A stretch of 64,000 nucleotides of DNA. Source: an uncultured Alphaproteobacteria bacterium. GTDB lineage: Bacteria; Pseudomonadota; Alphaproteobacteria; Rs-D84. The notes beneath the pieces were generated by a model, which searched no databases, had not been told where the DNA came from, and saw only the letters and a list, made by a program, of their open reading frames with translations. The stretch lies in NCBI GenBank assembly GCA_949878575.1, contig CATLAX010000002.1, positions 357,634-421,633 on the forward strand, given 5' to 3'. The first letter of the stretch is position 1. Every line of letters begins with the position of its first letter. The position numbers were made by a program, and so were the translations under genes. Below are positions 1 through 64,000 of this stretch, piece by piece.

Positions 1-110
1 GTCGGCGCGGGCGCCTCCTCGCAATGACAGACGGACCAGACTCGTTGTCATTGCGAGCGTAGCGAAGCAATCCAATAAAAAACGCCCCGGGCGGGGCGTT
101 TTAGTGTTTT
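1..110. repeat. Nested palindromic element (inverted repeat CGCAATGACA...TGTCATTGCG) fused to a GC hairpin (AACGCCCCGGGCGGGGCGTT) flanked by A-run and T-run; acts as infB terminator; second copy at 45690-45790
   Basis: 10-bp perfect inverted repeat read directly; same arrangement and >80% similar sequence found again at 45690-45790; hairpin followed by T-run on minus strand just after infB stop. Confidence 0.6.
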
Positions 111-114
111 TGTT

Positions 115-2508
115 TTACAACTGGGCGCGAATTTCTTCAACCTCGTAACATTCCACGCGGTCGCCTTCTTTCAAGTCGTTGTACTTGTCAAACGACATTC
201 CGAATTCAACGCCGCCGGACACTTCCTTAACCTCGTTCTTTTCACGGCGCAGTTCGCCAATTTTCCCATCGTATATAACAACGTTGTTGCGCAGCAGGCG
301 TACAAACGCGTCTTTCTTTACCGTACCCTCTGTCATGCGACAGCCGGCCACACGCGTTCCCTTGCCCACGGTGAACAACGCGATGACATCCGCATACCCG
401 ATAAAGTTTTCGCGACGTTCCGGCGCCAGTTTTCCGGACAGAATTTCCTTTATCTCGTCCGTGATGCGGTACACAACGCTGTGATAGCGGATGTCAACGC
501 CGCCGGCGCGCGCCATGTCGCGCACAGTGCTGTCGGCACGAACATTGAACGCGATAATCACCGCACCGGACGCTGTGGCCAGACGAATGTCGCCCTCTGT
601 AATCTGGCCGACACCCGCAGACAGGATTTCAACAGCGGCCTTGTCCGTGTTGATTTCACGCAGCATGTCTGTAATCGCCTCCACACTGCCCTGAACATCG
701 GCACGCAGAATAACCGGCAGGGTTAATTTCTTGTTTTCATCACGCTTTGCAAACAGTTCTTCCAGCGAAGAACGCTTTATCGCGTTGGCCTTGTCCTTTG
801 CCTTTTGAACGCGGTATGCGGCAACCTCGCGCGCCTGGGCGTCAGTTTCCATCACGCGCAGTTCGTCACCGGCGTTCGGCACGGAATCCAGACCCAAAAC
901 CACAACAGGCTGGCCCGGTTTTACAGACTTTACGCGCGCACCGGTGGAATCAACCAGACCGCGCACACGGCCGAACGTTTCACCGACGACAAACACGTCG
1001 CCTATCTTTAAAGTGCCCTGGCGGATTAAAACAGTCGCAACAGCCCCCAGGCCTTTTTCCATTTTCGCCTCTACCACGTACGCGACGGCCGGCATTTCTG
1101 CATCCGCCTTTAAATCCATCATTTCGGCCTGTAACAATATGGCGTCTTCCAGTTTGTCCAGACCTATCTTTTTCGTTGCGGAAATTTCAACGCACTGAAC
1201 GTCGCCGCCCATGTCCTCTACCTGAACCTCTTGCTGTAACAGGTCGGTCTTGACACGGGTCGGGTTCGCCTCTGGCAGGTCAATTTTGTTAATCGCAACA
1301 ATAAACGGAACCTTTGCCGCACGGATGTGATTTATAGCCTCTATGGTCTGGGGCATGATGGAATCGTTCGCGGCCACAACCAGAACAACAATGTCCGCCA
1401 TCTGGGCGCCGCGCGCGCGCATGGCCGTAAACGTTTCATGTCCCGGCGTATCCAAAAACGTTATCATTGCGCCGGATTTTGATTTAACCTCATACGCGGA
1501 AACATGCTGGGTTATGCCGCCGGCCTCGCGCGCGGCGACATTGGAATGACGAAACGCATCCAGCAACGACGTCTTGCCGTGGTCAACGTGGCCCACAACC
1601 GTCACAACCGGCGCACGCGGCGTTAAGTTTTCCGGATTGGGTTCGCGTTCCAGTATTTCCGCATACGGTTTTACATCAACGCGCTTTACCGTCGCACCGA
1701 ATTCCGCCGCAACCAGTTCCGCGGTATCGGCGTCAATAGACTGGTTCTGGGACGCCATCATGCCCATTTCCATCAACTTTTTAATAACGTTGCCGACCTT
1801 TTCCGCCATGGCCGCCGCCAAATCCTTTACGGTGATGGTATCGCCCAGGGTAACCTCATGCGAAACCTTTTGCGGGGCGGTGAACATTGCGCGCGCCTTT
1901 TCACGGAAACGCTTTAACGACGCCTCGGACCGGCGGCGGTTTGCACCGCGCAGGCCGATTTCGTCATCATCGTCGCCATCGCCGATAACAATGTCATGCA
2001 GCGATATTTTTCCACCCTTTTTAAAGTCTTTTTTATTGTGTCCGCCACGTGCGGGTCCGCGCATATCGTCGTCATCTGAGCCGCGAGAACTGCGCGGTGC
2101 GGGGGTGCTGAACGTTTTTTGCGCCGCCTTTGGCTTTTCCTGTGCGGGGGCCGCATCCTGTTCCGCGGGCGCGGCGGCAACGGGTGCCTCGCGCGCGGCC
2201 AGCTGTTCCTTGACCTGCTCATACTCGCGCGTTTCGCGTTCTATGTCCGCGGCGCGTGCGGCGGCCGCCGCGGCCTCGGCCGCGGCACGGGCGCGGCGTT
2301 CTTCCTCGCGGGCGCGGGCCGCCTCTAAAACGGCGCGCAGCTTTTCATCCGCCGCATTGCGCGGCGCCGCCGGCGCGGACGGTTCTTCGCGCAGTTCACG
2401 CGTGCCCGGCGCCACGACGCGACGACGGCGTTCAACAAAAACGGCATCGCCCTTTTTGCTTGCTACCTGGTCTATTGTTACAGACTTTCCAAGTGTTAAT
2501 GTTGCCAT
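115..2508 (-). CDS. infB: Translation initiation factor IF-2
   Basis: 797-aa ORF; GTP-binding domain motifs [25 protein letters not shown]; C-terminal IF-2 beta-barrel domains; follows nusA on same strand. Confidence 0.95.
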
Positions 2509-2567
2509 AAACTTATCCTCGCTTTGTTTTGCCGTGGCCGCGACGCACCGCGGGCGCGCATGTTTGT

Positions 2568-4106
2568 TTATTCCCCGTCCTGGGTGATGTTGTACGCAAC
2601 CTCGCGCGCTTTCATGATAACACGACCGGCCAGACGCGGCGACATCATGTCCTCGCCTAAAATTTCAACCAGTTCGTCAGACGCCAGATCCGCCAGATCA
2701 GACAAAGACTTTATCCCGTTTTCACCCAGTTTCATGATAACCGGACGCTTTATAAAGTCAAAGTTTAACAAATCATCCGTCATGCCGATTTTGTGGCCGG
2801 CATCCAGATAATCCTGCTCAATCTTGGCCAGGTACGCTTTTGCGCGCGTCTGCAGTTCCGCCGCTAATTCCGCATTAAAGCCCTCTATCGCCTCCAGCTC
2901 TGACGCGTCTACGAACGCGATTTCCTCTATCGTGCGGAAGCCTTCCGTAATTAACAGATGTGCAATCATTTCATCAACATCCAGACCACGGATAAACAGC
3001 TCAGTCTTTTCCTTAAATTCTTTGGCGCGGCGTTCCTGTTCCGCCTGTTCGTTCATCACGTCAATGTTCCATCCGGTCAACTGTGACGCCAGACGCACGT
3101 TCTGGCCGCGGCGACCGATGGCCAGCGACTGCTGGTCTTCCGTTACCACAACGGCGGCCGTGCGTGTGTCCTCGTCAACGATAATCTTTGCGACCTTTGC
3201 CGGCTGCATGGCGTTTACGATAAACACCGCCGGATCGTCGGAATACAAAATAACGTCAATCTTTTCGCCGTGGCATTCGTTAATAACAGGCTGAATACGC
3301 GTACCCTTGATGCCAACCGTCATACCGACCGCGTCAATGGACGGATCCTGGGTTTCAACGGCAATTTTTGCATGGCTGCCCGGGGCGCGTGACACGGACT
3401 TGATTTTTATAACCCCCTCGTAAATTTCCGGAACCTCCTGAACAAACAGCTTTTCCATAAACATGGGATGCGTGCGGGTTAAGAAAATCTGGGGGCCGGA
3501 ATTGCTGCGCGCAACATCCATTATCAGCGCACGAACGCGGTCGCCCACCGCCAGGCGTTCGCCCGGTATCAATTCCGAGCCTTTTATATAACCCTCGGCC
3601 TTGCCGTTGATGTCAACAAAAACATTTCCGAATTCAATGCGTTTCACAACGCCGGAAACGATGTCGCCGATGTTGTCCTTGAACTCTTCATACTGGCGGC
3701 CTTTTTCGGCATCACGCACGCGCGCGGTCATAATCTGCTTTGCCGTCTGGAACGCCATGCGGCCGAATTCCGGTTCCGGCAGCGGATCTTCCACCACGTC
3801 GCCAACCTGGGGATTCTTGGCGTATTTTTTAGCCTGATCCACCGTCAGCATCGTGCCGGCATCATAATCTTCGCCCGCCGCCTGGGGCGATGCAATAACT
3901 TCAAACAAACGCTTTACATGAATGGCGCCGTTTTTACGGTCAATGTTTGCCACGATGTTAAATTCCTCGCCATACTTGTGCTTTGCGATTTTGGCAATCG
4001 CCGCCTCCAGCGATTCTATTACAATTTCGCGGTCAATCAGCTTTTCCTGAGCCAAAGAGTCAATGGCCAACAGCAAATCCTGGCGCGGCATTGAAACAAA
4101 AGACAT
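2568..4106 (-). CDS. nusA: Transcription termination/antitermination factor NusA
   Basis: 512-aa ORF with NusA N-terminal domain, S1 and KH domains (…AQEKLIDREIVIESLEAAIAKIAKHKYG…) and acidic C-terminal repeats; directly upstream of infB. Confidence 0.95.
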   Translation of the reverse strand: MSFVSMPRQDLLLAIDSLAQEKLIDREIVIESLEAAIAKIAKHKYGEEFNIVANIDRKNGAIHVKRLFEVIASPQAAGEDYDAGTMLTVDQAKKYAKNPQVGDVVEDPLPEPEFGRMAFQTAKQIMTARVRDAEKGRQYEEFKDNIGDIVSGVVKRIEFGNVFVDINGKAEGYIKGSELIPGERLAVGDRVRALIMDVARSNSGPQIFLTRTHPMFMEKLFVQEVPEIYEGVIKIKSVSRAPGSHAKIAVETQDPSIDAVGMTVGIKGTRIQPVINECHGEKIDVILYSDDPAVFIVNAMQPAKVAKIIVDEDTRTAAVVVTEDQQSLAIGRRGQNVRLASQLTGWNIDVMNEQAEQERRAKEFKEKTELFIRGLDVDEMIAHLLITEGFRTIEEIAFVDASELEAIEGFNAELAAELQTRAKAYLAKIEQDYLDAGHKIGMTDDLLNFDFIKRPVIMKLGENGIKSLSDLADLASDELVEILGEDMMSPRLAGRVIMKAREVAYNITQDGE

Positions 4107-4272
4107 GCGTTTTCTCCTTATGTTGTTTTATGATGCCTTTATGATAAGGGCGGGGTCTTTCAACCCCGCCCTTAAAAAAACTTTTAAGAACAGTTTTATT
4201 ATGCGGTGCGAATCGTAAAAATGCAAGAAAAATTTGACGCTTAACCTTTTGGGCTTTATACTGGGCGTGATG

Positions 4273-5328
4273 AAAATTATAAACAGATATTTTTTGCGCC
4301 AACTGCTGATGGTGTTTGTGATGCTGCTGTTGGTTCTGACAGGACTGGCATGGATGGTGCAGATTATGTCCATGATGAAATTCCTGTTAAACTATGGGAT
4401 ACAGTTAACAAACTTTCTGGGGCTAACCATGCTAATGGTGCCTTTTATAGTATCCATCATCGTGCCGTTTGTTACATTTATCGCAATCATTTTTGTATAC
4501 AACAAGATGATCTCTGACAATGAAATAACCGTCATGGCCGCGTCCACACTGTCGCCGCGGCAACTGGCGCGGCCGGCATTGATTCTGGCGGCTGTGATGG
4601 CGGCGGCCCATTTTGCGCTAAACATGTGGGTCGTGCCGGCGTCCCAGGCGCGTTTTTACGACACCCAGTGGAATCTGCGCTATGGGCTGGCCCACATGAA
4701 ACTGCAGGAATCGGCCTTTACGGAAATGTCTGACGGTCTGGTTGTGTACGTGGACAAGGTGTCCGGCCATGATTTAAGCCAGGTAATGCTGTCGGACACG
4801 CGCGATGAAAACAACCAGATAACTATATTCGCCGAAAAGGGCAAGCTGGTGTCAACCGCGCGCGGTCTGTCCATAGTGATGACAAACGGTTCGTTAATGG
4901 CGTCCGGCGGCGCGACAACCGTCGGAACGTTTGAAAGTTTTGACATGGATTTAAATGTCGCGGACAAGGGCGGCGGCGGAAATTTCCGCGTGCGCCGCGT
5001 ACCGACGACGGAACTGTTGAAAACGCTGTTTGACGCGCCGAGCGAAAAACAGCACAAGGCGGTATTGTCGGAATTATCAACCCGCCTGTACAGCCCGGTT
5101 ATGAACCTGGTGCTGGCGGCGCTGTGCGCGGTTGTGCTGCTGCGTTCGTCGCTGCTGCGGCGCCGGGCCAGCTTTGCGCCGGCGGTGGCGGTTCTGGCCA
5201 TGGCGGTTGTAATGGCGGCGTTCATGTCTGCATCAAACATGGTGTCGTCTGTGACACAGTTTGTGGTGCTGGGGGCGGCAATCGGGTTGCTGTTGGCGGG
5301 AATATTGACTGTACTGTATAAAAAATGA
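4273..5328 (+). CDS. LPS export permease, LptF/LptG (YjgP/YjgQ) family
   Basis: MKIINRYFLRQLLMVFVMLLLVLTGLAW… typical LptF/LptG N-terminus, multiple TM helices; stop overlaps lptD start (ATGA). Start chosen at internal Met 4273; ORF opens at 4234. Confidence 0.8.
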   Translation, partial: KIINRYFLRQLLMVFVMLLLVLTGLAWMVQIMSMMKFLLNYGIQLTNFLGLTMLMVPFIVSIIVPFVTFIAIIFVYNKMISDNEITVMAASTLSPRQLARPALILAAVMAAAHFALNMWVVPASQARFYDTQWNLRYGLAHMKLQESAFTEMSDGLVVYVDKVSGHDLSQVMLSDTRDENNQITIFAEKGKLVSTARGLSIVMTNGSLMASGGATTVGTFESFDMDLNVADKGGGGNFRVRRVPTTELLKTLFDAPSEKQHKAVLSELSTRLYSPVMNLVLAALCAVVLLRSSLLRRRASFAPAVAVLAMAVVMAAFMSASNMVSSVTQFVVLGAAIGLLLAGILTVLYKK

Positions 5329-7340
5329 GAAAGACAAAATTTCTTTTTCTTGCATGTGTTTTGCCCACCGCCGCGGCGGCCGCCACCAGTGCGTTGAACG
5401 AACCGAAAACCATAATCGCTGACAAAATAGAATACGATATAAAATCCGAATCAATACAGACATCCGGCAAGACGGAAATTATAAACCAGTCGGGCCAGCG
5501 CATGACACTGCGCGACAGTTATATTTCCAAAGACGGCAGCGCGCTGGAAGGCGACGACATAAAACTGTGGCTGGGGCGGCACGTGTATCTGGATGCAAAA
5601 ACAGTTACCCGCGACGGCGACATAACAATAGCCAAGGACGCCACGTTCACCGCATGCGACGGATGCGATCCGTACGGGAACGCATGGACTATATCCGCCA
5701 CAACCGTGCGCCACAACATGGCGACAAGAATGCTGCGCTTTTACAATCCGGTGTACTGGATTTACAATGTTCCCGTATTCTGGTTTCCGATATTTGAAAT
5801 GCCGGATCCGGGGGTTAAGCACAAAACCGGATTTTTAATGCCTGACTTTGAATCCACCAACAAAATGGGCACGATGATAAACATACCTTTTTATGTTTAT
5901 CTGTCAGAAACCCAGGATTTAACAGTAACACTGGCATATTTAACCCAGGAGAACCCGCTGTTTAAGCTGGAACATCGTTTAAACGGCGAACATTCCCAGT
6001 ACCGCACACGCGGTTCTTTTACGCGCAACAAGGACGGCGACAACCGCTGGCACATATTTAACAACGATGTGATAGAGCTCGGCGAATACGCGCGCGCGAC
6101 AGTATTTTTAGAGCGGACATCGGACAAGACGTACCTGCAGAAATACGGTTTTTACAATTCACAGCCCTATCTTGATTCAGGCGGCCGCCTGGAACTGTTC
6201 GGGCAATCCGGATATGTTGTCGCGGACGCGCACGTGTTTCAGGAACTGCGCAGCACGGGCGGCCGGTATTCCACCCCGTCCGGCGACATTTTGCCAAACA
6301 TACGCGGCGTTTATCAGTCGGCCCCGATATACGAGGAAACATACCTGACATTCAACGCTGACGTTTTGGGCATATCGGGTTCCGGCACCGCGTCACAGCG
6401 TGTTGTCGGCGATGCGCGCATAACGTCACCGTGGACGCTGTGGGGTGGCAACCGCATCACGGCCAGTATGTCCGCCCGTTACGACGTATACAATTTTGAT
6501 CACGCCGAAATGGTTGACGGTCAGAAGTTCACGGGACTAAAAAACAGATTCCTGCCCAGCGGATATTTGGAATGGGGGCTGCCGCTGTACAGGCCGGCTA
6601 CCACATGGACCCAGGTAATAGAGCCCCGCGCGCGCATCACCGCAATGCCCCACACGTCCAAGGACCAGTTTGCGTTAAACAATGATTCCGCGGGCGCGTT
6701 TCTGTCTGACGCGACACTGTTTTCGGACAAGCGTTTTGCGGGGCTGGATCTGTGGGAAAACGGAAACTTTGCCGATTACGGCGTACGCTGGGCCGCGTTT
6801 AACAACATCAGCGGCAAAACGTTTGAAGTGTTTGCGGGCCAGTCCTATGATTTCACAGACCGTGCGGACACGGACCCCAACAGCGGATTTCACAACGGCG
6901 CATCCGACTATGTCGGCCGCATCGGTTACAACAACATGAAATGGTTTGACATTTCATCGCGCTTTCGCCTGGACAGGACGGATCTGTCACTGCGGCACAT
7001 GGAAACAACCGGCCGCATCGGCAGTGCCGGAACATACCTGTCACTGGGGCATATATGGTCACAACGCTTCATAGACGCCCAGACACTGGGCGACGACACA
7101 AACGAGGCGACAGTCGGCGCGGGATTAAAACTGACTGACAGATGGGCGCTGCAGTGGAACGGCATTTACAATCTGACGGCGGACGAATTCCACAGCCATA
7201 CGGGCGGGATATTCTATACGCATCCGTGCTATTACATGTCGTTGCAGTACCGGCGCGACAATTCCATCAAAGAAGACTATGTCGGAACGACCACGTTCCA
7301 GTTCAGATTCGGAATGAGTATTGACGGCCAGCATTATTAA
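5325..7340 (+). CDS. lptD: LPS-assembly outer membrane protein LptD (OstA)
   Basis: 671 aa, signal peptide, OstA-like N-terminal domain (IIADKIEYDIKSE…TGKTEI…), large beta-barrel, aromatic C-terminal region; conserved lptF-lptD-surA order. Confidence 0.85.
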   Translation: MRKTKFLFLACVLPTAAAAATSALNEPKTIIADKIEYDIKSESIQTSGKTEIINQSGQRMTLRDSYISKDGSALEGDDIKLWLGRHVYLDAKTVTRDGDITIAKDATFTACDGCDPYGNAWTISATTVRHNMATRMLRFYNPVYWIYNVPVFWFPIFEMPDPGVKHKTGFLMPDFESTNKMGTMINIPFYVYLSETQDLTVTLAYLTQENPLFKLEHRLNGEHSQYRTRGSFTRNKDGDNRWHIFNNDVIELGEYARATVFLERTSDKTYLQKYGFYNSQPYLDSGGRLELFGQSGYVVADAHVFQELRSTGGRYSTPSGDILPNIRGVYQSAPIYEETYLTFNADVLGISGSGTASQRVVGDARITSPWTLWGGNRITASMSARYDVYNFDHAEMVDGQKFTGLKNRFLPSGYLEWGLPLYRPATTWTQVIEPRARITAMPHTSKDQFALNNDSAGAFLSDATLFSDKRFAGLDLWENGNFADYGVRWAAFNNISGKTFEVFAGQSYDFTDRADTDPNSGFHNGASDYVGRIGYNNMKWFDISSRFRLDRTDLSLRHMETTGRIGSAGTYLSLGHIWSQRFIDAQTLGDDTNEATVGAGLKLTDRWALQWNGIYNLTADEFHSHTGGIFYTHPCYYMSLQYRRDNSIKEDYVGTTTFQFRFGMSIDGQHY

Positions 7341-7378
7341 GCCGTATATTAAAAGGAAACAGGAAAGAGGGAAACGAT

Positions 7379-8203
7379 ATGATAAAGAAGCTGTCTTGTG
7401 CAATATTAATGCTGGCCGCATTTACGGGCGCGCGCGCGGCAACGGTTGTTGCGACGGTCGGCGACACGCCGATTACGGATACGGACATAACGGCCCGGGT
7501 CAAGTTAATGGCGCGCCAGGGCCGTGCGCCGTCCGACAACAGACGCCAGGCGCTGCAGGGCATAATAGACGACAATGTAAAATTAAACTATGCAAAAAAC
7601 TTTAACGCGGTGCCGTCTGACGAAGATGTGCGCAAAGAATTAAAGCGCATGAACCTGGGCGACCTGTCGGCGTCAGAACGTGCGATGGCAATGTCCGCCG
7701 CGCGCGCCGAAATCGCATGGCAGGTGGTCGTCGCACGCACAATACTGCCGACGGTGTCCGCATCAAAAGAAGACATTGCGGCGGAACGGGCGGCACTGGC
7801 CGCGGCGCATGGCCTGCCGCTGGAAATGACGATTGTGCGCCTGGTTGACATACCGGACGATATTGCAAAAAAACTAACAAAACCAAAAAGCTGTGACGAT
7901 GCAATGGAAATGGCGCGCAAGCTGGGCGGGGCGCCGCAAAAGTTTACGGCCGTTCAATACGAACTGTCCGAAGACGTGCGCAAGCGTGTTTCAAATCTGC
8001 CGAAATTAACGTGGTCGCCGCGGGCGGACAATTCCGTACTGTTGGTGTGCGACACGAAAAAGACCAAGGAATACGGCGATTTGGACAAAATAATCAAACA
8101 GAACGCCATGTTCAAACAGGCGATGTTTATCGCCGACCAGCAGCTAAAACAGCTGCGCCGCAAGGCGGTGATTGTCATCAACGACGACAGGTATAAATTA
8201 TGA
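7379..8203 (+). CDS. surA: SurA-like periplasmic chaperone (N-terminal SurA domain only, no obvious PPIase domain)
   Basis: Signal peptide (MIKKLSCAILMLAAFTGARAA), SurA-N-like helical domain, position between lptD and rlmN; only 274 aa so likely a reduced SurA. Confidence 0.55.
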   Translation: MIKKLSCAILMLAAFTGARAATVVATVGDTPITDTDITARVKLMARQGRAPSDNRRQALQGIIDDNVKLNYAKNFNAVPSDEDVRKELKRMNLGDLSASERAMAMSAARAEIAWQVVVARTILPTVSASKEDIAAERAALAAAHGLPLEMTIVRLVDIPDDIAKKLTKPKSCDDAMEMARKLGGAPQKFTAVQYELSEDVRKRVSNLPKLTWSPRADNSVLLVCDTKKTKEYGDLDKIIKQNAMFKQAMFIADQQLKQLRRKAVIVINDDRYKL

Positions 8204-9315
8204 AACCGATTTTGTTTAATTTCAACGATGCCGAACTGGCGGCATTCGTAACAAACATGGGGCTGCCGAAATTTCGTGCGGCCCAAATTCGCGAATGGCT
8301 GCGGCGCGGCGCGCCTGATTTTGGGGCAATGAAAAACCTGCCGGCGGAATTGCGTCGCGATTTGGACGCCACTGCCCGGACGCTGCCGGTGCGGATTTTG
8401 CGGCGGCTGGATTCCACGGATGGTGAAACGACAAAATTTCTGCTGGAATTAAACGACGGCGAACAGATTGAATGCGTGTTAATGCGCACGACGTACGGCA
8501 ACAGCGTCTGCGTCAGTTCACAGGCCGGATGCGCCATGGGGTGCAAATTCTGCGCCAGCACTCTGCTGGGGCTGAAACGCAATTTAAGCGCATCGGAAAT
8601 CATGGCCCAGGTCTTGGTCGCCCAATGGGAACTGCGCCGCACACGCACGGACAAGACAGACGTACGTCCCAACGGGGACCCCAACAACGGCGATGTTTCC
8701 CATATTGTGATAATGGGTACGGGCGAGCCGTTGCAGAACACGGAAAACGTAATTGATTTCATAGAACGGGCCAACAGGGATTTGGGCATCGGATGGCGGC
8801 GCATCACGGTTTCAACGTGCGGCATTGTTCCGGGGATACGGCGGTTGATTGAATGGGGCCGGCCGATAAATCTGGCAATATCGCTGCATGCGCCGACAGA
8901 CGAGCTGCGCGGACAAATAATGCCCATAAACAACAAATACCCGCTGGCGGACGTACTGGCGGCGGCGGATGAATTTACCGCCCTGCACAACCGGCAGTTA
9001 ATGATAGAATACATATTACTGGGGCGGAAAAATTCCGACGGTGAAACGGAACTGTTCAACGCAACGCCACAGCATGCGGAAATGTTAAGCCGCCTGCTGG
9101 CCGGGAAAAACTGCATGGTGAACCTGATACCGTGGAACGCGGTTGACGAGCGTGATTTTGCGTCACCGTCCGGCAACGCCGTCCACAGATTTCAAGACAT
9201 ATTAATAAAAAACGGAATACATACGCGCATACGCCGCGAACGCGGCACTGACATCGGCAGTGCATGCGGCCAACTGCGCCTAAACAATGCAAAAAACAAA
9301 GGAAACAAGAAATGA
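8200..9315 (+). CDS. rlmN: 23S rRNA/tRNA (adenine-C2)-methyltransferase RlmN (radical SAM)
   Basis: CVSSQAGCAMGCKFCAST radical-SAM cysteine motif, RlmN-typical length and motifs; ATGA overlap with surA stop. Confidence 0.9.
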   Translation: MKPILFNFNDAELAAFVTNMGLPKFRAAQIREWLRRGAPDFGAMKNLPAELRRDLDATARTLPVRILRRLDSTDGETTKFLLELNDGEQIECVLMRTTYGNSVCVSSQAGCAMGCKFCASTLLGLKRNLSASEIMAQVLVAQWELRRTRTDKTDVRPNGDPNNGDVSHIVIMGTGEPLQNTENVIDFIERANRDLGIGWRRITVSTCGIVPGIRRLIEWGRPINLAISLHAPTDELRGQIMPINNKYPLADVLAAADEFTALHNRQLMIEYILLGRKNSDGETELFNATPQHAEMLSRLLAGKNCMVNLIPWNAVDERDFASPSGNAVHRFQDILIKNGIHTRIRRERGTDIGSACGQLRLNNAKNKGNKK

Positions 9316-9596
9316 CAATATACGAAAATCAATTAAAGTATCTGATACAGGACATGCACCGTATCGCGCATATCCGCGGGTTTAGCGATGCATTGCTGAT
9401 GCCGTTGGAATGGCGGCCGGCGGGCGGCATGACGCTGCTGCATGAATATGCGAACGGTGGCGCCGTTCTGGCCCCGGGCACGCACAGAACAACGATGAAT
9501 GATTTTATAAACGCATTCGGCGGATATATTGATGAAGAAAGCAACCTTAAATATTCCGCTGTCGCACAGCACGCACTACAAAGACTGGGGCGCTGA
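9312..9596 (+). CDS. Hypothetical protein (94 aa)
   Basis: ORF MTIYENQLKYLIQDMHRIAHIRGF…; start trimmed to the ATG overlapping rlmN stop; no recognisable family. Confidence 0.4.
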   Translation: MTIYENQLKYLIQDMHRIAHIRGFSDALLMPLEWRPAGGMTLLHEYANGGAVLAPGTHRTTMNDFINAFGGYIDEESNLKYSAVAQHALQRLGR

Positions 9597-9700
9597 TTAA
9601 AACAAATCCGCTTATGATTTATATAACACACCATAAATGCGGCCGGTTCGGTTATAATAAAGCGTTTGCAATATTGTTACCAGCGGATGCGTACGGAAAT

Positions 9701-9733
9701 AAAAAAATCCCCCGTTTGGGGGATTTTTTATTT
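9701..9733. terminator. Bidirectional rho-independent terminator (AAAAAAATCCCCCGTTTGGGGGATTTTTTATT)
   Basis: Perfect 8-bp GC stem with A-run upstream and T-run downstream; lies between convergent ORF 9312-9596 (+) and the HTH gene (-). Confidence 0.6.
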
Positions 9734-9952
9734 CCAGTACCGTAACAATTCCGGCGCCCACATCTGGATAACGCGGTATACCTGATACGGGGTCGGCGCA
9801 ATGCGCCCCTTTTCCATTTCATAGTACGCAATGCCGTGCACACCTATCTGGCGTCCGGCATGAAACGGGCTTAGTTTTGACCGGCGGCGGATTTTGTGCA
9901 TCCACAGCCCCAGGCTTTTATAAAATTCTTGTTCCGATTGTAATTTTTTCAT
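9728..9952 (-). CDS. Small XRE/Cro-type helix-turn-helix DNA-binding protein, copy 1 of a duplicated module
   Basis: 74-aa protein MKKLQSEQEFYKSLGLWMHKIRRRSKLSPFHAGRQIGVHGIAYYEMEKGRIAPTPYQ… with HTH_XRE-like signature (…Q..G…I..YE.G…P). The first ATG-GAG-GA of the tool ORF is better read as the GGAGGA RBS for the second ATG. An identical protein is encoded at 45239-45463. Confidence 0.7.
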   Translation of the reverse strand: MKKLQSEQEFYKSLGLWMHKIRRRSKLSPFHAGRQIGVHGIAYYEMEKGRIAPTPYQVYRVIQMWAPELLRYWK

Positions 9953-10169
9953 TTTTTCCTCCATGGTTTTTAGTTAATAAAAACACCGCCGTGATGAAAG
10001 GCGGTTGGAGGTTGATTACTACGAAAACGATAGTGCTGCTTATTCATATATATCACAGCCCTCCAACCAATTATGGAGTTAAAAAATGTTTTCAGAGGTA
10101 ATCACACCTCACACCGGTAATCGTCCGATGCGATAAAAACTATATCAAAATAAAATTAATATATGCAAA

Positions 10170-10200
10170 TAAAATCCCCCGTTTGGGGGGATTTTTATTA
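10170..10200. terminator. Hairpin terminator nearly identical to the one at 9701-9733 (AAAATCCCCCGTTTGGGGGGATTTTTATTA); terminates the large cysteine-rich gene
   Basis: Same GC stem/loop sequence as 9707-9724, A/T-run flanks; immediately after stop of ORF 10198-13686 (-). Confidence 0.55.
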
Positions 10201-13200
10201 GTCGGTCAGGGCCGTATCAATCAAATCGCCGTATTGCCCGACCATTTCGTTGCCGACCATACAGTTTAGATGGTTACCGACATCGGCCATAAAGGCGTCA
10301 TAGGCTTCTTTTTCAACCTTGTCCAGTTTGGCATCCTGGACGCTTTTGGTCGCCTGGTACGTCAGTATTCCACCAGCGGTGGCTGTAACCGCGCCACCAA
10401 CCAGATTTGTTATAGAACGGTTTCTGGCCGCTTTCTTTTTAGCGTCTTCATCGGGCTCCGCACTCAAACACGCCGCATGCAGTTTTTGCATAGCCGCATT
10501 AGCTGCCTTTTGCGCATCTTCAACAGCCTTTGACTTGGTGTTATAAGTTTTGTTCATCTCCGCCAAATTATCGTTATACGCTTTTACACTATCAGCATCA
10601 CTTTCGCATATCGAATATGTATACTGTACATCTGTCACATCCGAACGATCACAATCATCTGTTAAAGATATAGGTGTTCCTCTATGGTTCTTACAATTTT
10701 CAGGTTCGCCTTTTTTAAATTTAGCTCCACACGCAAACATACATGTTGTTTCTATCAGTGTAACTGTTTTGCCCGGATTTATAGCTTTTATTGTTGCTAT
10801 TCTGCGCGGATCTTGCAACGAAGTACAATTATCTGTTACGGTTTTTTCCTTGTCGGTTACAGCCGCCGGCATATCAGAAACAGCATTTTGATAGGCTATA
10901 TGTTTGTCGGTCACCTCACTGATAAGATCGGACATTTCCTCCTTTGCATCCCCTTTATTTTTGGAATACAGGTCTTTCAATTCACGGGCAGCTTTTACTG
11001 CACGAGTCATATAGGCGGATCTGTCTTCTGCCTTTGTTGATGTCATATAATTTGATGCGGCTGTTGTACATCTATTTACAATGTCACCGGCATCTTTAAT
11101 AGATGTGCTACCGTTTGTCCCCAGCAAACCGCCCAAGAAACCGCTGTTCTGCATTTTGTCCGTGGCAAAGCCACCCAGAACGCCGCTGCCAACCACGCCA
11201 GCCAGTGTCGTCCATGCTCTGGTGCGGCTGTTACCGCGGGCCGCATCACTGCGCGCGTCATCCGCAACCGAATTCGCCAGTTTTTCCAGCGCATCACCCG
11301 GTATCCATGAACCGCATGTAAACGCATCACCCGCCGCAAAGTATGCCGTTGACCAGTCAGAGCCCTTTGCTATAACGTCTTGGATCCGTTTGTCATCGGA
11401 CTGCAGCGTTACACGCACACGGCAGAACGATCCGTATATATCATTGCTGGCCGCGAACTGGTTCGGTTTCAGACCGGATACCGCATAACCCTTTGGCACC
11501 GTGTTTGATTTCAGCTTTACCCACAGGAACGTGCTGCCCAAATCATTTTTGCCCAGGATGCCGCCGTTGTTTGACGACATGCACTTGTTCTGTTCGCGTG
11601 TTAATTTCGCGTTGTACTTTGCCTGAGCCTCTTTTTCCAAATCATAAATCAGGTCTTTGAACAACGTGGACGCCGCCTGGGTTTCAACATACGTTGTGTA
11701 TGAAATCATCACAGGCTGGTCATAAATATTGCCCGCGGCATCAACCGTATAGCACACGCCCTGATCCGTGCCACCCTTTGACGTGCACAGCGCGTTGCCG
11801 TTTTCATCCACTGCCGCAACCTGTTCCGTGTTGGCGGTGATTGCCGTCGCGGCGCCGGCGTCAATCCAGCCTTCGCGTACGTTGCCGGCCCCGCCCCAGC
11901 TGGATGCGGACGAATTGTTCGCAATTTTCAACTTGTTGCGTTCAATGGCCAAATGTTCTTCGCATACTGACGCGGATTTTACCGTATCCAGGCACAGGCC
12001 AAGAACGATTGTGTAATCCAAAACGCCGCCCACCTTGTTCATGGATTTGTCAAAAGACGCCTCGCCGGTGTTGGTCAATGAAGAATACACATCCGTACGG
12101 TTACGATAGCAGTTCTGGTAATCCGCACCGCACATTGATTTTACGCAAGATGTCGCAACCGCCTGGCACTGGCGCTTCATCGTGGCGATGGCCGCGTCGC
12201 TGTAACTGCTGGCCAGGGTGGCGTTCAATGACGCAATCACGCCGATTGGGTCGTTGCCGCCTTCCTCATACTCAGGGAACAGCGTCGTAAACGCATCGTT
12301 GTTTATATATGTATAAGAATAGCTGCCCGTCTTGTTCGGGTTCGCCGCCGCATACTTGCAGTATGCGTCCGTGTTTACGACCGCCTCGCACCCGGTTTTC
12401 AATTCCGCGTACGTGGCGCTGTTGTTAATGGATTTGTCCTTGTTGCCGAACACCTGGCTGTAACAGGCCGCGCCGGAACCGGAACCGCAGATGCGCATTA
12501 CGCATGTCTTTATCGTGTCCGTGCATTTTTCCTTTGCCTTGGTGTCAAACTTGTCAACCAAATCGGCGATTTTTGCACGCATACCGGCATTCATGCGGGC
12601 GGCGTACGCCTCGTCGTAAATTTCTTCCTGATTATCCTCATCCTTTAACTGGGACGATGTCGGCATCTGGCCGTTGCCCAGAAACGTCGCATAGCAATAT
12701 TTGTTTGAACCGATTGTATCCATACAGGAATTCTTGATATATCCCGCGATGCTGGATTTGGATATAATATCCGTTCCAGCCAGCGACACCGGCAGGGCCG
12801 CAGTGCTTTCCGCCGTTGCGACGCCCTGATTAATTGACTCTACCAGGCTAACCGTCGTGGTTGTGCTGTTTTCATAGCATTTGTACGGATTTGTCGCACA
12901 CGCGTTCAAGATACACTGGTCAACAACCTTGTAACATGTTGAAACGGCGTTAACCGCGGCCAGCGCCGCGCCCTCTGCAATCATTTCGCCGATGCGCGAC
13001 GTGGCGGACGGCGTTGTGGACGTGTTCGCGGAACCGAACAGCTCAATCAATCCCTCTGACTGGCAGCGGGCCAGTGTGGAATCACAAAACACGCGCTGCT
13101 TTCTAAATTCCTTGTCCGTGGTACATAATTCAAAATCATTCCCGCAGACACTGTCCTTCTTTAAACATGCGGTATAGCGTTTTACACATGTGGACGTGTC

Positions 13201-13686
13201 GTATTTGTTGGATATGGCCGCACCGATAATTAACTGGCCCAGAACACTGCCGTCGGTCGGGTATGTGTAATCCGTAACCTCGCCATAACTGTTTTTAGAC
13301 GCAACCGTGGACAGCGCCGTGACAGTTCCCGTTCCAAACAGGCTGGATACTCCGGCGGTGCTGCACTGGGCCAGCGTGGACAAACACTGCGGCATTTTGC
13401 CGTGGAACAAAACCTTGGTCGTGCATTCTTCAAAGTCAGAGCCGCATGCGTCCCCACCCTTCATACAATTCGTGTACGCGTCAATGCACTCTGCATTCGC
13501 CAACAGGTTTGACGTCGTTGTCGTGGTGCCGCTGGTACTGGTGCCGGCGCCGGTAATGTATGACGTCATTGTCGGCATGCGCGACGACGCGGTGCCAATA
13601 ACACTGGGCCGCGCGGTCAGTGCATAAGATGCCTGAACCGTTGTCAAAACAGCCAGAAAACCAAACGATTTTGTAAAGAGACTCAT
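10198..13686 (-). CDS. Large (1162 aa) secreted cysteine-rich repeat protein, function unknown (candidate surface/adhesin or effector protein)
   Basis: N-terminal signal peptide (MSLFTKSFGFLAVLTTVQASYA), S/T-rich stretch, then two clear ~60-aa six-Cys repeats (C-x4-T-x-C-x6-C-x3-FE-x-CTT…C-x-STLA-x-C…LFG) and further paired-Cys modules; C-terminal Gly/Ala-rich hydrophobic segment. Confidence 0.7.
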   Translation of the reverse strand: MSLFTKSFGFLAVLTTVQASYALTARPSVIGTASSRMPTMTSYITGAGTSTSGTTTTTSNLLANAECIDAYTNCMKGGDACGSDFEECTTKVLFHGKMPQCLSTLAQCSTAGVSSLFGTGTVTALSTVASKNSYGEVTDYTYPTDGSVLGQLIIGAAISNKYDTSTCVKRYTACLKKDSVCGNDFELCTTDKEFRKQRVFCDSTLARCQSEGLIELFGSANTSTTPSATSRIGEMIAEGAALAAVNAVSTCYKVVDQCILNACATNPYKCYENSTTTTVSLVESINQGVATAESTAALPVSLAGTDIISKSSIAGYIKNSCMDTIGSNKYCYATFLGNGQMPTSSQLKDEDNQEEIYDEAYAARMNAGMRAKIADLVDKFDTKAKEKCTDTIKTCVMRICGSGSGAACYSQVFGNKDKSINNSATYAELKTGCEAVVNTDAYCKYAAANPNKTGSYSYTYINNDAFTTLFPEYEEGGNDPIGVIASLNATLASSYSDAAIATMKRQCQAVATSCVKSMCGADYQNCYRNRTDVYSSLTNTGEASFDKSMNKVGGVLDYTIVLGLCLDTVKSASVCEEHLAIERNKLKIANNSSASSWGGAGNVREGWIDAGAATAITANTEQVAAVDENGNALCTSKGGTDQGVCYTVDAAGNIYDQPVMISYTTYVETQAASTLFKDLIYDLEKEAQAKYNAKLTREQNKCMSSNNGGILGKNDLGSTFLWVKLKSNTVPKGYAVSGLKPNQFAASNDIYGSFCRVRVTLQSDDKRIQDVIAKGSDWSTAYFAAGDAFTCGSWIPGDALEKLANSVADDARSDAARGNSRTRAWTTLAGVVGSGVLGGFATDKMQNSGFLGGLLGTNGSTSIKDAGDIVNRCTTAASNYMTSTKAEDRSAYMTRAVKAARELKDLYSKNKGDAKEEMSDLISEVTDKHIAYQNAVSDMPAAVTDKEKTVTDNCTSLQDPRRIATIKAINPGKTVTLIETTCMFACGAKFKKGEPENCKNHRGTPISLTDDCDRSDVTDVQYTYSICESDADSVKAYNDNLAEMNKTYNTKSKAVEDAQKAANAAMQKLHAACLSAEPDEDAKKKAARNRSITNLVGGAVTATAGGILTYQATKSVQDAKLDKVEKEAYDAFMADVGNHLNCMVGNEMVGQYGDLIDTALTD

Positions 13687-13712
13687 TCTGCTCGCTCCAT
13701 ATTTTATATTTT

Positions 13713-13741
13713 ATTATATCATATAAAAGAGACGCAGACAA
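13713..13741 (-). promoter_or_regulatory. Candidate sigma70-type promoter for the cysteine-rich gene (TTGTCT-17-TATAAT on minus strand)
   Basis: Read on the minus strand: -35 TTGTCT, 17-nt spacer, -10 TATAAT, about 30 nt upstream of the ATG at 13686. Confidence 0.3.
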
Positions 13742-13767
13742 ACAAAATAATAAACTTTTGCGGTGTT

Positions 13768-14730
13768 TTATTCACCGTCATCCAGCACGGCGCGCAACGT
13801 CGCCATGTCATCCGGCAACGCGGCGCGGAAACGCATGGGCGCACCGCTGACGGGATGTGCAAATTCCAAAATTTCCGCATGCAGCATCTGGCCGTTGTGT
13901 TCGCGTAAAAATTCCAGCAGTTCCGGATTTTTCACCGTACCCAGTCGTGAGGCTCCGCGCCCGTAGAGCGGATCGCACAGCACCGGGAAACCGTGCGCGG
14001 ACAAATGAACGCGTATCTGGTGAGTGCGCCCTGTAAACAGCGTGCAACGCAGCGCCGCCACGCCCGCGCGCGGCCACACGTCCATTACGTTTACAGCCGT
14101 ATGCGCATCGCGGCCGCCTGTCTTTACCATGCTCATTTTCTGGCGGTTGCGTGACGAGCGCGCAATATTGCCGGTAATGTCCGCCCCGGTCCAGTTCGGC
14201 ACCCCCCATACAAACGCGACATATTTTCGCGTTAAATCGTGTGTGGAAAAAGTCTTTACCAAACCGCGGAACGCAGCATCAGATTTTGCAAAGACCATGA
14301 CACCGCTGGTGTCCTTGTCCAGCCGGTGCGCAACCCCCGGACGCGTCACCCCGCCAAGCGGCGACAACGGCGTGTGTGCCAGTATGTTCTGAACCAGCGT
14401 CCCGGTCTTGTTCCCGGCGGACGGATACATGACAACCCCGCGCGGCTTGTTCACGACGATGATATCGTCATCCTCGTACAAAATGTCCAAATCAAAATCG
14501 CTGGATATATTCTCAGACGCCACATCGGACGCACGGGCGGGCGGAATTTCAACAACAAATGTGTCGCCGGGGCGAACCTTGTCCGAAAAACGCACCTGGC
14601 GACCGTCGCGCGTTACAGAAAAACGCTGAATCTCGCTGCGCGAAAATTCCGGCATCTGGGCCGCCAAAAACTTGTCCAGACGCACACCCGCGGACGCAGA
14701 ATCCACTAAAAATTCACGAACATTTGTCAT
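13768..14730 (-). CDS. rluD: 23S rRNA pseudouridine synthase, RluA family (RluD/RluC-like)
   Basis: S4-like N-terminal domain then RluA-family catalytic motif (GVAHRLDKDTSGVMVFAKS); 320 aa. Confidence 0.85.
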   Translation of the reverse strand: MTNVREFLVDSASAGVRLDKFLAAQMPEFSRSEIQRFSVTRDGRQVRFSDKVRPGDTFVVEIPPARASDVASENISSDFDLDILYEDDDIIVVNKPRGVVMYPSAGNKTGTLVQNILAHTPLSPLGGVTRPGVAHRLDKDTSGVMVFAKSDAAFRGLVKTFSTHDLTRKYVAFVWGVPNWTGADITGNIARSSRNRQKMSMVKTGGRDAHTAVNVMDVWPRAGVAALRCTLFTGRTHQIRVHLSAHGFPVLCDPLYGRGASRLGTVKNPELLEFLREHNGQMLHAEILEFAHPVSGAPMRFRAALPDDMATLRAVLDDGE

Positions 14731-15203
14731 TTATAACTGTCCCAATCCGGCCCGCGCGTACATTTTGACATGTCTATGACGAAATCACGTTCACCCGTCA
14801 CCGGACAGGTTAAGACGCCTTCTGTGGCGGCCTCGTCCGCGTTGCGGGCGGCGTTGCGCCATGCAAACCGAATTTCCGTCGGCGCATGAACGCATGCGAT
14901 GCGCAAATTCCCGTCATGCTGGCCCGGGCGCGGCCCCAACCATACGCGCACAGACCCGCCCAGGCCATAGCACGGAAAACCGTCCAGATAATACAGAACC
15001 AGACCGCGCCCGATTATCTTGTTGTTATTTGCATACTTAAATTCCCCGCGGTATTCATGCAGCGACAGGCCCGTTACCGCCTGCCAGTCGGTACTGGTGG
15101 AAAAAACGCTGATACGCGGGGCGGGCGCCGGGGCGTTTGCACACAGCGCGGGCGACGCCGCAAGAACAGAACACAACAGGGCGGAACAAATTTTTTTCAT
15201 CAT
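14727..15203 (-). CDS. Hypothetical secreted protein (158 aa, signal peptide)
   Basis: MMKKICSALLCSVLAASPALCA signal peptide; 4-nt overlaps with the genes on both sides (translational coupling). Confidence 0.5.
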   Translation of the reverse strand: MMKKICSALLCSVLAASPALCANAPAPAPRISVFSTSTDWQAVTGLSLHEYRGEFKYANNNKIIGRGLVLYYLDGFPCYGLGGSVRVWLGPRPGQHDGNLRIACVHAPTEIRFAWRNAARNADEAATEGVLTCPVTGERDFVIDMSKCTRGPDWDSYK

Positions 15204-15718
15204 TGCATATCCGTTTGGTCTTTTAGTTCAACAGTTATTTTTTTCACCCCGTCCGTCGGCGCGGACAGGGTATGCGAAAAATCAACGGACGCGCCGGAAT
15301 CCAGCAACGTTGCAGACGGCATGAATTTCTGGCGTGCGATTTCCGCACCATCCGCGTCGCGTGAAACGATTATCAAATCCGGAACGCCATAAATATCAGC
15401 CGATCTGTTTGTCACGCGGCCGGAAACAACAAAATGCGCGGTGCCGGCCGCATCTATTACGGAACGGATTCCGGTCACAGTCGCAACCAGCGGTCGCGCC
15501 TCTTCCATTGCGCGCGCACGATGCCGCGCAACAACCGCCACGGAAAAAACTATCGCGGCCAACGCGGCCGTCGCCGCCGCAATCAGCATTAACCACGCAC
15601 CGCGGCGCCCGCGCGGAACCACCGTCCACGCGCGGCCGCACACCGCGCATTCAACACGCCCACGCACGGTCGCCGGCACACTGTATTCCGTTTTGCAAAA
15701 ATCACATGCTATCTTCAT
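15200..15718 (-). CDS. MJ0042-type zinc-ribbon plus DUF3426-like membrane protein
   Basis: N-terminal CxxC…CxxC zinc ribbon (MKIACDFCKTEYSVP…VECAVCGRAWTV), one TM helix, C-terminal beta-rich domain typical of DUF3426 proteins. Confidence 0.6.
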   Translation of the reverse strand: MKIACDFCKTEYSVPATVRGRVECAVCGRAWTVVPRGRRGAWLMLIAAATAALAAIVFSVAVVARHRARAMEEARPLVATVTGIRSVIDAAGTAHFVVSGRVTNRSADIYGVPDLIIVSRDADGAEIARQKFMPSATLLDSGASVDFSHTLSAPTDGVKKITVELKDQTDMQ

Positions 15719-15742
15719 ATTTACACCTTATACCACAAATGA

Positions 15743-17050
15743 CTATAAATTCAACCGGCGATATTTTGCACGGACTTTTTCCTGTATCTCGCTTATGGCG
15801 CGCATGTAATCCGCGGCGGTCGCGTTCTTGTTTGCCGCAACGGCCCCGAATATCTGCGCCGCCTGGGTGCCGGTGCCCTCGGCGGCGGACACGTACGGCA
15901 CCATGCGCCCCAGTTCGGACAAGGACAGGTCCAGAAAATTCGCCTTGCCGGCGGACGCATCCCAGTAATACTGTGAATTTACGGAATCTTCCAAACGCTT
16001 TTTTACAACCAGGCGCGGCGTAATTGAACCGGCAAACCCAACCGTTACAAACATTGCATCAATGCGTCCGTACGTCATGTCCAGCGTCTGATTTATTTTA
16101 AGCATGGCGACATCGCCGCCGTCATCAACGGACAGCCCCGCCAAAGTCATGTTTGTAACATACAGGTCGTCAACCGTCAGGCTTGAAAACTTTGCCGTAT
16201 CGGCCAAAGAGACATTGCCGGATATTTCCATGTTTTTGGAATCAGACGACAATGCGCCCGCAACGGTTGAAAACGACGCCGACAACTGCTTGTCAACAGA
16301 TGTTCGGTTTTGAAAAACAACCTTGTCCGCGACAATTTTTCCCACCCCCAGCGTTTCGTCAAAACTGATTGCGCGCCCGTTAACGAAAGCCCCGTCCAAA
16401 ATGTCATGTCCGCCCAAACTCAGCGCGGAGAGCATCGTCGCATCCGCACTGTCCGCGGACGGCACGCGCCACAGATACTTTGCATTGTCGCGCACAGCCC
16501 CGGTTGTTTCCACAATACCGTCCGCATCCGCCAACCCCAAATCCACCGTTGACGCGCGCCACGCGCCAAACGCCCCGTATGCGCGCCCGCGGTCCAAAAA
16601 TCCCATATTGTCGCCGCCCGTGTTTACAATTTCGCGCGTGCGCAGCGGACTGATTTTATCATCATTTAAAACAACCACGCCCTGCAACGTGGCAAGACCG
16701 CCGGCATCGGCCGATTTCAACACGCGCAGCTGGTATTCCGCGCCGCGCTGGGCGACCAGATCCGCCGACACGCCGTACGGCACCAAATCCGCCAGCGACA
16801 GGCGAACGATGTTTTTCCCGACCGGCGCCAGCAGTTCGTCGCGATTGGCGACAATATATCGTTCAAGCGCGGTCTGCACACCCTGCATCTGGCGCGTTAC
16901 GGCAACATTTTCCGCACGCCGCACCGCGTTTTCATGATATCTAAAAATGAACGGTATCACAATCATCGCCAGCGCAACGCTAAGCATCAGTTCAACCAGC
17001 ATTCCGCCCGCCTGATGCGGGGCGTTAAAAAACGTTTTTACTGTTTTCAT
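15743..17050 (-). CDS. Pilin-like paralog A: large protein with prepilin-type N-terminal hydrophobic helix
   Basis: Short basic leader ending in G-G then MLVELMLSVALAMIVIPFIF (class-III-signal-like, Glu near +5); a ~400-aa G/D/S/T-rich body sharing motifs with the next two genes; start chosen at Met 17050 (GGTGGAG RBS); ORF opens at 17080. Confidence 0.6.
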   Translation of the reverse strand: MKTVKTFFNAPHQAGGMLVELMLSVALAMIVIPFIFRYHENAVRRAENVAVTRQMQGVQTALERYIVANRDELLAPVGKNIVRLSLADLVPYGVSADLVAQRGAEYQLRVLKSADAGGLATLQGVVVLNDDKISPLRTREIVNTGGDNMGFLDRGRAYGAFGAWRASTVDLGLADADGIVETTGAVRDNAKYLWRVPSADSADATMLSALSLGGHDILDGAFVNGRAISFDETLGVGKIVADKVVFQNRTSVDKQLSASFSTVAGALSSDSKNMEISGNVSLADTAKFSSLTVDDLYVTNMTLAGLSVDDGGDVAMLKINQTLDMTYGRIDAMFVTVGFAGSITPRLVVKKRLEDSVNSQYYWDASAGKANFLDLSLSELGRMVPYVSAAEGTGTQAAQIFGAVAANKNATAADYMRAISEIQEKVRAKYRRLNL

Positions 17051-18242
17051 TGTCAAGCTCCACCCCGCCCCAGCCGGCATCGGTTATTTTTGAAAACTCA
17101 TTTTTTTTCACCGGCGCGGGATACTTTGCACGCTCTATGTTTAACTGTGAAAAACGTGGCGGCGTCGTGGACGGGAAAGTCCAACCACCGACCTTTAGCG
17201 GCGATTCCGTGGACATCAACAACTCGCCCGACAGAGTCAACCCGAAATTATCGTAAAAAACTATTTCATCCGCCGTAATAAACGGCGCCGCAACAGAACT
17301 AACAGAAATTCCGTCAAACCCGCTGATTGTGCGCGCAGTATCCGATTTTAAGGTCAAATCGCGCGCGACATTCACGCTGCGCCCAACGGTCGCACGGTCT
17401 GCAATTATCCGGCCGCGCGTCGTATAACCGCTGCCGTTTAACGTCTGGGCGGAAATGTTTTTAAACCCCGTCACGTCACCCGTAACACGCAGCGCCCCCA
17501 AATCCGCACGCCCGCCGTCAATGTTCGCACCGGACGAAAAATACGCGGCGTCCGCCATAACCTCCTGTGTTTCTATAAATGTGGCGGCGGCGGAATTTAC
17601 CTTTGCCGACTTTGCCGTAACGCCGCCAACATCGTAAACATTATGCCCGCCCATATTCAAATCGCGCATCATGACATTCAACATGTCTTCGCCGGACGTG
17701 CCGCGGTGCAGGTATTTTTCCGTGTCCATTCCGGAAACATCGCGCGACACCCTGTATATTATGTCGCCCGCGCTAAAATCAGGCGCCGTCACCGCCCATG
17801 ATGCGCCATACGCTATCCCATCAGATGCAACGACGGCCGCGTCAACCCCGATGCGCCGCGCAATATTTTCCGCACGCAGCACGTCACCACCGACATTAAA
17901 CGCCAGATACACATCCGTCACCGTCGCACCGGATACGGCATATTTGTCTATAAATCCGGCGACAGGCGCGCTTGAAATCATGGCCAAATCTTCGTCCGTC
18001 ATGCGAATCTGCGCCTCGTCCGGCCATGCGTCCGCATGCATGCGCACAAAGTTTAATGTGGCCCCGCGGACGTCAATTATATCTTTTGCCATTCGGGCAT
18101 CAGAGGCCATGCGCGCCGTCTGTAAAACCTGGCTGTATACGAACGGCGCGGCCATCGCAATTATGGCCATCGCCAACAGCACCTCCAGCATTCCGGCGCC
18201 GCATGATTCATCTTTAAAAATCAGCGTCTTACATGCAGCCAT
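17025..18242 (-). CDS. Pilin-like paralog B
   Basis: …ESCGAG-MLEVLLAMAIIAMAAPFVY N-terminus parallel to paralog A; shared internal motifs (DLNMGGHNVYDVGG etc.); overlaps upstream gene. Confidence 0.6.
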   Translation of the reverse strand: MAACKTLIFKDESCGAGMLEVLLAMAIIAMAAPFVYSQVLQTARMASDARMAKDIIDVRGATLNFVRMHADAWPDEAQIRMTDEDLAMISSAPVAGFIDKYAVSGATVTDVYLAFNVGGDVLRAENIARRIGVDAAVVASDGIAYGASWAVTAPDFSAGDIIYRVSRDVSGMDTEKYLHRGTSGEDMLNVMMRDLNMGGHNVYDVGGVTAKSAKVNSAAATFIETQEVMADAAYFSSGANIDGGRADLGALRVTGDVTGFKNISAQTLNGSGYTTRGRIIADRATVGRSVNVARDLTLKSDTARTISGFDGISVSSVAAPFITADEIVFYDNFGLTLSGELLMSTESPLKVGGWTFPSTTPPRFSQLNIERAKYPAPVKKNEFSKITDAGWGGVELDNENSKNVF

Positions 18243-19584
18243 CTCGTCCTTCCATCAAGCACTGTTTTATGTCTATCCTTTGTTCCAGACGATGCCAGTA
18301 GACATACTGGCAAATTATGTACTGCGACAGGCTGCGCTGATTATAATTGCCGTCCAAATCGGAAATCACATCCTTGCAGTCAACCATTTTCCCGGTATTG
18401 TCGGCCGGATCCGCAATAATTTCAAACGCACCGTTGTCAATGCCGTCAACGTACACGTCCGGCAGCACGGACGTCCCCGCCGGCCGCAAATCCAAAATAA
18501 CAGCACCTGTCCCCCCCGCCAGCAGCGCATCGGACGTCTGGTCCCGCATGGTGACATTTGACGCGACAAGGGTGTCCGTTTCCAGGCCGCTGCGCGAACT
18601 GTATTCCAATTCATCCGGACTGATGTAAACATCCTGGCCGCGGGCGGCGTTTATGTACGACGACACGTCCAGGCGTTCAACGGAAAAGTTCACACGGTCC
18701 GCCACGACATTCCCGCGCACATTCCATTTGCCGGGTCCGTTAAACCCCGTGCGACCGGACGTCATGGCAAAATCATAAACGGACGCCGCGCCGGCCACAA
18801 AATTACCAGTATCACCGAAACGCGCAATCGTGCGCGCATCCAGTCCGGACGCCGTCAAATTTCCCCGCGCCAGTGTCAGCGCCGCCTCGCCGGTGCGGCT
18901 TTGAAATATGGCGCGGTTCGCGGTCAGGCTGTCTATCTTGTTTTTTATTTTGCGCCCGTTTTCAGCCCCCGTCACAGACAGCGTGCCCGCCGTCATCGTA
19001 TCAAACACGCCGCGGCGCGCAACCACGGCACCGGCATTGTCAAGCACGAACCCGCCCATGTTTAAGTCCGTTAAGAAAGCCCCGGCGTCAATATCCGTTT
19101 CGTTACGGCGGACAACGTCAGAGAACCCATCGTCCAGGGCGATGCCGACACTGACCACGTCGCCGGATGCGTCCGCGTAAAAACCGATGCGCCGCGCCAG
19201 TTCCGCACGCGCCACCCCGGACAGATCGCCGCCGGACAGTTCCAGACGCGCCGATATTTCCGCATCGGTCTTGTTTATGACCAGCGCAATATCCTGGCCC
19301 AGCGCCGTGCGCGGCACAAACCCCAGCGGCAGGCCGTACGGTTCCAGCAAATCTGCAAAGTCATCACCCGTGACAACGGTTGTGTCATACCGGATATGGC
19401 GCGCGTTTTCACGAATAAAAATTCGCGCGGCGGTTGCGGCGACATCAACCTGGCGCGTGGTGGAATACATCTGGGCATCCCTGTCACCAACCGCCAGACG
19501 GGATGCAAAAAACGGAATAAACGCAAAAACCAGGGCCAGCGCCAGCAATGCCTGCAATAAAAAATTTCCGCTTTGCCTGGACAA
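18229..19584 (-). CDS. Pilin-like paralog C
   Basis: MSRQSG-NFLLQALLALALVFAFIPFF (6-aa leader ending in G, as in the type IV pilin at 21708); internal motif DLNMGGFVLDNAG shared with paralog B. Confidence 0.6.
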   Translation of the reverse strand: MSRQSGNFLLQALLALALVFAFIPFFASRLAVGDRDAQMYSTTRQVDVAATAARIFIRENARHIRYDTTVVTGDDFADLLEPYGLPLGFVPRTALGQDIALVINKTDAEISARLELSGGDLSGVARAELARRIGFYADASGDVVSVGIALDDGFSDVVRRNETDIDAGAFLTDLNMGGFVLDNAGAVVARRGVFDTMTAGTLSVTGAENGRKIKNKIDSLTANRAIFQSRTGEAALTLARGNLTASGLDARTIARFGDTGNFVAGAASVYDFAMTSGRTGFNGPGKWNVRGNVVADRVNFSVERLDVSSYINAARGQDVYISPDELEYSSRSGLETDTLVASNVTMRDQTSDALLAGGTGAVILDLRPAGTSVLPDVYVDGIDNGAFEIIADPADNTGKMVDCKDVISDLDGNYNQRSLSQYIICQYVYWHRLEQRIDIKQCLMEGRDGCM

Positions 19585-19743
19585 AATTCAATCCCCTCCG
19601 AACATACCCGCAGGATAGCAACAGAAAAAAAATATTGCAATCGGTTTTAAGATGCTTTAATCTGTGCCACGGACGCATGGCGGCAGCAAAGAAAATCCCC
19701 ATGCAGAGAAAAAGTATTTCCTGATAATCAAAGAAAAACATAA

Positions 19744-20040
19744 ATGCAGAACAAAAAAAATCAAACCTCTGTCGGCCAGATGATTCAACGTTGCCACAAA
19801 TGGCGTCAAAAAAGAAAACAGTACATGGATCAGGCGCGCCAGACAGCGGACGAAATAGAACGCGAACGCTTAATGCAGACGGCCGAACACTATGGCCGAA
19901 TCGTTGCCGCCGAACAGGGCAAAATTGATTCCACACGCGGCCCCGCGGACAAGACCGCCGCCCCCGCCCCGGCAGAAGAGGCGACCGATGCGGACGATGA
20001 TGAAAACGCGTTCCCCGATTTTATTTCAAATCTGAAATAA
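19744..20040 (+). CDS. Small charged protein, DUF4167-like (uncertain)
   Basis: …RLMQTAEHYGRIVAAEQ… resembles the conserved AE(N/H)Y…R core of alphaproteobacterial DUF4167 proteins; start uncertain. Confidence 0.4.
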   Translation: MQNKKNQTSVGQMIQRCHKWRQKRKQYMDQARQTADEIERERLMQTAEHYGRIVAAEQGKIDSTRGPADKTAAPAPAEEATDADDDENAFPDFISNLK

Positions 20041-20113
20041 CGTCCGGCCCCCGTCTTTTAATTGTTGAAATTTCACGTGCGTCTGCTATGCTTTTTCGCA
20101 AAGGAAGAATTGC

Positions 20114-21688
20114 ATGGATACGAATTATACCGTTTTGGCGCGCAAATACCGCAGTCAGGATTTTCAAACACTTATCGGCCAGGATGTTCTGGTAAAAACG
20201 CTGACCACGGCGATAAACACCGGCCGCATTGCGCATGCATATATTTTCACCGGAATACGCGGGACTGGAAAAACCAGCACGGCCAGAATTCTGGCAAAGG
20301 CGCTGAACTGCCTGTCGGGCGACCGTGCAACAGCCACACCGTGCGGCGTATGTGAAAACTGTCGTGCAATCGCCGCCGGGCAGCATATTGACGTAATGGA
20401 AATTGACGCCGCGTCACACACGGGCGTGGACAACATGCGCGATATTTTGGACGCCGCACAGTACCGCCCAACAAACGGCCGGTACAAGGTATACATCATA
20501 GACGAAGTGCATATGCTGTCCACATCCGCATTCAACGCATTGCTAAAAACACTGGAAGAACCGCCGGCGCACGTAATATTCATTCTGGCCACGACCGAAA
20601 TCCGCAAGGTTCCGGTTACCATTTTATCCCGGTGCCAGCGTTTTGATCTGGTGCGCGTGCCGGTTGAAACACTAAAAAAGCATTTTGCCTGGATTGCAGA
20701 GCAGGAAAAGGTAACCCTGTCGGACGAGGCGAACGAACTGTTGGCGCGCGCGGCGGACGGTTCCGTGCGCGACGGTCTGTCACTGTTGGACCAGGCGATT
20801 GCGCAAACCGGCGGCAATGTTGACGAGGCCGCGGTGTTAAGCATGTTAAAACGCGCCGACCGCGGCGTGGTGATTGACTTTATGAAAACACTGCTGTCCG
20901 GCGACGTGGCGGCGGCCCTGGCAAAGGCGGATACAATTTACAACAACGGCGCCGATTTGACCATGCTAATGTCTGATATGATGGAATGGACGCACTGGGC
21001 GACACGCATGCATCCGGCACTGCATGCGGGCGACGGCGCATCATCACCGTACACGGCGGACATGCGCGAACAAATGCGCGGCGTCATAGCAAAGACAAGT
21101 TTAAACACTTTGTCGCGCATATGGCAGGTGCTGGTCGCCGCAGTGCCGGAAATGCAGGCGGCAGGCAACCAGAAGCAATGCTTTGACATGCTGATTGTGC
21201 GCTGCATGCATATTGCGGAAATCCCCCCGATTTCCGAGTTGATGAAACAGGAATCGCCACGCACACCCGCGCCGCAAACGCCACAGGCACCCGGGACGCC
21301 GGCACCGCAATCCCCGGCCGCCACATCCGCACCGGCGCAGCAGACGACGCAGTGCCAGATAGCATCCGCCGTGGCGCTGGGCGATGCGCTGCAGCAGTCG
21401 CGCGAAATCCTGTTATACTCGTATTACAGCGGCAATATAGAGGTTTGTGAGTTTGCAGACGGCCATATAAAATATTTTGACCGCAAGGGCGATGCGGATT
21501 TCCCGCACCGTCTGGCGGAATGGCTGCTCAAAAAAACAGGCCACCCGTGGCAGCTGGAGCGCCAGGAGCAGTCACAGCACGCGCACACCATGACGGAACA
21601 GAAACAGGAAGAACTGGCCGCGGACCCCATGGTCGCCAGTGCAATGAACCTGTTTGCGGACGCGCAAATTTTAGGCGTCGGAAATTAA
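20114..21688 (+). CDS. dnaX: DNA polymerase III subunits gamma/tau
   Basis: AAA+ clamp-loader motifs (FTGIRGTGKTSTARILAKALNC, zinc-binding Cys cluster, SRC motif), 524 aa. Confidence 0.95.
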   Translation: MDTNYTVLARKYRSQDFQTLIGQDVLVKTLTTAINTGRIAHAYIFTGIRGTGKTSTARILAKALNCLSGDRATATPCGVCENCRAIAAGQHIDVMEIDAASHTGVDNMRDILDAAQYRPTNGRYKVYIIDEVHMLSTSAFNALLKTLEEPPAHVIFILATTEIRKVPVTILSRCQRFDLVRVPVETLKKHFAWIAEQEKVTLSDEANELLARAADGSVRDGLSLLDQAIAQTGGNVDEAAVLSMLKRADRGVVIDFMKTLLSGDVAAALAKADTIYNNGADLTMLMSDMMEWTHWATRMHPALHAGDGASSPYTADMREQMRGVIAKTSLNTLSRIWQVLVAAVPEMQAAGNQKQCFDMLIVRCMHIAEIPPISELMKQESPRTPAPQTPQAPGTPAPQSPAATSAPAQQTTQCQIASAVALGDALQQSREILLYSYYSGNIEVCEFADGHIKYFDRKGDADFPHRLAEWLLKKTGHPWQLERQEQSQHAHTMTEQKQEELAADPMVASAMNLFADAQILGVGN

Positions 21689-21707
21689 CTTCATGGAGGA
21701 AAAACAT

Positions 21708-22166
21708 ATGCGGCAGGAATCGGGACGTTCTTTGATAGAAATAATCGGAATAATGGCCATCGGCGCCATCATGACGGCCAGTGCGGTTTCACTTTACAAC
21801 ATGATACGCGGCAACCAGACACGCCGCATCGCCGCCGCCGAAATGCAGCAGATTGTCCGCGACACGCGCATGCTGATGGAAATGCGCGGCGACTATACCG
21901 GAATTTCCGTAGACTATCTGATTAAGGCCGGCGCATTAAAATCAGATGCGGCACCGCTGGGCGGGGCCTGGTCCGTCACCGCCGAAGAAGGCGGAAAAAA
22001 ATTTGCAATAAATTTAACCGCGCTGTCGGCGGGCGAATGCGATTACTTTATAACCGCCGCGCCCGCATGGGCGGCCCAGATTCGCGTAAACGGCATGCCG
22101 GCGGATTCCACCACCAGCAACTGTTTCTCGTCACGCACAAACGAAATATCCTTTATAGCGGAATAA
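21708..22166 (+). CDS. Type IV pilin / pseudopilin (class III signal peptide)
   Basis: MRQESG|RSLIEIIGIMAIGAIMTASAVS: 6-aa leader, Gly-1, Glu+5, hydrophobic helix; GGAGG RBS 8 nt upstream of the ATG at 21708; C-terminal Cys pair. Confidence 0.75.
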   Translation: MRQESGRSLIEIIGIMAIGAIMTASAVSLYNMIRGNQTRRIAAAEMQQIVRDTRMLMEMRGDYTGISVDYLIKAGALKSDAAPLGGAWSVTAEEGGKKFAINLTALSAGECDYFITAAPAWAAQIRVNGMPADSTTSNCFSSRTNEISFIAE

Positions 22167-22844
22167 ATGACACGCAAAACCGTCTTTTTATTGCTGGCAA
22201 TGATGCTTTCCGGATGCACCCCGTATGTCAGTCCGCCGCGTGACACATGGCGGACTTATCTGCGGGGCGCATCCATGTCGGATATGACGGACGGCGCGCG
22301 CGTTGCAAAACGTCCCGTTTATATGGGCGCCGGCGGACGCCTGATGGGCGACGTGGTAAATGTTGCACCGGGCGCAGAATACGGCGACAAGGTTGCGAAC
22401 GACAACATGTACGCGGTGGCGTACATGGCTGATTTGGAATACGAACTGTACGACGCCCTGCGCAAGCCGGGCATATCCGTTCAGCGGGCCGGCACGGACG
22501 TGGTCGTTATTTTGGTGCGCGACGCCATAATGGAAATGGACGTTGCGGAAATTTCAGACACCGGCGCTGACACACTGCAAACAATATCAAAAATATTAAA
22601 CAAGTATGATGCCACGTTCATTGAAATCGCCGGGTATACGGACGCAATGCGCGACACCGCGGCCGCGACGGCACTGTCCGGCGACATGGCGATGCGAACT
22701 GGCGTGTTCATGGCCCGTCACAGGGTAAATCCCGTGCGCATGTTTATTGTCGGCCGCGGCGCCGCGCGCCCGATTGCCGCCCAGGACGACATAGGCCGCC
22801 TGACGAACAGACGAATTGAAATGCGCATCGCACCGGCGCGATAG
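22167..22844 (+). CDS. OmpA/MotB-family peptidoglycan-binding lipoprotein
   Basis: Lipobox LLAMMLSGC; C-terminal OmpA-like domain (…IAGYTDAMRDTAAATALSGDMAMRTGVF…NRRIEMRI); start abuts pilin stop. Confidence 0.7.
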   Translation: MTRKTVFLLLAMMLSGCTPYVSPPRDTWRTYLRGASMSDMTDGARVAKRPVYMGAGGRLMGDVVNVAPGAEYGDKVANDNMYAVAYMADLEYELYDALRKPGISVQRAGTDVVVILVRDAIMEMDVAEISDTGADTLQTISKILNKYDATFIEIAGYTDAMRDTAAATALSGDMAMRTGVFMARHRVNPVRMFIVGRGAARPIAAQDDIGRLTNRRIEMRIAPAR

Positions 22845-22919
22845 TGAAAAAATAGCCTTTTACTTTTACTTTTTTATTGTTATACTGCGAACATCAAACT
22901 AAACAGAAAGGATGGAAAA

Positions 22920-23594
22920 ATGGCAAACAAGACATCAGCTACGGGGACGGCCCCAGTGGTTGTCAAATACAAGAAATTCGGCATTGTTGCGGCGGCGGTC
23001 GTTGCGGTCGGCGTTATCGGAATCTGTGCGGTGTTCGCACTAAACCGCGGGCGCAGCGGCAGTCTGGAATCCGCGATGGAGGTTGTGACATCAGACGCGG
23101 CGGCCGGCGGCGACTTGCGCGTGGCGGTAATCCGCATGGACGCGATACAGGGCGGCGCCGTGGCATTGAAAGATTTGCGCAAGCAAAAAGAGTCTTATGA
23201 AACCCGGCTGCGCGACGAATTGACACGCGAACAAAAGGCGCTGGAAAAAGAAAAGGCGGAAATTGAAAAATCCCAGGACGTGCTGTCACGCGATGCGTTG
23301 CAGCGCCGCGTGGTTGACTATCAAAACCGCGTTGCAAAGCTGCAGCAGGATTTGAACGACCGCGCACAAAGCATTGAAGTGTCTTTCCAGAAAGCGTTAA
23401 ACGACGTCCAGGAACAGCATCTGGATCCGATTATAGAGGCGACGATTGCAAAAAAGAACCTGTCGCTGGTTATTGACGGCCGCTTTGCACGCGTCGGACC
23501 GAATACGGAAAATCTGGACATCACGGACCAGGTGGTAGAGGCGCTGAACAGAAAAGTATCCTCTGTCAAAATGGAAACGCCAAAGGGTTTCTAA
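22920..23594 (+). CDS. OmpH/Skp-like periplasmic chaperone
   Basis: N-terminal TM/signal, long coiled-coil K/E/Q-rich region typical of Skp/OmpH. Confidence 0.65.
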   Translation: MANKTSATGTAPVVVKYKKFGIVAAAVVAVGVIGICAVFALNRGRSGSLESAMEVVTSDAAAGGDLRVAVIRMDAIQGGAVALKDLRKQKESYETRLRDELTREQKALEKEKAEIEKSQDVLSRDALQRRVVDYQNRVAKLQQDLNDRAQSIEVSFQKALNDVQEQHLDPIIEATIAKKNLSLVIDGRFARVGPNTENLDITDQVVEALNRKVSSVKMETPKGF

Positions 23595-23611
23595 CCGCAA
23601 CGGCAAAAACG

Positions 23612-23642
23612 AAAAAGGCGCAGATTCTGCGCCTTTTTTTTC
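23612..23642 (+). terminator. Rho-independent terminator (AAAAAGGCGCAGATTCTGCGCCTTTTTTTT)
   Basis: GC stem-loop plus T8 run directly after the Skp-like gene. Confidence 0.65.
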
Positions 23643-23703
23643 GCACGGCCCGCGGGCGATGACACACATTGCACGCGACAACCACAGATTAAAGGCATCG
23701 CCA

Positions 23704-25059
23704 TTAATCATACGGATTATCAGATTTTTGGTACTCTATTACAACAGGCAAGTGTTCCCAGTGCAGTTCTGTCGCAATTCCGCGCCGCAGATAACGCGTA
23801 TAGGATTCCGGAATATCGGACGCACCGCCGACATTTATCGTAATTTTCATCGGATGGCGTCCTGTCTGGCGCGCAAACTTGATTTTCATGGGCCGCTTTA
23901 ACCGCGACATCGGCGGCTGGCGCGACGCGACCAGCCGTTCCACGATTCTGTTTAACAGACTGGTCGGGACATCGGTGTTTGAAATATCCCACTGCTGATA
24001 AACACGGCGGAACATGTTTTGAACACCTGTGCCGGTTTCGGCCGATATGGCCAGTATCATGGGCTTTATAATCTGGTGAAAAGAATTTGCAAACTGATGC
24101 TTTAACCGCAACAGTTTTTCATCACGGATTTCCGGTGCGACCAAATCCCATTTGTTTAATGCAACGCACAAAATCTTGCCCGCATCAAAAACGCGCGCCG
24201 CAATCCCCAGCGCCTGGTTTTCAATGTTGCGCGTGGCATCCACGACCAGTATGACAACATCTGATTTTGCAATCGCGTCCAGTGATTTTAACGCCGACAG
24301 CGTTTCAACATCATCCGTCACCCCCGCCTTGCGGCGCAGGCCGGCGGTATCCATCAACACAATGTCGCGGCCGTAAAAGCGCGCGGGTATTTTAACGGTA
24401 TCGCGCGTAACGCCGGGCGCGTCGCGCACTATCTGGCGCACCTCGCCCAGCACGCGGTTTACCAGCGTTGACTTGCCCACGTTAGGCTGGCCCAGGATTG
24501 CGATTTTCACCCGCGAATCCGGCTGAACATCGGAGCGCTCCGCATCCGCTGTGGCGGCGTCATAACCCGCAATCTTGTCCAAAAATTCATAAATCCGGTC
24601 AAAGCCCTGCTTATGTTCTGCGGACACGGCGACCGGCGCGCCAAAACCCAGTTTGTAAAATTCATGCAAATCCGACGTGCGGCGCGCGGATTCCGTCTTG
24701 TTCGCCAGCAGCAGCACGGGGGCCTTTGTATTGCGGCGAACAGTGCGCGCCCATTCCAAATCATCCGCCATCAGACCGGCGCGGCCGTCAACAACGAACA
24801 AGACCACATCGGCGTCCGCAATCGCATGCGTCGCCATTTGTGTTGAATCCGATGCAATGCCGTCACGCGCACGTTCCAGACCGGCCGTGTCTGTTATACT
24901 GTACGGCCGGGCCGCAAACACGCCGGAAATATTGTCGCGCGTCACGCCCGGGCGGTCATGAACCAGCGCATCGCGCGTTCCCGTCAGCGCATTGAACAAA
25001 GTTGATTTTCCGGTATTAGGCCGGCCGGCAATAGTTACTTTTATCATTGTTTTTTCCAT
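23704..25059 (-). CDS. der: Ribosome-associated GTPase Der (EngA), two tandem GTPase domains plus KH-like domain
   Basis: Two Walker A motifs (GRPNTGKSTLFN and GQPNVGKSTLVN), 451 aa. Confidence 0.95.
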   Translation of the reverse strand: MEKTMIKVTIAGRPNTGKSTLFNALTGTRDALVHDRPGVTRDNISGVFAARPYSITDTAGLERARDGIASDSTQMATHAIADADVVLFVVDGRAGLMADDLEWARTVRRNTKAPVLLLANKTESARRTSDLHEFYKLGFGAPVAVSAEHKQGFDRIYEFLDKIAGYDAATADAERSDVQPDSRVKIAILGQPNVGKSTLVNRVLGEVRQIVRDAPGVTRDTVKIPARFYGRDIVLMDTAGLRRKAGVTDDVETLSALKSLDAIAKSDVVILVVDATRNIENQALGIAARVFDAGKILCVALNKWDLVAPEIRDEKLLRLKHQFANSFHQIIKPMILAISAETGTGVQNMFRRVYQQWDISNTDVPTSLLNRIVERLVASRQPPMSRLKRPMKIKFARQTGRHPMKITINVGGASDIPESYTRYLRRGIATELHWEHLPVVIEYQKSDNPYD

Positions 25060-25107
25060 TGATTTTTTTCAATTATATAGCAAAATTATAAATAATCAAA
25101 TCCAAGG

Positions 25108-25713
25108 GTGGGCATCATGATGGCAAAAGCAAAAAAATGGATGAAACACATTCGCAACATAATTGTGAACCCGCGGCGTTTTTTCACAAAAATTGTCGCC
25201 GACGGCAATATGGAAGAATCCATGTTAAAGGCCTTTATGTACGGATTACTGGGCGGCATTTTGGTTCTGGGGCTGCGCTTAATCGGCGGTGCGACGGTTA
25301 CAATCGGCGCCGTGTTTTCGGCAATTATCATCGTGCCTGTTCTGGCGGTGGCAATGCTGTTCGTAATGGGGGGCTTAATGATGCTGGTGTCGGAAATAAC
25401 CGGCGGCGAACGCGACTGGGAAATAGCGATTAAGGGTCTGGCCTCTGTATTCTTTATTTATCCCGCAATTTTGGTTTTAAACGCACTGGCGTTCAACTGC
25501 ACATCCATGTGGATTATCAGCATCGCTGTTGACGCATACGTGATGTTTCTGTTTTACAACATCGCCCTGTACTGCATGCGCGGGCGGCGCGCGAACGTTA
25601 TCGCAGTGATTGCAATATTTACACTGTTTATGGTGACGGTTTATGCCACCGATTACCGCATAGGGTGGTTTATGCTGAAAAACACGGGCGCCACGCTGGC
25701 ATGCCTGATGTAG
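25108..25713 (+). CDS. Integral membrane protein (Yip1-like topology, uncertain)
   Basis: About 5 TM helices after a short basic N-terminus; no catalytic motif recognised. Confidence 0.45.
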   Translation: MGIMMAKAKKWMKHIRNIIVNPRRFFTKIVADGNMEESMLKAFMYGLLGGILVLGLRLIGGATVTIGAVFSAIIIVPVLAVAMLFVMGGLMMLVSEITGGERDWEIAIKGLASVFFIYPAILVLNALAFNCTSMWIISIAVDAYVMFLFYNIALYCMRGRRANVIAVIAIFTLFMVTVYATDYRIGWFMLKNTGATLACLM

Positions 25714-25725
25714 CGAACAGAACAA

Positions 25726-25760
25726 ATAAAAAAAAGCGGGGTGACCCGCTTTTTTTTATT
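25726..25760. terminator. Bidirectional terminator (A-run, AGCGGGGTGACCCGCT, T-run)
   Basis: Between convergent membrane-protein gene (+) and porin gene (-). Confidence 0.6.
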
Positions 25761-26775
25761 AAAACGTCAACCGCAGTCCGGCGGCAACAAACGGCGTCTT
25801 GCTGGATACGCCGATTGACGTCCAACCGTCAACATTGGCGCTGTATTTATAACGGAAAGAACCTATTACCGTATTGTCCGTATAACGCTCGTCCCCGTCA
25901 TGCCATATGCCGACGGACGACAATATGTAAGACAGCGACAGGCTGTAATTCAAAATATCATAACTGACCCCGGCGCCGGCGGACAACCCGTCGGATGCAG
26001 GCGACAACGCGTCATGGTCGTATATTGCGCGGCCGTTTACGCCGAACATCCAGCTGTTGTATTGGACATTCACGCCGACCGCACCCTGGGCGCGCCACGC
26101 GGCTGTCAAATTCGGTGCATAAGGCTCTGCGGAAAAATCGTCCGGATTGTCTATAAAAGATGCAGCGACGGAAAACGCCGTTTTGGTTTTGCCGGCCGGG
26201 CGCCGAAATTTCGCCCCCGCATCCAACGCATAGTCAAAACCCTTGGCGAATGTTGCGACAGAAACGCCGTACTGGGCGCCGGAAATGGGATTGGTTACCA
26301 TGTTCAAACGCAACGACTGGTCGCCGCTGTCTATGATTCCGTCGGATATAACGGGGCCACCCGGATTAATCTTTTTATAAAACAAAGGATTGTCGTTTAC
26401 GCGCATCGCCCCGACATCCGGCAACCCCAGCCCCAGTTTCCCCGCGGCGGATTCCGTCATGCCCAGTTCAACACGGCCGTAATCACGCGACTGCCAGAAC
26501 ATGAACAGATCGTCTATGTATTCATCGGAATCAACCGTCTGGGCGTCAATGGCGTAAACCAGCCCCATGCGGCTGCCGCCGGCGTCATAATTCCCCTCGC
26601 CCCGGATGCGCCAGTCGCCCAGGAAATCCGGCTTTCTGTCATCCGCATCTATCATGCCGGCACTGCCGTATCCGCTGAGCTTTAATTCGGCCCCGTCGTG
26701 ACGCCACGAAAATGCGGACGCATATCCGGGAACCGCCGCCGTCAGCACAGCCAGCAATATTGTTTTTCGCATCAT
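25759..26775 (-). CDS. Outer-membrane beta-barrel porin-like protein
   Basis: Signal peptide, alternating amphipathic strands, C-terminal …GLRLTF aromatic terminus; 4-nt overlap with the rpoH stop. Confidence 0.6.
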   Translation of the reverse strand: MMRKTILLAVLTAAVPGYASAFSWRHDGAELKLSGYGSAGMIDADDRKPDFLGDWRIRGEGNYDAGGSRMGLVYAIDAQTVDSDEYIDDLFMFWQSRDYGRVELGMTESAAGKLGLGLPDVGAMRVNDNPLFYKKINPGGPVISDGIIDSGDQSLRLNMVTNPISGAQYGVSVATFAKGFDYALDAGAKFRRPAGKTKTAFSVAASFIDNPDDFSAEPYAPNLTAAWRAQGAVGVNVQYNSWMFGVNGRAIYDHDALSPASDGLSAGAGVSYDILNYSLSLSYILSSVGIWHDGDERYTDNTVIGSFRYKYSANVDGWTSIGVSSKTPFVAAGLRLTF

Positions 26776-27680
26776 TTGTCCTCTCCTGCCTGCTTTAAAA
26801 TTTCGTTGCGCAGTTTTGAATACGCACGCTCTTCTATCTGGCGGACGCGTTCGCGCGATATGTTGTATTTTTTTGCCAGCACCTCCAGCGTGGCGACCGG
26901 GTCTGACAAACGGCGAGCAACCAAAATTTCGCGGTCGCGTTCCGGCAACTCGGCCAGTGCCGACTGCAACATTTCATACCCCCGGCGCCGCATCTGCGCG
27001 TTTTCCAGCATCACTGCCACGTTGTCCGCACTGTCCGGCATGTTTGACAATATGTCGCCGCCGGATGCGTCGTCACTGCGCGCGGGCGCATTCAGCGACA
27101 CGTCGCGGGCAGACATGCGCACAGCCATGCGGCGCACGTCACCGTCCGGCACCCCCAGATATTCCGCGACCGCACGCGTCTGGTCGTCCGACATGTTCCC
27201 GTCCATTATCCCCAGCGCCCTTTTCGCGCGCGCCAGATTGAAAAACACGCGCTTTTGATTCGCAGATGTTCCTATCTTTACAACAGACCAGTTGTTTAGG
27301 ATTGTTTCATACATTTCCGCCTTTATCCAGAACATGGCGTATGTTGAAAACCTAAATCCGCGCTGCGGGTCAAATTTCTGCAGCGCCTGCATTAAACCCA
27401 TGTTTCCGCTGGCGATTAATTCCGGAATGGGAACGCCGTAATTTTTAAAATCATACGCCACGGACACAACCAGCCGCAGATGACTGGCGACCAGGCTTTC
27501 CGCCGCGGCCATGTCACGGTCGCGAACCCATCGCGTTGCGTATTCATACTCCTCGCTGGCGGACAGAACCGGAAACTTTTGTATTTCTTGAATATACCCG
27601 GTCAAAGACCCCGCATCCGGAATGTTTGTTAGTGATGAATTTTTCACCGCCGGCAAAGCGTTCTTGATTTGCTTTTTCAT
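26772..27680 (-). CDS. rpoH: RNA polymerase sigma-32 heat-shock factor
   Basis: Regions 2-4 of sigma70 family plus the RpoH box (QKRVFFNLARAKR). Confidence 0.9.
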   Translation of the reverse strand: MKKQIKNALPAVKNSSLTNIPDAGSLTGYIQEIQKFPVLSASEEYEYATRWVRDRDMAAAESLVASHLRLVVSVAYDFKNYGVPIPELIASGNMGLMQALQKFDPQRGFRFSTYAMFWIKAEMYETILNNWSVVKIGTSANQKRVFFNLARAKRALGIMDGNMSDDQTRAVAEYLGVPDGDVRRMAVRMSARDVSLNAPARSDDASGGDILSNMPDSADNVAVMLENAQMRRRGYEMLQSALAELPERDREILVARRLSDPVATLEVLAKKYNISRERVRQIEERAYSKLRNEILKQAGEDK

Positions 27681-27745
27681 AACTTTTATAGTATAGCAAT
27701 AAAATAAGATTTATCAAGAGTCCAGACAAACGAAGGAGATTTTGC

Positions 27746-28396
27746 ATGGCATCCATTCTGGAAAGAAACAAAAAAATAAAGGCTCCCAAAAAAACGCGCG
27801 AAGATTATGCCGAAGACGCCCTGTATCGTGAGGTATGGGAAGAGGTTAACAATGAAAAGACGCAGCGTTTTATTAAGAAATATTACCGCTATATGATTGC
27901 CGGCGCGCTGGTTATACTAATTGCGGCGGTGGCGGTTCAAATCGGTGTTCGCATGCACCGTGACGCGCGCATCGCCGCGGCCGAAAATTACGAGACCGCC
28001 GTCATGAACGCTGATGCCAAGGCACTGGCCGCAATCGGCCAAAACGGCGGCGACGCCACGGCTGATTTGGCGCTGTTTCAGGCGTACATGATTGACGGGG
28101 ACGAGGCGAAACTGGAACACCTGGCGGAAAAGGGGAACACGCGTGATTTCCGCGACATGGCCCGCATGCATGTAATCGGACTGCGCGGTGACAAAATGAC
28201 CGGCAAAGAGGTTGAAAAATACCTGCATCCGCTGGATACAAAATCATCGCCGTATTACTATGTATCCCGCTTAAGCCTGGCGCAAAAATACCTGGCAGAA
28301 GGCAACAGGGACGCCGCGGACAAATGGCTGGATAAAATTATAAACGATCCGGATGCCCCGGCATCAATTTCGGCGGCGGCAGCGACACTAAAATAA
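27746..28396 (+). CDS. YfgM-like membrane-anchored TPR protein
   Basis: Basic N-terminus, single TM helix, helical TPR-like C-terminal domain; sits upstream of a BamB-like gene as yfgM does. Confidence 0.5.
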   Translation: MASILERNKKIKAPKKTREDYAEDALYREVWEEVNNEKTQRFIKKYYRYMIAGALVILIAAVAVQIGVRMHRDARIAAAENYETAVMNADAKALAAIGQNGGDATADLALFQAYMIDGDEAKLEHLAEKGNTRDFRDMARMHVIGLRGDKMTGKEVEKYLHPLDTKSSPYYYVSRLSLAQKYLAEGNRDAADKWLDKIINDPDAPASISAAAATLK

Positions 28397-28420
28397 CAAC
28401 AGACAAAGGCGGACAAATAA

Positions 28421-29149
28421 ATGCGTAGGCTTGCAGCGGCATCTTTAATACTGTTAACCATCGGTGCGTGTACAAAACACGACCCCATTCTGCCGGGGCT
28501 GCGCACGTCCATATTTGACGAGAACCAGTTTCTGCGGGCGGGCGTTGACGTGCCGGCACTGCCGCAGGCGGCGGTAACAGCGGAAAATACGGACTGCCCG
28601 TACCGCCAGGATTCGTCAAACATAATCTGGGACGGGGATAAAAAAATATTCAGCGGATTCCCAACCAGCAATTCTGTCAAAAGCGCACAGCAACCCGTCT
28701 GTGCCGGAAATTATGTAATTGCGGGCCTAACCACCGGAGAGGTTGTAAAGGTAAACCCGCGCAACCGTCAAATCGCATGGATTGCGGATGTTTTCCGCCC
28801 CAGCAACATGACCGGCGGCGCATCCGTACTGGATATAGTGGCGCCTGTCATTGTCAACGGCGATGCTGTTTACGCCGGCGGCATGGGTGACGCTTTTTGT
28901 CGCATAAACCTGTCAAACGGGAATAAAAAATGGTGCGCCCCGATAAGCGTTTCCGCACCGTTTATAATTGCCCCCCCGGCCGCATTTGTAATGGGCACCA
29001 ACGGCACGCTGTATGCGGTGCGCCTGTCAGATGGCGCCGTGCACTGGCAGAGGGATGTTGGAAAATGCGACCGCATTGAATACAAAGACAGTATCGTAAC
29101 GGCGTGCAGAAAAAAGATAAACGCCGCAACGGGCGAGCCTGTAAAATAA
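28421..29149 (+). CDS. BamB-like PQQ-repeat lipoprotein (short, 242 aa)
   Basis: Lipobox LLTIGAC; PQQ/beta-propeller-like repeats (…GTLYAVRLSDGAVHWQRDV…); shorter than canonical BamB. Confidence 0.5.
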   Translation: MRRLAAASLILLTIGACTKHDPILPGLRTSIFDENQFLRAGVDVPALPQAAVTAENTDCPYRQDSSNIIWDGDKKIFSGFPTSNSVKSAQQPVCAGNYVIAGLTTGEVVKVNPRNRQIAWIADVFRPSNMTGGASVLDIVAPVIVNGDAVYAGGMGDAFCRINLSNGNKKWCAPISVSAPFIIAPPAAFVMGTNGTLYAVRLSDGAVHWQRDVGKCDRIEYKDSIVTACRKKINAATGEPVK

Positions 29150-29160
29150 TAAAACACAAA

Positions 29161-29192
29161 TTAAAATCCCGCAAATTCGCGGGATTTTTATA
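29161..29192 (+). terminator. Terminator (AAAATCCCGCAAATTCGCGGGATTTTTAT)
   Basis: Stem-loop plus T-run after the BamB-like gene. Confidence 0.55.
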
Positions 29193-29403
29193 TTGCCGCA
29201 TATTGCGATTATATACGCAGGCACATTCCCTTATACCGCTGTTGTTACCACCCCTTATGCATTACCTTATTGTGAAACAAACCATATTTTGCACCACGGG
29301 GCGTGGCAATCGGTGCACGCTGTGACATCAATATTCCGTACGTATCAACAAACCGCGGCGACCGCGGTTTTAATCGTTTATCAGCAATGCTTAAAATATA
29401 AAC

Positions 29404-29438
29404 AAAAAACGCACCGGCATTCGCCGGTGCGTTTTTTA
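29404..29438. terminator. Bidirectional terminator of the CCGGCA-N3-GCCGG family (AAAAAACGCACCGGCATTCGCCGGTGCGTTTTTTATT)
   Basis: 11-bp stem flanked by A6 and T6; immediately downstream of ybaB (minus). Confidence 0.65.
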
Positions 29439-29447
29439 TTGCAACAT

Positions 29448-29747
29448 TTATTCCGGCATGGGCATTCCGGCCGTGGCCTCGCCCATTACGCGGTCAATCG
29501 CATTATCCGCTTTTTCCTTTGCATCACGGAACGCGGCCGCCACCGCCGCCGTAATTGCGGCCGCATCGCGCGACGCCAGCTCTTCGCTGATTTTCAAATC
29601 CTTTAAATCATACTTGCCCGTCATTGAAACAATGCATGCGCCGCCCTCTGCAATGCCGCGTACAACGGTTTTATCCAGCAACGCCTGCGCGGCGGCAACC
29701 TTGTCCTGCAGTACGCGCGCCTGTTCCATAAAAGAATCCATATCCAT
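29448..29747 (-). CDS. ybaB: Nucleoid-associated protein YbaB/EbfC
   Basis: 99 aa, YbaB-family sequence (…MEQARVLQDKVAAAQ…IVSMTGKYDLKDLKI…). Confidence 0.85.
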   Translation of the reverse strand: MDMDSFMEQARVLQDKVAAAQALLDKTVVRGIAEGGACIVSMTGKYDLKDLKISEELASRDAAAITAAVAAAFRDAKEKADNAIDRVMGEATAGMPMPE

Positions 29748-29799
29748 TTTTTATCTCCTGAAATTGCGGCGCGCGTGATGCGCGCCGTTCGTTCATTTG

Positions 29800-31977
29800 T
29801 TATTTTGCGTCAACCTCTGCACCGGTTTTCTGGTCAATACCGACCATGGACATGCGGGTTTTGCCGCGCTTGTCCGCGCCCAGATATTTTACAAACACCT
29901 TGTCGCCTTCCTTGTAACCGGCATCTTCTATCTTTTCAAGGCGCTTGCCCGTGATTTCTGAGATATGAACCATCGCCTCAAACCCGTTCATGATTTTTAC
30001 AAACAGGCCGAAATCCTTCATCCCGGATATTACACCTTCGTAAATCTTGCCAACCTCAGGTTCTGCAACAATGTCCTTGATGCGACGAATGGCCTCGTCC
30101 GCGTCTTCTTTTGCCACAGCCATGATTTTGACCGTACCGTCGTCTTCCAGGTCAATGTTCGTGTTTGTTTCACGTGTCAACGCCTGAATGACGCTGCCGC
30201 CTTTGCCTATTACCTCGCGAACTTTGTCTGGGTTTATTTTGATGGTGTACGTCTGGGGTGCGAATTCCGAAACAGAAGCACGGGGTGCGGAAATCGCCGC
30301 ATTGATTTTGCCCAGGATGTGCATACGTCCGGCCTTTGCCTGTTCCAGCGCACGCGCCATAATTTCAAACGTAATGGACGTGATTTTAATATCCATCTGC
30401 AGTGCGGTGATACCGCGATCGGTACCTGTCACCTTAAAGTCCATATCGCCCAAATGGTCTTCGTCGCCCAGAATATCGGTTAAAACGGCGTAATCGTCAC
30501 CCTCTTTAATCAGACCCATTGCGATACCCGCGACGGGGCGCGTCAACGGCACGCCGCCGTCCATCATGGCCAGGGTCGCGCCGCATGTCGTCGCCATGGA
30601 CGACGAACCGTTGGATTCCAGAATGTCTGATACAACGCGGATAACATAGTCAAACTCTGCGCGTGTCGGAACCATCGGATGCAGCGCGCGCCACGCCAGG
30701 TTGCCATGCCCCAGTTCACGGCGCGACGGTGATTTCAAACCCTTGCATTCGCCGACGGAATAGCCCGGGAAATTATAGTTCAAGAAGAAATCCTTTTCCT
30801 CTGACCCGTCCAGTGTTTCAATCGGCAAAGCATCCTTGCCCCCGCCCAGTGTCAAAGACACCAGCGCCTGCGTTTCGCCGCGGGTAAACAGTGCGGACCC
30901 GTGTGCACGCGGCAGCACGCCCAGTTCTATTTCTATCGGGCGCACGGTTTTCGTATCACGGCCGTCAATACGCGGCTTTCCCGCCAGAATATTGCCGCGC
31001 ATGATGCGTGCGGTTATGTTTTCAATAATTTCATCCGCCCATGATTCCAAAGTGGATGCGGCCGTCGTGGTTTCCGGCAGCACTTCCGGTATCAATGCCT
31101 TGGCCGCGGCATGAATTTCGCCCAAGGTATCCAAACGTGCCAGCTTTTCCTTTATCGCCAGCGCGTTTTCAATATCACCGGCAAAGCGTTCAAACGCACC
31201 TTCCATGGCGATGTATTCCGCAGATTTTTCAGGCGTGGCCCAGCGTTCCTTGCCTGCAATTTCCACCAGTTCGTTAATAGCGTTTATAACCGCCTGCTGT
31301 GCGTCAAAACCAAACTTAACGGCGCCCAGGGTCGTTTCCTCGTCCAGTTCGCCAATCTCTGATTCAACCATCAGCACGCCGTCCTTGGTCGCGGCCACGA
31401 CCAGGTCCATTTCAGAATCCTCTGTAAATTTGCGTGACGGATTCAGCACATACGCACCGTCCGCATACCCCACGCGCGCCGCACCGATTGGCCCAGCAAA
31501 CGGCACCCCGGACAATGCCAGCGCCGCAGACGACGCAATCATTGCCAAAATATCGGGCTGGTTCTTTTTGTCGTATGAAAACACCTGAGCGATAATTTGA
31601 ACCTTGTTCTTAAAGGTTTCCGGAAACAGCGGGCGAATCGGACGGTCAATTAACCGCGCCGTCAATGTTTCGGCTGTTGACGCCTTGCCCTCGCGACGGT
31701 CGCGCGAACCCGGAATACGACCCGCGGATGCGTATTTTTCCTGATAGTCAACGGTTAACGGAAAGAAATCCTGGCCTTCCACTGCGGTCTTTTCCGCACA
31801 CACGGTCGCCAAAACCATTGTGCCGCCCATCGTGGCCAGCACCGCGCCGTTGGCCTGCTTTGCCAGTCTGCCCGTTTCCAGACGCAGCACTTCGTCACCA
31901 TAGGGAACCTCAACCACAACGGGGTTGTTTAAACGCGCCGCGCTGTCGTTTTCTTTGTTTGATTTTCCAAAAAACAT
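29800..31977 (-). CDS. pnp: Polyribonucleotide nucleotidyltransferase (PNPase)
   Basis: 725 aa; two RNase PH domains, KH and S1 domains; unmistakable PNPase N-terminus. Confidence 0.95.
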   Translation of the reverse strand: MFFGKSNKENDSAARLNNPVVVEVPYGDEVLRLETGRLAKQANGAVLATMGGTMVLATVCAEKTAVEGQDFFPLTVDYQEKYASAGRIPGSRDRREGKASTAETLTARLIDRPIRPLFPETFKNKVQIIAQVFSYDKKNQPDILAMIASSAALALSGVPFAGPIGAARVGYADGAYVLNPSRKFTEDSEMDLVVAATKDGVLMVESEIGELDEETTLGAVKFGFDAQQAVINAINELVEIAGKERWATPEKSAEYIAMEGAFERFAGDIENALAIKEKLARLDTLGEIHAAAKALIPEVLPETTTAASTLESWADEIIENITARIMRGNILAGKPRIDGRDTKTVRPIEIELGVLPRAHGSALFTRGETQALVSLTLGGGKDALPIETLDGSEEKDFFLNYNFPGYSVGECKGLKSPSRRELGHGNLAWRALHPMVPTRAEFDYVIRVVSDILESNGSSSMATTCGATLAMMDGGVPLTRPVAGIAMGLIKEGDDYAVLTDILGDEDHLGDMDFKVTGTDRGITALQMDIKITSITFEIMARALEQAKAGRMHILGKINAAISAPRASVSEFAPQTYTIKINPDKVREVIGKGGSVIQALTRETNTNIDLEDDGTVKIMAVAKEDADEAIRRIKDIVAEPEVGKIYEGVISGMKDFGLFVKIMNGFEAMVHISEITGKRLEKIEDAGYKEGDKVFVKYLGADKRGKTRMSMVGIDQKTGAEVDAK

Positions 31978-32136
31978 GCGTTTTTCTCCATTTTTTTAGT
32001 TAGTTTCATGCGGAGAAAAATCATTCATTTCTGTATTCCGGCAAAAATACAGGAAAGAACAATTTTCATCCCCGCACACGCATGATTATAGATTATATTT
32101 GTGTGTTTGCAAATAAAATAACGGCAGACGGCCAAC

Positions 32137-32874
32137 TTACTCGGCCGCATCCTGATACAAACGAATATATTCAAACACGGTCTTCATAATCAGGCCGCCC
32201 ATGCCCTTTTTATCCAAAAAGCGCCGCGCACGCATCAAATCGGCGTGCATGTCACAGTATGCCGCACTTTCCCAGTCTATAAACGCGACAATATCGCCGG
32301 TTTCCGGATTTACGACAAAATTGCCGCCGATGTCGTTGTGGTACCATCCGTAAAACATTCCGGGCGCCCCGGCATCGGCCGGTTTTAAGTGGCGGATTGC
32401 GGCCGGATCACTGCGCCCGATGCTAAAAATAAACGCGGCCAGCTGTGACGCAATCTTATCCTCGTGCAGGGCGATTGTTTTGGCATCCATTTCCGCCAGG
32501 GTTTTACCCGGCAAAAATTCATACTTTAACACGTCCATGCCTTCAAACCGCAGAATCTCCATTTCCGGAATATGCACGGGAGATACGCCGCGAAACGCGT
32601 CCGCAAACATTTTTTCACGCCGCGGGGTGTCCGCCTTGGCCGCAACCAACGGAAACTTGTATGCAATTTTATTATCCAAAACGACGATTATCTTTTTCAT
32701 TCCACCATGACCGGAATACGTGCGAACGCGCGCGTTCGCACGCCTGGCGTGACGGCGGGCGAAATCTATGTACTTTTGTATGTCGTAATTCAGGCGCGTG
32801 CGCACCCGGTGCCGCATTCGCCGGCCCGGGATAAATCCGCACACAATGTTCACAGCAGTCTGTTTTAATCCCAT
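32137..32874 (-). CDS. Kinase-fold phosphotransferase (APH/choline-kinase-like), start uncertain
   Basis: Catalytic-loop-like HNDIGGNFVV and IDWE motifs; 1-nt TAATG overlap with sspB stop supports the long form; alternative start at Met 32700. Confidence 0.5.
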   Translation of the reverse strand: MGLKQTAVNIVCGFIPGRRMRHRVRTRLNYDIQKYIDFARRHARRANARVRTYSGHGGMKKIIVVLDNKIAYKFPLVAAKADTPRREKMFADAFRGVSPVHIPEMEILRFEGMDVLKYEFLPGKTLAEMDAKTIALHEDKIASQLAAFIFSIGRSDPAAIRHLKPADAGAPGMFYGWYHNDIGGNFVVNPETGDIVAFIDWESAAYCDMHADLMRARRFLDKKGMGGLIMKTVFEYIRLYQDAAE

Positions 32875-33359
32875 TATTTTTTCCTGTTCTTGCGAAATTC
32901 GTCCAATGACACCACGCGCCCCGGATCCGGCACGGTCGCCCCCCTGTCGTCCAGCGGCAGTTCCATGTCGTTGTCCGCCGCAGGGCTGGCCTTTGGATGA
33001 AACGACAGCATAAAGTCAACGGACGGGTCCTTGAATTCAACCAGTGCGGAAAACGGCACGCGAATAAAGAACGGCCGGCCGTCAAAGGTCAACTGTACCC
33101 CGAACTCCTTGTCAGACACATGCAGGTTGGTATATGAATACTGCAACACAATGGTCATAATATCGGGATAGCGTATACGCAGAAAATCCGGCAAAGACAC
33201 GCCGGCCTCGCGCGTTTTGAACGTAATGAAAAAGTGCGTTCCATCGCCCAGACCGTTAATCTGCGCATGGGTCAGCGCGTCTTTGACCACGGTCTTTAAC
33301 GCATTGTCCAGTAATGTTTGATAATCAATCCTGCTCATATTTTTATCCCCGTACATCAA
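32874..33359 (-). CDS. sspB: ClpXP adaptor SspB (alphaproteobacterial type)
   Basis: …HFFITFKTREAGVSLPDFLRIRYPDIMTIVLQYSYTNLHVSD… closely matches the SspB-alpha core (HFYITFKT…ERYPEEMTIVLQHQF). Confidence 0.75.
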   Translation of the reverse strand: MMYGDKNMSRIDYQTLLDNALKTVVKDALTHAQINGLGDGTHFFITFKTREAGVSLPDFLRIRYPDIMTIVLQYSYTNLHVSDKEFGVQLTFDGRPFFIRVPFSALVEFKDPSVDFMLSFHPKASPAADNDMELPLDDRGATVPDPGRVVSLDEFRKNRKK

Positions 33360-34420
33360 ACTATATTATTTATAACGCCATCGTTGCAAGAAACAAATAA
33401 CGCGTCCGGCACGTCCGCAAATACGCGCGCATCCAGCCCCGTCGCCCACACCTGGGCATCGGCCGCCCCCAGCGCCGCAAACAACGCACCGCGCGCCGCG
33501 GCGTCCAGATGGGCCGCCGCCTCGTCCAGCAGTATTACGGGGCGCCGCGATGTTTTGGTATGCATCAGCCTTGCATGCGCCAAAATCAAATCCAGTAAAG
33601 TTGACTTCTGCTGGCCGGTGCTGGTGATATGCGCCGGCAGGTTCAGCCGTTTGTTAAACACACCAAAATCAGACTTGTGCGGGCCGTCAACAACCATTTT
33701 ATCCGCAACCAGACTGCGGTTTTCATGCAGGTATTCGCGATATTCATCCTCGGCCGACGGGCCGCGCGTCAGGACCATGTTTTCAACCATGCCCGCAACG
33801 GACACGGCGGCCCCGGCCAGGAAATAATTAACCTCGCCCGCGTATTGAATACGTGCGGCGGCAACGGCAACCGCGGCGGCGGCAATCTGCAAATCCAGCG
33901 CATCCAGCCACCGGTCGTCCGCACCGCTTTTTATTGCGGCCGCGCGTTCAGACATCAATTTTGAAAACCGCGCCACGCGCCCGCCGTGCGCACCGTCAAA
34001 CGCCGCCGCCAAACGGTCAAAGAACGCCCGACGGTCAGATGCGCCGTCCACGAACAGGCGGTCCTCGCGCGGGGTAACCCACACCACGCGAACACGCCCC
34101 CCCAGCGACGACAACGCCGCCGCGTCCCCGTCAACGCGCGCGCGACGGTTTGCGTCGCCGGCGGCATAAGTTACGGCGATTTCCGTATCATCGGCCAGCA
34201 CCCCGTGCACAGAAAACCCGCCAGGACCGCCAAAGCGTGCAATGTCCGGCATTGCGGCGCCGCGCATTCCGCGGTCGCCGGCCAGGATTGATATAGCCTC
34301 CAGCACGGCGGTCTTGCCCGCGCCGTTGGGGCCGGTAATGATAATATTGCGGTGCGCGCCCGCATCAATGCGGCCGAATTCATGATTCCTAAAATCTGTC
34401 AGTGTCAGGCGCGTTATCAT
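33356..34420 (-). CDS. recF: DNA replication and repair protein RecF
   Basis: MITRLTLTDFRNHE… GPNGAGKTAVLEAI Walker A, ABC-type signature; start set at internal Met (ORF opens at 34669). Confidence 0.9.
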   Translation of the reverse strand: MITRLTLTDFRNHEFGRIDAGAHRNIIITGPNGAGKTAVLEAISILAGDRGMRGAAMPDIARFGGPGGFSVHGVLADDTEIAVTYAAGDANRRARVDGDAAALSSLGGRVRVVWVTPREDRLFVDGASDRRAFFDRLAAAFDGAHGGRVARFSKLMSERAAAIKSGADDRWLDALDLQIAAAAVAVAAARIQYAGEVNYFLAGAAVSVAGMVENMVLTRGPSAEDEYREYLHENRSLVADKMVVDGPHKSDFGVFNKRLNLPAHITSTGQQKSTLLDLILAHARLMHTKTSRRPVILLDEAAAHLDAAARGALFAALGAADAQVWATGLDARVFADVPDALFVSCNDGVINNIV

Positions 34421-34477
34421 AAACGCGATGTTACAATAAAAACCGCACCACATGCAAATTTTTGTTACAGGCATCAT

Positions 34478-34512
34478 AAAAAAACGCCGCCGAAATATTT
34501 CCCGGCGGTGTT
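34478..34512 (-). terminator. Rho-independent terminator after the VirD4-like gene (hairpin then T7 on minus strand)
   Basis: CGGCGG/CCGCCG stem with the loop followed by TTTTTTT on the minus strand; lies between the VirD4-like stop and the recF start. Confidence 0.55.
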
Positions 34513-34515
34513 TGG

Positions 34516-36726
34516 CTATCCCAGATTTCTTGTCTCGTGCGTCTGGGGGTCGTATATGCGCGGCGCGCCGCCATACCCCATTGCCGCATGATGCGACGGG
34601 ATTAAAAATTCCGGCAACGGCGACGATTCCCCCATCGCCATGTATCCCGCCAGGCGCGGATCCTGCCACGCCTGTTGATGATCGGCCTCAATCGGGCGGT
34701 TATAAAACCCCTGGAATATGACCAGCTGTTTTTTCTTGTCCAGCTTCATGATGTCCATAGGCGTGTACAGCAATTCTTCGCCGGTTTCCTCTTTTTCCTT
34801 GCCATCCGGGCCTTTAACCGTCTTTATCTTCATCTTGTACCCCATCATGTCCGAGAAGCGTTTTGCCGTATCCGGGTCGTTCTGGCGCAGGACTATTTTG
34901 GCCGCGGTTGTGGATATGATTGTCGCGGCGGCATCCTGGCCGTATTTTTCCGCAATCTGGTGCAAATCCTGGCCTATAATCAGGTATGATATTTTTTGGC
35001 CGCGCCCCAGGTCGGGTCCCTGAATCACCGCCTGCAGCTTTTGCATTTTGGGCATTTCATCCAACAGGAACAGCACCGGATACGGGCCCAAGCGCTGGCC
35101 GTCGCGAACGGTTTCCGGCGCGTTGGCCAGCAGATACGACGACATTAACTCTATAAATATTCCGGTAATGGGATTCAACGCCTCGGCATCAACCATGTTG
35201 ATGGACAGGTATACCGTCACGGGCTTGATTTTTCCGTCACGCGGGTCAACCAGGCCGCGCATATCTGAAAAATGGAAATCAGAATGGCTGGTGCGGTTGC
35301 GCACGGCCGCGTTTCTAAATATGGACAATCCGGCCATCATTGTTGACAGAATACTGCCGCGTTCCTTGTCCGGGGTGTTGGCCAGCTGCGTTAATTCCAA
35401 AATCGCGCGGTGGGCGTATGAATAACGGCGCGCCTCTTCCACCGCGGCCAAAAACAAATCCTTCATCGGATCCGCCATCATCACCATCTGGTCGCCCTGG
35501 CGGCGGCGGTTTTCCAAATCCTGGGCGATGGCAATCTGCGACGCGTTCAGCCAGTCCAGAATCATGGACAGCGACGCCTCTTTGCCCTTCCACGCGGGCG
35601 GTATGTTTTCCCACGTGCCGATATGAACATAGTTCATCGCGTTTAATTCCCCGCGCGCCAACAGCGCACTGGCCGCGTATGCGTTCGGATCGTTTATCAT
35701 CGCCAGATAATAGTCCGACAGAACGGTCGCATCCTCTGCATCAAACGTGCCGGCGGAAATGCGCGAATAGAAATAATCGTCAGCCTTGGCCCGCTCTATC
35801 TTTGACACGATGAACTGAACCATCCCGGACAACGCCGCGCGCCCGGATATTGTCCAGTGCGGATCCGCGGACGAACTCTGCTTGTCCGCAATCAGAACGT
35901 TGCAGATTGAATCAATGTACAAGTCACGCTGTTCGGTGTTAAACGGCACGTGTTCAGGCGACAGCGGATTCCACGACGGATAATATATGCCGCGTTCCGG
36001 ATCATCCTGGCCCGCCCAGTTCATAATGAACACCGGCCCAACCGTCGCACGGTACGCGGACGATTTCTGTTTCAATTCCGGTTTCGGATCGTTGATAATC
36101 ATTGAAACGTTCGGACAGTCAAATATTGTCGGCAAAACGACACCCTGTGTTTTACCGGTCCCGGGGGGCGCCACGCACAATGCGGACAGACATTCATCCA
36201 TCATCAGCGGCTTTTTCTTAAAATAGCCCAGCACCATCATGAACCCATCCCACAGACCCATTTTCTTAATGTCTTCCAGCGTCGCCTTGTTGGATGATTT
36301 TGCATCAAACTTGTCATTGCCGTGCGGATTAAATTCCTTTACCAACGTGGCGTCCGCCAGGAAATAATACGCAATTATCGGCAACAGCGGCGCCATGCAC
36401 GGCAGGTCGGTCCGCGCAACGCACCGGCCAATCCACGCCGGGATTTCCGCCACCACCGACATCCCCAGCGTTGTCACCATGTTGCCTAAATATATCCACA
36501 TCCACCGCCACGACGCCGGCGAAAAGCCGTAACGCCAGAAATGTTCTATTATAAACGACAAAGCAAACGCCAGCGCCGCCGCGCACCATATGCCGATGGC
36601 CCAGCGCAGCTGCCAAAATATGGATGCCAGCGGCGTGCGTTCGTGTTCCTTGTACGCGCTGGACTTGAAAATATTGAGACCCTTGGACGAACCGCCGGCC
36701 GATAAAATCTTGAACTTCTCTGCCAT
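34516..36726 (-). CDS. virD4: Type IV secretion coupling protein (VirD4/TraG/TraD family ATPase)
   Basis: 736 aa; N-terminal TM helices; Walker A CVAPPGTGKTQGVVLPT; Walker B LFLLDEMPKM; overall TraG/VirD4 architecture. Confidence 0.85.
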   Translation of the reverse strand: MAEKFKILSAGGSSKGLNIFKSSAYKEHERTPLASIFWQLRWAIGIWCAAALAFALSFIIEHFWRYGFSPASWRWMWIYLGNMVTTLGMSVVAEIPAWIGRCVARTDLPCMAPLLPIIAYYFLADATLVKEFNPHGNDKFDAKSSNKATLEDIKKMGLWDGFMMVLGYFKKKPLMMDECLSALCVAPPGTGKTQGVVLPTIFDCPNVSMIINDPKPELKQKSSAYRATVGPVFIMNWAGQDDPERGIYYPSWNPLSPEHVPFNTEQRDLYIDSICNVLIADKQSSSADPHWTISGRAALSGMVQFIVSKIERAKADDYFYSRISAGTFDAEDATVLSDYYLAMINDPNAYAASALLARGELNAMNYVHIGTWENIPPAWKGKEASLSMILDWLNASQIAIAQDLENRRRQGDQMVMMADPMKDLFLAAVEEARRYSYAHRAILELTQLANTPDKERGSILSTMMAGLSIFRNAAVRNRTSHSDFHFSDMRGLVDPRDGKIKPVTVYLSINMVDAEALNPITGIFIELMSSYLLANAPETVRDGQRLGPYPVLFLLDEMPKMQKLQAVIQGPDLGRGQKISYLIIGQDLHQIAEKYGQDAAATIISTTAAKIVLRQNDPDTAKRFSDMMGYKMKIKTVKGPDGKEKEETGEELLYTPMDIMKLDKKKQLVIFQGFYNRPIEADHQQAWQDPRLAGYMAMGESSPLPEFLIPSHHAAMGYGGAPRIYDPQTHETRNLG

Positions 36727-36758
36727 TGTGTTATGATTATATCAGAAAAAAACACAAA

Positions 36759-37415
36759 ATGAAAAACATTCCGCGAATTTTTGTCGGCGACGACGTGACA
36801 CCGGGCGCGGTCATGCCCGCACCGCGCGATGCGGCGCACTATCTGTCGCGCGTCATGCGGCGCCGCGATTTTCTGGCCTTTGGCGCTGGCGCGGAATACA
36901 ACGCGGTATTAAGCGACGACGACAAGACGTTTATAATCGGGGACAAAACCGCGCACAGCGACCCGTCCGGCAACGTGACACTGATGTTCGCCCCGATTAA
37001 ACGAACGGACGATTTAATAAACATGGCGACCCAGATGGGCGCCGCAGCACTGCAGCCCGTGATTACAGAACGCACAGTTGCATCCCACACAAACTGGGCC
37101 CGCATGCGCAAAATCGCGGTTGAGGCGGCAGAACAGTCAAACAGAAACAGCGTGCCGGAAATATTGCCGCCGGTATCGTTTACGGATTTGGATTTGGCCG
37201 GCATCGCATTTGCGGATGAACGCGCGGCCCACGGCGCGACGCCGCCCGTGCGGGCGCGCACATCGCGCGTTCTTGTCGGGCCAGAGGGCGGATTTTCCCC
37301 CGCGGAATTCGCCGCACTGGATGCGGCCGGGGCGCATGGAATATCACTCGGGACGACAATACTGCGGGCGGAACTGGCCGCGGCGGTCGCACTGTCACGG
37401 ATAACAACGGAATGA
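36759..37415 (+). CDS. rsmE: 16S rRNA (uracil1498-N3)-methyltransferase RsmE
   Basis: PRIFV… N-terminus and C-terminal SPOUT motif VLVGPEGGFSPAE; start at internal Met. Confidence 0.85.
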   Translation: MKNIPRIFVGDDVTPGAVMPAPRDAAHYLSRVMRRRDFLAFGAGAEYNAVLSDDDKTFIIGDKTAHSDPSGNVTLMFAPIKRTDDLINMATQMGAAALQPVITERTVASHTNWARMRKIAVEAAEQSNRNSVPEILPPVSFTDLDLAGIAFADERAAHGATPPVRARTSRVLVGPEGGFSPAEFAALDAAGAHGISLGTTILRAELAAAVALSRITTE

Positions 37416-38113
37416 AGACACGCATTGCAAAATTTATTGCGGACGCCGGCGCCGCGTCACGGCGCGAGGCGGAAAACCTAATCGCCGCCGGCGCGGTTGC
37501 CGTAAACGGTGCGGTAATTGACACGCCCGTGTTTTTCATAGATACGGACAGCGACACCGTGACAATCGCCGGAAAAAGGATAGAGCCGCGCGCGACATCG
37601 CGCCTGTACGCATTTCACAAACCCATAAACACAATGACCACCGCACGCGACCCGCGCGGGCGCAAGACTGTTTACGACTGTCTGGCGCCGGAATATAAAA
37701 ATCTGAAATATGTCGGACGTTTGGATTACAAAACGACGGGCCTGTTGCTGCTGACGAACGACGGTGATTTGGCGCGGCGGCTGACACTGCCAAGCTCGCA
37801 CATAGAACGCACGTACATCGCAACCGTAAACGGCGGCGACCTGTCCGGACTGGACGCGGCGCGGCGCGGCATCACCGTTGACGGCGTGAATTACCGCCCG
37901 ATGCAGATTGACGTTATTGACACAAGCACCCTGCGCGTTGTCGTGACAGAGGGAAAAAAGAACGAGGTGCGCATCGTACTGCGCGCATGCGGCGCACCGG
38001 TGCGCCATCTGCGGCGCATATCGTTCGGGCCGATAAGACTGGGCAACATGGCGCCGGGCCAAATAAAACCCGTGCCACAGAAAACGATTGACGAACTGTT
38101 AAAATCTCTCTAA
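37412..38113 (+). CDS. Pseudouridine synthase, RsuA/RluB family (S4 domain plus catalytic domain)
   Basis: MKTRIAKFIADAGAASRREAENLI… S4 domain; GRLDYKTTGLLLLTNDG catalytic motif. Confidence 0.8.
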   Translation: MKTRIAKFIADAGAASRREAENLIAAGAVAVNGAVIDTPVFFIDTDSDTVTIAGKRIEPRATSRLYAFHKPINTMTTARDPRGRKTVYDCLAPEYKNLKYVGRLDYKTTGLLLLTNDGDLARRLTLPSSHIERTYIATVNGGDLSGLDAARRGITVDGVNYRPMQIDVIDTSTLRVVVTEGKKNEVRIVLRACGAPVRHLRRISFGPIRLGNMAPGQIKPVPQKTIDELLKSL

Positions 38114-38136
38114 TATTCCATTTAAGGAAGGGAGAT

Positions 38137-39249
38137 TTGCATATGAAAAAAAACACCTCTAAAAAGAATCCGGCCCCGCGCAAGGCGGCCCTGCCGGCAA
38201 AGGCGGATGTCCAGGCAACACCTGTAAAGACCTCTAACGGTTCATGGTCGCTGTCCATTTACATCTATTGGTTCATAATCCTGTTTTTTATCGCGGCCAC
38301 GTTCTATATACTGGGGCGCAGCCACGGTTCAATCCGCGCATCCGGCGACAATGTTGAGATAACAGAGGAAGCGTTGCTGCAATCCGGCGACTATTATGAA
38401 AGCGGAAAAACAAAACTGTTATCTGGTGATGTTGACGCCGCAGTTACGGATTTGACCGCGTCAATAGAGGCGTCTGACGAGAACATAGATGCATACATCC
38501 TGCGTGGCGAGGCGTATATGCAGGCCGGCAATTATGACGCCGCAATGGATGATTTCAACACCGCTCTTGACAAAGACGAACAAAACGCCGTGGCGTATTA
38601 CGACCGCGCGCTGTTAAACACCCGTCTGGAAAATTATGCGGCGGCATTAAACGACATAAACAGCGCAATGGCCATGCGCGCCGCACGTCCGAACGACATT
38701 CTGCAGATGCGCGACCTGTATGCGCGCCGCGGACAGCTGAACCTGTGGCTAAAGAACTGGGAAGGCGCGGTTGCGGATTATACAAACTCGCTGGCGTTGC
38801 CGGACGGCGTTGTATCACCGCGCGTTTACGCCGAACGTGCAGAGGCGTTCACAGCCCTGAACCAGTACGAGGCGGCAATCAACGACTATGCGACGGCCGT
38901 ACGCGTAATAGCGGAACAGATACAGGGCGTAACATCGGCGGATGAACGCGAATCCTTGTCGGCCAACGCGATGAGCTATTTTGAAAAATCGGCCGCGCTG
39001 AACCTGAAACTGGGCAACATTGACGCGGCGCGCACGGATTTGAACGAGGCGGCGACCATTGCGGTTGCATTAAACGACACGGAAAGCGTTAATCGTTTGG
39101 GCGGCCTGATTGCCGAAATGGATCAGACCGTAACACCGCAGACAGAAACGGTTGCAACGGAACCCGTCCAGGAAACAGCACCGGAATTTCCTGCTGAACC
39201 CGCACCTGCGGATGTGCCACAGGAAGCACCGGCCCCCGAAATGGTATAA
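38137..39249 (+). CDS. Membrane-anchored TPR-repeat protein
   Basis: Basic N-terminus, TM helix, multiple TPR-like A/Y/N-rich repeats, acidic C-terminus. Confidence 0.6.
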   Translation: MHMKKNTSKKNPAPRKAALPAKADVQATPVKTSNGSWSLSIYIYWFIILFFIAATFYILGRSHGSIRASGDNVEITEEALLQSGDYYESGKTKLLSGDVDAAVTDLTASIEASDENIDAYILRGEAYMQAGNYDAAMDDFNTALDKDEQNAVAYYDRALLNTRLENYAAALNDINSAMAMRAARPNDILQMRDLYARRGQLNLWLKNWEGAVADYTNSLALPDGVVSPRVYAERAEAFTALNQYEAAINDYATAVRVIAEQIQGVTSADERESLSANAMSYFEKSAALNLKLGNIDAARTDLNEAATIAVALNDTESVNRLGGLIAEMDQTVTPQTETVATEPVQETAPEFPAEPAPADVPQEAPAPEMV

Positions 39250-39261
39250 ACAACGACCAAT

Positions 39262-39293
39262 AAAAAACACCGGCAATGCCGGTGTTTTTTATT
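39262..39293. terminator. Terminator, CCGGCA-N-TGCCGG family (AAAAAACACCGGCAATGCCGGTGTTTTTTATT)
   Basis: Perfect stem with A/T-run flanks after the TPR gene. Confidence 0.65.
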
Positions 39294-39392
39294 ATTTATT
39301 GCGCCGCCGCCGTTAACCCGTGAAAAAAAACGGGCGCCGTATTCGCTGCCCGTTTTTATACTTTGTGCTGGTTAATGCACAAAACGTATTTT

Positions 39393-40790
39393 CTATTCGT
39401 CGTCGGATTTTGCAACCGCGTCTTTTTTTGCCTGGTCGGACTGCAAATAACCCTCCAGCCAGTGATTGTCAAACTTTAGCTTTCTTACATCGCCGTTGTT
39501 TAACAATTTGCGCTGCAGCGGGATTGTGGTTTTCACCCCTTCTATCACGAATTCATCCAGCGCACGCTGCGCGCGCATGATGCATGATGTACGCGATGTC
39601 GCATGAACAATTAGCTTTGCAATCATGGAATCGTACGTCGGCGGGATTGTGTATCCGGTATAAACGGCGCTGTCCACACGCACACCCATTCCGCCGGACG
39701 GCGCATACAGCGTAATTTTTCCGGGATTGGGAATAAAGTTTTCCGGATCTTCGGCATTGATACGGAATTCCATCGCATGACCGTGCGGAATAACGTTTGA
39801 CTGGGTATACCCCAGCTTTTCACCGGCCGCAACGCGAATCTGTTCGCGGACCAGGTCAACGCCGTACACCATCTCTGTCACGGGATGTTCAACCTGCAGA
39901 CGGGTGTTCATTTCCAGAAAATAAAACTTTCCGTTTTCAAACATGAACTCAAACGTGCCGGCGTTGGTATACCCCATTTTTTTCGCCGCCGTCTTGCAGA
40001 TTTCAATCATGTCGTCGCGCTGTTTCTGGGTCAGCGCCGCCGCCGGGCATTCCTCCATCACCTTTTGGTTCTTGCGCTGCAAAGAACAGTCGCGTTCGCC
40101 GAATATAACGACGTTTCCGTGTTTGTCGCCCAGAACCTGAAATTCAATATGGCGCGGATGCAGCAGCAGCTTTTCCATATACAGCGTGTCGTCGCCAAAT
40201 CCGGATTTCGCCTCCTGCTTTGTAATCTGAAACGCCTCTGCCATTTCGCCGGCGCTGTGCACCGGGCGCATGCCGCGCCCGCCGCCGCCGGCAGACGCCT
40301 TTAACATAACAGGATAGCCTATCTTTTCCGCCGCGGCCAACGCATCTTCCAGCGTTTCAACCGCACCGTCCGACCCCGGCACCACTGGCAGACCGCATTC
40401 AATAGCGGTGCGTTTAGCATTAACCTTGTCGCCCATTTTTTCAATCATGTCGGCATCGGGCCCTATCCATATCAGGCCGTGGTTGGCAACCTTGCGGGCG
40501 AAATCGGCCCGTTCTGACAAGAACCCGTAACCGGGATGGATTGCATCCGCATTTGTCAGCAGCGCCGCCGTTAAAATCGCCGATTCATTCAAGTAAGAAT
40601 CACGCGACGGCCCCGGCCCGATACATACGGATTCATCCGCCAACTGCACATGCATGGCGTTTCTGTCAACCGTGGAATACACGGCAACCGTGCGTATGCC
40701 CATATCACGGCATGCACGGATTATGCGCAGGGCAATTTCCCCGCGGTTTGCGATTAAAACTTTCTTTATCTGTGACATGGTCTTATTCAA
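39393..40790 (-). CDS. accC: Acetyl-CoA carboxylase biotin carboxylase subunit
   Basis: 465 aa ATP-grasp; MSQIKKVLIANRGEIALRIIRAC… classic AccC. Confidence 0.95.
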   Translation of the reverse strand: MNKTMSQIKKVLIANRGEIALRIIRACRDMGIRTVAVYSTVDRNAMHVQLADESVCIGPGPSRDSYLNESAILTAALLTNADAIHPGYGFLSERADFARKVANHGLIWIGPDADMIEKMGDKVNAKRTAIECGLPVVPGSDGAVETLEDALAAAEKIGYPVMLKASAGGGGRGMRPVHSAGEMAEAFQITKQEAKSGFGDDTLYMEKLLLHPRHIEFQVLGDKHGNVVIFGERDCSLQRKNQKVMEECPAAALTQKQRDDMIEICKTAAKKMGYTNAGTFEFMFENGKFYFLEMNTRLQVEHPVTEMVYGVDLVREQIRVAAGEKLGYTQSNVIPHGHAMEFRINAEDPENFIPNPGKITLYAPSGGMGVRVDSAVYTGYTIPPTYDSMIAKLIVHATSRTSCIMRAQRALDEFVIEGVKTTIPLQRKLLNNGDVRKLKFDNHWLEGYLQSDQAKKDAVAKSDDE

Positions 40791-41226
40791 TTACAATCAA
40801 TGGTTGGTCAAATTCAACAGCCTGGCCGTCAGAGACCAGAATTTCTTTGACAACACCGTCCTTGTCGGACTTAATCGGATTAAATGTTTTCATCGCCTCT
40901 ACCAATGCGACGGTGTCGCCGGCCTTGATGCTGGCCCCGACGGTTGTGAACGGTTTTGCACCCGGTTCTGGCGCCAGATACGCAACACCCACCATCGGCG
41001 ATTTCAACGCATAGCCAGACACCGCGTTCTGGGCGGGTTCACTGTTTGTCTGTTTTGCCTCTGTCGCGACGGGGAAACACGGCATGGCCGCAGCGGCCGC
41101 CTGTTTTGACAAATGAATATGCTTACGATAAACGCCGAACAAAAACTGACGTTCCAGTTCCAGTTCTGTTATGCCCATTTCATCCATAATCTTTGACATG
41201 GATTCTACTGTTGCACGAAAAGACAT
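40783..41226 (-). CDS. accB: Biotin carboxyl carrier protein
   Basis: C-terminal EAMKTFNPI biotinyl-lysine motif; start set at MSFRATV (ORF opens at 41373). Confidence 0.9.
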   Translation of the reverse strand: MSFRATVESMSKIMDEMGITELELERQFLFGVYRKHIHLSKQAAAAAMPCFPVATEAKQTNSEPAQNAVSGYALKSPMVGVAYLAPEPGAKPFTTVGASIKAGDTVALVEAMKTFNPIKSDKDGVVKEILVSDGQAVEFDQPLIVIE

Positions 41227-41287
41227 CTTTTTAAATCCTTTGTTCTTATAAACTCTTTGGCAAATTTTACCACAATCGGCCCGCTTG

Positions 41288-41503
41288 TCAAGGAACGGGG
41301 TCGTACCCCATGCCGCCGCCCGGCCGGCACCGCATAATGCGCCGTATCCCCAGCACGCCGCCGCGCACAACACCGTATTTTTTTATGGCAATGGCGGTAT
41401 ATTCACTGCAACTTGGGGTAAAGCGGCATGCAGCACGCCCGCCGATAAACGGCGAAATCATCATCTGATAACCGCGGATAAGCAAAATTGCAATTTTAGA
41501 CAT
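41288..41503 (-). CDS. yidD: Membrane protein insertion efficiency factor YidD
   Basis: 71 aa, YQMMISPFIGGRAACRFTPSCSEYTAIAIKKYG is the YidD signature. Confidence 0.85.
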   Translation of the reverse strand: MSKIAILLIRGYQMMISPFIGGRAACRFTPSCSEYTAIAIKKYGVVRGGVLGIRRIMRCRPGGGMGYDPVP

Positions 41504-41831
41504 CCAGGCGCCCCAGATAGCGCAGCGCCTTTTTCATCGCGACACGCCCGTCCGTGCGCGAGGCCTTTAAAATATCGCGGCGCGATATGAAAATATAATC
41601 ACGATCCGGACGCATCCATTTTTCATTATACGCAATCCAATCACGCAGCAAGCGCTTTGCCCGGTTGCGGTCAACAGCATGGCGGAACATGCGTTTCGTC
41701 ACGACCAGGCCATACTGCGGATCATCGGCCAGGCGCGCCGCACGCATGCGGATAAGAAACAGGGAACTGCGCGCCGTATGGTCGGTTTCCGCGATAAGAA
41801 AATCTTTATGTTGTTTTATTGTATTACGCAT
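41496..41831 (-). CDS. rnpA: RNase P protein component
   Basis: 111 aa basic protein with the RnpA RNR motif (VDRNRAKRLLRD); adjacent to yidD as usual; no rpmH seen upstream. Confidence 0.85.
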   Translation of the reverse strand: MRNTIKQHKDFLIAETDHTARSSLFLIRMRAARLADDPQYGLVVTKRMFRHAVDRNRAKRLLRDWIAYNEKWMRPDRDYIFISRRDILKASRTDGRVAMKKALRYLGRLDV

Positions 41832-41861
41832 GAACTGAATATTACCACAATATGCGGATAG

Positions 41862-43005
<1,144 letters not shown>

Positions 43006-43007
<2 letters not shown>

Positions 43008-43282
43008 AAACGCCGGCATTTGCCGGTGTTTTTTTATTTGTTCCGCGACCCCGTAAACAATACAAAATCATGCACAAGGACCCGGTAAAAACAGTTTTGG
43101 TTATTTTCCCCGCAATTTGCAACAAAAAGCACAAAAGGCCGGTGTTTGCCGGCATTTTGTTAATAATATCAACCATCGTGGCAACATGCACGAAACCGTC
43201 GTTTGGCCCGGCCCAATCACCACATGCACCGGCAATATAAAACATGCGAAAAAGGCCGGCAAACGCCGGTCTTTTTCTTTTA
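43006..43282. repeat. Array of three related GC hairpins (CCGGCATTTGCCGG / CCGGTGTTTGCCGG / CCGGCAAACGCCGG), each with A/T-run flanks
   Basis: Three terminator-like hairpins read at about 43009-43030, 43138-43158 and 43254-43271 within a 280-bp non-coding stretch between mreB and pal. Confidence 0.5.
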
Positions 43283-43307
43283 AGCAATAACTGTTGTCAA
43301 CAGACTA

Positions 43308-43727
43308 TTATTTAACAGTTGTTGTTGCGTTACGATTCCATTTCCATACGGATTCGCCACTGCCCTGAACCAGGGGACGTTCCTTGCCATAGGAAATTGT
43401 GGAAATACGTTTTGCGTCAACACCGTCTTTGACGATAACGTCTTTGGCGGCATTTGCACGACGCGCACCCAGTGCCAGGTTGTATTCCGTTGAACCGCGT
43501 TCGTCGCAGTTACCAGCAATCTGGATTTTGGTGTCTTCGTGATTTTTCATATACAGCGCCTGGCCCAGCAGGTTGTTTTTCGCTTCTTCGGATATTTCGG
43601 AAGAATTGAACGCAAAGAATACGCGCTGATCGTTCAGATCGGCCGGTTCTGTGATTTTTGTTGACGAATGACATGCCGCCAGCATACCCGCAGCCGCCGC
43701 CAACATAGCAAAGTTTTTAATTTTCAT
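43308..43727 (-). CDS. pal: Peptidoglycan-associated lipoprotein Pal (OmpA-like)
   Basis: Lipobox GMLAAC; OmpA-like domain (NCDERGSTEYNLALGARRANA). Confidence 0.8.
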   Translation of the reverse strand: MKIKNFAMLAAAAGMLAACHSSTKITEPADLNDQRVFFAFNSSEISEEAKNNLLGQALYMKNHEDTKIQIAGNCDERGSTEYNLALGARRANAAKDVIVKDGVDAKRISTISYGKERPLVQGSGESVWKWNRNATTTVK

Positions 43728-43804
43728 GAAAATACTCCCTTGAGTTTCTGTTGCTCGTGGTCTAGTCTATAACAAAACATTGGAAAAATCAAGGGAAAAC
43801 ACTT

Positions 43805-44614
43805 ATGAATATTGAAGCGCTGCGCGATCTGCATCTGGCCGGGGTTAAGTGGGAAATTACAGAACTGCCCCGCCCCGCCGCCGTGGCAATGGCCGCCGCC
43901 GCGCGCGCGGCAGAGGCGGCCGCAAAAAACGCGCCCGCCGTGAAATCCGTCGCAGACGACATTCAAATACCGGACAGTGCGCGAACACCCGTATTTTCAT
44001 CCGGCCCCGTCGTGGTGCCCAGTATTGCGCCGCTGTCGCCGGACACCGCACGGGCCGCCGCCGCACGACCCGTGGACGCAACGGCATTATGCCGCATGAT
44101 TGCGGAATTTAATCATCCGCTGCGCATAACCGCCCGTAACACGGTTCCGCCACATGTTGCGGACGCACCGTCCGGCCTGATGATAATAACGGACATTCCC
44201 GGCGCGGATGACGACGCGGCGGGCCAAATACTGACGGGGCGTGCGGGCGAACTGTTGAACAAAATGATGGGTGCAATCGGTCTGGGACGGGAAAACGTGC
44301 ACATCATGCCTGTTTTGTTCTGGCGCACACCCGGCGGGCGGGCCCCTGCGCGCGGGGAACTGGATTTGGCGCGGCCATTTGTAGACCGCATGATTGAATT
44401 AACATCGCCGCGCGTGATTATAACGATGGGGACGCTGGCCACGACGGAAATCGCGCATGTTGATTTGGCAAAAAATCACGGCGTCGTGCAGAACATTGAC
44501 GGCCGCGCCGTCATGCCGATTTTTCACCCGAATTATCTGCTGTTAAAACCCGCGGCAAAGCGTGACGCATGGACGGCGCTGCAGGCGGTGCAAAATTTGT
44601 TGAAAAACGCCTAA
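43805..44614 (+). CDS. Uracil-DNA glycosylase superfamily protein (family 4/5-like)
   Basis: C-terminal UDG-like fold motifs (…ITDIPGADDDAAGQILTGRAGELLNKMM…, …HPNYLL); long Ala/Pro-rich N-terminal extension. Confidence 0.65.
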   Translation: MNIEALRDLHLAGVKWEITELPRPAAVAMAAAARAAEAAAKNAPAVKSVADDIQIPDSARTPVFSSGPVVVPSIAPLSPDTARAAAARPVDATALCRMIAEFNHPLRITARNTVPPHVADAPSGLMIITDIPGADDDAAGQILTGRAGELLNKMMGAIGLGRENVHIMPVLFWRTPGGRAPARGELDLARPFVDRMIELTSPRVIITMGTLATTEIAHVDLAKNHGVVQNIDGRAVMPIFHPNYLLLKPAAKRDAWTALQAVQNLLKNA

Positions 44615-44658
44615 GAATAAATAATAATTCAAAACGTAACGATACAAAGGAGCATACG

Positions 44659-45213
44659 ATTAAACCTTCATTTAACCGTTCCGCGACCCGCGACATGGGT
44701 CCGCGCATGAATAATCGCATTTTTGCAAAATCCGTACAGGTAATTAGCGACACAGGCCAAAATTTGGGTATCATGCCCACGCCCCAGGCGTTGGCGATGG
44801 CCATGGATGCAGGTCTGGATTTGGTGGAAATAAACGCCAACGGCACGCCGCCCGTGGTAAAAATAATGGATTACGGCAAATTCAAATACGACCAGAAAAA
44901 ACGTGCGAACGAGGCGCGCAAGAACCAGAAAACGGTTGAGATGAAGGAAGTATGGGTAAAGCCTTTTATTGAAGAAAACGATTTGAACATCAAAATGAAA
45001 AAGGTGTTTGAATTTTTAGACGGCGGAAACAAGGTTAAGATTGCGGTCATGACGCGCGGGTCAAAGAAAGTACTGGCCCGGGGCAAGGATGCGGTGCCGG
45101 AACTGTTTGCACGCATTATGGAAATTGTTGGTGAACGCGGAACATTGGAATCCAAATCAAAACCGGATGAACGCACCAAGTCAATAATTGTCGCCCCGAC
45201 AAAGGCGAAATAA
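44659..45213 (+). CDS. infC: Translation initiation factor IF-3 with non-canonical ATT (AUU) start
   Basis: IF-3 N- and C-domains (…VKIMDYGKFKYDQKK…); AAGGAG RBS at 44647-44652, 6-nt spacer, then in-frame ATT at 44659; the tool ORF 44569 is a spurious upstream extension. Confidence 0.85.
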   Translation: MKPSFNRSATRDMGPRMNNRIFAKSVQVISDTGQNLGIMPTPQALAMAMDAGLDLVEINANGTPPVVKIMDYGKFKYDQKKRANEARKNQKTVEMKEVWVKPFIEENDLNIKMKKVFEFLDGGNKVKIAVMTRGSKKVLARGKDAVPELFARIMEIVGERGTLESKSKPDERTKSIIVAPTKAK

Positions 45214-45220
45214 AAAAATC

Positions 45221-45250
45221 CCCCGAACGGGGGATTTTTTATTTCCAGTA
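45221..45250. terminator. Bidirectional terminator (AAAAAAATCCCCCGAACGGGGGATTTTTTATT); a loop variant of the 9701-9733 hairpin
   Basis: Same stem as copy 1 with a different loop; lies between infC (+) and HTH copy 2 (-). Confidence 0.6.
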
Positions 45251-45463
45251 CCGTAACAATTCCGGCGCCCACATCTGGATAACGCGGTATACCTGATACG
45301 GGGTCGGTGCAATACGCCCTTTTTCCATTTCATAATACGCAATGCCGTGCACACCTATCTGGCGTCCGGCATGAAACGGGCTTAGTTTTGACCGGCGGCG
45401 GATTTTGTGCATCCACAGCCCCAGGCTTTTATAAAATTCTTGTTCCGATTGTAATTTTTTCAT
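45239..45463 (-). CDS. Small XRE-type HTH protein, copy 2 (identical protein to 9728-9952)
   Basis: Identical 78/74-aa translation; nt identity about 97-98% including about 200 bp of 5' leader. Confidence 0.7.
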   Translation of the reverse strand: MKKLQSEQEFYKSLGLWMHKIRRRSKLSPFHAGRQIGVHGIAYYEMEKGRIAPTPYQVYRVIQMWAPELLRYWK

Positions 45464-45689
45464 TTTTTCCTCCATGTTTTTTTAACTAAAAACACCGCCG
45501 TGATTAAAGGCGGTTGGAGGTTGATTACTACAAGATAATAGTGCTGTTTATTTATGTATATCACAGCCCTCCAACCGGTTGTGGAGTTTTTATATCTTGG
45601 AGGTAATCACACCTCACACCGGTAATCGTCCGGTGCGATGCGAATTATACCGGATTATTTTCGTGTTTGCAAATAATTACTGGATTGCC

Positions 45690-45790
45690 ACGGTCGCTAT
45701 GCTCCCTCGCAATGACAGTCGTACCGGAAATCATTGTCATTGCGAACGCAAGTGAAGCAATCCAGTAAAAAACGCCCCGGGCTGGGATTT
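45690..45790. repeat. Second copy of the nested palindromic element (outer IR ACTGGATTGC…GCAATCCAGT, inner IR CGCAATGACA…TGTCATTGCG) plus GC hairpin
   Basis: Inverted repeats read directly; homologous to 1-110; immediately downstream (minus strand) of the radical-SAM gene stop. Confidence 0.55.
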
Positions 45791-46782
45791 TATCGCTCGT
45801 TAAAACGCCATCCCTGTAACAGACGGGCGCGCGTTTCTTCGCGCCACGTGGCCTTTACCAAATCCACACGGGTATACAGCAACGACTTTGGTCCGTGTGC
45901 GGTATGCCATTTTGTTGAAATCTTGCGTCCTGAATTTTCGCCCAGCGTTACCCGCCCCGCACTGTCAAACGCAATCAAAGACATACCGTCGGCGGATAAA
46001 AACTGAAACTGTGGAAAATCAGAATGATGCGCCCATTCCATGCCACGCGCACGGCCGCCGTCAAGCAACGTTCCTTTTGAATAGTGCAATAAAATCTGGT
46101 CATCGACGATTGGCAACGAACGCATATTTGCCAAATCACCGACCAAAACTTCGTCTATAGTGTGACCACTTGAGCGTAACTGTTCCAATAATGCCGGAAA
46201 CATATCAACATGATTGTTAAAACCGGAAATATGAATAACAACGTTGGTATTTGGCATTTTGGCCAGGCGCGATATCACCGCGGCATTATTTTCTAATGCA
46301 TTTTTATGATACCTGTCCAGCGACAGCGAAATCTGCAATGAATACGGTTTGTGTGACGATATTACATGATGCAAATCCTGCAATATACTCTCGCCAAATC
46401 CGGCACGCACCCACGCGGCGTTGGTCTTTATATCGGTACCAATGCCCAAATCAAGACTGTGGTTCAATAATGTCGGCACATAATCGGCCGGTCCAAAGCG
46501 GTATGCCGACATAATTTCCCCGCCTGTAAACACAACATTATTTGAAAATGACTGGTCGGAATGCGCCTGGTCCAAATAAGAGCATATGGTACGGGCCGGA
46601 ATAAATGTCCGAGGATTCTTCGGCCCCGAACATTCACAGCAATGAGGGCACCGGTACCAACAATAATTTGTTGTTTTAAACACCAATACATACTTCGTAT
46701 GACGCAGTATGTTCCCCATGGGGAAATGCCGGTCGCGCCAGTTTAGGTATTTATAAATAATGCTCACAGGTATAAAATTCAT
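45790..46782 (-). CDS. Radical SAM domain protein, function unknown (lower GC than neighbours)
   Basis: CxxxCxxC motif NYCWYRCPHC and glycine-rich VVFTGGEI motif; 330 aa; AT-rich codon usage by eye. Confidence 0.7.
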   Translation of the reverse strand: MNFIPVSIIYKYLNWRDRHFPMGNILRHTKYVLVFKTTNYCWYRCPHCCECSGPKNPRTFIPARTICSYLDQAHSDQSFSNNVVFTGGEIMSAYRFGPADYVPTLLNHSLDLGIGTDIKTNAAWVRAGFGESILQDLHHVISSHKPYSLQISLSLDRYHKNALENNAAVISRLAKMPNTNVVIHISGFNNHVDMFPALLEQLRSSGHTIDEVLVGDLANMRSLPIVDDQILLHYSKGTLLDGGRARGMEWAHHSDFPQFQFLSADGMSLIAFDSAGRVTLGENSGRKISTKWHTAHGPKSLLYTRVDLVKATWREETRARLLQGWRFNER

Positions 46783-46832
46783 GTGCCACCTTTTTTGACA
46801 AAAGATAGCACACGACCCGATTTTGTCAATAA

Positions 46833-48050
46833 TTATTCATATCGCAGACTGTCAATCGGGTTTAGTTTGGCCGCCTTTAACGCCGGCACCACCCCGGACG
46901 CCAGTCCCACAATCACCGCAACAGACACCGACAGCACCACCGGCCAGATTGAAAACGGCACGTTGTATCCCAGGATAAGACGCCCCACCCCCTGGGACAG
47001 GCCCACCCCCAGAATCAGCCCCGTCATTGAGCCGATAAAGGATATGAATATGGATTCTGACAGGAACTGTATTATTATCTGGCGTTCACGGGCGCCGATG
47101 GCCTTGCGCACGCCGATTTCACGCGTACGTTCCGCAACAGACACCAGCATCATGTTCATAATGCCGATTGAACCCACCAACAGTGACACCGCCGCAATCG
47201 CAATCAGCAGCATTTTTAAATACCCCGTAACGGTGTTCATTGTTTCCATAACCTGTTTCATGTCCATAATCTGGAAATCATCCGCGGCGTCGTCCTTTAA
47301 CCGGTGCCGGTCGCGCAACAGTGCGGTTATCTGGTTTGTTGCCACGGTATTGTCTGCATCCGGATACAGTTTTAATGCAATCATGCCGACCGCGTTCGGA
47401 AAACGGCTGCCCTGCAGGCGCTTTTTTAATGTTGTTATCGGAATTATTATCATGTCGTCCTGGCTGCCCATGGCGGAATCGCCCTTTGCCCGGGTCATGC
47501 CTATTACGACAAAAGGCGTGTTTTGAACACGTATAACCTGGCCCACGGGGTCCGCCGGCAGGTCCAGTTCTTTTGCCGTTGTGGGCCCGATTACGGCATA
47601 TGTGGCCGCATTACGCACGGCTGCGTCGTCAAAGAACGTTCCCTTGTCCATTTCAACGTTTTGAACCGTCGTATAGGCGGGATACGCCCCGACCATGGAC
47701 GTGGCCCAGTTTTTATTGCCATAGACCACCTGGGCCGCGCTGTTCTGAACAGGCGTTATCGCCATAACATCCGGCAGGCGTCCTATAAATTCCGCATCAT
47801 CCGTGGTTAAGGTCTGGCGGTTGCCACTGCGCACGCCGCCCGTTTGCGCCGCACCGGCGCGAATCATAATAGTGTTCGTCCCCAGGGATGAAAACTGGTC
47901 CGTTATCTGCCGTTGCACGGTTTCACCCACGGCAACCATTATAACCACCGCCATAACGCCGATAACAATGCCCAGAACCGTTAAAAACGAGCGCATCTTG
48001 TTCCCGGAAACGGAAAGCCATGATTCCTTAAAAATATCGTTAAACGTCAT
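46833..48050 (-). CDS. MacB-type ABC transporter permease (FtsX family)
   Basis: N-terminal TM helix, large periplasmic domain, C-terminal 3-TM FtsX domain. Confidence 0.85.
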   Translation of the reverse strand: MTFNDIFKESWLSVSGNKMRSFLTVLGIVIGVMAVVIMVAVGETVQRQITDQFSSLGTNTIMIRAGAAQTGGVRSGNRQTLTTDDAEFIGRLPDVMAITPVQNSAAQVVYGNKNWATSMVGAYPAYTTVQNVEMDKGTFFDDAAVRNAATYAVIGPTTAKELDLPADPVGQVIRVQNTPFVVIGMTRAKGDSAMGSQDDMIIIPITTLKKRLQGSRFPNAVGMIALKLYPDADNTVATNQITALLRDRHRLKDDAADDFQIMDMKQVMETMNTVTGYLKMLLIAIAAVSLLVGSIGIMNMMLVSVAERTREIGVRKAIGARERQIIIQFLSESIFISFIGSMTGLILGVGLSQGVGRLILGYNVPFSIWPVVLSVSVAVIVGLASGVVPALKAAKLNPIDSLRYE

Positions 48051-48065
48051 TGTTTCCCCCCGGGG

Positions 48066-48791
48066 CTACAGATTACGGTCGCTTTTCGGCATGGGGCCGT
48101 CGTAATTTATATGGCCGTCGCGAATATGAATTAGCCGCGACGCATACTTTGCAATGTCAAATTCATGGGTAATCATGACAATCGTAATGCCCATGTCGTG
48201 ATTTAGCTGCTTAAAGAATTTCAAAATTTCGTTACCCATTTTACTGTCCAGGGCGCCGGTCGGCTCGTCCGCCAAAATCAATTTCGGGTCGCCGGCCAGG
48301 GCGCGCGCAATCGCGACGCGCTGCTTCATTCCGCCCGACAGCTGCGTCGGCAGATAATTTTCAAATTTTTCCAGTCCCACGCGCTTTAACATTTCGCGCG
48401 CGCGCCGCACGCGTTCCGACATCGGCAGCCCGCGGTACATCAGCGGCAACATCACGTTGTCCAGCACCGTCCGCTTTGCCAACAGATTAAACTGCTGAAA
48501 AACAAAGCCTATGTGCTGGTTGCGAATCACGGCCAGTTCGTCCGCAGACAGGCCCGTAATATTCCTGCCGTACAGTTCGTACGTCCCGCCTGACGGCGTG
48601 TCCAGCGCACCTATGATATTCATGCACGTTGATTTTCCGGAACCAGACGGCCCCATAATCGCCACAAATTCGCCGGCATGAACGTCAAAGGTTATGTCAA
48701 ACAAAACCTGCTGGGCGCCGCCGACCTCTAACGGGAAAATCTTCGTGATGCTTTTCAGCGATATTATAATTTCCGGTTTTTTGCTTTTCAT
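48066..48791 (-). CDS. ABC transporter ATP-binding protein (MacB/LolD type)
   Basis: Walker [13 protein letters not shown] signature LSGGMKQR, Walker [12 protein letters not shown]; start set at [13 protein letters not shown]. Confidence 0.85.
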
Positions 48792-48813
48792 ATGCCGCAC
48801 CGCCTTTGTCACA

Positions 48814-49995
48814 TTACATCGGGCCGCCCGGACCACGGCCGCCGCCATTGCGCTTGGCCCCGGTGGCGCCGGCGGAATCCATTCCCGCACGCCCGACGAT
48901 TATACGGTCGCCCTGCACTATTTCATCAGAGACAACCTCTGTCTCCGTCGCGGTTACCAACCCCTTTTCAAACGGGACCAGTGTCGCCTGTTCGCCCCGC
49001 AACAACGCCAGGTGTGTTTTAGGCGTCGCATCGCCCGGATTTTCCACTATTCCTTCAAAACTGCGCAGCAACAGGGCCGCATTCTGAACCTTCCAAACAT
49101 CGTGCTTTTCCGTTACGATGATTGTTACAAACGCCGTCATGCCCGGCATCAAGCGCAAATCGGAATTGTCAACATCTATCACCACCGTGTATACCACAAC
49201 GTTTGACGTTGTTGTCGGCGACAGGCGTATCTGGCGAACCACGCCTTCAAATGTCTGGGTCGGGTACGCGTCAACGGTGAATGTCACCGCCTGGCCTTCC
49301 TTTATTACGCCAATATCCGCCTCTGACACGGATGTTTCTATCTGCATACTGGTCAAATCTTCGGCTATTTCAAACAAATCAGGCGTCTGGAAAGATGCGG
49401 CGACCGTCTGGCCTTTGTCCACCTTGCGCGATATGACTGTGCCGTCCACGGGCGACGTAATCGTCGCATAGCCCAGGTTTGTCACAGCACGGTCGTACTG
49501 CGACTGGGCCCGTTTAACAGACTGTTCCGCCTGTTCATAGGTTGTCTGCGACTGCTCCATTTCCGCACGCGCGATATAGCCGTCGTTGTACAGGGTCTTG
49601 TTGCGCTTATATTCATTGCGGGCATAATTACGCTGGGACACGGCGGAATCAAGGGATGCTTTTGCCTCGTCCACGGACGCCTGCAGAACGGACGGCTCTA
49701 TTTTCAACAGCAAGTCGCCCTTTTTAACCTTTGAATTGTAATCCACGTACAGCTCGTCAATCGTACCGGATACCTGGGAACCGACACTGACCGTGTTTAC
49801 GGGCTTAATCTCGCCGGTGGCGGTCACAACCTGGCGCAGTTCACCCTTGTTTATCGGCAGGGTTACAAAGTCACCTTTTTTGGATTTGCCGCCGCCAAAT
49901 ATCAGCATCGCGCCAACAACAACCGCCGCCAGAATCAAAACCCACCATTTTCTGCGCCACAGCCATTTAAAAACGGCCTTTATTTTATTTTTCAT
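48814..49995 (-). CDS. HlyD/MacA-family periplasmic adaptor subunit
   Basis: N-terminal TM anchor, coiled-coil hairpin, barrel domains typical of membrane fusion proteins. Confidence 0.85.
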   Translation of the reverse strand: MKNKIKAVFKWLWRRKWWVLILAAVVVGAMLIFGGGKSKKGDFVTLPINKGELRQVVTATGEIKPVNTVSVGSQVSGTIDELYVDYNSKVKKGDLLLKIEPSVLQASVDEAKASLDSAVSQRNYARNEYKRNKTLYNDGYIARAEMEQSQTTYEQAEQSVKRAQSQYDRAVTNLGYATITSPVDGTVISRKVDKGQTVAASFQTPDLFEIAEDLTSMQIETSVSEADIGVIKEGQAVTFTVDAYPTQTFEGVVRQIRLSPTTTSNVVVYTVVIDVDNSDLRLMPGMTAFVTIIVTEKHDVWKVQNAALLLRSFEGIVENPGDATPKTHLALLRGEQATLVPFEKGLVTATETEVVSDEIVQGDRIIVGRAGMDSAGATGAKRNGGGRGPGGPM

Positions 49996-51322
49996 AATCT
50001 ATACCCTCCTGTTCCAGTTCGGCCTTTATTTCCCCCACAGCCAGCGCAACCGCCGCCCGTTTTGTAAACAAATCATATTTGGCCGCGTTGTTCTGCTTTT
50101 GCGCGTCAACCAGTTCCGACTGCGCCGTCTGCCAGTCCAGCATGGTCGCACGCCCCACCTTGTACATGCCGGCGGTGACCTTTTCGCTTTCCGTTGCAGA
50201 CTGCAACAGTGTTTCCGTCTGGGTCAAAACCTTTTGCGCCGTTTTATAGTTCTGATACGCCGTAAATATATCCAGCGCGGCATTATCCGCCGCCGCACGC
50301 TCAGACTCTTTGGCACGGTCATAGTTCGCCTCGGCCGAACGCACGCCATAATAATTTGCAAAACCCGCAAAAATAGGCATGGATGCACGGATACCGATAC
50401 TGCCGGAAACCTTGTGCCCGTCGTTTGCAAACGAATCCAATTCCGTATCGTTCCAGGAAATGGAGCCGGTCGCAGAAATACTGGGCAAATTCTTTAAAAA
50501 AGACGCATTTCGCCGGTGCCAGGCCGCATCCTTGTTCGCGGTCGCACGCAGCAAATCGGGACGGCTGCGCCGGGCGGCCTCCAGCAGCTCGTCAATGCTT
50601 TTGTTTTCCGTTGTACGCCCGAAATTTGACGGCATGTCCTGAATCACAATATCCTGGTCGGCGGGAAACGACAATTTTGACAACAGTGTTCCCTTTGCGA
50701 TTTCACGGTTGTTTTTCGCCCGCTCCAGCGCCAGCTCACGACTGGCCAGGGTTGTTTCCGCCTTTAACACATCTGCCTTGGCGACAGAGCCGGCCTTGTA
50801 CTTCTTTTGCGCCATGTCGCGCGCGGTCTGGGCCACTGTCCGCAGTGAATCAGCACTGGCCACGTCCGCATCCGCGTTAAGCAGCGCATAATACGCCCCG
50901 ATTACACCGTATACGTAATCCTGAATACTTTCGTCATAATCAAAACCGGTGGCACGCCATGTCGCGGCCAAAGTATTTAAATCCGCCAGACGTTTTCCAA
51001 AATCAAAAATCAGATAAGACGCCGACAATGACGCCCCGTAATTCCAATCGCCCCAGTCTTTGTTGCGGTAATCGCGACCCGCACTGGCCCCGGCGGAAAT
51101 ACTCGGCAAATAACCGGCATAACCCGCGTTTTTTGAAAAGCGCGCCGATTCGGCCGCCAAATATGCGGATGTTGTTTGTGGATTCCGGCACAGCCCCAGC
51201 TCTATTACCTCTTGCAGTCCCAGCGGCGTTTCCGGCAAAGTTTGGCGCGTGGCGCAATTTTCAACAGGCGCGCCAAACGCAGATAATGGCAAAAAACATG
51301 CCAATAATGTAAACTTTCTCAT
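49985..51322 (-). CDS. TolC-family outer membrane efflux channel
   Basis: Signal peptide, tandem coiled-coil plus beta repeats, 445 aa; heads the efflux operon. Confidence 0.85.
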   Translation of the reverse strand: MRKFTLLACFLPLSAFGAPVENCATRQTLPETPLGLQEVIELGLCRNPQTTSAYLAAESARFSKNAGYAGYLPSISAGASAGRDYRNKDWGDWNYGASLSASYLIFDFGKRLADLNTLAATWRATGFDYDESIQDYVYGVIGAYYALLNADADVASADSLRTVAQTARDMAQKKYKAGSVAKADVLKAETTLASRELALERAKNNREIAKGTLLSKLSFPADQDIVIQDMPSNFGRTTENKSIDELLEAARRSRPDLLRATANKDAAWHRRNASFLKNLPSISATGSISWNDTELDSFANDGHKVSGSIGIRASMPIFAGFANYYGVRSAEANYDRAKESERAAADNAALDIFTAYQNYKTAQKVLTQTETLLQSATESEKVTAGMYKVGRATMLDWQTAQSELVDAQKQNNAAKYDLFTKRAAVALAVGEIKAELEQEGIDYEK

Positions 51323-51385
51323 ACTTTTAACTCTCTATCCTGAGCGACATTATATCACAAATCGTCAAAAACGCGAAATTTTCTG

Positions 51386-51414
51386 TTGAATTGATGTTAA
51401 TTTTTGCCTAGTAT
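51386..51414 (+). promoter_or_regulatory. Candidate promoter for tRNA-Cys (TTGAAT-17-TAGTAT)
   Basis: -35 at 51386-51391, 17-nt spacer, -10 at 51409-51414; tRNA begins 9 nt downstream. Confidence 0.4.
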
Positions 51415-51423
51415 GGGTGCACC

Positions 51424-51497
51424 GGCCTGGTGGCAGAGTGGTTATGCAGAGGACTGCAAATCCTTGTATGCCGGTTCGATTCCGACCCAGGCCTCCA
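51424..51497 (+). tRNA. tRNA-Cys (GCA)
   Basis: 74 nt; 7-bp acceptor GGCCTGG/CCAGGCC; anticodon loop CTGCAAA; TTCGATT T-loop; encoded CCA. Confidence 0.9.
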
Positions 51498-51500
51498 AAA

Positions 51501-51534
51501 TAAAACGCCCCGAACGGGGCGGTTTGTTTTTTGT
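51501..51534 (+). terminator. Terminator after tRNA-Cys (AAACGCCCCGAACGGGGCGGTTTGTTTTTT)
   Basis: GC stem-loop plus T-run. Confidence 0.6.
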
Positions 51535-51577
51535 GTTTCATTTGTTTTCCGCAATTAAAAACATCTATATTTTGATA

Positions 51578-51612
51578 AAAAAATTGCCGGCATTTGCCGG
51601 CATTTTCATATG
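51578..51612. terminator. Terminator downstream of parB (GCCGGCATTTGCCGGCA hairpin with A/T-runs)
   Basis: Hairpin immediately after the parB stop (minus strand). Confidence 0.55.
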
Positions 51613-51615
51613 TTT

Positions 51616-52488
51616 TTATTCACACAATTTTTCAACCAGTTCCTGCATCTGAACACGGGTTGTGAACGATAAAACAAACTGACCCGCGCCACCGCGACGC
51701 TCCACCAAACGCACAGGTACCCCCAGTGCCGCCTTTATCCGCGATTCGATGTCACGACGCGTTTCATCGTCTATTGTTTTTGATGTAAACGCCCGGCTTT
51801 TTCCGGAACGACCGCCCTGCTTTACCATCTGCGCAATATCCGCAACCGGTATTTTTTCTGCAACTATTCTTTTGGCCAGCGCCTCTTGATTATCCGCCAC
51901 CGCAATGGTGCGCGCCGCAGACGCGGAAAGTTCGCCCCGCTCCACCATTTCCTTGACCGGCGCATCCAGCGAATTTAAGCGCATTATGTTTCTGATATAG
52001 CTTTCGGACTTTCCAATCAAACGCGACACATCCGCTAAATCATAACCGCACTTGTCCATTAGATTCTGGTATGCGGCGCCCTCTTCTATCGGGTTAAGAT
52101 TTTCACGCTGAACATTTTCAATCAGCGCTATTTCCATGGCGTTTTCATTGCTAAGCGTTTTAACCAGGGCCGGAATTTCCGCCAGACCGGCCAAACGACT
52201 GGCACGGAAACGCCGTTCACCAGCGACAATTTCATACATATACGGACGCCCCGTTACGGCACGCACCAAAATCGGCTGCAAAACGCCCTTCTCTTTTATT
52301 GACGCGGCCAGCTCTGCCAGTTCATCGTCCGTAAAAGTTTTACGCGGCTGATCGGGATTTGCACCAATCTGCACCAACGGAATATGTTTTACCACAACGC
52401 GCTCGGCCCCGGTTAACATGGATATGTCCGGTATGGCGCTCATCTCCTTGCTTAAATCACCCAATCCCTTGCCCAAAAACTTAGACAT
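51616..52488 (-). CDS. parB: Chromosome partitioning protein ParB
   Basis: ParB N-terminal box, HTH and dimerisation domains; start at MSKFLGKGLGDL with AAGGAGG RBS (ORF opens at 52674); overlaps parA stop. Confidence 0.9.
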   Translation of the reverse strand: MSKFLGKGLGDLSKEMSAIPDISMLTGAERVVVKHIPLVQIGANPDQPRKTFTDDELAELAASIKEKGVLQPILVRAVTGRPYMYEIVAGERRFRASRLAGLAEIPALVKTLSNENAMEIALIENVQRENLNPIEEGAAYQNLMDKCGYDLADVSRLIGKSESYIRNIMRLNSLDAPVKEMVERGELSASAARTIAVADNQEALAKRIVAEKIPVADIAQMVKQGGRSGKSRAFTSKTIDDETRRDIESRIKAALGVPVRLVERRGGAGQFVLSFTTRVQMQELVEKLCE

Positions 52489-53260
52489 TTTTGCCTCCTT
52501 CGCTGCGCTGTACCACCTCTGTCGCGACACGCAGATACGCCTGGGCGCCGGTGGAGTTAAAATCGTAAAACAATGCCGGCTTGCCGTGGCTGGGCGCCTC
52601 TGACACGCGCACATTGCGCGGAACAACCGTTTTAAACACCTTGTCGCCGAATGATTCACGTACGTTGTCGTCAACCTCCCGCGTTAGGCCGTAACGCCGG
52701 TCATACATCGTCAGCAGCACACCCAGAATTTCCAATTCCGGATTCCATTCCGCACGCACGGCCTTTATCGTGTTCATTAACAGCTGCACCCCCTCCAACG
52801 CAAAGAATTCACACTGTAGTGGAATAATCACCTCGTTCGCGGCCGTCAATGCATTAATCGTCAACTGGCCCAATGCAGGGGGACAATCCAGCAAAATATA
52901 ATCATAATGCTGTAAAATCGGCGCCAGCGCATCACGCAAGCGAAACGCCCGGTTTTCAACATCCAACAAATCTATTTCCAACCGCGCCAAGGCCTGGGAC
53001 GCCGGCATTAAATGCAACCCCGGAACCGCCGTGGACAAAATATTGTCTGCGGCAGGCGCCGTACCCATTATCACGCCGTAAACACTTTGCCGGCACGATT
53101 CGCGCACGAAACCCAATCCGGTTCCGGCATTGCCCTGTTGATCCAAATCAATCAACAGCACGCGCTTTTTTATCGCCGCCAGTGATGCGCCAATATTAAT
53201 TGCAGTTGTGGTCTTGCCCACGCCCCCCTTTTGATTTGCAAATGCTATTATCTTTGTCAT
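52481..53260 (-). CDS. parA: Chromosome partitioning ATPase ParA (Soj)
   Basis: Deviant Walker A NQKGGVGKTTTAINI; 259 aa. Confidence 0.95.
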   Translation of the reverse strand: MTKIIAFANQKGGVGKTTTAINIGASLAAIKKRVLLIDLDQQGNAGTGLGFVRESCRQSVYGVIMGTAPAADNILSTAVPGLHLMPASQALARLEIDLLDVENRAFRLRDALAPILQHYDYILLDCPPALGQLTINALTAANEVIIPLQCEFFALEGVQLLMNTIKAVRAEWNPELEILGVLLTMYDRRYGLTREVDDNVRESFGDKVFKTVVPRNVRVSEAPSHGKPALFYDFNSTGAQAYLRVATEVVQRSEGGKNV

Positions 53261-53410
53261 TCTTCCTTTCCGATATTTTTCGTTTTTAGAGTATAAAATC
53301 CCCCAGCACCAGTCAAGGCATTAAAATATAAAAATATTTTCTGTATAAAAACATTGAAAAACAATAAGTTATACAATATTTCATATGAAACAAAACGAAT
53401 CGCCCGTTTT

Positions 53411-53439
53411 TTTGACAAACATCACATCTTGTGCTATCC
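53411..53439 (+). promoter_or_regulatory. Near-consensus sigma70-type promoter (TTGACA-17-TATCCT)
   Basis: -35 TTGACA at 53411-53416, 17-nt spacer, -10 TATCCT at 53434-53439; about 30 nt upstream of the AAGGAG RBS and GTG start. Confidence 0.45.
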
Positions 53440-53468
53440 TTAATAGGATATATTTAAGGAGAAAGATT

Positions 53469-54419
53469 GTGAAAATTAAATTTAAAAAGCTATTCAAATG
53501 GTCTTTGCCTGCAATTATTATAACAACCGGCGCGTTCGTTTCTTCGCACACATCCGCCAACATTCAAAACAAGGAAGAAGTACAAAAAGCGGCAACAACC
53601 ATAAAAGACAACCGTCCGGAAATAAGAATCAGATATGATACCATTTATCTTACGGAAGAATATCTGGATACAAATAAAAGCATCAATCTGGGACTATTCT
53701 TACCAACCGACAACAGCGTCAGCATGAAACATTTTGTTCCGGTTGACAGCACAAAACGCGTAATGAATTTTGCCCAAACCCACAACAGCCAGCGCGCGGC
53801 TATTTTGCGTCACGAGCTGGAGCACGGCCGCAAGGCGCACCTGTGGGCAAACACAGAAGACAGGGCGCCGTTCGTACGCGGCCAGATAGCATGCATGAAC
53901 GAGGTTATGGCCCCGGCCGGAGAGGTTATAGAAAGCGCCGAGAACGAATGGCTGACCGGCATTCCGACCCAGGGTCCGGACATGTTGAAAAAAACAACCA
54001 GCGCCATTTTAGACGAAAACAGAAAAACACCTTTTGGCTTAATGGGCGGGGTTGACTTTACAAACCAGAAAATTGCGGATATTGTTTTAAAATACGCAAT
54101 AGATAAATATATCAGGGAGTTTAACCGCGGCGTTTACAAATGGCCTGTACGAAAAAAACTGGACGCGAACAGAAAACATATCAATTACAAACCAAACAAA
54201 GAATGCAATCCCATGGACAAAATAATGTTCTTTCCGGAAAGCGGCGACTGGAGCCAGATGTTTGCATACAAAACCAAAAGCGGCAAAAATATAAACATAT
54301 GGAAAAGTGCATCAGAAAAAATGCGCCGCGAGGTACGGGAACGTGTTGATTCTGCGACAAACTCATTACTAAAGCCCGGCGAATACTTAACTGCTTTTAA
54401 AACACCGGAAAAAAAGTAA
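53469..54419 (+). CDS. Secreted hypothetical protein with HExxH zinc-metalloprotease-like motif (lower GC)
   Basis: GTG start after AAGGAG RBS gives signal peptide VKIKFKKLFKWSLPAIIITTGAFVSSHTSA; HELEH motif in …AAILRHELEHGRKAHLW…; AT-rich codon usage. Confidence 0.6.
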   Translation: MKIKFKKLFKWSLPAIIITTGAFVSSHTSANIQNKEEVQKAATTIKDNRPEIRIRYDTIYLTEEYLDTNKSINLGLFLPTDNSVSMKHFVPVDSTKRVMNFAQTHNSQRAAILRHELEHGRKAHLWANTEDRAPFVRGQIACMNEVMAPAGEVIESAENEWLTGIPTQGPDMLKKTTSAILDENRKTPFGLMGGVDFTNQKIADIVLKYAIDKYIREFNRGVYKWPVRKKLDANRKHINYKPNKECNPMDKIMFFPESGDWSQMFAYKTKSGKNINIWKSASEKMRREVRERVDSATNSLLKPGEYLTAFKTPEKK

Positions 54420-54430
54420 AATTAAAAACT

Positions 54431-54468
54431 TACCGGTAATTTCATGTGAAATTACCGGTGTTTTTGTA
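54431..54468. terminator. Long perfect hairpin terminator (ACCGGTAATTT-CATGTG-AAATTACCGGT then T-run); overlaps the 3' end of rsmG
   Basis: 11-bp stem read directly; follows the HExxH gene stop. Confidence 0.55.
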
Positions 54469-55012
54469 TAATTATTATAAAACCGTCACCGGTCTTTGAC
54501 GGAATAAGATCATAATCAAAAGAATATTTCTTTTTGGCCTCTTTAACCTCAGCCTCTATTTCCCGGCCTTTTAATAAAAAAAGCCGGCATTTTGTTTTAA
54601 AAACATAATCCAAAATTTTTACAAGTGGCGCAAATGCACGTGCTGTAAATATTGTGTTGCCGGCATTTACCGGTGTTTTCGCAATAAAATCTTCAACCCG
54701 GCCGTGATAAATCGTTAAATTATCCAGGGCCAGATTTGTTTTTACATCATTCAAAAAGGCGACCTTTTTACCGATTGATTCAATACATGTCACGCGCCAG
54801 CCCAAAATAGCCAGCACAACACCGGGAAAACCGGCACCACTGCCCAAATCTATGATATTTGCATCCCGCGGCAAAACATCCGCCAACTGGGCACTGTCGG
54901 CAAAATGCCGCGTTTCAATATCTTTTAACGTACTGGGCGCAACCAGGTTCATCTTTTCAGACCACCGGCGCAGCATCGCAGCATACTGTTCAAATTTCAC
55001 TTTATTATTCAT
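54452..55012 (-). CDS. rsmG: 16S rRNA (guanine527-N7)-methyltransferase RsmG (GidB)
   Basis: SAM-binding motif IIDLGSGAGFPGVVLAI; 186 aa. Confidence 0.9.
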   Translation of the reverse strand: MNNKVKFEQYAAMLRRWSEKMNLVAPSTLKDIETRHFADSAQLADVLPRDANIIDLGSGAGFPGVVLAILGWRVTCIESIGKKVAFLNDVKTNLALDNLTIYHGRVEDFIAKTPVNAGNTIFTARAFAPLVKILDYVFKTKCRLFLLKGREIEAEVKEAKKKYSFDYDLIPSKTGDGFIIIIQKHR

Positions 55013-55039
55013 AAGGTTTATTGTAGCATAATATTTGTC

Positions 55040-56656
55040 ATGAAAAAAATAGAAACTTTATTTGTTGGAACCGGTCTGATTGTCGCATTGGCGGCGGCCG
55101 GAATTTTGGTTTGGAATTCATTGGCACCACGCGGCGCCACGCAACCGCACCAGTATCCCACGACAAAATACGGTGCGTTTTTGGCGGCCCAGCACGCCAT
55201 TTATGTAAATGATTTTGAGCGGGCGGCGGAATTTTCATCCGTTTTGTCCGACAAGGATTATGCCGTCGTTCAAAACACCCGCATGATGTCAGAGTTTTTA
55301 AGCGGACGCATGCCTGCGGACGCAAAAAAGCTGAGCGATGAAAAAAATGCGGCGGCAGGACTGATTTATGATGCGTATCTGGTCGGGCAGGGTGACTGGG
55401 AATCATTGTACAAACGGCATAAAAAAGACATGTCGGCATTGTCAGCACCACTGCGCATATGGTCGTCGGTCGCAACGGGACGCAGCGACGATGCGCTAAA
55501 ATTTGTTGAAAAACTGCCGACAAATGAATCATGGAAGGCGTTCATGCGCGGGCAAATTCACGCACAAAGCGGCGACAATGCGGCGGCCGCCAAAGAATTT
55601 GCCACCGTGGCGCCAGATTTTATGAACATAAACGATTATTTGTATGTAATGTCGTTTTACCGTCACAACAACATGGACAAAGATGCAGACAAACTGCGCC
55701 GTGAATTCACATCGCGACCGGGCGGAATGTACATGCTGGATTACGATTTTGTACCCGACTGGTCACAGTACGCCGGGAACAACAACGCACTGGCGTTCAG
55801 TCTGGTTCAAAACGTGTCGCACACCCAGATTATGATGTATTCCGATCTGGCGCTGTTGCTGTTGCGGTTTGCTCAGCTGGCCGGACCGGAATACGCGGCA
55901 TCGGGCGATGCGGTCAACTATTACCTGGGCCAGTATTTTTATAACAATTCCGGAGATTGCGAAAAATATTTCGGCATGATAGACACCCACAGTCCGTTTT
56001 ATCTGTTTGGTGTTTTGCGCATGACGGACAAAGACGGCGACTTTGACAGACTGGCCGCGGCGTTTGAACAAAACCCGCTGTTCGTGCCGGGCGCAAACAG
56101 GTTAATTGCGCATTATATAGCAACCGGGAACCGCCGCGGCGCCATGCGCGTGGCGGAACGCGCGATGGAAAATGAAAACATAACACCGGCCGGCCGGGGC
56201 TATTTCCTAAAATCGCGCGCGCATATAAACTTTGTGTTCGGCGACACGGCCGCAGCCCAGGCAGATTTAAGGGCGGCGTCTGACGCATTGCCGATGGACG
56301 GTGAAATTCTGGCGCTGCAGGCAAAGATATGGGCGGCGGAAAACCGTGAGATAGAAAACGCGTACGAATACGCAATGGGTCTGGTGCGTCAAAACCCGAC
56401 TGATGTGGCCGCATGGGATGTACTGGGGCGGGTTGTCGCCGTCCGCGAAGGGGCGCCGGCCGCACTGGAATTAATATCGCGCGTGGGCGAAATATCAAAT
56501 TCATGTTCGTCGCTGTTTGAACAGCTGGGGGACCTGTACGTCCAGACGGGGAATACAAAGCTGGCCCGGGATGCATACTCGCGCGCCATTGATCTGGCCG
56601 ACGACGGTCTGACCGTTGTGCCGGTGGTTGAAAAAAAGATAAGGAATTTAAAATGA
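55040..56656 (+). CDS. Large TPR-like repeat protein with N-terminal TM/signal anchor
   Basis: 538 aa, helical repeat content, hydrophobic N-terminus; 4-nt overlap with gpsA start. Confidence 0.55.
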   Translation: MKKIETLFVGTGLIVALAAAGILVWNSLAPRGATQPHQYPTTKYGAFLAAQHAIYVNDFERAAEFSSVLSDKDYAVVQNTRMMSEFLSGRMPADAKKLSDEKNAAAGLIYDAYLVGQGDWESLYKRHKKDMSALSAPLRIWSSVATGRSDDALKFVEKLPTNESWKAFMRGQIHAQSGDNAAAAKEFATVAPDFMNINDYLYVMSFYRHNNMDKDADKLRREFTSRPGGMYMLDYDFVPDWSQYAGNNNALAFSLVQNVSHTQIMMYSDLALLLLRFAQLAGPEYAASGDAVNYYLGQYFYNNSGDCEKYFGMIDTHSPFYLFGVLRMTDKDGDFDRLAAAFEQNPLFVPGANRLIAHYIATGNRRGAMRVAERAMENENITPAGRGYFLKSRAHINFVFGDTAAAQADLRAASDALPMDGEILALQAKIWAAENREIENAYEYAMGLVRQNPTDVAAWDVLGRVVAVREGAPAALELISRVGEISNSCSSLFEQLGDLYVQTGNTKLARDAYSRAIDLADDGLTVVPVVEKKIRNLK

Positions 56657-57513
56657 TTGCCGGGGTCATAGGGGCGGGCGCATGGGGAACCGCATTGGCG
56701 ATTACGGCCGCACGCGGCGGCACGGATGTTGTTTTGTGGTCGTACGACGGCGCAGTCAAAGATTTTGAAGGCGTAACCGCGCCGGACAATATCACCGTTA
56801 CATCAGACATGGCGAATTTGGCCGGGTGCGACGTGTGGCTGATTGTGACGCCGGCCGCGTTTTTTCGTGAAACAGTCCGGCTGGCGGGAAAATTTTACCG
56901 CGGCGCGCCCGTTATTATCTGCACCAAGGGCGCAGAATGCGCCACAGGTGAATTCATGTCTGAAATACTGGCGACAGAGCTGCCCGGGTGCCGTGAATTC
57001 GGCGTACTGTCCGGGCCACAGTTCGCGGCAGAGGTTGCACGCGGCATGCCGACAGGATCAACCCTGGCCGGGACGCCTGCGGCGTGCGAAATCGGCGCGC
57101 GGGTTTTGCACCGGCTGTACCTAAGCCTTAGTGATGATGTTATCGGGGCGGAAATGTGCGGGGTTGGCAAAAATGCTGTTGCGTTGATATGCGGATACGC
57201 GCATCGCACGGCCGGTGAAAACGAACGCGCGATGATACTGACCCGCGCCTGGGGCGAGGTGGTAAGCATAGGCCTGGCATGCGGGGCGCAAACGCGAACA
57301 TTTTTAGATCTGTGCGGCATCGGCGACCTGTTTTTGTCCGCAACATCCACAACATCGCGTAATTTTTCCGCCGGGCTTGCCATTGCGGACGGCCGCCGGC
57401 CAGAGGGTACGGTTGAAGGGATTTACGCCCTGTGCGGTCTGCTGGCGCGGGCGGCGGAATTAAATGTTCCAACCCCGGTGTTAAGCGGGATGCGCGAAAA
57501 ATTAAAATTATAA
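56653..57513 (+). CDS. gpsA: NAD(P)H-dependent glycerol-3-phosphate dehydrogenase
   Basis: Rossmann GxGxxG (IGAGAWGTALA) and GpsA-like C-terminal domain; 286 aa, somewhat short. Confidence 0.8.
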   Translation: MIAGVIGAGAWGTALAITAARGGTDVVLWSYDGAVKDFEGVTAPDNITVTSDMANLAGCDVWLIVTPAAFFRETVRLAGKFYRGAPVIICTKGAECATGEFMSEILATELPGCREFGVLSGPQFAAEVARGMPTGSTLAGTPAACEIGARVLHRLYLSLSDDVIGAEMCGVGKNAVALICGYAHRTAGENERAMILTRAWGEVVSIGLACGAQTRTFLDLCGIGDLFLSATSTTSRNFSAGLAIADGRRPEGTVEGIYALCGLLARAAELNVPTPVLSGMREKLKL

Positions 57514-57612
57514 AAAACACACGAAAAGTCCGGCAAATGCCGGATTATTTATTGCTTTTTTTTATTAAATCCTGTATCTTGCCGGATAAGAAAACATATA
57601 AGGGAATCAAAC

Positions 57613-57813
57613 ATGGAATCCGAAAAACTGTCTTTTGAAGACGCATATCGCCAGCTAATGGAACTGGTAAAGAAAATGGAGGGCGGCGAACTGCCACTGG
57701 CGGCGTCTGTCGCGGCGTACGAACAGGGAATAAAGCTAAAGGCTTACTGTGAGCAGCTGCTAAAAGAAGCGGAATTAAAAATAGAAACCCTGAAGGTCGG
57801 GGCAAATCAGTAA
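57613..57813 (+). CDS. xseB: Exodeoxyribonuclease VII small subunit
   Basis: 66 aa; LSFEDAYRQLMELVKKMEGGELPL is the XseB signature. Confidence 0.8.
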   Translation: MESEKLSFEDAYRQLMELVKKMEGGELPLAASVAAYEQGIKLKAYCEQLLKEAELKIETLKVGANQ

Positions 57814-57835
57814 TTTATATAAAACGGACAAAACT

Positions 57836-60388
57836 GTGGCGGATAAAAACAAACTTAGTCCCGTAATGCAACAATACGTTGACATGAAGGCGGAAAACCC
57901 TGATGCATTGTTAATGTTCAGGCTGGGCGATTTTTATGAGGCTTTTTTTGACGACGCCCGCCAGATCAGCGAAACGCTTAGCCTGGTGCTGACGACGCGC
58001 GGAACAGGCGGCAGCAGCTCGGATATTCCGATGTGCGGCATTCCGTGGCACGCGGCTGACAATTATTTCGGCCGTTTGGTGCGCGCCGGGTTCAAGGTCG
58101 CACTGGTAGAGCAAATGGAAACCCCCGCCCAGGCAAAGGCCCGCGGCCACAAGTACATAGACCGCAAGGTCATACGTGTTTTAACCCCCGGAACATTAAC
58201 GGATGAAAATCTGCTGCAGCCGAAAAATTCCAATTTTCTGGTTGCGGTCGTACCGGCGGACGGCGTGTTTGATATTGCCGGATGCGATATTTCCACGGGT
58301 GAATTCTTTATCGGGACAAGCGCCAACCCAACAGACGACATGGCCCGCATAAACCCGGCCGAAATAATATACCCGGCCGCCGCCGCGGAAACAGACGAGA
58401 TTCAGCGCCTGCGCGACATGTTCAAAACGTCGCCAGTGTACGAAAAACTGTACATGCGCGCGGACATAGACACCATCGTCAGCCGCGTTTTCGGCGGCGC
58501 CGCGCCATCCGACAGACGCCCGTGCGACGCAATAGCGTTAATGGCGGGGTATCTGTTCAACACCCAGCGCGGTGCGGACATCACGTTTCGCACCCCCAGC
58601 CGGTTTAATTCCGGAACCCAGCTGTTAATAGATTCCGCCACATGGAAAAGTTTGGAAATTGACGCACCATTAAACGACGGCGGGGCGTGCCTGCTGGACG
58701 TGCTGGACGAAACAAAGACGGCGGCCGGCGCACGGCGCCTGCGCGGATATTTGCGGACACTGACCGGCGACATGGAAGAAATACGCCGCCGCCAGGAACA
58801 TGTCGGACATTTGATGCTAAATCCGGACATCATGGGCGCATTGGCGACGCGTCTGGGCGCCGTGCCGGATATTGCACGCAGTTTGACGCGACTGCTGTCC
58901 AACCGCGGAACACCGCGCGACATGCGCCATATTGCCGATTTTATGATAGGGCTGCCGAATATTAAAATGACGGGCATGCGCCTGGATGAAACACTGGCGG
59001 TACGGTTCGCGGAAATAGACACCCACGACGCGCTGGCGGCGCAACTGCGCAGTGCATTGGCGGACAGCCTGCCCACGATGCTGCGCGACGGCGGCGTCAT
59101 ACGCGACGGTTTTGACCCGGCACTGGACAACATGCGCGGGCTGGCCCACGGGGCAAAGGAAACAATCGCCGCACTGCAGGCGGAATATTCCGCATCAACC
59201 GGTATCGCGACGCTAAAGATAAAATACAACAATATCCTGGGCTATTTCATAGAGGTGCCGTCCACACGCGCCGACGCCATGATGCAGCCCAACAGCGGAT
59301 TTATTCACCGCCAGACAATGGCCGGCAACATACGCTTTACGACAGAACGCCTGATTAACCTGGACAACGACGTACGCAGTGCCGGCGAACGCGCCGCGGG
59401 GATAGAGATGGATATCATATCGTCTTTTATAGAAAAAATTCGCGCCGTCGCGAACAGTCTGCTGGACGCATCAGAACTGATTGCGGACGCTGATGTATGG
59501 TATTCCCTGGCCGCGGTTGCAATGCGGTATTCATGGTCGCGCCCGGACATGACGCGCGGCCGCGATTTTGACATCGTTGGCGGCAGACACCCGGTGATAG
59601 AGGCGACGCTGCGCAAAAAAGCGGACAATTTTGTAAAGAACGACTGCGTGCTGGACACACGGCCGATTGCATTGATAACCGGGCCAAACATGGCCGGTAA
59701 ATCAACATATCTGCGCCAGAACGCATTGCTGGTTGTACTGGCGCACATGGGGTCGTTTGTACCGGCGACGCGGGCCCGCATCGGAATATGCGACCAGTTG
59801 TTCAGCCGTGTCGGCGCATCGGACAATCTGGCCGCGGGACAATCCACGTTTATGGTTGAAATGACGGAAACCGCAAACATTCTGCGACGCGCCACGGACA
59901 GGTCGTTCATAATATTTGATGAAATAGGGCGGGGCACCGCCACATACGACGGCATGGCCATCGCCCAGGCGGTTTTGGAATTCTTGAACGACATGGCGCC
60001 GCGCACACTGTTTGCGACACATTATCATGAATTGACCGCACTGGCCTCTGATTGCGACGGCGGACTGGCAAACGTGTCGTGTTTAACCATTGACGTGCGC
60101 GAACACAACGATGAAATCGTGTTTTTGCACAAGATTATACCGGGTGTGGCAAACCGTTCTTATGGCATCCACGTTGCGCGCATGGCCGGCATGCCGGAAA
60201 CGGTTGTCGCCCGCGCAGGCGATGTTTTGTCCGCCCTGGAACAGTCACACGGCGCGCCGTGCGCGGCCGCGCCATTGTCCATAGCAACACCGGTACCGGA
60301 TGCGGGTGCGGCGGAAAAAAAGAAAACGGCGACGCACGTTGCGCAGCCTAAAAAGGGCGACGCCCCCCAGCTTAGCCTGTTTGGATAA
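57836..60388 (+). CDS. mutS: DNA mismatch repair protein MutS (GTG start)
   Basis: 850 aa; mismatch-binding N-terminal domain, Walker A GPNMAGKSTYLRQ, C-terminal domains. Confidence 0.95.
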   Translation: MADKNKLSPVMQQYVDMKAENPDALLMFRLGDFYEAFFDDARQISETLSLVLTTRGTGGSSSDIPMCGIPWHAADNYFGRLVRAGFKVALVEQMETPAQAKARGHKYIDRKVIRVLTPGTLTDENLLQPKNSNFLVAVVPADGVFDIAGCDISTGEFFIGTSANPTDDMARINPAEIIYPAAAAETDEIQRLRDMFKTSPVYEKLYMRADIDTIVSRVFGGAAPSDRRPCDAIALMAGYLFNTQRGADITFRTPSRFNSGTQLLIDSATWKSLEIDAPLNDGGACLLDVLDETKTAAGARRLRGYLRTLTGDMEEIRRRQEHVGHLMLNPDIMGALATRLGAVPDIARSLTRLLSNRGTPRDMRHIADFMIGLPNIKMTGMRLDETLAVRFAEIDTHDALAAQLRSALADSLPTMLRDGGVIRDGFDPALDNMRGLAHGAKETIAALQAEYSASTGIATLKIKYNNILGYFIEVPSTRADAMMQPNSGFIHRQTMAGNIRFTTERLINLDNDVRSAGERAAGIEMDIISSFIEKIRAVANSLLDASELIADADVWYSLAAVAMRYSWSRPDMTRGRDFDIVGGRHPVIEATLRKKADNFVKNDCVLDTRPIALITGPNMAGKSTYLRQNALLVVLAHMGSFVPATRARIGICDQLFSRVGASDNLAAGQSTFMVEMTETANILRRATDRSFIIFDEIGRGTATYDGMAIAQAVLEFLNDMAPRTLFATHYHELTALASDCDGGLANVSCLTIDVREHNDEIVFLHKIIPGVANRSYGIHVARMAGMPETVVARAGDVLSALEQSHGAPCAAAPLSIATPVPDAGAAEKKKTATHVAQPKKGDAPQLSLFG

Positions 60389-60405
60389 AACACGTGGGGT
60401 GCACA

Positions 60406-61275
60406 ATGAACGGCTGGATTATTTTGGACAAGGACAGCGGCCTTTTCAGCCGCACGGCCGGCGCTCGCGTTGCACGCATGTTCGCAGAAAAAAAATTTGG
60501 TCATATCGGAACGCTTGACCCGATGGCCACGGGCGTGCTGCCAATCGCACTGGGGGCCGCCACAAAAATGATTCCGTTTATAGAGGATGCGCACGCCCCG
60601 GTAAAGGAATACCTGTTTTCATTACAGTTCGGATTTGAAACGGATACGCTGGATATAACGGGGAACGAAACCGGGCGCGACAATGTCATTCCGGACGAAG
60701 ATGCGGTGCGCGCCGCGGTGGCATCCATGCACGGCGACATAATGCAGACGCCGCCGGCGTATTGCGCGGTGCATGTGGCGGGCAGGCGGGCGTATGAAAT
60801 TGCACGCACCGGCAAAATTCCGGAAATAGCCCCGCGGCCCGTTCATATTTTTGACCTGGCATACACCGGGCGCCGCGGTCCGTCGTGGCATTTCAAGGTG
60901 CGGTGCAGCCGCGGCACATACGTTCGCGCAATCGCACGCGACATCGCGCACGCCGCCGGCGCCGTTGCCACGGTTGACATGATACGGCGCACGACATCCG
61001 GCGGATTTGACTTAAAAAACGCCGTCACGCTTGATTTTTTGGAAAATCTGTTTAATAATGGTGGCGACATCGGGAAATATCTGATGTCGGCGGATTACGG
61101 ACTGGGGGACATTCCGGTCTGTTGTCTGGACGACAAATCGGCCGCACTGTACATAAACGGCGGGTTTGTTGAAACGGCGGGTGCGAACGGGCTGCGCCGC
61201 GTGTACAATGCGGGTAACTTTATCGGCATGGGCACGGTGGCGGACGGCATATTGCGCCCAAAAAGAACATTATGA
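60406..61275 (+). CDS. truB: tRNA pseudouridine(55) synthase TruB
   Basis: HIGTLDPMATGVLPIALG catalytic motif; PUA-like C-terminus. Confidence 0.9.
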   Translation: MNGWIILDKDSGLFSRTAGARVARMFAEKKFGHIGTLDPMATGVLPIALGAATKMIPFIEDAHAPVKEYLFSLQFGFETDTLDITGNETGRDNVIPDEDAVRAAVASMHGDIMQTPPAYCAVHVAGRRAYEIARTGKIPEIAPRPVHIFDLAYTGRRGPSWHFKVRCSRGTYVRAIARDIAHAAGAVATVDMIRRTTSGGFDLKNAVTLDFLENLFNNGGDIGKYLMSADYGLGDIPVCCLDDKSAALYINGGFVETAGANGLRRVYNAGNFIGMGTVADGILRPKRTL

Positions 61276-61293
61276 AAAACAAAAGGGAAAACA

Positions 61294-61566
61294 ATGTCCA
61301 TTACAAAAGAAAAAACAGCGGAACTGGTAAAATCGTATAAAACGACCGATACCGACAACGGCGGCAGTGCAGAGGCCCAGGTTGCAATTCTGACGGAACG
61401 CATCCGCAACTTGACAGAACATATGAAGGCCAATCACAAGGACCAGCATTCAAAACGCGGTCTGTTGCTGATGGTAAACCGCCGCAAGAAACTGTTGGCG
61501 TACATCAAGAAAAACGATGTGGCAAAATACGAAGAACTGATTAAGAAGTTGGGTCTGCGTAAATAA
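61294..61566 (+). CDS. rpsO: 30S ribosomal protein S15
   Basis: 90 aa (…[38 protein letters not shown]…). Confidence 0.95.
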
Positions 61567-61567
61567 T

Positions 61568-61600
61568 AAAAGCGCCGGCAACCGCCGGCGTTTTTCTTTT
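61568..61600 (+). terminator. Terminator after rpsO (AAAAGCGCCGGCAACCGCCGGCGTTTTTCTTTTT)
   Basis: 8-bp GC stem plus T-run. Confidence 0.65.
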
Positions 61601-61801
61601 TATGGATTTTCATCATACCCCGGCCGCCCGATTTATTGTGGCCTGTTCCACCCGCGTGGCGCGTCGTGACATGTACAATCTCCATAATAAAAAACCATCG
61701 GAAACATTTCAGATGGTTGGATTTTGATTTTCGTGGCGGATGTTTAAGTCCGACAGCGGAATTCCCGCTGCAATATTAATTGTACTTTGAAATATTTAAT
61801 A

Positions 61802-61829
61802 TTGCAATCGCAATTTTCTTTGTTATAAT
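61802..61829 (+). promoter_or_regulatory. Candidate promoter for tRNA-Val (TTGCAA-16-TATAAT)
   Basis: -35 at 61802-61807, 16-nt spacer, consensus -10 TATAAT at 61824-61829, 11 nt upstream of the tRNA. Confidence 0.45.
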
Positions 61830-61840
61830 CGGGGGCGAGC

Positions 61841-61917
61841 GGATGTGTAGCTCAGTTGGTTAGAGTATCTCCTTGACATGGAGGGGGTCGTTGGTTCGAG
61901 TCCAATCACATCCACCA
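61841..61917 (+). tRNA. tRNA-Val (GAC)
   Basis: 77 nt; acceptor GGATGTG/CACATCC; anticodon loop TTGACAT; TTCGAGT T-loop; encoded CCA. Confidence 0.9.
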
Positions 61918-61932
61918 GATTTTCAAAAACGT

Positions 61933-61957
61933 GACGCCCGGCGGCGTCTGTTTTTAT
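61933..61957 (+). terminator. Short hairpin plus T-run after tRNA-Val (GACGCCCGGCGGCGTCTGTTTTTAT)
   Basis: 6-bp GC stem and T5 between the tRNA and the metG RBS. Confidence 0.4.
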
Positions 61958-61975
61958 ATAAACCGGAGGCATAGC

Positions 61976-63979
61976 ATGGCAGACAAAAAAAAGGTTTTGA
62001 TTACATCGGCATTGCCGTATGTGAACGGCGAACTGCACCTGGGGCATCTGGTCGGGTGCTGGCTGCCCAGTGACGTGTACGCCCGTTTCTGCCGTGCGCG
62101 CGGGCGCGACGTATTGTACGTATGCGGCGCGGATGAACACGGCACGCCCGCCGTTGTCGGCGCCGCCAAAGAAAACATGCCTGTTTTGGAATACAACAAC
62201 AAGTATTATGAAAAACATCTGCGCGCGGTGCGAGATTTTGACCTGTCGTTTGATCTGTACGGGCGCACGCACACGGATTTGCAGGAAAAATTAATTCATG
62301 ATTTGTTTGCGCGTCTGGATGCGCGCGGTTTAATAGAAGAACGCGAAACCATTCAGCCGTTTTCCATTGACGACAACATGTTTTTGGCCGACCGACAACT
62401 GGTCGGCACATGCCCAAAATGCGGATACGACCGCGCCCGCGGCGACCAGTGCGACAAATGCGGCGCCACGTACGAGGCAACGGATCTAATCCGCCCGCGG
62501 TCAACGATTTCCGGATCTGACAAAATTGAAATGCGCCCGACAAAGAATCTGTTTTTTCTGGCGTCAAAGGTACAGCCGCAGTGGCGGCATTGGTTAAAAA
62601 CACATGCGCCGAAATGGTCAAAAACCGCGGGCGCCATCGCGATGGGGTGGGCCGCGGACGAACTGTTTGACACGTCAATCACGCGCGATTTGCCGTGGGG
62701 CATTCCGGTAAACAAGCCCGGATACGAAGACAAGGTGTTTTACGTCTGGTTTGACGCACCGTGGGGATATGTTTCCATTTCACAGGCCGCAAACCCGGAC
62801 TGGGCGTCATGGTGGAAAAATCCGGACACCCATTACGCACAGTTCATGGGCAAAGACAACGTGAAATTTCACGCCGTGTTTTTCCCGGAACAGCAACTGG
62901 CGGTGGACGACGGCTGGAAAACGGTGGACATGTTGAAATCCATGAACTTTTTGAACTTTGAAGGCGGGAAATTCTCCAAATCGGAAAAACGCGGCATATT
63001 TCTGGACGCCGCGCTAAGCGTCGCGCCCGCGGACGCGTGGCGGTACGCTTTGCTGGCATCCGCCCCGGAAACGGACGACACGGATTTTACCATTGACCGG
63101 TTTGTTGACATCGTGAACAAGGATTTAAACGGCATGCTGGGGAATTTTGTTTCGCGCACGACCAAACTGGCGGACAAGAATTTCGGGCCGCGCGTGCCGG
63201 CGGCGGGCGAATGGGATGCCGGACTGGCCGCGGCGGTGGACGCAAAAATCGCGGAATTGACCACCGCACTTGACGCATGCGAATTCCGCGCGGCCGTGGT
63301 CGCACTGCGCGGGCTCTTTGCCATCGGCAACGAATACATGACGGAAAAGGCGCCGTGGGCGATGGTCAAAAACGGCGACATGGACGCGGCCGGGGCGGTG
63401 TTGAACAACTGTTTCCAGTTAATTGACCTGTACGGGCGCGTCGCCGCCCCGTTTATCCCGAACGCCGCCGGCAAAATCCGCAACGTTTTCGCGGCGCCGC
63501 ACGATCTGTCGTGGCCGGACGCGTTTGCGCGCCGCATTGCGGACGGTGAACAGTTTACGGTGCCGGAAAATTTATTTGAACGCATTGACGATGCGCGCCG
63601 CGCGGAATTAGCAGAAAAATTCGCACCGAAAAAAGACGACGCGCCGCGCCCGGTTGTTGCAAAAATCGTTGCCGCGGCGCCGCATCCGACACGTGAAAAT
63701 TTACAGATTTTAACGGTTGACGACGGCACGGGCCGCGCGTTGCAGATTGTTTGCGCGGCACCGAATGCGTGCGCGGGGATGCTGTCCGTTCTGGCGCCGG
63801 TGGGATGCAGAATACCGGGACAGAAAAAGCCCATCTCACAGCGCACCGTCGCAGGCACGGAAAGTTTCGGCATGATGTGCAGTGCGGCAGATCTGGGGCA
63901 GGGCGACAACAACGAAAAAATAATAGAATTAACGGCAGAGAGTAAAATAGGGACGGAATACAACCCAGGGGACAAATAA
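61976..63979 (+). CDS. metG: Methionyl-tRNA synthetase
   Basis: HLGH motif (PYVNGELHLGHLVG), zinc knuckle, KFSKS motif, C-terminal tRNA-binding domain; start at MADKKK with GGAGG RBS. Confidence 0.95.
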   Translation: MADKKKVLITSALPYVNGELHLGHLVGCWLPSDVYARFCRARGRDVLYVCGADEHGTPAVVGAAKENMPVLEYNNKYYEKHLRAVRDFDLSFDLYGRTHTDLQEKLIHDLFARLDARGLIEERETIQPFSIDDNMFLADRQLVGTCPKCGYDRARGDQCDKCGATYEATDLIRPRSTISGSDKIEMRPTKNLFFLASKVQPQWRHWLKTHAPKWSKTAGAIAMGWAADELFDTSITRDLPWGIPVNKPGYEDKVFYVWFDAPWGYVSISQAANPDWASWWKNPDTHYAQFMGKDNVKFHAVFFPEQQLAVDDGWKTVDMLKSMNFLNFEGGKFSKSEKRGIFLDAALSVAPADAWRYALLASAPETDDTDFTIDRFVDIVNKDLNGMLGNFVSRTTKLADKNFGPRVPAAGEWDAGLAAAVDAKIAELTTALDACEFRAAVVALRGLFAIGNEYMTEKAPWAMVKNGDMDAAGAVLNNCFQLIDLYGRVAAPFIPNAAGKIRNVFAAPHDLSWPDAFARRIADGEQFTVPENLFERIDDARRAELAEKFAPKKDDAPRPVVAKIVAAAPHPTRENLQILTVDDGTGRALQIVCAAPNACAGMLSVLAPVGCRIPGQKKPISQRTVAGTESFGMMCSAADLGQGDNNEKIIELTAESKIGTEYNPGDK

Positions 63980-64000
63980 TGAAAAATATAAACATATACG

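Follow-up and report, generated by a model that had tools for sequence, protein, structure and literature searches.

A structured leader RNA duplicated with its small XRE-fold regulator gene in an uncultured gut-type bacterium is a candidate cis-acting attenuator or riboswitch

The 64,000-nt stretch of DNA analyzed here (the window) contained two direct-repeat copies of one unit, copy A at positions ~9696-10170 and copy B at positions ~45207-45680, and the length of this repeat was far greater than that expected by chance. As shown in Table 1, the gene was on the minus strand in both copies. The parts of the unit were arranged in the order σ70-type promoter, structured leader of ~155 nt, intrinsic terminator, spacer of ~25 nt, Shine-Dalgarno (SD) sequence, 74-codon open reading frame (ORF), and bidirectional terminator. 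Each copy is laid out on that strand as a small, self-sufficient transcription unit.

The earlier note on this DNA had described an almost perfect (97 to 98%) duplication of a terminator-bounded module that yields identical 74-aa products. The presence of two copies was confirmed, as were the terminators (via repeat-family and terminator scans), and aligning the two segments, as the note had proposed, revealed that the identity was uneven. Over 276 nt spanning the ORF and the 3' terminator, copies A and B were 97% identical; the ORFs differed by 4 substitutions (codons 43, 48, 50, and 52; dS of ~0.09), all of which were synonymous, and therefore the translated proteins were indeed the same. 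The leaders had 23 mismatches and 6 gap columns in 184 columns. Thus, the figure given in the note held for the ORF half (~97 to 98%) but not for the leader, which was ~85 to 90% identical overall with indels, with individual segments scoring 88 to 91%. The promoter regions were not alignable. The note had also called the window otherwise free of repeats. No other repeat was as long, but additional repeat families were present, all of which were ≤55 nt and most of which were terminator-like or REP-like hairpins.

The TTGCAA-N17-TATAAT layout of the copy B promoter was also found in most related loci. The promoter-like site of copy A was weaker; it failed the consensus scan and overlapped the T-tract of the upstream terminator, and its distance to the RNA start was equal to that of the copy B promoter. 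The weakness of this site is a point against the cis-regulatory reading developed below.

Table 1. Features of the two copies of the duplicated unit (positions in the window; a dot denotes no assigned strand).
Feature	Position	Strand	Basis
Copy A leader RNA, 157 nt	9978..10134	-	cmsearch 157.5 bits; fold z-score -4.8
Copy B leader RNA, 153 nt, helices as in copy A	45487..45639	-	cmsearch 158.5 bits; fold z-score -6.7
Copy A P1	10131-10111	-	
Copy A P2	10110-10095	-	
Copy A CUCCA box	10078-10074	-	
Copy A P3 5' arm	10068-10060	-	
Copy A P4	10059-10035	-	
Copy A P5	10034-10018	-	
Copy A junction segment pairing with P2 loop (pseudoknot, with 10109-10100)	10017-10012	-	
Copy A P3 3' arm	10011-10003	-	
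Copy A leader terminator: hairpin, then U-tract	10004-9986, 9985-9979	-	
Copy A SD, GGAGG	9958..9962	-	sequence
Copy A ORF, 74-aa XRE-fold helix-turn-helix protein (MKKLQSEQEFY...)	9728..9952	-	translation, AlphaFold2, Foldseek
Copy B ORF, same protein as copy A	45239..45463	-	translation; 4 synonymous differences
Copy A 3' terminator, bidirectional, TCCCCC-loop-GGGGGA between A and T runs	9701..9732	.	repeat family D3
1162-aa gene terminator, 91% copy of the module's 3' terminator	10168..10199	.	repeat family D3
Copy B 3' terminator, bidirectional, common to convergent infC	45212..45243	.	repeat and terminator scans
Copy A promoter-like site, TTGCAT, 18-nt spacer, TATAGT	10139..10169	-	read from sequence
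Copy B promoter, TTGCAA, 17-nt spacer, TATAAT	45644..45672	-	promoter scan, 10/12 matches

Copy A was located downstream of, and on the same strand as, a gene for a 1162-aa Cys-rich secreted protein that belongs to no known family, and copy B was likewise located downstream of a 330-aa radical-SAM gene, which is the placement that the earlier note had given. From this placement, the note had proposed a cassette that travels with accessory or acquired cargo, or a defence or anti-defence unit. A mobile regulator cassette that moves with, or is recruited to, such genes and regulates them would be consistent with the modularity of the unit and its different loci, with the position of copy A after the 1162-aa gene, and with the RNA lying directly 5' of Cys-rich or secreted proteins at three loci (L021, L024, and L009). 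Furthermore, the terminator of the 1162-aa gene is a copy of the module's 3' terminator, and so copy A lies between direct repeats of ~30 nt. These repeats were terminator hairpins and were absent at copy B, and the remaining evidence made this explanation very unlikely. The neighbors were largely housekeeping genes (IF3, UDG, RlmN, SurA, LptD, MacB-type efflux, ProRS, DnaE, and SecA) and varied by species, and the upstream "cargo" genes had no homology to each other across species. No composition anomaly was seen around either copy. As the note had stated, no transposase or integrase was present and no toxin ORF was common to both copies, and the ends of the unit were a promoter and a terminator and not those of an insertion sequence or MITE. 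PADLOC and PHROGs returned nothing for the helix-turn-helix (HTH) protein, blastn of the module DNA against phage and plasmid collections yielded no match, and the RNA pattern was absent from viral contigs. What held up was the description of a self-contained duplicated regulator module, with related modules occupying different loci in related genomes.

The ORF product is 74 aa, or 78 aa if an upstream ATG is used. The AlphaFold2 model (pLDDT of 82) had five helices, and together with Foldseek it indicated a five-helix bundle with an HTH at helices 2 and 3. Almost all of the top 50 Foldseek hits in the PDB were XRE-fold proteins (TM of 0.6 to 0.7, 12 to 24% identity), and HipB, C.BclI, ClgR, and P22 c2 were among the top hits. 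The XRE-type assignment in the earlier note was therefore supported at the level of fold, and the Pfam signal was weak. The Pfam check that the note had suggested placed the protein at 15.5 bits against HTH_31, below the cut-off of 27, and the profile search gave no match at E≤0.01. Homologues matched HTH_3 (E = 1.1e-5) and HTH_31 (E = 1.9e-4), and the paralogue at locus L014 passed both (30.6 and 26.6 bits, respectively). In fold and size the protein resembles HipB, C-proteins, ClgR, and the N-terminal domain of P22 c2 (five-helix XRE folds of about 70 to 80 aa). It differs from the small XRE/Cro-C1 regulators in that it falls below the Pfam thresholds, has no toxin, restriction-modification, or phage partner, and belongs to a very rare family: 4 clusters were found among 5.8 billion proteins, 21 representatives at E≤1e-3 among 1.84 billion, and one species representative alone in a scan of GTDB genomes by protein pattern.

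The Foldseek list also included HigA, C.AhdI, and C.EcoT38IS, and one paralogue weakly matched MqsA_antitoxin, which is what would be expected if the protein were a type II antitoxin (HigA, HipB, or MqsA-like) or a restriction-modification C protein with an overlooked partner. We consider this extremely improbable. The HTH gene was the only ORF common to both copies, the repeat stopped at the terminators, and the potential partners differed at every related locus. No endonuclease or methyltransferase gene adjoined either copy (the neighbors were IF3, radical SAM, RlmN, and the 1162-aa protein), and PADLOC was null in the toxin search. The structural hits reflect only the generic XRE fold.

The earlier note had recognized the 5' leader as conserved but missed that it is a structured RNA and better conserved than the protein. 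The true repeated element is this leader RNA, rather than the protein. The leader begins with hairpins P1 and P2, which are followed by a single-stranded A/U-rich linker in which a CUCCA box is invariant. P4 and P5 belong to a three-way junction that is closed by P3, a long-range helix (GGUUGGAGG/CCUCCAACC), and the loop of P2 forms a pseudoknot with the P5/P3 junction. The loops of P1 and of the terminator may also be in contact. In every copy read, the P3 3' arm ended in a CC(G) that doubled as the start of the terminator stem, an overlap of 2 to 3 nt.

Covariation across 18 to 22 sequences supports this predicted fold. Standard pairs occupied 94.2% of the pair cells, compared to 31 to 52% in slid controls. 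Two-sided changes were found at 22 pairs versus 9.4 in shuffles, and 0 of 500 shuffles reached 22, although the sequences are all from one lineage and common ancestry inflates these shuffle statistics. The four central pseudoknot pairs each had double changes in 5 to 7 sequences and were unpaired in none. A 22-sequence model-fitted alignment had double changes at 26 of 33 pairs, including 3 in P3. Part of the invariance of P3 and the P4 loop is a selection effect, since the metagenome loci were gathered with a pattern in which P3 and a portion of that loop are fixed. RNAalifold independently found P1 to P5 and the terminator. Of the 88 paired positions, 2 differed between the leaders of copies A and B, compared to 21 of the 69 unpaired ones (Fisher p = 9e-7).

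We also considered whether the leader is a DNA-level repeat, such as a REP- or MITE-like palindrome or an array of HTH operators, that produces no functional RNA. Other palindromic repeats adjoin modules in this lineage, and changes that preserve hairpins could equally preserve DNA cruciforms. On the other hand, G-U pairs were tolerated on the ORF strand only, and those in P1 identify the RNA strand as the ORF strand. The element had a fixed position and orientation between promoter and SD in most copies examined, and the pseudoknot, which involves a junction distant from the loop, covaried although a DNA palindrome needs no such pairing. These findings made the DNA-level explanation highly improbable. 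A match between pseudoknot sequence and protein type was examined and rejected: the proteins of loci L015 and L034 are 99% identical and their pseudoknots are UAGAA and UAAGA, and UGAUU is common to unrelated proteins. The difference between L015 and L034 also argues against a protein-specific operator.

None of the 4227 models in Rfam 15 matched the leader at gathering scores (the only matches in the window were 2 tRNAs), and at E≤10 the leader region produced terminator-type hits only, far below threshold. The leader is an RNA family outside Rfam. The conserved leader sequences were found in no paper in our literature search, and the first 200 of the 408 supplementary files of Fremin & Bhatt 2021 (PMC8040213) held no match.

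A scan of metagenomes with the RNA pattern identified 17 loci, and the RNA occurred several times per assembly, sometimes in tandem. At the loci examined, it was on the same strand as, and just 5' of, an SD and ORF, which usually lay 45 to 56 nt beyond the end of P3. When the search was started from the protein, all four homologue contigs with sufficient upstream sequence had the RNA. The ORFs that it led were divergent small XRE-like proteins (23 to 72% identical), apart from the Cys-rich or secreted proteins at L021, L024, and L009. At loci L011 and L027, the leader and flanks were identical and the ORF alleles were different. The RNA is constrained while the ORF diverges fast, and the whole unit has been duplicated repeatedly in a lineage of uncultured gut-type Alphaproteobacteria-like bacteria. 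Copies A and B are, by their dS, the youngest such pair, with both under purifying selection. In the window, a covariance-model search with filters off found no third full copy; it found a two-hairpin partial match at 4132-4202. The search also picked out a truncated unit at 61687-61774 that had P1 and P2 only; a terminator, an SD, and an ORF of 19 codons came next, with no larger gene. Orphan RNAs, each equipped with a promoter-like site and a terminator, were located in tandem 5' of a second copy at L013 (2505-2675) and L015 (413-596).

The reading that we favor, at somewhat better than an even chance, is that of a new attenuator or riboswitch-like candidate, cis-acting and duplicated along with its regulator gene. 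According to this reading, the leader would act in cis as an attenuator of transcription and translation, possibly as a riboswitch; it would govern both the accessibility of the SD and the passage of polymerase through the leader terminator to the regulator gene. The CUCCA(AC) box is complementary both to the P3 5' arm and to the SD, and would alternate between the two, with the pseudoknot stabilizing the P3-closed state. The GGAGG of copy A has complements in both the CUCCA box and the P3 3' arm, and in the minimum-energy fold of copy A the SD is paired with the CUCCA-containing linker. Computed duplex energies indicated that a CUCCA-SD duplex is possible at all loci, although both elements are invariant and so their pairing can give no covariation signal. 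The CC(G) overlap, the dual pairing of CUCCA, and the pseudoknot together suggest a multi-state switch. The overlap is so short that mutual exclusion would be weak, as the full terminator could form alongside a P3 of 7 bp.

Three other switching schemes were examined and set aside. For leader-peptide attenuation, an AUG-started 25-codon ORF was found in the P4 loop of copy A only, and copy B has AUA. An antiterminator formed by the 5' arm of P1 and the 3' arm of the terminator fitted about half of the sequences, and the changes broke pairs (CA, CU, and AA) without compensation. A long alternative helix that would replace the pseudoknot (the P2 5' arm and loop with the junction and P3 3' arm) was disfavored because the P2 arms covary with each other and the P3 3' arm is constant (UGGGU/ACCCA in L029; also L021 and L016).

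The main rival to the cis reading is that the ~155-nt RNA is a trans-acting small RNA (sRNA) that is transcribed from its own promoter and ends at a Rho-independent terminator. In that case, CUCCA would be an anti-SD seed that represses target mRNAs, and the XRE gene would either depend on occasional read-through for its expression or act as a regulator of the sRNA promoter. Sibling sRNAs of alphaproteobacteria (CcsR/"cuckoo" and AbcR-type) occur in multiple copies, sometimes in tandem, with their own promoter and terminator, and they have a C/U-rich anti-SD-like motif and an adjoining small ORF. The RNA described here lies between a near-consensus promoter and an intrinsic terminator, its invariant CUCCA box is in an unpaired A/U-rich linker, there are multiple copies per assembly, and both the ORF-less tandem orphans and the truncated P1-P2 unit fit an RNA that stands alone. 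The tandem orphans fit a stand-alone sRNA equally well and in this respect count against the cis reading. However, the SD and ORF followed the U-tract by ~25 to 35 nt in most copies, a distance in which a separate promoter would not fit; the RNA precedes non-HTH genes in the same layout; and five helices plus a pseudoknot exceed a typical seed-plus-terminator sRNA. Compared to the CcsR and AbcR-type RNAs, the CCUCC motifs of the leader are mostly within helices; the leader is also larger and pseudoknotted, its ORF is 3' on the same transcript, and it had no match to either family in Rfam. We regard a trans-acting sRNA as unlikely, though a good deal less so than the explanations dismissed above. 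The sRNA and cis functions could coexist.

Returning to the cis reading, the leader shares several features with known cis-acting RNAs. Terminator-coupled and orphan riboswitches (e.g., c-di-GMP-II and the Rfam "Cis-reg" motifs) likewise place a structured RNA of 100 to 200 nt between promoter and ORF, with an intrinsic terminator and an SD-complementary box directly 3' in the terminator-coupled cases; pseudoknotted riboswitches have a multi-helix junction stabilized by a pseudoknot; and riboswitches can be found 5' of several unrelated genes per genome, sometimes in tandem. As in a riboswitch class, the RNA is a conserved structured domain with covariation that lies 5' of genes. In contrast to riboswitches, it resembles no Rfam model in sequence or structure, its genes encode small regulators and secreted proteins and not metabolic or transport functions, and its aptamer-like helix barely overlaps the terminator. 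In the case of classical attenuators (1:2/2:3/3:4) and T-box leaders, four serial complementary segments allow alternative pairings, and the leader has four such segments: the CUCCAAC box, GGUUGGAGG, CCUCCAACC-GCC, and GGCGG plus the U-tract. It differs from the former in having no conserved leader peptide and from the latter in having no T-box sequence, specifier loop, or Rfam T-box match.

A more specific proposal is that the leader is a new riboswitch class for a candidate small molecule or second messenger, which would coordinate the hypervariable small XRE regulators with Cys-rich proteins that are secreted or at the surface; the ligand pocket would consist of the pseudoknot and three-way junction. 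We put this forward tentatively and think it less probable than not by some distance. The controlled genes hint little at a ligand or partner, which is a further point against the cis reading.

If the cis reading is correct, what appeared to be a duplicated protein cassette is an RNA-centered unit, and a well-supported pseudoknotted regulatory RNA family outside Rfam would be added from poorly known uncultured gut bacteria. Such repeats may also lead metagenome assemblers to make chimeric joins, and a junction of the copy B left flank with the copy A right flank may be either an assembly error or a true deletion or rearrangement of 35.5 kb. A leader that stays constant beside hypervariable XRE ORFs (one locus with an allelic replacement, and paralogues that are 23 to 40% identical) suggests diversifying selection on the regulators, a pattern that normally marks immunity or specificity determinants. 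The leader would join the orphan candidates for riboswitches or attenuators, its gene set being an unusual one, and the presence of regulators and secreted proteins in that set could point to a signaling ligand.

Alignment of 9501-10345 with 45021-45865 revealed a common block of ~470 nt with unrelated sequence on both sides, and a repeat finder reported this block, in four segments, as the sole long repeat of the window. One segment (9696-9971 versus 45207-45482) covered 276 nt at 97% identity; the leader part consisted of three segments at 91%, 88%, and 90% identity with small indels between them. All of the remaining repeat families in the window were 55 nt or shorter and were mainly terminator-like hairpins. 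Over 184 alignment columns, the leaders of the two units, copies A and B, showed 23 substitutions plus 6 columns with gaps, their promoter regions were not alignable, and homology ran from near the transcription start to just past the 3' terminator. Translation of the minus-strand ORFs yielded identical 78-aa products, and the start preceded by GGAGG-N5 yielded a 74-aa protein (MKKLQSEQEFY...). The ORFs differed at four positions, all of which were synonymous (46 synonymous and 176 non-synonymous sites; probability by chance, ~0.002), and dS was ~0.09. Taken together, the segment identities, leader differences, and dS indicated that the duplication described in the earlier note was real, yet neither 97-98% identical throughout nor very recent. 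The identical proteins were borne out, and the observation was largely right.

On the minus strand of each copy, a promoter-like site was followed by a leader of ~155 nt, then by an SD, the ORF, and a bidirectional terminator. Because the 1162-aa gene upstream had a terminator resembling the 3' terminator of copy A, copy A lay between direct repeats of ~30 nt. The 3' terminator loops of the two copies, CAAACG for copy A and CGTTCG for copy B, were of reverse-complement type, as though the hairpin loop had flipped.

Features of the two copies, their surroundings, and related loci
Feature	Sequence	Positions	Strand	Remark
Copy A promoter-like site	window		-	only TTGCAT-18-TATAGT; fails the scan
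Copy A ORF (78 aa; 74 aa)	window	9728-9964; 9728-9952	-
Copy A 3' terminator; loop	window	9701-9732; 9709-9723
Terminator of upstream 1162-aa gene	window	10168-10199		91% copy of copy A 3' terminator
1162-aa protein	window	10198-13686	-	signal-peptide-like N-terminus, 3.8% Cys
Copy B promoter	window	45672-45644	-	TTGCAA-17-TATAAT, 10/12 matches in scan
Copy B ORF (78 aa; 74 aa)	window	45239-45475; 45239-45463	-
Copy B 3' terminator loop	window	45220-45234
REP-like palindrome	window	~45680-45790		just upstream of copy B promoter
330-aa radical-SAM protein	window	45790-46782	-	upstream of copy B
Recurrences of the REP-like palindrome	window; L009; L010	61-101; 2460-2590; 340-380
Adjoining hairpin pair	window	4132-4202	+	between convergent or divergent genes
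Partial relative of leader	window	61687-61774	-	promoter-like TTGCAA..TACAAT up to about 61806
Divergent RNA copies	L013; L015; L009; L029	2505-2675; 413-596, 673-829; 3779-3962; 922-1089		found with covariance model R1
Tandem RNA pairs	L013; L015; L034	2304-2675; 413-829; 9305-9721	-; +; -
Allele swap	L011; L027	5600-6330; 950-1680
Copy B-copy A join	L002; L004; L006	4800-5400; 1100-1650; 1170-1586

The earlier note had read the unit as a regulator cassette associated with cargo or defence. This reading was not supported. PADLOC, PHROGs, and NCBIfam gave no match for the HTH protein. Phage and plasmid collections showed no similarity, and no partner ORF common to copies A and B was found. The 1162-aa protein belonged to no family in Pfam, NCBIfam, or PADLOC and was not detectably similar to the Cys-rich proteins downstream of the RNA at other loci. 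The 330-aa protein gave a weak pVip (prokaryotic viperin) match (E = 3.9e-6) and weak matches to peptide-modifying radical-SAM families; since all were far below curated cut-offs, they probably reflect generic radical-SAM similarity. The palindrome beside copy B was nested (ctggattgc..cgcaatgaca..tgtcattgcg..gcaatccag).

The window protein had no Pfam match at E<=0.01. Four of four family members matched HTH_31 (best E = 1.9e-4) and two of the four matched HTH_3 (E = 1.1e-5), all near or under curated thresholds. An AlphaFold2 model (pLDDT 82) had five helices, and its structural matches were almost all XRE-fold proteins (HipB, C.BclI, ClgR, P22 c2, and HigA; TM 0.6-0.7). The weak Pfam matches and the model supported a predicted XRE fold; placement in any specific XRE subfamily was not supported. 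The family was very rare, with 4 clusters among 5.8 billion proteins and, among 1.84 billion, 21 representatives at E<=1e-3 and only 3 at E<=1e-10. In five representatives of 467-780 aa (P0010, P0013, P0014, P0015, and P0025), a domain that matched the profile of the 74-aa HTH protein was repeated 3-5 times. The only GTDB genome with a family member was labelled 'uncultured Alphaproteobacteria bacterium'. Window genes included those for LptD, SurA, OmpA-type, and MacB/OEP proteins, and hence the organism has an outer membrane.

The leaders folded more stably than shuffled controls (z-scores of -4.8 for copy A and -6.7 for copy B). A structure was drawn by eye on an 18-sequence MAFFT alignment (A3); it comprised helices P1 and P2, a helix P3 that enclosed P4 and P5, the terminator, a pseudoknot linking the P2 loop to the P5/P3 junction, and a contact of the P1 loop with the terminator loop. 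In A3, standard pairs filled 94.2% of pair cells, compared to 31-52% when partners were slid, and 22 pairs had changed on both sides, compared to 9.4 in shuffles (0 of 500 shuffles reached 22). RNAalifold, unaided, recovered P1-P5 and the terminator. The four central pseudoknot pairs showed double changes in 5-7 sequences each and no unpaired cells, with variants such as UGAUU/AAUCA, UAGAU/AUCUA, UAGAA/UUCUA, UCAAA/UUUGA, UAACA/UGUUA, UAAGA/UCUUA, and UAAAG/CUUUA. The loop-loop contact was weaker (76.7% paired), with a few covarying cases (GUGAU/AUCAC, GAUUA/UAAUC, UGAUG/CAUCA, and GAGUU/AAUUC). P3 was invariant in A3 because the search pattern had fixed it; in the more divergent copies found with R1 it carried compensatory changes, such as GGUCGGGG/CCCCGACC, in an alignment that was fitted to the model and hence biased towards the structure. 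G-U pairs in P1 were tolerated on the ORF strand only, which fixed the strand of the RNA. Of the 88 paired positions, only 2 differed between the copy A and B leaders, compared to 21 of the 69 unpaired ones (p = 9e-7), indicating that both are still under structural constraint. No Rfam family matched the leader RNA.

A DNA pattern derived from the leader was absent from the viral contigs searched and was found at 17 metagenome loci. The small ORFs behind the RNA at these loci encoded divergent proteins of 60-106 aa, most with weak XRE-type Pfam matches; at 23-72% mutual identity, they formed one loose chained superfamily plus two outliers. At L021, L024, and the divergent L009 copy, the RNA instead preceded Cys-rich or secreted proteins. 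One metagenome assembly (JAAGKN01) held four RNA copies over three contigs. A profile search with the 'YYGNAMR' group, a subset of the ORFs associated with the RNA, returned only 10 clusters, and the RNA lay just upstream in all homologue contigs with sufficient upstream sequence (L029, L031, L034, and L035). Orthologues at 62-68% protein identity occupied differing neighbourhoods: the 1162-aa protein and RlmN for copy A, the radical-SAM gene and IF3 for copy B, SpeE and ProRS for L007 and L011, and other genes for L009. The genes upstream of these units were mutually unrelated. Although neighbourhoods differed, the leader was almost intact, with visible compensatory changes. The structure of the leader RNA and its association with the ORFs were well supported. 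The literature searched contained no match by sequence or topic; in one paper, HTH-XRE genes were named, only as a generic remark, as frequent neighbours of novel structured RNAs (Fremin & Bhatt, PMC8040213).

With filters off, no further full leader copy was found in the window. The partial relative listed in the table scored 30 bits against R1 and adjoined a tRNA gene; its two P1/P2-like hairpins were accompanied by an A-rich linker containing AUCCAACC, by a terminator, and by an SD with an ORF of 19 codons, and it lacked the P3-P5 domain. The adjoining hairpin pair, a 20-bit partial match to P1-P2 of R1, is probably a terminator-type look-alike.

We infer the regulatory mechanism and signal of the leader RNA. 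Three segments were of GAGG type (the P2 5' arm, the P3 5' arm GGUUGGAGG, and the SD) and three were of CCUC type (the P2 3' arm, the invariant CUCCA(AC) box in an unpaired linker, and the P3 3' arm CCUCCAACC). In all copies read, the final CC(G) of the 3' arm of P3 doubled as the start of the terminator stem, and the minimum-energy fold of copy A paired the CUCCA linker with the SD. Because this layout resembled a 1:2 / 2:3 / 3:4 attenuator, with the difference that the 2:3 helix (P3) is here a pseudoknot-stabilised three-way junction, we propose that a cis-acting attenuator or riboswitch-like element would gate both read-through into the downstream gene and its translation. The weak points of this proposal were that P3 and the terminator overlapped by only 2-3 nt and that pairings with invariant segments lie beyond covariation testing. 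In addition, the upstream RNA of each tandem pair had its own promoter-like site and terminator and no ORF, and a stand-alone sRNA would fit these orphan copies equally well. An alternative antiterminator, in which the P1 5' arm would pair with the 3' arm of the terminator, was rejected after testing.

L011 and L027 represented one chromosomal locus in near-identical strains, with flanks and the entire leader ~99-100% identical. Between break points in the leader U-tract and just past the 3' terminator, the SD, HTH ORF, and terminator had been swapped for a poorly aligning allele (37% protein identity). This swap behind a near-identical leader indicates that the ORF is a hypervariable cassette with a constant leader in front. 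In three independent assemblies, the left flank of copy B and its leader were joined to variants of the copy A ORF; the copy A right flank came next in L002 and L004, and L006 stopped within the ORF. The join was equivalent to loss of window 9965-45475 and reflects either recombination between direct repeats, by which 35.5 kb containing mainly core genes would be lost, or a wrong assembly path through the ~170 nt over which the copies are identical.

Divergent paralogues with similar leaders in front imply repeated duplication, within this lineage, of leader, ORF, and terminator as one unit. Following each such event, the protein diverges and the RNA remains constrained; of the cases seen, the pair in the window is the youngest. 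The notable feature is a pseudoknotted RNA family, with no match in Rfam, that is coupled to fast-evolving small XRE regulators.

Follow-up and report, generated by a model that had tools for sequence, protein, structure and literature searches.

An uncultured alphaproteobacterium carries two copies of an RNA leader of ~155 nt that is probably a bistable, cis-acting attenuator, transcribed from its own near-consensus promoter and also masking the Shine-Dalgarno sequence (SD) of the gene that follows it. Both copies lie on the minus strand of the window, the whole 64,000-nt stretch of DNA that we analyzed (positions 357,634 to 421,633 of contig CATLAX010000002.1), and all features below are given for that strand in window coordinates. 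The leader belongs to an RNA family that has a covarying fold (fold A) and a terminator-like hairpin, and a segment that forms one arm of this hairpin can also enter an alternative pairing (fold B), which lies close to fold A in computed energy. A search of the window copies and of ten member loci against the 4227 models of Rfam 15, which include T-box, ROSE/fourU, c4 and the riboswitches, gave no match at gathering score, and at E values up to 10 only chance matches of the snoRNA type (16-17 bits) fell over the leader. No description of the leader motif was found in the searchable literature, and the structured RNA family is apparently undescribed.

In copy 1 the unit begins with a promoter-like site (10139-10168) composed of a -35 element TTGCAT (10163-10168), an 18-nt spacer and a -10 element TATAGT (10139-10144). 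This site was identified by reading and is absent from the output of the window scan; the transcription start predicted from it lies near G10131. The leader RNA core, from helix P1 to the U-run, spans 9977-10131 (149.5 bits and E 1.8e-40 with the covariance model described below). It is followed by the SD UGGAGGA (9957-9963) and the ATG (9950-9952), which together span 9950-9963, of a 74-aa Xre-type helix-turn-helix (HTH) ORF (9728-9952), and a bidirectional terminator (9708-9723) closes the cassette. Copy 2 has a promoter-like site, likewise identified by reading, at 45644-45672 (TTGCAA 45667-45672, a 17-nt spacer and TATAAT 45644-45649), a leader RNA core at 45486-45636 (152.4 bits) and, within 45239-45474, an SD (45468-45474), a start codon (45461-45463) and an identical 74-aa HTH ORF. 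The duplicated unit thus runs for ~480 bp from the promoter-like site to the post-ORF terminator, with both copies on the minus strand. The two ORFs differ by four synonymous and no non-synonymous changes and encode identical proteins, and the leaders of the two copies diverge more than their ORFs.

The original prediction for this region, which was made from the DNA letters alone, described a long-range inverted repeat with a gap of about 47 nt, a terminator-like CCGCC/GGCGG hairpin with a T-run, and a distance of about 15 nt from the hairpin to the ribosome binding site, with both elements conserved in both copies. Each of these features is present. The segments GGTTGGAGG (10060-10068) and CCTCCAACC (10003-10011) on the minus strand are 9 nt long, 100% complementary and 48 nt apart; written as RNA, the 5' arm GGUUGGAGG and the 3' arm CCUCCAACC form a perfect 9-nt inverted repeat. 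The hairpin lies where it had been placed and pairs ACCGCC (10000-10005) with GGCGGT (9985-9990) across the 9-nt loop TTTCATCAC. As RNA it reads ACCGCC-UUUCAUCAC-GGCGGU (9985-10005), with a folding energy of -10.2 kcal/mol, and is followed by a U-run (9979-9983) that completes the terminator-like element (9979-10005); the SD begins 15 nt past the U-run. Copy 2 keeps both the repeat and the hairpin (45512-45576), with GGUUGGAGG at 45568-45576, CCUCCAACC at 45512-45520, the terminator hairpin at 45494-45514, with loop TTTAATCAC, and the U-run at 45488-45492. A gapped 18-base pattern drawn from these elements occurs twice in the window and in none of 100 shuffles, and the leaders fold more stably than shuffled controls, with z = -5.5 for copy 1 and z = -5.4 for copy 2. 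Two further claims stood in part. The arms had been called mutually exclusive with the terminator, and an overlap with the terminator stem does exist, but it extends over merely 2-3 nt (ACC). Base changes between the copies had been said to lie in loops, and the hairpin loops do differ (TTTCATCAC versus TTTAATCAC), but a stem that the prediction had not seen, P3, has also changed, by full compensation, from GAAAAC/GUUUUC in copy 1 to AAGAUA/UAUCUU in copy 2. A scan for consensus terminators with loops of 3-8 nt did not list the copy 1 hairpin, because its conserved loop has 9 nt.

We found ~33 distinct members of the family on metagenome and "viral" contigs. A metagenome scan with a DNA pattern from the conserved 3' part of the leader returned 28 stretches, of which 27 are real; the remaining stretch (L026) is a chance pattern match within a GC-rich coding region. 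All 27 share one layout, in which a near-consensus promoter, the RNA, the hairpin with its U-run, a strong SD and a small ORF follow one another. The promoter of the members reads TTGCAA-N16/17-TATAAT at an equal upstream distance in nearly all of them, ~7 nt before GCAUCGG. Relatives of the HTH protein are few (four clusters, ten after a profile search), and their loci bear the same leader with compensatory changes visible. A scan of the genome collection with the HTH protein had an unrelated actinobacterial HTH protein as its sole return. Four contigs of the viral collection, along with second sites in L016 and L031, yielded diverged members; 16 of the 20 viral-contig pattern matches were due to chance, and L069 and L070 matched a loop fragment only. 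Some contigs and some samples hold more than one copy, and several members were recovered in metagenomes of the human gut. One member contig bears a 16S fragment whose motifs we take to be alphaproteobacterial, and the host lineage of the leader family is uncultured, gut-associated and probably alphaproteobacterial.

Trained on four members, a covariance model detects the two window copies and no others there, and it recovers all other members as well, with scores of ~150 bits on the sense strand versus 11-16 bits on the reverse strand. A search with Infernal and Rfam had been proposed along with the original prediction; no Rfam family matched, and this custom model recovers both copies.

Fold A was derived by eye and evaluated on an alignment (A6) of 29 sequences, 28 of them distinct. 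In this alignment, which was fitted to the model and thus favours it, 96.7% of the cells pair and 29 of the 42 pairs change on both sides; the compensatory changes are plain in the raw sequences too. The covariation score of fold A is 0.458, compared to 0.157 for shuffles (none of 500 reaches the score of fold A) and ~0.05 for slid partners. G.U pairs fill 47 cells of the alignment, and together with the negligible matches of the model to the reverse strand they place the structure in the RNA of the gene's strand. Covariation strongly supports this predicted fold, with its long-range helix, three-way junction and terminator. The folding and covariance check with homologues thus came out in favour of a conserved structure, kept across the ~33 members, and the suggestion of an attenuator or riboswitch-like RNA gains from these homologues, from the strong covariation and from the competing helix described below. 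The fold that covariation supports is, however, different from the one originally proposed and larger: the hairpins noticed at first form the 3' part of the leader, and the prediction had missed both its 5' two-thirds and the predicted masking of the SD by CCUCCAACC.

Fold A starts with the 5' hairpin P1 (CAUCGG-ACGAUUA-CCGGUG, 10112-10130), in which six of the seven pairs change on both sides. P2 is a local hairpin, GAGGU...ACCUC (10095-10110), with 94% of its cells paired and compensations in L022 and L031b. The 5' strand of the long-range helix P2L, UGAUUAC (10098-10104), consists of the P2 loop plus two bases of the P2 3' arm and pairs with the 3' strand GUAAUCA (10013-10019). Six P2L pairs change on both sides, and 99.7% of the cells of this helix (helix 2) pair. 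The outer two pairs of P2 are compatible with P2L while its inner pairs compete with P2L, and P2 and P2L may together form an H-type pseudoknot. We dropped a GAGG:CCUC extension of P2L (22-25 with 119-122), which is always pairable, never compensated and broken in L031b, because the local P2 explains the same bases better.

Helix P3 joins GAAAAC (10088-10093) to GUUUUC (10023-10028), the latter flanked by invariant ACUAU and (G/A)UAGU, and all eight P3 pairs covary. P4 is formed by CUCCA (element b, 10074-10078), the first anti-SD-like sequence of the leader, with one compensatory change in L022, and by the UGGAG within GGUUGGAGG (element ii, 10060-10068), which serves P4 as its 3' strand and also supplies the 5' arm of the competing helix P6, the putative antiterminator and anti-anti-SD. 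In diverged members P4 is longer, at 8-9 bp. The P5 hairpin (GCUGU...GCAGC, 10035-10059) covaries in all five pairs and carries a conserved, A/U-rich loop of 15 nt with the consensus GAUAUAnnnnAAUAA. Loop and junction bases are highly conserved, including conserved unpaired bases, and optional hairpins at one junction (L015, L013a, L016b, L052 and L053) or in the P5 loop (L053) leave the core intact. An invariant core of 4 bp could connect the loop of P1 (UGAU) to that of the terminator (AUCA), and L039 and L022 show a compensatory change in it. This loop-loop contact does not score above shuffles and is absent from L031b and L053, and we regard it as tentative.

The terminator stem covaries as well (helix 6; L039, L009 and L031b). 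A terminator-like hairpin is found in 28 of 29 distinct members, with a stem of 5-6 bp, an energy of -8 to -10 kcal/mol and five or more U among the 8 nt that follow; its sequence differs in L031b, L016b, L039 and L009 while its structure is kept, and the loops of diverged members range from 4 to 12 nt. The U-run begins 3 nt after the stem in ~5 members and L057 is without a U-run, and, judging from these sequences, some members may terminate weakly or not at all. A second hairpin, GUUUUUA-UUAAC-UAAAAAC (9966-9984), joins the U-run to an A-run and appears in the minimum free energy (MFE) fold of 26 of 30 read-through folds. In 29 of the 30, this stretch folds best into a three-way junction of its own, with CCUCC(A) paired to the SD. 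We also considered a leader-peptide attenuator. An in-frame ATG stands at the candidate position in copy 1 only, the others having ATA, CTA or TTG. This candidate was rejected, as there is no conserved start codon or frame and the variable region changes by compensation and not by codon.

The segment GGUUGGAGG has two possible partners in the leader: the upstream CUCCA(AC), with which it forms P4, and the downstream CCUCCAACC (element c, 10003-10011), with which it forms P6. Three nucleotides at the 3' end of CCUCCAACC lie in the terminator stem, and the six at its 5' end are complementary to the SD. Owing to the shared ACC, P6 removes three of the six terminator pairs. All nine P6 pairs are possible in every A6 member and, by eye, also in five diverged members, and 26 of the 28 distinct A6 sequences show no change in either arm. 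In L031b the arms read GGCUGGAGG/CCUCCAGCC, a compensatory change from U-A to C-G, while G.U-compatible changes occur in L022, whose P4 partner is compensated, and in the diverged L016b. The near-invariant arms and the single compensatory event lend the predicted helix thin support. GGUUCCAGG is a designed variant of GGUUGGAGG that breaks the 5' arm of P6.

RNAfold returns fold A as the best fold of a transcript ending at the U-run for copy 1, copy 2 and L016, and forcing P6 in these three leaders costs 0.8-3.5 kcal/mol over the best fold. With P6 in place, RNAfold predicts P2 as well, along with a helix that we term Palt, ACUAU:AUAGU, whose strands flank the P3 3' strand. Palt is pairable in 96% of cells and has two C-G compensations, and it does not rise above shuffles. 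Fold B is made wholly of invariant segments, which is expected if these bases have to satisfy two pairings. The CUCCA that is freed in the P6 state can also pair with the SD in the RNAfold structure, and the modelled "on" fold may therefore not be fully open there. P6 crosses P3 and P2L in secondary-structure terms only, and all three helices might be present at once in a pseudoknot.

From this architecture we infer a switch, its direction and the kind of trigger it would answer to. The leader would be transcribed from its own sigma-70-type promoter and would act in cis on the next gene. In fold A, P1 would be followed by a domain of P2L, probably knotted with P2, of P3 and of the three-way junction bearing P4 (CUCCA:UGGAG) and P5. 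With CCUCCAACC free of GGUUGGAGG in this fold, the CCGCC/GGCGG hairpin and its U-run would form and transcription would stop. Should the polymerase read through, CCUCCA would pair with the SD, aided by the U-run/A-run hairpin, and translation would be blocked too. In fold B, GAGGU:ACCUC, ACUAU:AUAGU and GGUUGGAGG:CCUCCAACC would re-pair. As CCUCCA is shared, a P6 that removes the terminator would also free the SD, so that half of the terminator stem would be lost and the SD released in one step, and the gene would be expressed. The choice between the folds would presumably be made during transcription by a factor that stabilizes the fold-A domain or fails to do so; a small molecule, a protein or another RNA are candidates for this factor.

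The purine and SAM-I riboswitches of Bacillus have terminator/antiterminator expression platforms. Like these platforms, the leader consists of a covarying 5' domain and then a terminator-like hairpin that shares its 5' arm with an alternative helix, the two folds are near-equal in energy, and invariant bases make up the alternative helices. In contrast to these platforms, the genes of the leader are mostly those of small transcription factors and not of metabolism or transport, and the same segment that forms the terminator arm is predicted to mask the SD. The PyrR, TRAP, ANTAR, L10 and L20 leaders also depend on competition between a terminator and an antiterminator, in this case mediated by a protein. 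The leader shares this competition in the leader RNA but differs from them in that no binding-site repeats are seen, no RNA-binding gene is linked to it, and its domain is a junction with a probable pseudoknot and not a two-hairpin site. The proposed mechanism thus resembles both riboswitch platforms and protein-mediated attenuators without membership in any of the families tested, and we file the RNA as a cis-regulatory leader in which a terminator and an antiterminator compete. It is unusual in that it precedes a set of paralogous regulators and in that one segment would serve as both terminator arm and anti-SD. It is uncommon for a well-supported structured leader to be missing from Rfam, and the covariation is unusually clear for a motif that was picked up in a single window.

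A more specific and only tentative possibility is that the leader represents a new riboswitch class, in which the pseudoknotted junction would bind a metabolite or second messenger and gate, in transcription as well as in translation, Xre-type paralogues together with an exporter and surface- or phage-linked genes. In structure the leader has what such an element would require, a conserved and covarying domain in which unpaired bases are conserved too. The downstream genes, which include small regulators, an ABC exporter and a secreted protein, point to no metabolite. If this reading is true, a single chemical signal would be relayed by many transcription factors at once. More generally, if the leader controls many paralogous transcription factors, a single RNA sensor would stand before a family of regulators, which would be an unusual layout, and its trigger, once found, could reveal a signal that is monitored by uncultured, mostly gut bacteria.

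The genes behind the leader mostly encode small Xre-type HTH proteins that are 13-32% identical to the window HTH protein outside its own subfamily. Conservation is higher in the RNA than in the proteins, with a mean column identity of 68% versus 28%. The window HTH protein scores 15.5 bits against HTH_31, for which the cutoff is 27. Among 21 proteins encoded behind the leader, 14 match this profile with E <= 0.01. Among the diverged members, non-HTH genes follow the leader: a complete ABC exporter in L057, a secreted protein in L052 and L058, and in L053 an unknown protein encoded close to the terminase gene of a phage. No common metabolic theme was found among these small HTH regulators, ABC exporter, secreted protein and unknown protein. 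A link of the HTH proteins to defence systems was looked for and none was found. The flanking genes of the metagenome and homologue loci revealed no shared neighbours or mobile elements; 78 flanking proteins matched 87 different Pfam families, mostly housekeeping. Fremin & Bhatt 2021 (PMC8040213) report HTH_XRE, with 15 candidates, more often than any other domain immediately downstream of their human-microbiome RNA candidates, which are unnamed there and of which none is individually characterized. Our leader resembles these candidates in the HTH_XRE gene downstream and, for several members, in the human gut source; the invariant 9-mers are absent from those supplements of PMC8040213 that were searched, and no candidate listed in them could be linked to the motif.

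The main rival to a cis-acting attenuator is a family of multi-copy, trans-acting sRNAs, whose product would be the terminated RNA of ~150 nt and in which the downstream gene would be expressed by incidental read-through. Through its CCUCC segment or the A/U-rich loop conserved in P5, such an RNA would perhaps act on other mRNAs or bind a protein. A free-standing RNA would fit the near-consensus promoter and the terminator-like hairpin that every copy possesses, the presence of several copies in one genome (at least six in the sample Ga0137307, and a tandem pair in L013), the lack of an ORF behind the first copy of that tandem pair (L013a) and the strong conservation of loop and junction bases. 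We nonetheless consider this reading unlikely on its own. All distinct copies examined but one have a strong SD and an ORF within 15-30 nt, and since these merely 15-30 nt are all that separates the U-run from the SD in the members, there is no room for a second promoter between them. In addition, the U-run/A-run hairpin and the CCUCCA:SD junction would be meaningful only in a read-through mRNA, and the ORFs are under purifying selection, as judged by the four synonymous and no non-synonymous differences between the window copies. The sRNA and leader readings could both be true. The CcsR or "cuckoo" RNAs are multi-copy alphaproteobacterial sRNAs that carry CCUCC motifs in hairpin loops and lie downstream of a small protein gene. 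The leader is similar to these in having several copies per genome, CCUCC segments and its own terminators, but here CCUCC forms helix strands of a 155-nt leader upstream of a gene, and there is no Rfam match.

If, as we favour, the RNA is a leader that acts in cis, its switching could in principle be operated by a protein, either the encoded HTH protein bound to its own mRNA or an RNA-binding protein shared by the members, comparable to PyrR, TRAP or ANTAR. We judge this to be improbable. Regulators are often autoregulated and the genes behind the leader mostly encode regulators, and the conserved unpaired bases could make up a protein site. MBF1/EDF1 is an Xre-type HTH protein that binds ribosomal RNA, and the HTH profile bears a weak resemblance to it. 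Against solved structures, however, the family profile matches HipB, C proteins, ImmR-like proteins and other Cro/C1 folds, which is a generic result. Binding by the encoded HTH protein itself is unlikely, given that the proteins are only 13-32% identical outside their subfamily while the RNA bases barely change, and members of the RNA family also precede non-HTH genes. As to a shared protein, no gene for an RNA-binding protein is linked to the leader, its neighbours being unrelated housekeeping genes.

That the repeats act in DNA, as operator half-sites of the HTH protein (which the original prediction had offered as its alternative) or as a non-functional dispersed repeat or MITE, is very improbable: the 9-nt arms do form a perfect inverted repeat beside an HTH gene and the unit is repeated and breaks short-read assemblies, but the arms lie 48 bp apart and downstream of the predicted start, the family follows RNA pairing rules with 47 G.U cells that would be C.A mismatches on the other strand, the covariance-model matches are strand-specific and the stems covary yet stay paired, identical arms accompany unrelated HTH proteins, an ABC exporter and other genes, and the unit keeps a constant orientation to promoter and gene, with no terminal repeats or target duplications seen.

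The repetition of the leader is also apparent in the assemblies. Many short contigs break off inside the leader, which is expected of a repeat. In L003 a joint is seen that may reflect either recombination between the two window cassettes, which a 35.5-kb interval separates, or an artefact of assembly. The element explains assembly breaks in these genomes, and its covariance model is ready for annotation.

The two copies of the cassette lie in direct orientation in the window, and we found that the roughly 35.5 kb separating them (window 10200-45200) are missing from a group of related contigs. In the contig L003, and in two similar contigs, the genes upstream of copy 2, encoding an ABC/MacB protein and a 330-aa radical-SAM-like protein, are fused directly to those downstream of copy 1, which comprise a 94/110-aa ORF, RlmN, SurA and LptD. 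The interval that is skipped carries infC, the uracil-DNA glycosylase gene, pal and mreB in the window; the L003-type joint therefore reflects recombination of the two repeats with each other or else a collapse during assembly.

In the window, a gene for a 1162-aa cysteine-rich protein (10198-13686, minus strand) is located immediately upstream of copy 1. Its N-terminus resembles a signal peptide and the protein has no match in Pfam. A large ORF occupies the equivalent position in L008, a locus from another organism. The 330-aa protein upstream of copy 2 (45790-46782, minus strand) gave only a weak radical-SAM match, whose 17.9 bits fall below the cutoff of 29.5. Near-identical bidirectional terminators of the form AAAAAUCCCCC-loop-GGGGGAUUUUUU close the gene for the 1162-aa protein as well as each HTH cassette (10175-10191, 9708-9723 and about 45222-45238), and each of the two cassettes is followed by a convergent gene. 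In addition, a palindrome resembling a REP or MITE, ctggattgc...gcaatgaca...tgtcattgcgagg...ggcaatccag, adjoins the -35 region of copy 2 (window ~45680-45765, minus strand); the same element is found beside homologous cassettes in other organisms, at 2440-2590 of L008 and 340-385 of the locus L009.

Some leaders are followed by no ORF or by a shortened one. On the minus strand of the locus L013 (2303-2672), a tandem pair of leaders is spaced by about 200 nt. The first of them retains its terminator and has no ORF; an HTH ORF follows the second, which is preceded by a promoter of its own. At two further loci, L024 (710-862) and L031 (5688-5840), the HTH ORF 3' of the leader is shortened to 18 codons (MKSIDGPMARIGVKYTAK), although the leaders themselves are intact. 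The 18-codon ORF has the appearance of a pseudogene derived from the 91-92-aa paralogue present in L020 and L025.

Among contigs classed as 'viral', genes on the opposite strand precede the leader-controlled gene in L052 (9956-11828) and L057 (6257-8349), and these encode an EcoRI-type adenine methyltransferase and a PLD-family nuclease-like protein. Finally, the contig L016, which harbors two leader copies, also contains a 5'-terminal fragment of a 16S rRNA gene (9054-9451). This fragment, which carries motifs that we take to be alphaproteobacterial, could serve to place the lineage.

Follow-up and report, generated by a model that had tools for sequence, protein, structure and literature searches.

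A cysteine-rich exported protein of uncultured Rs-D84 Alphaproteobacteria with a near-invariant scaffold and an exchangeable cassette: a candidate surface recognition protein

The longest open reading frame in the window, by which we mean the whole 64,000-nucleotide stretch of DNA analysed here (contig CATLAX010000002.1), encodes a 1162-residue protein in which residues 23-822 and the last 50 residues form an almost invariant scaffold, whilst the cassette lying between two glycine-rich segments is replaced wholesale among strains of one species and shared across species. Judged from its sequence features, the protein most likely serves in recognition or attachment at the cell surface; the fuller reading that we favour, to which we would give a probability of roughly 45%, is of a Sec-exported, membrane-anchored constant scaffold that presents a variable head, a four-helix-bundle stalk with its tip, by which a partner or host would be recognised. 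The lineage concerned, Rs-D84 or Candidatus Enterousia, consists of widespread uncultured bacteria found in the guts of humans, livestock and insects, with genomes of 0.7-1.6 Mb, no standard transporters and a proposed dependence on partner organisms (PMC12306168). The features of the gene, from its promoter-like site to its terminator, are listed below.

13713..13741, minus strand: promoter-like site TTGTCT-17-TATAAT with TG in front (10 of 12 positions match; a consensus match only)
13695..13698, minus strand: GGAG ribosome-binding site, 8 nt 5' of the ATG, read from the sequence
10198..13686, minus strand: coding sequence of the 1162-residue protein including the stop codon (at least 914 homologues, 151 of them full length with the same landmarks)
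13621..13686, minus strand: putative signal peptide, residues 1-22, from its n/h/c layout, with cleavage expected after ASYA
13564..13617, minus strand: TARPSV...RMPTM motif at the mature N-terminus, residues 24-41, invariant or nearly so
13507..13554, minus strand: Ser/Thr-rich linker TGAGTSTSGTTTTTSN, residues 45-60, differing in length among homologues
13216..13506, minus strand: six-cysteine helical module 1, residues 61-157 (C67/74/81/88/101/108), duplicated in tandem as module 2 and modelled as helical by AF2
12964..13215, minus strand: six-cysteine helical module 2, residues 158-241 (C167/174/181/188/201/208), the duplicate of module 1
11887..12963, minus strand: six-cysteine modules 3-5, residues 242-600, all helical, delimited by cysteine pattern and invariance
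11221..11886, minus strand: beta-rich domain with one long helix, residues 601-822 (C634/645/702/755/791), AF2 pLDDT mostly 85-93
11113..11220, minus strand: glycine-rich hydrophobic segment 1, residues 823-858, 34% Gly, with a basic N-flank (mean net charge +2.3)
10432..11112, minus strand: hypervariable cassette, residues 859-1085, a four-helix-bundle stalk bracketed by conserved C873 and C1073
10600..10878, minus strand: cassette tip subdomain, residues 937-1029, modelled as three strands and one helix, with six extra cysteines in the source strain
10351..10431, minus strand: glycine-rich hydrophobic segment 2, residues 1086-1112, without charged residues in 120 of 121 sequences and with a mean Kyte-Doolittle hydropathy of 1.55
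10201..10350, minus strand: conserved C-terminal tail, residues 1113-1162, with invariant C1142 and pLDDT 88-91 across residues 1136-1155
10165..10191, minus strand: intrinsic terminator hairpin CCCCCCAAACGGGGG followed by a T run, the hairpin itself at 10191-10176, right after the stop codon

The reading frame is one real gene and not a fusion of several smaller ones, as the same landmarks recur in the 151 members parsed at full length and the scaffold is under strong purifying selection. A signal peptide, a Ser/Thr linker and a promoter and terminator of its own had all been proposed from the sequence alone, and each has its counterpart here: the signal-peptide layout (MSLFTK, a hydrophobic core, then ASYA followed by L) is kept in homologues together with small residues at -3 and -1 of the predicted cleavage site, the linker is present, the promoter-like site agrees with the consensus and the hairpin stands directly 3' of the stop codon. 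Behind the signal peptide, the TARPSV...RMPTM motif is still recognisable in distant family members. The linkage of the gene to a duplicated HTH module, also proposed at that stage, proved coincidental, the module being a 440-bp strain-specific insertion which neither the sister strain nor any other fetched locus that was searched contains.

Homology searches returned 264 clusters among 1.84 billion proteins, with family loci present in 192 species genomes; the loci examined in the Enterousia clade each gave a single family match. This is an orphan family, restricted to Candidatus Enterousia (order Rs-D84), uncultured gut Alphaproteobacteria with reduced genomes. No significant match to the protein came from Pfam, NCBIfam, PADLOC, PDB, BFVD, phage or plasmid searches, and Pfam remained empty up to E 1; neither a catalytic domain (Pfam, NCBIfam) nor a toxin or defence domain was found. 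This agrees with the sequence-only reading, which had proposed a novel, lineage-specific factor and recognised no known catalytic motif. The family thus stands apart, with no sequence relative detected and no fold match of significance, and what is invariant in it is almost all cysteine.

These cysteines are concentrated in the scaffold. Modules 1 and 2 repeat with a period of exactly 100 residues and align to each other by profile-profile comparison (hhalign) with a probability of 99.2% and E 1.9e-19, thus bearing out the two tandem six-cysteine copies recognised earlier; in distant family members this module type occurs as a single copy. Further paired-cysteine modules had been described throughout the protein. 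Three more six-cysteine sets do follow, modules 3-5, with a 4+2 layout (251/258/263/270+321/331, 388/395/400/408+433/443 and 507/514/519/526+565/575), and regular modules then end near residue 800. Modules 3-5 have the cysteine pattern alone in common with modules 1-2, the profile similarity at the four-cysteine motif being weak (E 1e-3 to 0.02); in the AF2 model their pLDDT is mostly 70-90, falling below 50 in residues 293-302 and 527-557. No PDB sequence relative was found for the helical region that includes modules 3-5, nor for the beta-rich domain of residues 601-822.

Each of the 35 cysteines as far as C791 is retained in 99-100% of 121 sequences. Comparison of codons 1-800 with the sister strain revealed 38 synonymous and no nonsynonymous changes, against 27 synonymous and 8 nonsynonymous in the neighbouring RluD-like gene of the same strain pair, and scaffold dN/dS against a second strain is 0.04. 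The scaffold therefore carries fewer amino-acid changes than a neighbour involved in rRNA modification, and the cysteine repeats, which had been taken to be of the kind seen in adhesins, are the most conserved part of the protein and not a fast-evolving one.

The counts of cysteines point to complete pairing. An odd number in the scaffold, an even number in the cassette (2-10) and one in the tail are found in 146 of 151 members, the cassette count by itself being even in 147 of 151. This parity argues that all the cysteines are disulfide-bonded outside the cytoplasm, and that C1142 in the tail pairs with the odd scaffold cysteine. Both the signal-peptide layout and cysteine counts fitting complete pairing place the protein in the general class of exported disulfide-bonded proteins.

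The cassette behaves quite differently from the scaffold. In one family pair identity is 100% over residues 23-822 and 25% over 859-1085, and in the sister strain there is no nucleotide similarity across window positions 10438-11123, whereas the flanking DNA is 97.5% and 90% identical. Two to four cassette types are carried by 9 of 11 groups with near-identical scaffolds, a count made on representatives of 90%-identity clusters and hence enriched for divergent alleles. Cassettes are also common to different species, as in a pair with scaffolds 81% and cassettes 88% identical, and cassette length ranges from 90 to 280 residues across the family. Silent cassette copies were not found within 10 kb. 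The stalk helices are mostly modelled at pLDDT above 90 and the tip is also modelled; compared with its closest allele, the tip shows 21 nonsynonymous and 2 synonymous changes (dN/dS ~3.1, from one sequence pair with 23 substitutions). This hypervariable, recombining cassette between the two glycine-rich segments, set against the nearly invariant scaffold, is the main feature of the protein and had no place in the sequence-only reading.

What had been described as a Gly/Ala-rich hydrophobic end is in fact two such segments, at about 823-858 and 1086-1112, the second of which is followed by the conserved 50-residue tail, modelled as one helix and three short strands. The segments resemble each other (hhalign E 1.6e-6) and share a glycine content of 26-34% and a GG-x6-GG spacing. 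Segment 1 is weakly hydrophobic, with a mean hydropathy of 0.97 and a charge within it in 34 of 121 sequences. AF2 confidence is very low in both segments (pLDDT below 40 in segment 1), with a pTM of ~0.4. As both carry basic N-flanks, they are a poor fit to two antiparallel inner-membrane helices; in the outer membrane such flanks have no known meaning either.

In the favoured reading, ~18 disulfides would hold the scaffold, one of them to the tail, another would close the cassette at its base and extra ones would lie within the tip. The two glycine-rich segments would serve as the membrane anchor, most likely in the outer membrane and probably as an oligomer, so that the constant scaffold would be shielded in the periplasm or within a complex whilst the stalk and tip would be exposed at the cell surface. 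A cell with two membranes is indicated by the LptD-like, LptF/G-family, SurA-like, Skp/OmpH, BamB-like, OmpA-family and TolC-like (OEP) proteins encoded in the window. The tip would then determine which ligand, on a partner cell or on the host, is recognised, and recombination would diversify it in response to varied ligands, phages or the immune system of the host. In a bacterium of ~0.9 Mb that is proposed to depend on partners, attachment to other cells or to the host would be the likeliest role. However, Rs-D84 bacteria are anaerobes without respiratory chains, and this counts against the explanation.

It is perhaps conceivable, although doubtful, that the protein is an outer-membrane display device of a kind not previously recognised, with a disulfide-locked scaffold and tail in the periplasm, two glycine-zipper segments across the outer membrane, probably in an oligomer, and a recombining stalk-and-tip head that docks partner-dependent Rs-D84 to chosen partner cells. 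If true, such a device would be how these bacteria choose and bind their partners. Given the proposed partner dependence of the lineage (PMC12306168), the gene is in any case a concrete candidate for a determinant of partner or host recognition, and with a strain-level variable cassette among the clearest it is also a candidate marker for strain typing and population genetics of Rs-D84 and Enterousia.

Conservation of the scaffold above that of a neighbouring housekeeping gene would also fit lattice or multi-partner packing, and we therefore considered a structural envelope protein or dominant surface antigen without ligand binding, in which the scaffold builds or cross-links an envelope layer, as S-layers or the cysteine-rich envelope proteins of chlamydiae do, and the cassette varies for escape from phages or antibodies. 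The single family match per examined Enterousia-clade locus, the loci in 192 species genomes and the disulfides supported by cysteine parity favour such a role, and antigenic escape would likewise give cassette swapping. However, no S-layer or chlamydial envelope family resembles the protein, and a conserved stalk and tip on a disulfide-closed base looks more like a display device than a passive loop. We regard this explanation as less likely than the favoured reading, the data being compatible with both. The neighbourhood invites another comparison, since in 67-69 of 80 loci the gene is preceded on the same strand by three ORFs of 405-451 residues with prepilin-like N-termini, a Zn-ribbon membrane protein, a small secreted Cys-rich protein and the RluD-like gene, and one distant member has TcpQ and secretin genes immediately downstream. 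A pilus-associated adhesin, analogous in function to PilY1/PilC and presented together with a type IV pilus that the upstream pilin-like proteins would form, would agree with this and with a PilY1-like size of ~1160 residues behind a signal peptide. We regard it as improbable. There is no Pfam match to the PilC/PilY1 domain, the pilin-like call comes from N-terminal motifs seen by eye and one weak PilS hit (E 0.006), the large ORFs having no Pfam or PDB support, and the gene has its own promoter-like site and is separated from the pilin-like genes by the RluD-like gene; moreover, the neighbourhood is conserved within the Enterousia clade only, where synteny among closely related reduced genomes is weak evidence, and other distant members have unrelated neighbours.

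The membrane topology could also be turned around, with the Cys-rich domain and the tail in the periplasm, the glycine-rich segments as transmembrane helices of the inner membrane and a cytoplasmic cassette. For a protein with a signal peptide and, after it, two hydrophobic stretches this would be the simplest Sec-dependent topology, and segment 2, uncharged, at a hydropathy of 1.55 and with a basic N-flank, does look like a transmembrane helix; yet the basic N-flank of segment 1 would then be on the periplasmic side, the even cassette cysteines (147 of 151) and the two conserved cysteines bracketing them point to disulfides that are not expected in the cytoplasm, and wholesale replacement and an excess of nonsynonymous changes in the tip would be unusual for a cytoplasmic domain. 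There is thus little to recommend it. Very improbable is a secreted, membrane-inserting effector or toxin, either an alpha-helical pore former that would insert its glycine-rich helices into a target membrane or a polymorphic toxin with a variable killing domain, an option that the sequence-only reading had left beside a surface protein. A variable domain is a hallmark of polymorphic toxins, glycine-zipper-like segments are found in some pore formers, and residues ~944-1110 gave weak PDB profile hits to XaxA/YaxA (E 0.05-0.09), with non-significant Foldseek hits to MakB and IpaD/SipD; however, none of these hits reaches significance, the cassette is simply a bundle of helices that carries a small tip, and an 800-residue ultra-conserved scaffold with a conserved tail behind the variable part fits neither toxin class. 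The missing catalytic or toxin domain and the DNA downstream, which strains with different cassettes share and which in the sister-strain comparison leaves no room for an immunity gene, speak against the effector option. The other half of the earlier proposal, an exported, Cys-rich, modular and lineage-specific interaction candidate, stands as the best reading, with a putative surface location and a putative interaction function.

Several known systems were considered and set aside. ClyA/XaxA-type alpha-helical pore-forming toxins gave no significant sequence or fold match; in polymorphic toxins of the CdiA/Rhs type, membership is contradicted by an internal variable part with a conserved tail after it and by the lack of a co-varying downstream immunity gene in a strain with a different cassette. 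An autotransporter or beta-barrel surface protein is not indicated, as there is no Pfam or NCBIfam translocator match and the protein ends in ...ALTD, without a terminal aromatic residue. For the Sel1-like Hcp/EnhC type and chlamydial OmcB there was no Pfam hit at E up to 1, and the helical region is without a PDB sequence relative.

Other systems share parts of the design. PilY1/PilC proteins (PF05567) are type IV pilus tip adhesins of ~1100 residues with a signal peptide, part variable and part conserved, and encoded next to minor-pilin genes. The present protein is likewise large, carries a signal peptide, combines variable and conserved parts and has the upstream pilin-like ORFs in 67-69 of 80 loci, but it has no Pfam match to the C-terminal PilC beta-propeller domain, is Cys-rich with hydrophobic segments and loses the association with pilus genes in distant members. 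The glycine-zipper segments of outer-membrane lipoproteins of the SlyB/Pcp type (PF05433 Rick_17kDa_Anti, PF13488 Gly-zipper_Omp) are similar in being short and uncharged, with 26-34% Gly and GG-x6-GG spacing, and could pack as membrane helices; here, however, neither profile is hit at E up to 1, the protein is not a lipoprotein and a whole domain stands between the segments in place of a tight hairpin. The hypervariable domain of flagellin, Borrelia VlsE/Vsp and trypanosome VSG are surface proteins built on helical bundles, in which a constant framework carries a distal part that varies antigenically. They are alike in forming a stalk bundle from sequence flanking a distal hypervariable insert and in exchanging alleles by recombination, whereas no homology was detected, a local silent-cassette reservoir is lacking and in the 1162-residue protein most of the chain is invariant and the variable part takes up a small share of it.

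A parallel in design may be drawn with TraN, which stabilises mating pairs for F-like conjugative plasmids and is an exported outer-membrane protein with ~22 conserved cysteines, all of which could form intramolecular disulfides, and with a conserved core and a variable 'tip' that sets partner-cell specificity (PMC9246713). Membership of this family (PF06986) is not supported, with no Pfam hit at E up to 1 and an hhalign probability of 0.2% for an 83-sequence family alignment against F-plasmid TraN. TraN has ~600 residues and is mostly beta, whereas the present protein has a helical scaffold and a helical-bundle stalk, and its gene is chromosomal, with housekeeping neighbours (RluD-like, RlmN and LptD-like genes), outside any F-type tra/trb operon: no F-type transfer genes lie beside it, the sole type IV secretion gene seen is VirD4-like and 21 kb away, and plasmid and phage collections hold no match to the protein. 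The likeness is one of design and not of membership, and consists in a constant, cysteine-stapled base that carries a swappable recognition tip.

The longest ORF in the window encodes one real, exported, cysteine-rich protein, and the family to which it belongs is an orphan restricted to its lineage. The following features were assigned to the gene:

10198-13686, minus strand: coding sequence of 1162 codons (ORF call)
13741-13713, minus strand: promoter-like site TTGTCT-17-TATAAT with TG before it (consensus-like match)

A GGAG is placed 8 nt ahead of the ATG, and the stop codon is followed at once by a GC-rich hairpin with a T run behind it. The signal peptide and Ser/Thr linker described in the sequence-only reading were both recovered: the N-terminus has a signal-peptide layout which ends in ASYA, directly before L, the mature N-terminus carries the conserved motif TARPSV...RMPTM, and the linker follows at residues 45-60. 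Cysteine accounts for 44 residues, or 3.8% of the protein.

An index of 5.8 billion proteins contains at least 914 homologues. They have no functional names and no Pfam domains, and where a source is named it is almost always an uncultured gut ‘Alphaproteobacteria bacterium’ genome. When one genome was scanned for each species, 192 stretches contained relatives; among the named records are Candidatus Enterousia and ‘uncultured Rickettsiales’, with sources in the gut of humans, mice, chickens and ruminants. The sequence-only reading had proposed a lineage-specific factor whose taxonomic distribution should be searched, and the result of an exhaustive profile search agrees with it: among 1.84 billion representatives only 264 clusters matched, all of them from this family. 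The most divergent members, from metagenome-assembled genomes of other Alphaproteobacteria or ‘Rickettsiales’, keep the whole architecture with the duplicated module in single copy; mean identity across the family is 28%, and nearly all invariant columns are cysteine positions. No further family was reached with a second profile built on these most divergent members, tblastn against phages and plasmids gave no match, and searches of Pfam, NCBIfam, PHROGs and PADLOC gave no significant match for the 1162-aa protein. This is a new protein family which fits a known functional theme, and for which a candidate function only can be proposed. Genomes of Rs-D84 measure 0.7-1.6 Mb and encode no TCA cycle, no respiratory chains and no standard transporters; a partner-dependent lifestyle has been proposed for the group (PMC12306168).

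Across 121 aligned sequences, conservation is high over residues ~51-822, and each of the 35 cysteines of this stretch is kept in 99-100% of sequences. Conservation collapses from ~859 to ~1085, where indels are frequent, and is restored in the last ~60 residues. We refer to residues 23-822 as the scaffold, to ~859-1085 as the cassette (its tip at 937-1029) and to the last 50 residues as the tail. The variable region is flanked on both sides by glycine-rich, largely uncharged segments:

residues ~823-858: glycine segment 1; 34% Gly, mean hydropathy 0.97, a charged residue in 34 of 121 sequences, N-flank basic (mean net +2.3)
residues ~1086-1112: glycine segment 2; 26% Gly, mean hydropathy 1.55, a charged residue in 1 of 121 sequences, N-flank basic (mean net +1.2)

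The two segments are mutually similar (hhalign E 1.6e-6, a score which their Gly-rich composition may inflate). The two tandem six-cysteine modules, also noticed earlier from the sequence, are real, with a cysteine spacing of exactly 100 residues and a profile-profile match at 99.2% probability (E 1.9e-19); the three further 4+2 cysteine sets that come after them have, beyond the cysteine pattern, little in common with the first two (E 1e-3 to 0.02). In the same alignment C873 and C1073 are conserved, one at each end of the variable region, and C1142 is the single invariant cysteine of the tail. The mature scaffold has an odd number of cysteines (31-39), and the number between scaffold and tail cysteine is even (2-10), in 146 of 151 full-length members. 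The simplest reading of these counts is that every cysteine would be disulfide-bonded, because the number in the cassette varies widely yet remains even. The cassette cysteines would then pair internally, with C873-C1073 shutting the base of the cassette, and C1142 in the tail would be the partner of the odd scaffold cysteine. Judged by these counts, which argue for an oxidising, extracytoplasmic compartment, scaffold, cassette and tail would all fold in such surroundings.

The scaffold is under very strong purifying selection, the internal cassette is exchanged by recombination and the cassette tip is diversifying. The DNA of a sister strain, which carries the homologue P0002, is 97.5% identical over 8.5 kb, upstream genes and scaffold included; nucleotide similarity is undetectable across 10438-11123 (residues ~855-1083), and identity is back to 90% in the tail. 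The proteins are 100% identical over residues 23-822 and 25% identical in the cassette. Codons 1-800 of this strain pair differ by 38 synonymous and 0 nonsynonymous substitutions, and the adjacent RluD-like gene by 27 and 8, respectively. Comparison with the closest allele, P0001, gave the following values:

scaffold: 41 synonymous and 6 nonsynonymous substitutions, dN/dS 0.04
cassette tip (937-1029): 2 synonymous and 21 nonsynonymous substitutions, dN/dS about 3.1 (from one sequence pair with few substitutions)

Against the same allele, dS is 0.31-0.35 in glycine segment 1 (11113-11220) and in residues 1086-1162 (10201-10431), four to five times the scaffold value of 0.075. This contrast indicates a mosaic history and seems to place the recombination breakpoints within or close to the glycine-rich segments. 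Two to four cassette types occur in 9 of the 11 groups with scaffolds at least 98.5% identical, as counted in a protein set of 90%-identity cluster representatives, in which divergent alleles are favoured, and certain cassettes are common to species with scaffolds just 78-82% identical. Searches of the window, and of the DNA up to 10 kb from the gene in about 90 related loci, revealed no silent cassette copies.

The full-length AF model (pLDDT 65.7, pTM 0.39) is all-helical over residues 60-590, mostly at pLDDT 70-90 with some low-confidence stretches, and residues 610-800 follow as a beta-rich domain that includes one long helix; pLDDT is below 40 in glycine segments 1 and 2. A separate model of residues 596-1162 (overall pLDDT 69.9) predicts the beta-rich domain mostly at 85-93, the cassette as a four-helix bundle largely above 90 with a less certain distal tip made up of three strands and a single helix, and a tail at 88-91 over residues 1136-1155. 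Foldseek against the PDB gave a best E of 0.34, and the C-terminal model against viral structures a best E of 0.06, none significant. Sequence profiles of the whole family, of the beta-rich domain alone and of the helical region alone, searched against the PDB, gave sub-threshold coiled-coil-type matches, XaxA/YaxA at E 0.05 among them, or none.

The surroundings of the gene contain a small duplicated module, the two copies of which are 92.7% identical, and several further ORFs:

9696-10134: first copy of a 440-bp module
45207-45639: second copy of the 440-bp module
14727-15203, minus strand: 158-aa Cys-containing protein with signal peptide, no family match
15743-19584, minus strand: three consecutive 405-451-aa ORFs with prepilin-like N-termini
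21693-22166, plus strand: 157-aa ORF with prepilin-like N-terminus
34516-36726, minus strand: VirD4/TraG-type coupling protein of type IV secretion, chromosomal, among housekeeping genes

Each module holds a 78-aa weakly HTH-like ORF, its protein 100% identical between the copies, and the terminator hairpin CCCCCAAACGGGGG. As it was not found in the sister strain (L081) or in the other fetched loci searched, the module looks like a small strain-specific insertion; the linkage to an HTH gene that had been proposed from the sequence falls away, since this ORF sits in the insertion and is not a partner of the large gene.

Neighbouring genes are LptF/G-family, LptD-like, SurA-like, RlmN, RluD-like, DnaX, Skp/OmpH, OmpA-family, BamB-like and TolC-like (OEP), and from the envelope genes among them it follows that the bacterium has two membranes. 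The coupling protein points to a type IV secretion system in this lineage. In 67-69 of 80 loci of the Enterousia clade a same-strand array ends with the 1162-aa gene, which is preceded, in this order, by three 405-451-aa prepilin-like ORFs, Zn-ribbon/DUF3426-like, small secreted Cys-rich protein and RluD-like; the genes downstream vary. The 158-aa protein overlaps the stop/start codons of its Zn-ribbon/DUF3426-like and RluD-like neighbours and keeps its position in 69 of 80 loci. The prepilin-like N-termini have a G, an M/N/R and a hydrophobic helix in succession. A motif L(N/S)(M/L)GG(H/F) is common to the three large ORFs, which had no Pfam, NCBIfam, PADLOC or PDB match; PDB searches with two of the pilin-like neighbours gave nothing useful, and the 157-aa ORF is backed solely by a weak PilS match (E 0.006).

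Distant members have other settings. In two genomes, L084 and L085, T7-like terminase, portal and capsid genes and DnaB are neighbours; the phage genes lie on both sides of the family member (L084 5389-9935 and 14542-18959; L085 4939-9843 and 14635-18932), comprise terminase, head-tail connector, lysozyme, Bbp19 and capsid, with a faint tail-tube match in L084 too, and have DnaB and further housekeeping genes interspersed among them in an order that both genomes share. This arrangement may represent a domesticated phage-like element. In a third (L086) TcpQ and a secretin gene (13832-16354) lie directly 3' of the family gene. In a fourth (L089) the neighbours are FtsQ/FtsA and a paralogue that is transcribed divergently; the two genes (6855-9560, minus strand, 901 aa; 10001-13414, plus strand, 1137 aa) are identical over the first ~50 residues and divergent afterwards, which suggests gene conversion or recent duplication at their 5' ends.

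A surface-recognition protein is our main reading, tentatively given a probability of about 45%. The two glycine-rich segments would anchor the protein in a membrane, leaving scaffold and tail shielded and stalk and tip exposed, and the tip would recognise a ligand on a partner cell or host. An outer-membrane location would fit best, because invariant and hypervariable parts occur in one polypeptide and the disulfide reasoning extends to both. Four alternatives share the remaining probability. With an inner-membrane topology the cassette would be cytoplasmic; against this, the even cysteine counts argue for oxidising, extracytoplasmic folding. The protein might instead be a pilus-associated adhesin, as a neighbour of pilin-like genes; however, the operon link is kept only within the Enterousia clade and is unsupported in distant members, where the neighbours differ, and the pilus link is therefore a lead and not a conserved association. 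It might also have a structural or antigenic role in the envelope without binding a ligand, or act as a membrane-inserting effector.

When membership of known groups was tested, the protein could be assigned to none of the glycine-zipper lipoprotein domains, ClyA-type toxins, polymorphic toxins, autotransporters, Sel1-type Cys-rich proteins or PilY1. In design the protein comes closest to TraN of F-like plasmids, which resides in the outer membrane, has about 22 conserved cysteines and owes its recipient specificity to a variable tip (PMC9246713). Membership of the TraN family is excluded by the lack of a Pfam match and by an hhalign probability of 0.2% against F TraN, and the two differ in fold class, size and genomic setting. 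The stalk-plus-variable-tip design recalls variable surface proteins of the flagellin, VlsE and VSG type, homology to which is absent. It is the organisation into a constant scaffold and a swappable head which sets this protein apart from a plain repeat protein, and which makes the finding of greater interest than one.

Follow-up and report, generated by a model that had tools for sequence, protein, structure and literature searches.

Do the three overlapping genes designated here A, B and C encode subunits of a surface filament and, if so, which part of such a filament would they form? The question arises in Candidatus Enterousia, which, together with its Rs-D84 relatives, is widespread in the guts of humans, ruminants, birds and termites. 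To our knowledge, none of these bacteria has ever been cultured. The genome of Candidatus Enterousia, an alphaproteobacterium of the order Rs-D84, measures ~0.9 Mb and lacks most biosynthesis, and the bacterium is proposed to depend on a partner (PMC12306168). The published reconstruction of Rs-D84 genomes gives type IV pilus genes for another lineage only and mentions none for Rs-D84 (PMC12306168); further literature on Rs-D84 yielded nothing on pili or secretion. It is proposed here, at a probability of roughly 0.55, that A, B and C are PilV-like prepilins forming the heterotrimeric tip of a type IV filament, which would attach the host to a partner cell or surface.

The window, that is, the whole 64-kb stretch of DNA that was analysed, carries the three genes as tandem, overlapping open reading frames (ORFs) on the minus strand, as the preliminary description had it (Table 1). 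The longest ORFs of A, B and C encode 445, 405 and 451 aa, and neighbouring frames share 14 nt (C and B) or 26 nt (B and A). The longest ORF of A starts at 17080; its true start is placed at 17050 (Met11) because the homologues of A are 435–441 aa long and align from Met11. The protein bodies are indeed rich in Gly, Asp, Ser and Thr, which together make up 31–34% of A, B and C versus 23–29% of neighbouring proteins. Promoter and terminator scans of the locus returned hits at chance level only.

Table 1. Positions of the trio, its N-terminal signals and neighbouring genes in the window. A slash follows the conserved Gly of each signal.
Feature	Position	Strand	Description
Gene C	18229..19584	-	PilV-like large pilin, 451 aa, TTG start, signal SG/NFLLQ
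Gene B	17025..18242	-	PilV-like large pilin, 405 aa, signal G15/A16...E20
Gene A	15743..17050	-	Closest of the trio to PilV, 435 aa from Met11, signal QAG/GMLVE
Class III signal and hydrophobic alpha1-N of C	19483..19584	-	Residues 1-34
Class III signal and hydrophobic alpha1-N of B	18123..18242	-	Residues 1-40
Class III signal and hydrophobic alpha1-N of A	16934..17050	-	Residues 1-39 counted from Met11
PilS-like type IV pilin	21708..22166	+	Candidate major subunit, 152 aa from Met6, signal MRQESG/RSLIE, two invariant Cys
Bitopic protein	15200..15718	-	Co-transcribed neighbour of uncertain relevance; N-terminal CxxC...CxxC zinc ribbon, TM 39-66, periplasmic DUF3426/FxLYD-like domain
158-aa secreted protein	14727..15203	-	Co-transcribed neighbour of uncertain relevance; four invariant Cys

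The bitopic zinc-ribbon protein follows A in Enterousia and in loci L088 and L094, and in L095, where five genes stand between it and the trio, it is still with rluD. The 158-aa secreted protein gave no family or structure match. A 1162-aa neighbour was considered as a pilin-like protein and rejected, having a Sec-type signal (read from its N-terminus) and no similarity to a pilin-like giant in L090. A second copy of the trio at 46.8–51.3 kb, suspected from ORF lengths of 405 and 445 aa, was also rejected; judged by the look of their translations rather than by a family search, these ORFs probably encode an ABC permease of the MacB type and an outer-membrane factor resembling TolC.

Each protein of the trio begins with a short basic leader ending in Gly, followed by ~20 hydrophobic residues that form its one hydrophobic segment, and these prepilin-type N-termini are genuine class III signals. 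The position of Glu, at first regarded as imperfect, is exactly +5 from the conserved Gly in A and in B (CG/AGMLE in the latter), and the Gln noticed in one paralogue belongs to C. In family alignments of ~80 species, A and B show little or no variation at Gly -1 and Glu +5; the C family (~80 species) keeps Gly -1, with Gln +5 invariant. Absence of Glu5 is known for tip-capping subunits, such as GspK. The pattern G-x4-[EQ], with a run of 16 uncharged hydrophobic residues behind it and close to the N-terminus, occurs in 4/277 ORFs (>=70 aa, six frames, whole window), namely the trio and the pilin at 21693/21708, and with just these four carrying it the signal is not a product of chance. The curated N-terminal methylation models PF07963 (N_methyl) and TIGR02532 gave nothing above threshold for the trio (B, E = 0.18 on TIGR02532; A and C, no match), in which residue +1 is Gly, Ala or Asn, not Phe or Met. 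It is proposed that A, B and C are made as prepilins and that a prepilin peptidase would cut them after the conserved Gly.

An uncleaved signal anchor might account for the same N-termini. On this alternative, the trio are not filament subunits at all; they are periplasmic or envelope proteins tethered to the inner membrane, in a lineage without type IV filament machinery, either through loss or from the outset. Searches for a prepilin peptidase, assembly ATPase, platform protein and secretin found none in the 64-kb window and none within 10 kb of the trio in >85 loci, which is as a signal anchor would predict, as are the published account of Rs-D84 genomes and the failure of every curated pilin model to pass threshold. 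However, a signal anchor would hardly keep Gly -1 and Glu/Gln +5 (near-)invariant at fixed spacing in four families, across ~80 species and distant lineages. The homology of the trio to PilV and its co-conservation with a PilS-like pilin, both described below, also argue against this alternative, which is considered rather improbable.

The three proteins were described as paralogues, and this stands by profile–profile comparison, whereas their pairwise similarity is weak and significant in BLASTP for A and B only (E = 1e-6). Comparison of the trio profiles with hhalign gave probabilities of 98.2% for A–B (E = 3.5e-14), 95.8% for A–C (E = 8e-9) and 75.9% for B–C (E = 2e-5), values that identify A, B and C as ancient paralogues at the level of sequence profiles. 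The motifs reported as shared proved less evenly distributed, YLWR/YLHR being present in A and B alone and DLNMGG in B and C, while A has LSLGGHD. In B, the motif YLHR...LNVM..DLNMGG occupies residues 177–199, and the version in A reads YLWR...ATMLSxLSLGGHD. Purifying selection is strong and even over the full length of each of the three proteins.

Scans of A, B and C against Pfam, NCBIfam and PHROGs returned nothing above threshold, and their homologues are all annotated as 'hypothetical'. The Pfam model Shufflon_N (PF04917) matched neither the trio nor a single one of the 30 A-family members scanned. The trio is nonetheless not the wholly new family that was first envisaged, since profile comparison assigns A, B and C, as distant relatives, to the PilV / Shufflon_N superfamily, which comprises minor pilins and tip adhesins of the type IVb kind. 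Against a mixed PilV profile, hhalign gave 99.4% for A (E = 1e-21), 98.5% for B and 95.8% for C; against a control profile built from four annotated plasmid PilV proteins only, the values were 97.5% (E = 7e-12), 94.2% and 75.3%. The link from C to PilV, taken alone, is weak, at 75% with the independent profile. The HMM of A scored 37 bits on a PilV from Stutzerimonas. In a search of 1.84 billion representatives, the B profile returned only 169 matches, among them a protein named as a PilV tip adhesin and proteins with Shufflon_N (Pfam) scores of 7e-30, 1e-17 and 1.5e-7. One of these matches, P0495, belongs to a pil cluster of the type IVb kind that is complete and includes T2SSE, TcpQ, Secretin, PilO, T2SSF, PilS and PilM.

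PilV of the thin pili of IncI-type R64 and TP114 resembles A and B in the prepilin signal (Gly -1, Glu +5) and in size, and its first 200–250 residues are homologous to those of the trio (hhalign 94–99% for A and B). The trio and PilV have in common the motif YL(Y/W/H)R...LN.M...(I)D(M/L)N(M)GG, which is present in A and B and partial in C and reads YLYR...LN.M.T.IDMNGNNI in PilV; by this alignment, the YLWR and DLNMGG motifs noted earlier are the PilV signature. The argument that pilins are usually below 200 aa, and that the trio is therefore of unusual size, was mistaken: type IVb minor pilins already reach ~390–550 aa, the four plasmid PilV genes encode 437–545 aa, and the solved chains of TcpB and CofB comprise 390 and 496 residues. 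Differences from PilV are equally clear. PilV is a single gene, whereas here there are three diverged paralogues, too divergent for the Pfam threshold, with Gln +5 in C and Gly, Ala or Asn at +1. The NCBIfam name for PilV is 'shufflon system plasmid conjugative transfer pilus tip adhesin PilV'.

AlphaFold models of the trio show confident pilin folds, with a long N-terminal helix on an antiparallel sheet. In structure they come closest to CofA and TcpA, which are type IVb pilins, and to two minor pilins, CofB and TcpB. In C, a pilin domain (~5–150) is followed by a low-confidence middle region (152–376) and a domain (~377–445) with four invariant Cys; in the trio as a whole, the middle and C-terminal regions have pLDDT < 50. 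The architecture recalls CofB of the ETEC CFA/III pilus and TcpB of the V. cholerae TCP, large minor pilins in which an N-terminal type IVb pilin domain precedes further domains. Sequence homology to CofB and TcpB was undetected, however, as the A and PilV profiles miss both among PDB sequences; the matches of these searches were confined to the pilin N-terminal helix, and no PilV structure was found. Unlike CofB and TcpB, the trio has no detected H-type lectin domain and its genes adjoin neither a major pilin nor machinery.

The partner of PilV is a PilS-type pilin, PilV being the adhesin of a PilS pilus (PMC9045228), and a counterpart is encoded close to the trio. The type IV pilin reported at 21708 is PilS-like: its family alignment keeps G, S(+2) and E(+5) invariant, 19/25 members match PilS and 18/25 match N_methyl in Pfam (all under the curated cut-offs), and 7/8 matches of its profile among PDB sequences are pilins, including TcpA. 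It lies always directly downstream of dnaX and was found in 76 loci, counting those whose contig extends far enough. The order C-B-A is kept in all ~80 species-level genomes retrieved and out to distant "Rickettsiales" MAGs, within a chromosomal housekeeping context (dnaX, rluD, skp, lpxD). L088, L092, L093 and L094 carry orthologues of all three members in this order, and trios also occur in L091 and L095. Their distribution is narrow, and in sister lineages the paralogues are enlarged to 1000–1200 aa each. What is unusual here is an ancient, diverged trio of paralogues in fixed order on the chromosome, free of a shufflon or adjacent pilus machinery, in a host lineage with genomes of ~1 Mb.

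Homology of the trio to PilV, and of the pilin to PilS, might instead mark the remnant or cargo of an integrated conjugative element, encoding adhesins of a thin pilus that hold mating pairs together while DNA is transferred, as they do in IncI plasmids. A VirD4/TraG-type coupling protein is encoded at 34516–36726, and in L096 a true PilV relative adjoins a VirB-type type IV secretion system (T4SS). Such an origin is very improbable indeed, as phylogeny and synteny already count against it: the trio sits among the same housekeeping genes in ~80 species and distant MAGs, outside any pil operon, in contrast to the true PilV loci L004 and L096. Its GC content is ordinary (0.55–0.57 over 14–20 kb versus 0.45–0.57 over the window) and it is under strong purifying selection. 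A repeat search found no shufflon-type repeat family in 10000–22300, and no Rci-type recombinase or relaxase was present among the window ORFs scanned against Pfam. The trio also has no variable C-terminal cassettes; its C-termini are conserved, not hypervariable as in shufflon PilV.

A tip-adhesin role, as first suggested, remains the best reading of the trio. The hydrophobic N-terminal helices would allow A, B and C to be incorporated into a type IV filament; its shaft probably consists of the PilS-like pilin, whose gene follows dnaX. CofB forms a homotrimer that is the tip initiator complex (PMC6048534), and its three-fold stoichiometry equals the number of paralogues here. By analogy, one copy each of A, B and C may form a heterotrimeric counterpart of the CofB initiator, the difference being that three separate genes are involved. 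The heterotrimer is the likeliest arrangement because each paralogue has stayed an orthologous group of its own and the order C-B-A, with overlapping frames, is fixed. C, without Glu5, may occupy a position corresponding to GspK, which likewise lacks Glu5 and caps the GspI-J-K tip in type II secretion. The conserved C-terminal regions could then serve as an exposed adhesive module, and the likely role of the tip would be attachment to a partner cell or surface. As the middle and C-terminal regions have pLDDT < 50, the module and the trimer are both conjectural.

In another setting, the trio and the small pilin would together make up a pseudopilus in the periplasm, as part of a system akin to type II secretion. 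A, B and C would be its tip, comparable to GspI-J-K, and would push or recognise secreted cargo instead of building an adhesive pilus outside the cell. Three different minor subunits, one without Glu5, mirror such a tip, and the PilS-like pilin has a short leader. Against the T2SSI, T2SSJ and T2SSK families, the sole match for the trio was the N-terminal helix of B to TIGR01707 gspI (E = 0.021; 15 bits versus a 44-bit cut-off), which is not significant, and neither GspI-GspJ-GspK nor their type IVa minor pilin equivalents PilV/W/X match the trio at family level. GspI, GspJ and GspK belong to three different families, unlike the trio, whose members are paralogous to one another and similarly large. 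The significant homology is to PilV, the top structural matches are type IVb pilins, the pilin is PilS/TcpA-like rather than GspG-like, and neither a secretin nor GspE was seen nearby, in the 64-kb window. A pseudopilus is accordingly held to be quite unlikely.

A bolder and unlikely version of the filament-tip reading is that Rs-D84-type Alphaproteobacteria have a previously unrecognised, lineage-specific class of type IV filament, with a tip made of three ancient PilV paralogues. This tip would be an obligate heterotrimer and would dock the genome-reduced symbiont on its partner cell. The assembly machinery would be extremely divergent or borrowed, for example from the type IV secretion system to which the coupling protein in the window belongs. 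Standard annotation finds no pilus genes in Rs-D84-type bacteria, and under this version pilin-fold proteins would therefore work without a canonical type IV pilus machine.

Highly conserved, surface-directed and encoded in a genome of ~900 genes, the trio and the PilS-like pilin are prime candidates for the attachment organelle of Candidatus Enterousia. If the proposed tip is correct, it would be the first trimeric tip or initiator of a type IVb-like pilus to be assembled from three paralogues, each specialised, in place of a single protein. The PilV superfamily gains ~1000 'hypothetical' proteins per paralogue, together with related giant proteins.

The three tandem minus-strand genes of the trio, in the order C-B-A, are present as the preliminary description reported, with C and B overlapping by 14 nt and B and A by 26 nt. 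Homologues of A are 435–441 aa long and align from its Met11, so its start is most likely 17050. This B/A overlap differs from the 4-nt ATGA overlap in gene calls of relatives (locus L001), and the translation start of A in the host strain is therefore not fully certain. Three further genes follow A on the same strand, the first 24 nt after A and the other two each overlapping its predecessor by 4 nt; this layout suggests that C-B-A, the zinc-ribbon gene, the 158-aa gene and rluD form one transcription unit, for which promoter and terminator scans were uninformative.

Features of the window and of comparison loci (L090, L091, L095).
Feature	Sequence	Position	Strand	Details
C	window	18229-19584	minus	451 aa, TTG start
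B	window	17025-18242	minus	405 aa
A	window	15743-17080	minus	445 aa by longest-ORF rule
B/A overlap	window	17025-17050		
Zinc-ribbon/transmembrane protein gene	window	15200-15718	minus	downstream of A
158-aa secreted protein gene	window	14727-15203	minus	downstream of zinc-ribbon gene
rluD	window	13768-14730	minus	downstream of 158-aa gene
1162-aa protein gene	window	10198-13686	minus	Sec-type signal, 44 cysteines, Gly-rich hydrophobic stretches near C-terminus
98-aa basic protein gene	window	19744-20040	plus	
Small PilS-like pilin gene	window	21708-22166	plus	downstream of dnaX
VirD4/TraG-type T4SS coupling protein gene	window	34516-36726	minus	Pfam T4SS-DNA_transf, E = 2.5e-48; amid housekeeping genes
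MacA/MacB/TolC-like efflux set	window	46833-51322		read from translations
parB, parA, rsmG	window	51616-55012		read from translations; after efflux set
Pilin-like giants	L091	3551-14143		tandem trio
Pilin-like giant(s)	L090	10001-13441		
PilS-family pilin gene	L090	16709-17437		242 aa, long leader ending QYG↓RSMVE
Trio, and zinc-ribbon gene, unknown gene and rluD together	L095	1800-5933 and 9228-11530		distant Rickettsiales MAG

Each protein of the trio has exactly one hydrophobic segment, which is N-terminal. Alignments of 30 homologues each showed that Gly15, Ala16 and Glu20 of B are invariant (G↓A-x-x-x-E, with Glu at +5), that A reads ...RG↓(S/G)MLVE with an invariant Glu and a near-invariant Gly, and that C reads ...SG↓NFLLQ with an invariant Gln11 and a near-invariant Gly. 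The Glu position had been thought imperfect, a count taken from the second Gly; it is at +5 in both A and B. Gln(+5) of C is kept at the related locus L088, and Glu occupies this position in every member of the most distant trios. In a pattern search of the 277 window ORFs of at least 70 aa, the prepilin-type signal occurred in four: A, B, C and the small pilin.

Pfam, NCBIfam and PHROGs gave no above-threshold match for A, B or C; the ~900–1000 homologues of each all lack a name and a precomputed Pfam domain. Searching 1.84 billion representative proteins with a B profile returned only 169 proteins, whose distant members all share a G-x4-E N-terminus. Three of these matches score on Pfam Shufflon_N (PF04917; 7e-30, 1e-17 and 1.5e-7), and one is annotated 'pilus tip adhesin PilV'. 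One of these, P0495 (locus L096), is part of a classic type IVb cluster (T2SSE, TcpQ, secretin, PilO, T2SSF, PilS, PilM and PilV) that adjoins a VirB-type T4SS. Against a mixed PilV profile, A, B and C matched with probabilities of 99.4% (E = 1e-21), 98.5% (E = 3e-15) and 95.8% (E = 8e-9), respectively. A profile built from four annotated plasmid pilV genes alone, used to avoid circularity, gave 97.5% (7e-12), 94.2% (1e-7) and 75.3% (2.5e-5). The PilV consensus DYLYRxAVxGxPQLNxMxTxIDMNGNNI is the counterpart of the YLWR/YLHR and DLNMGG motifs noted previously in the trio. These profile matches and the shared motif therefore place A, B and C, at the level of sequence, as remote members of the PilV superfamily. 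The earlier proposal of a novel pseudopilin or adhesin family stands as regards pilin-like proteins that are plausibly tip adhesins, but not as regards a new family. Their lengths, previously considered unusual, are normal for type IVb minor pilins.

Among the trio, BLASTP detected A–B as the sole significant pair (E = 1e-6). Profile–profile comparison matched A–B (98.2%, E = 3.5e-14), A–C (95.8%, E = 8e-9) and B–C (75.9%, E = 2e-5) over 240–290 columns, the N-terminal two-thirds, and the three are ancient paralogues. AlphaFold2 models of B (121 sequences) and C (75 sequences) have a confident N-terminal domain (B residues 12–170, pLDDT 75–90; C residues 5–150, pLDDT 74–89), in which a helix of 55–59 residues is followed by the same order of strands and helices. 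The next ~220 residues are unmodelled in both (pLDDT below 50), and C ends in a confident domain with four invariant Cys. The low-confidence middle regions would be compatible with a fold formed only in an oligomer.

Relatives of B occur in 162 species-level genomes, all gut MAGs, named Candidatus Enterousia, 'Alphaproteobacteria bacterium' or 'Rickettsiales bacterium'; among them is the closed 958,618-bp chromosome OZ007020.1, which includes locus L071. The arrangement is near-universal among 80 retrieved loci, with the 98-aa gene, C-B-A, zinc-ribbon gene, 158-aa gene, rluD and a ~1100-aa gene on one side, and dnaX, the small pilin, an OmpA-like gene and skp on the other. Per-column conservation is 0.68–0.72 in A, B and C, close to the 0.77–0.79 of Skp and OmpA, and stays even along the length of the three proteins, with no hypervariable C-terminus. 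Trios of 479/422/439 aa (L088), 482/414/505 aa (L094) and 460/412/474 aa (L093) are C/B/A by HMMs of the three proteins. In L092 (494/493/484 aa) the second gene is B and the third A, and the first gets similar scores from the C and A models; L095 has a trio of 464/435/469 aa. The triplication is old, its order fixed and every copy retained, in more distant MAGs too. Giants of 1000–1236 aa with a G↓xxxxE N-terminus, found in L091 and L090 and once as a tandem trio (L091, 1236/1083/1188 aa), look like enlarged forms of the family.

In L095, five genes separate the zinc-ribbon/unknown/rluD group from the trio; a link of the zinc-ribbon and 158-aa proteins to rluD, not to the pilins, is therefore possible. 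The 98-aa gene is always divergent from C; its product retains 61–87% identity even in distant L088, its N-terminal 60 residues being almost invariant. The gene for the 1162-aa protein (relatives 1038–1211 aa), which immediately follows rluD in most Enterousia loci, yielded no family match and no pilin-like features, and may encode another surface protein of the lineage. The presence of parB, parA and rsmG places the window probably near the chromosomal replication origin.

With respect to machinery, the 64-kb window holds only housekeeping genes and the coupling protein, without a prepilin peptidase, GspE/PilB-type ATPase, platform protein or secretin, and no such genes lie near any trio locus. 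The coupling protein suggests a scattered, Rickettsiales-style T4SS in the host. One main rival explanation is that A, B and C are uncleaved, membrane-anchored proteins of a lineage without pilus machinery. However, conservation of Gly(−1) and Glu/Gln(+5) with constant spacing in four families would be unexpected of a plain signal anchor, which would also leave the PilV homology and type IVb pilin fold unexplained. On these same grounds it is concluded that A, B and C are prepilin-type subunits. The obvious candidate for a filament shaft subunit is the small pilin, MxxESG↓RSLIE, in whose family G, S(+2), E(+5) and two Cys are invariant. Members of this family match Pfam PilS (19/25) and N_methyl (18/25), all below curated cut-offs, and seven of its eight PDB sequence matches are pilins, including TcpA.

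The initiator and tip complex of a type IVb pilus is, in the case of CofB, a homotrimer (PMC6048534), and the PilS thin pilus has PilV as its adhesin (PMC9045228). By analogy with both, the fixed trio is most economically read as a heterotrimeric tip complex, in which C, lacking Glu5, would sit at the cap; the other main rival is that the trio forms a T2SS-like pseudopilus tip. A repeat search found no shufflon repeats near the trio, and no recombinase was present among the window ORFs scanned. The PilV-like set differs from known PilV in being chromosomal, triplicated and without a shufflon, and it belongs to gut Alphaproteobacteria with reduced genomes. Rs-D84 genomes are smaller than 1 Mb and miss most biosynthetic pathways, and the bacteria are probably obligate symbionts or parasites; type IV pilus genes were reported for a different lineage only (PMC12306168). 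For the trio itself, attachment to a partner cell is the proposed function.
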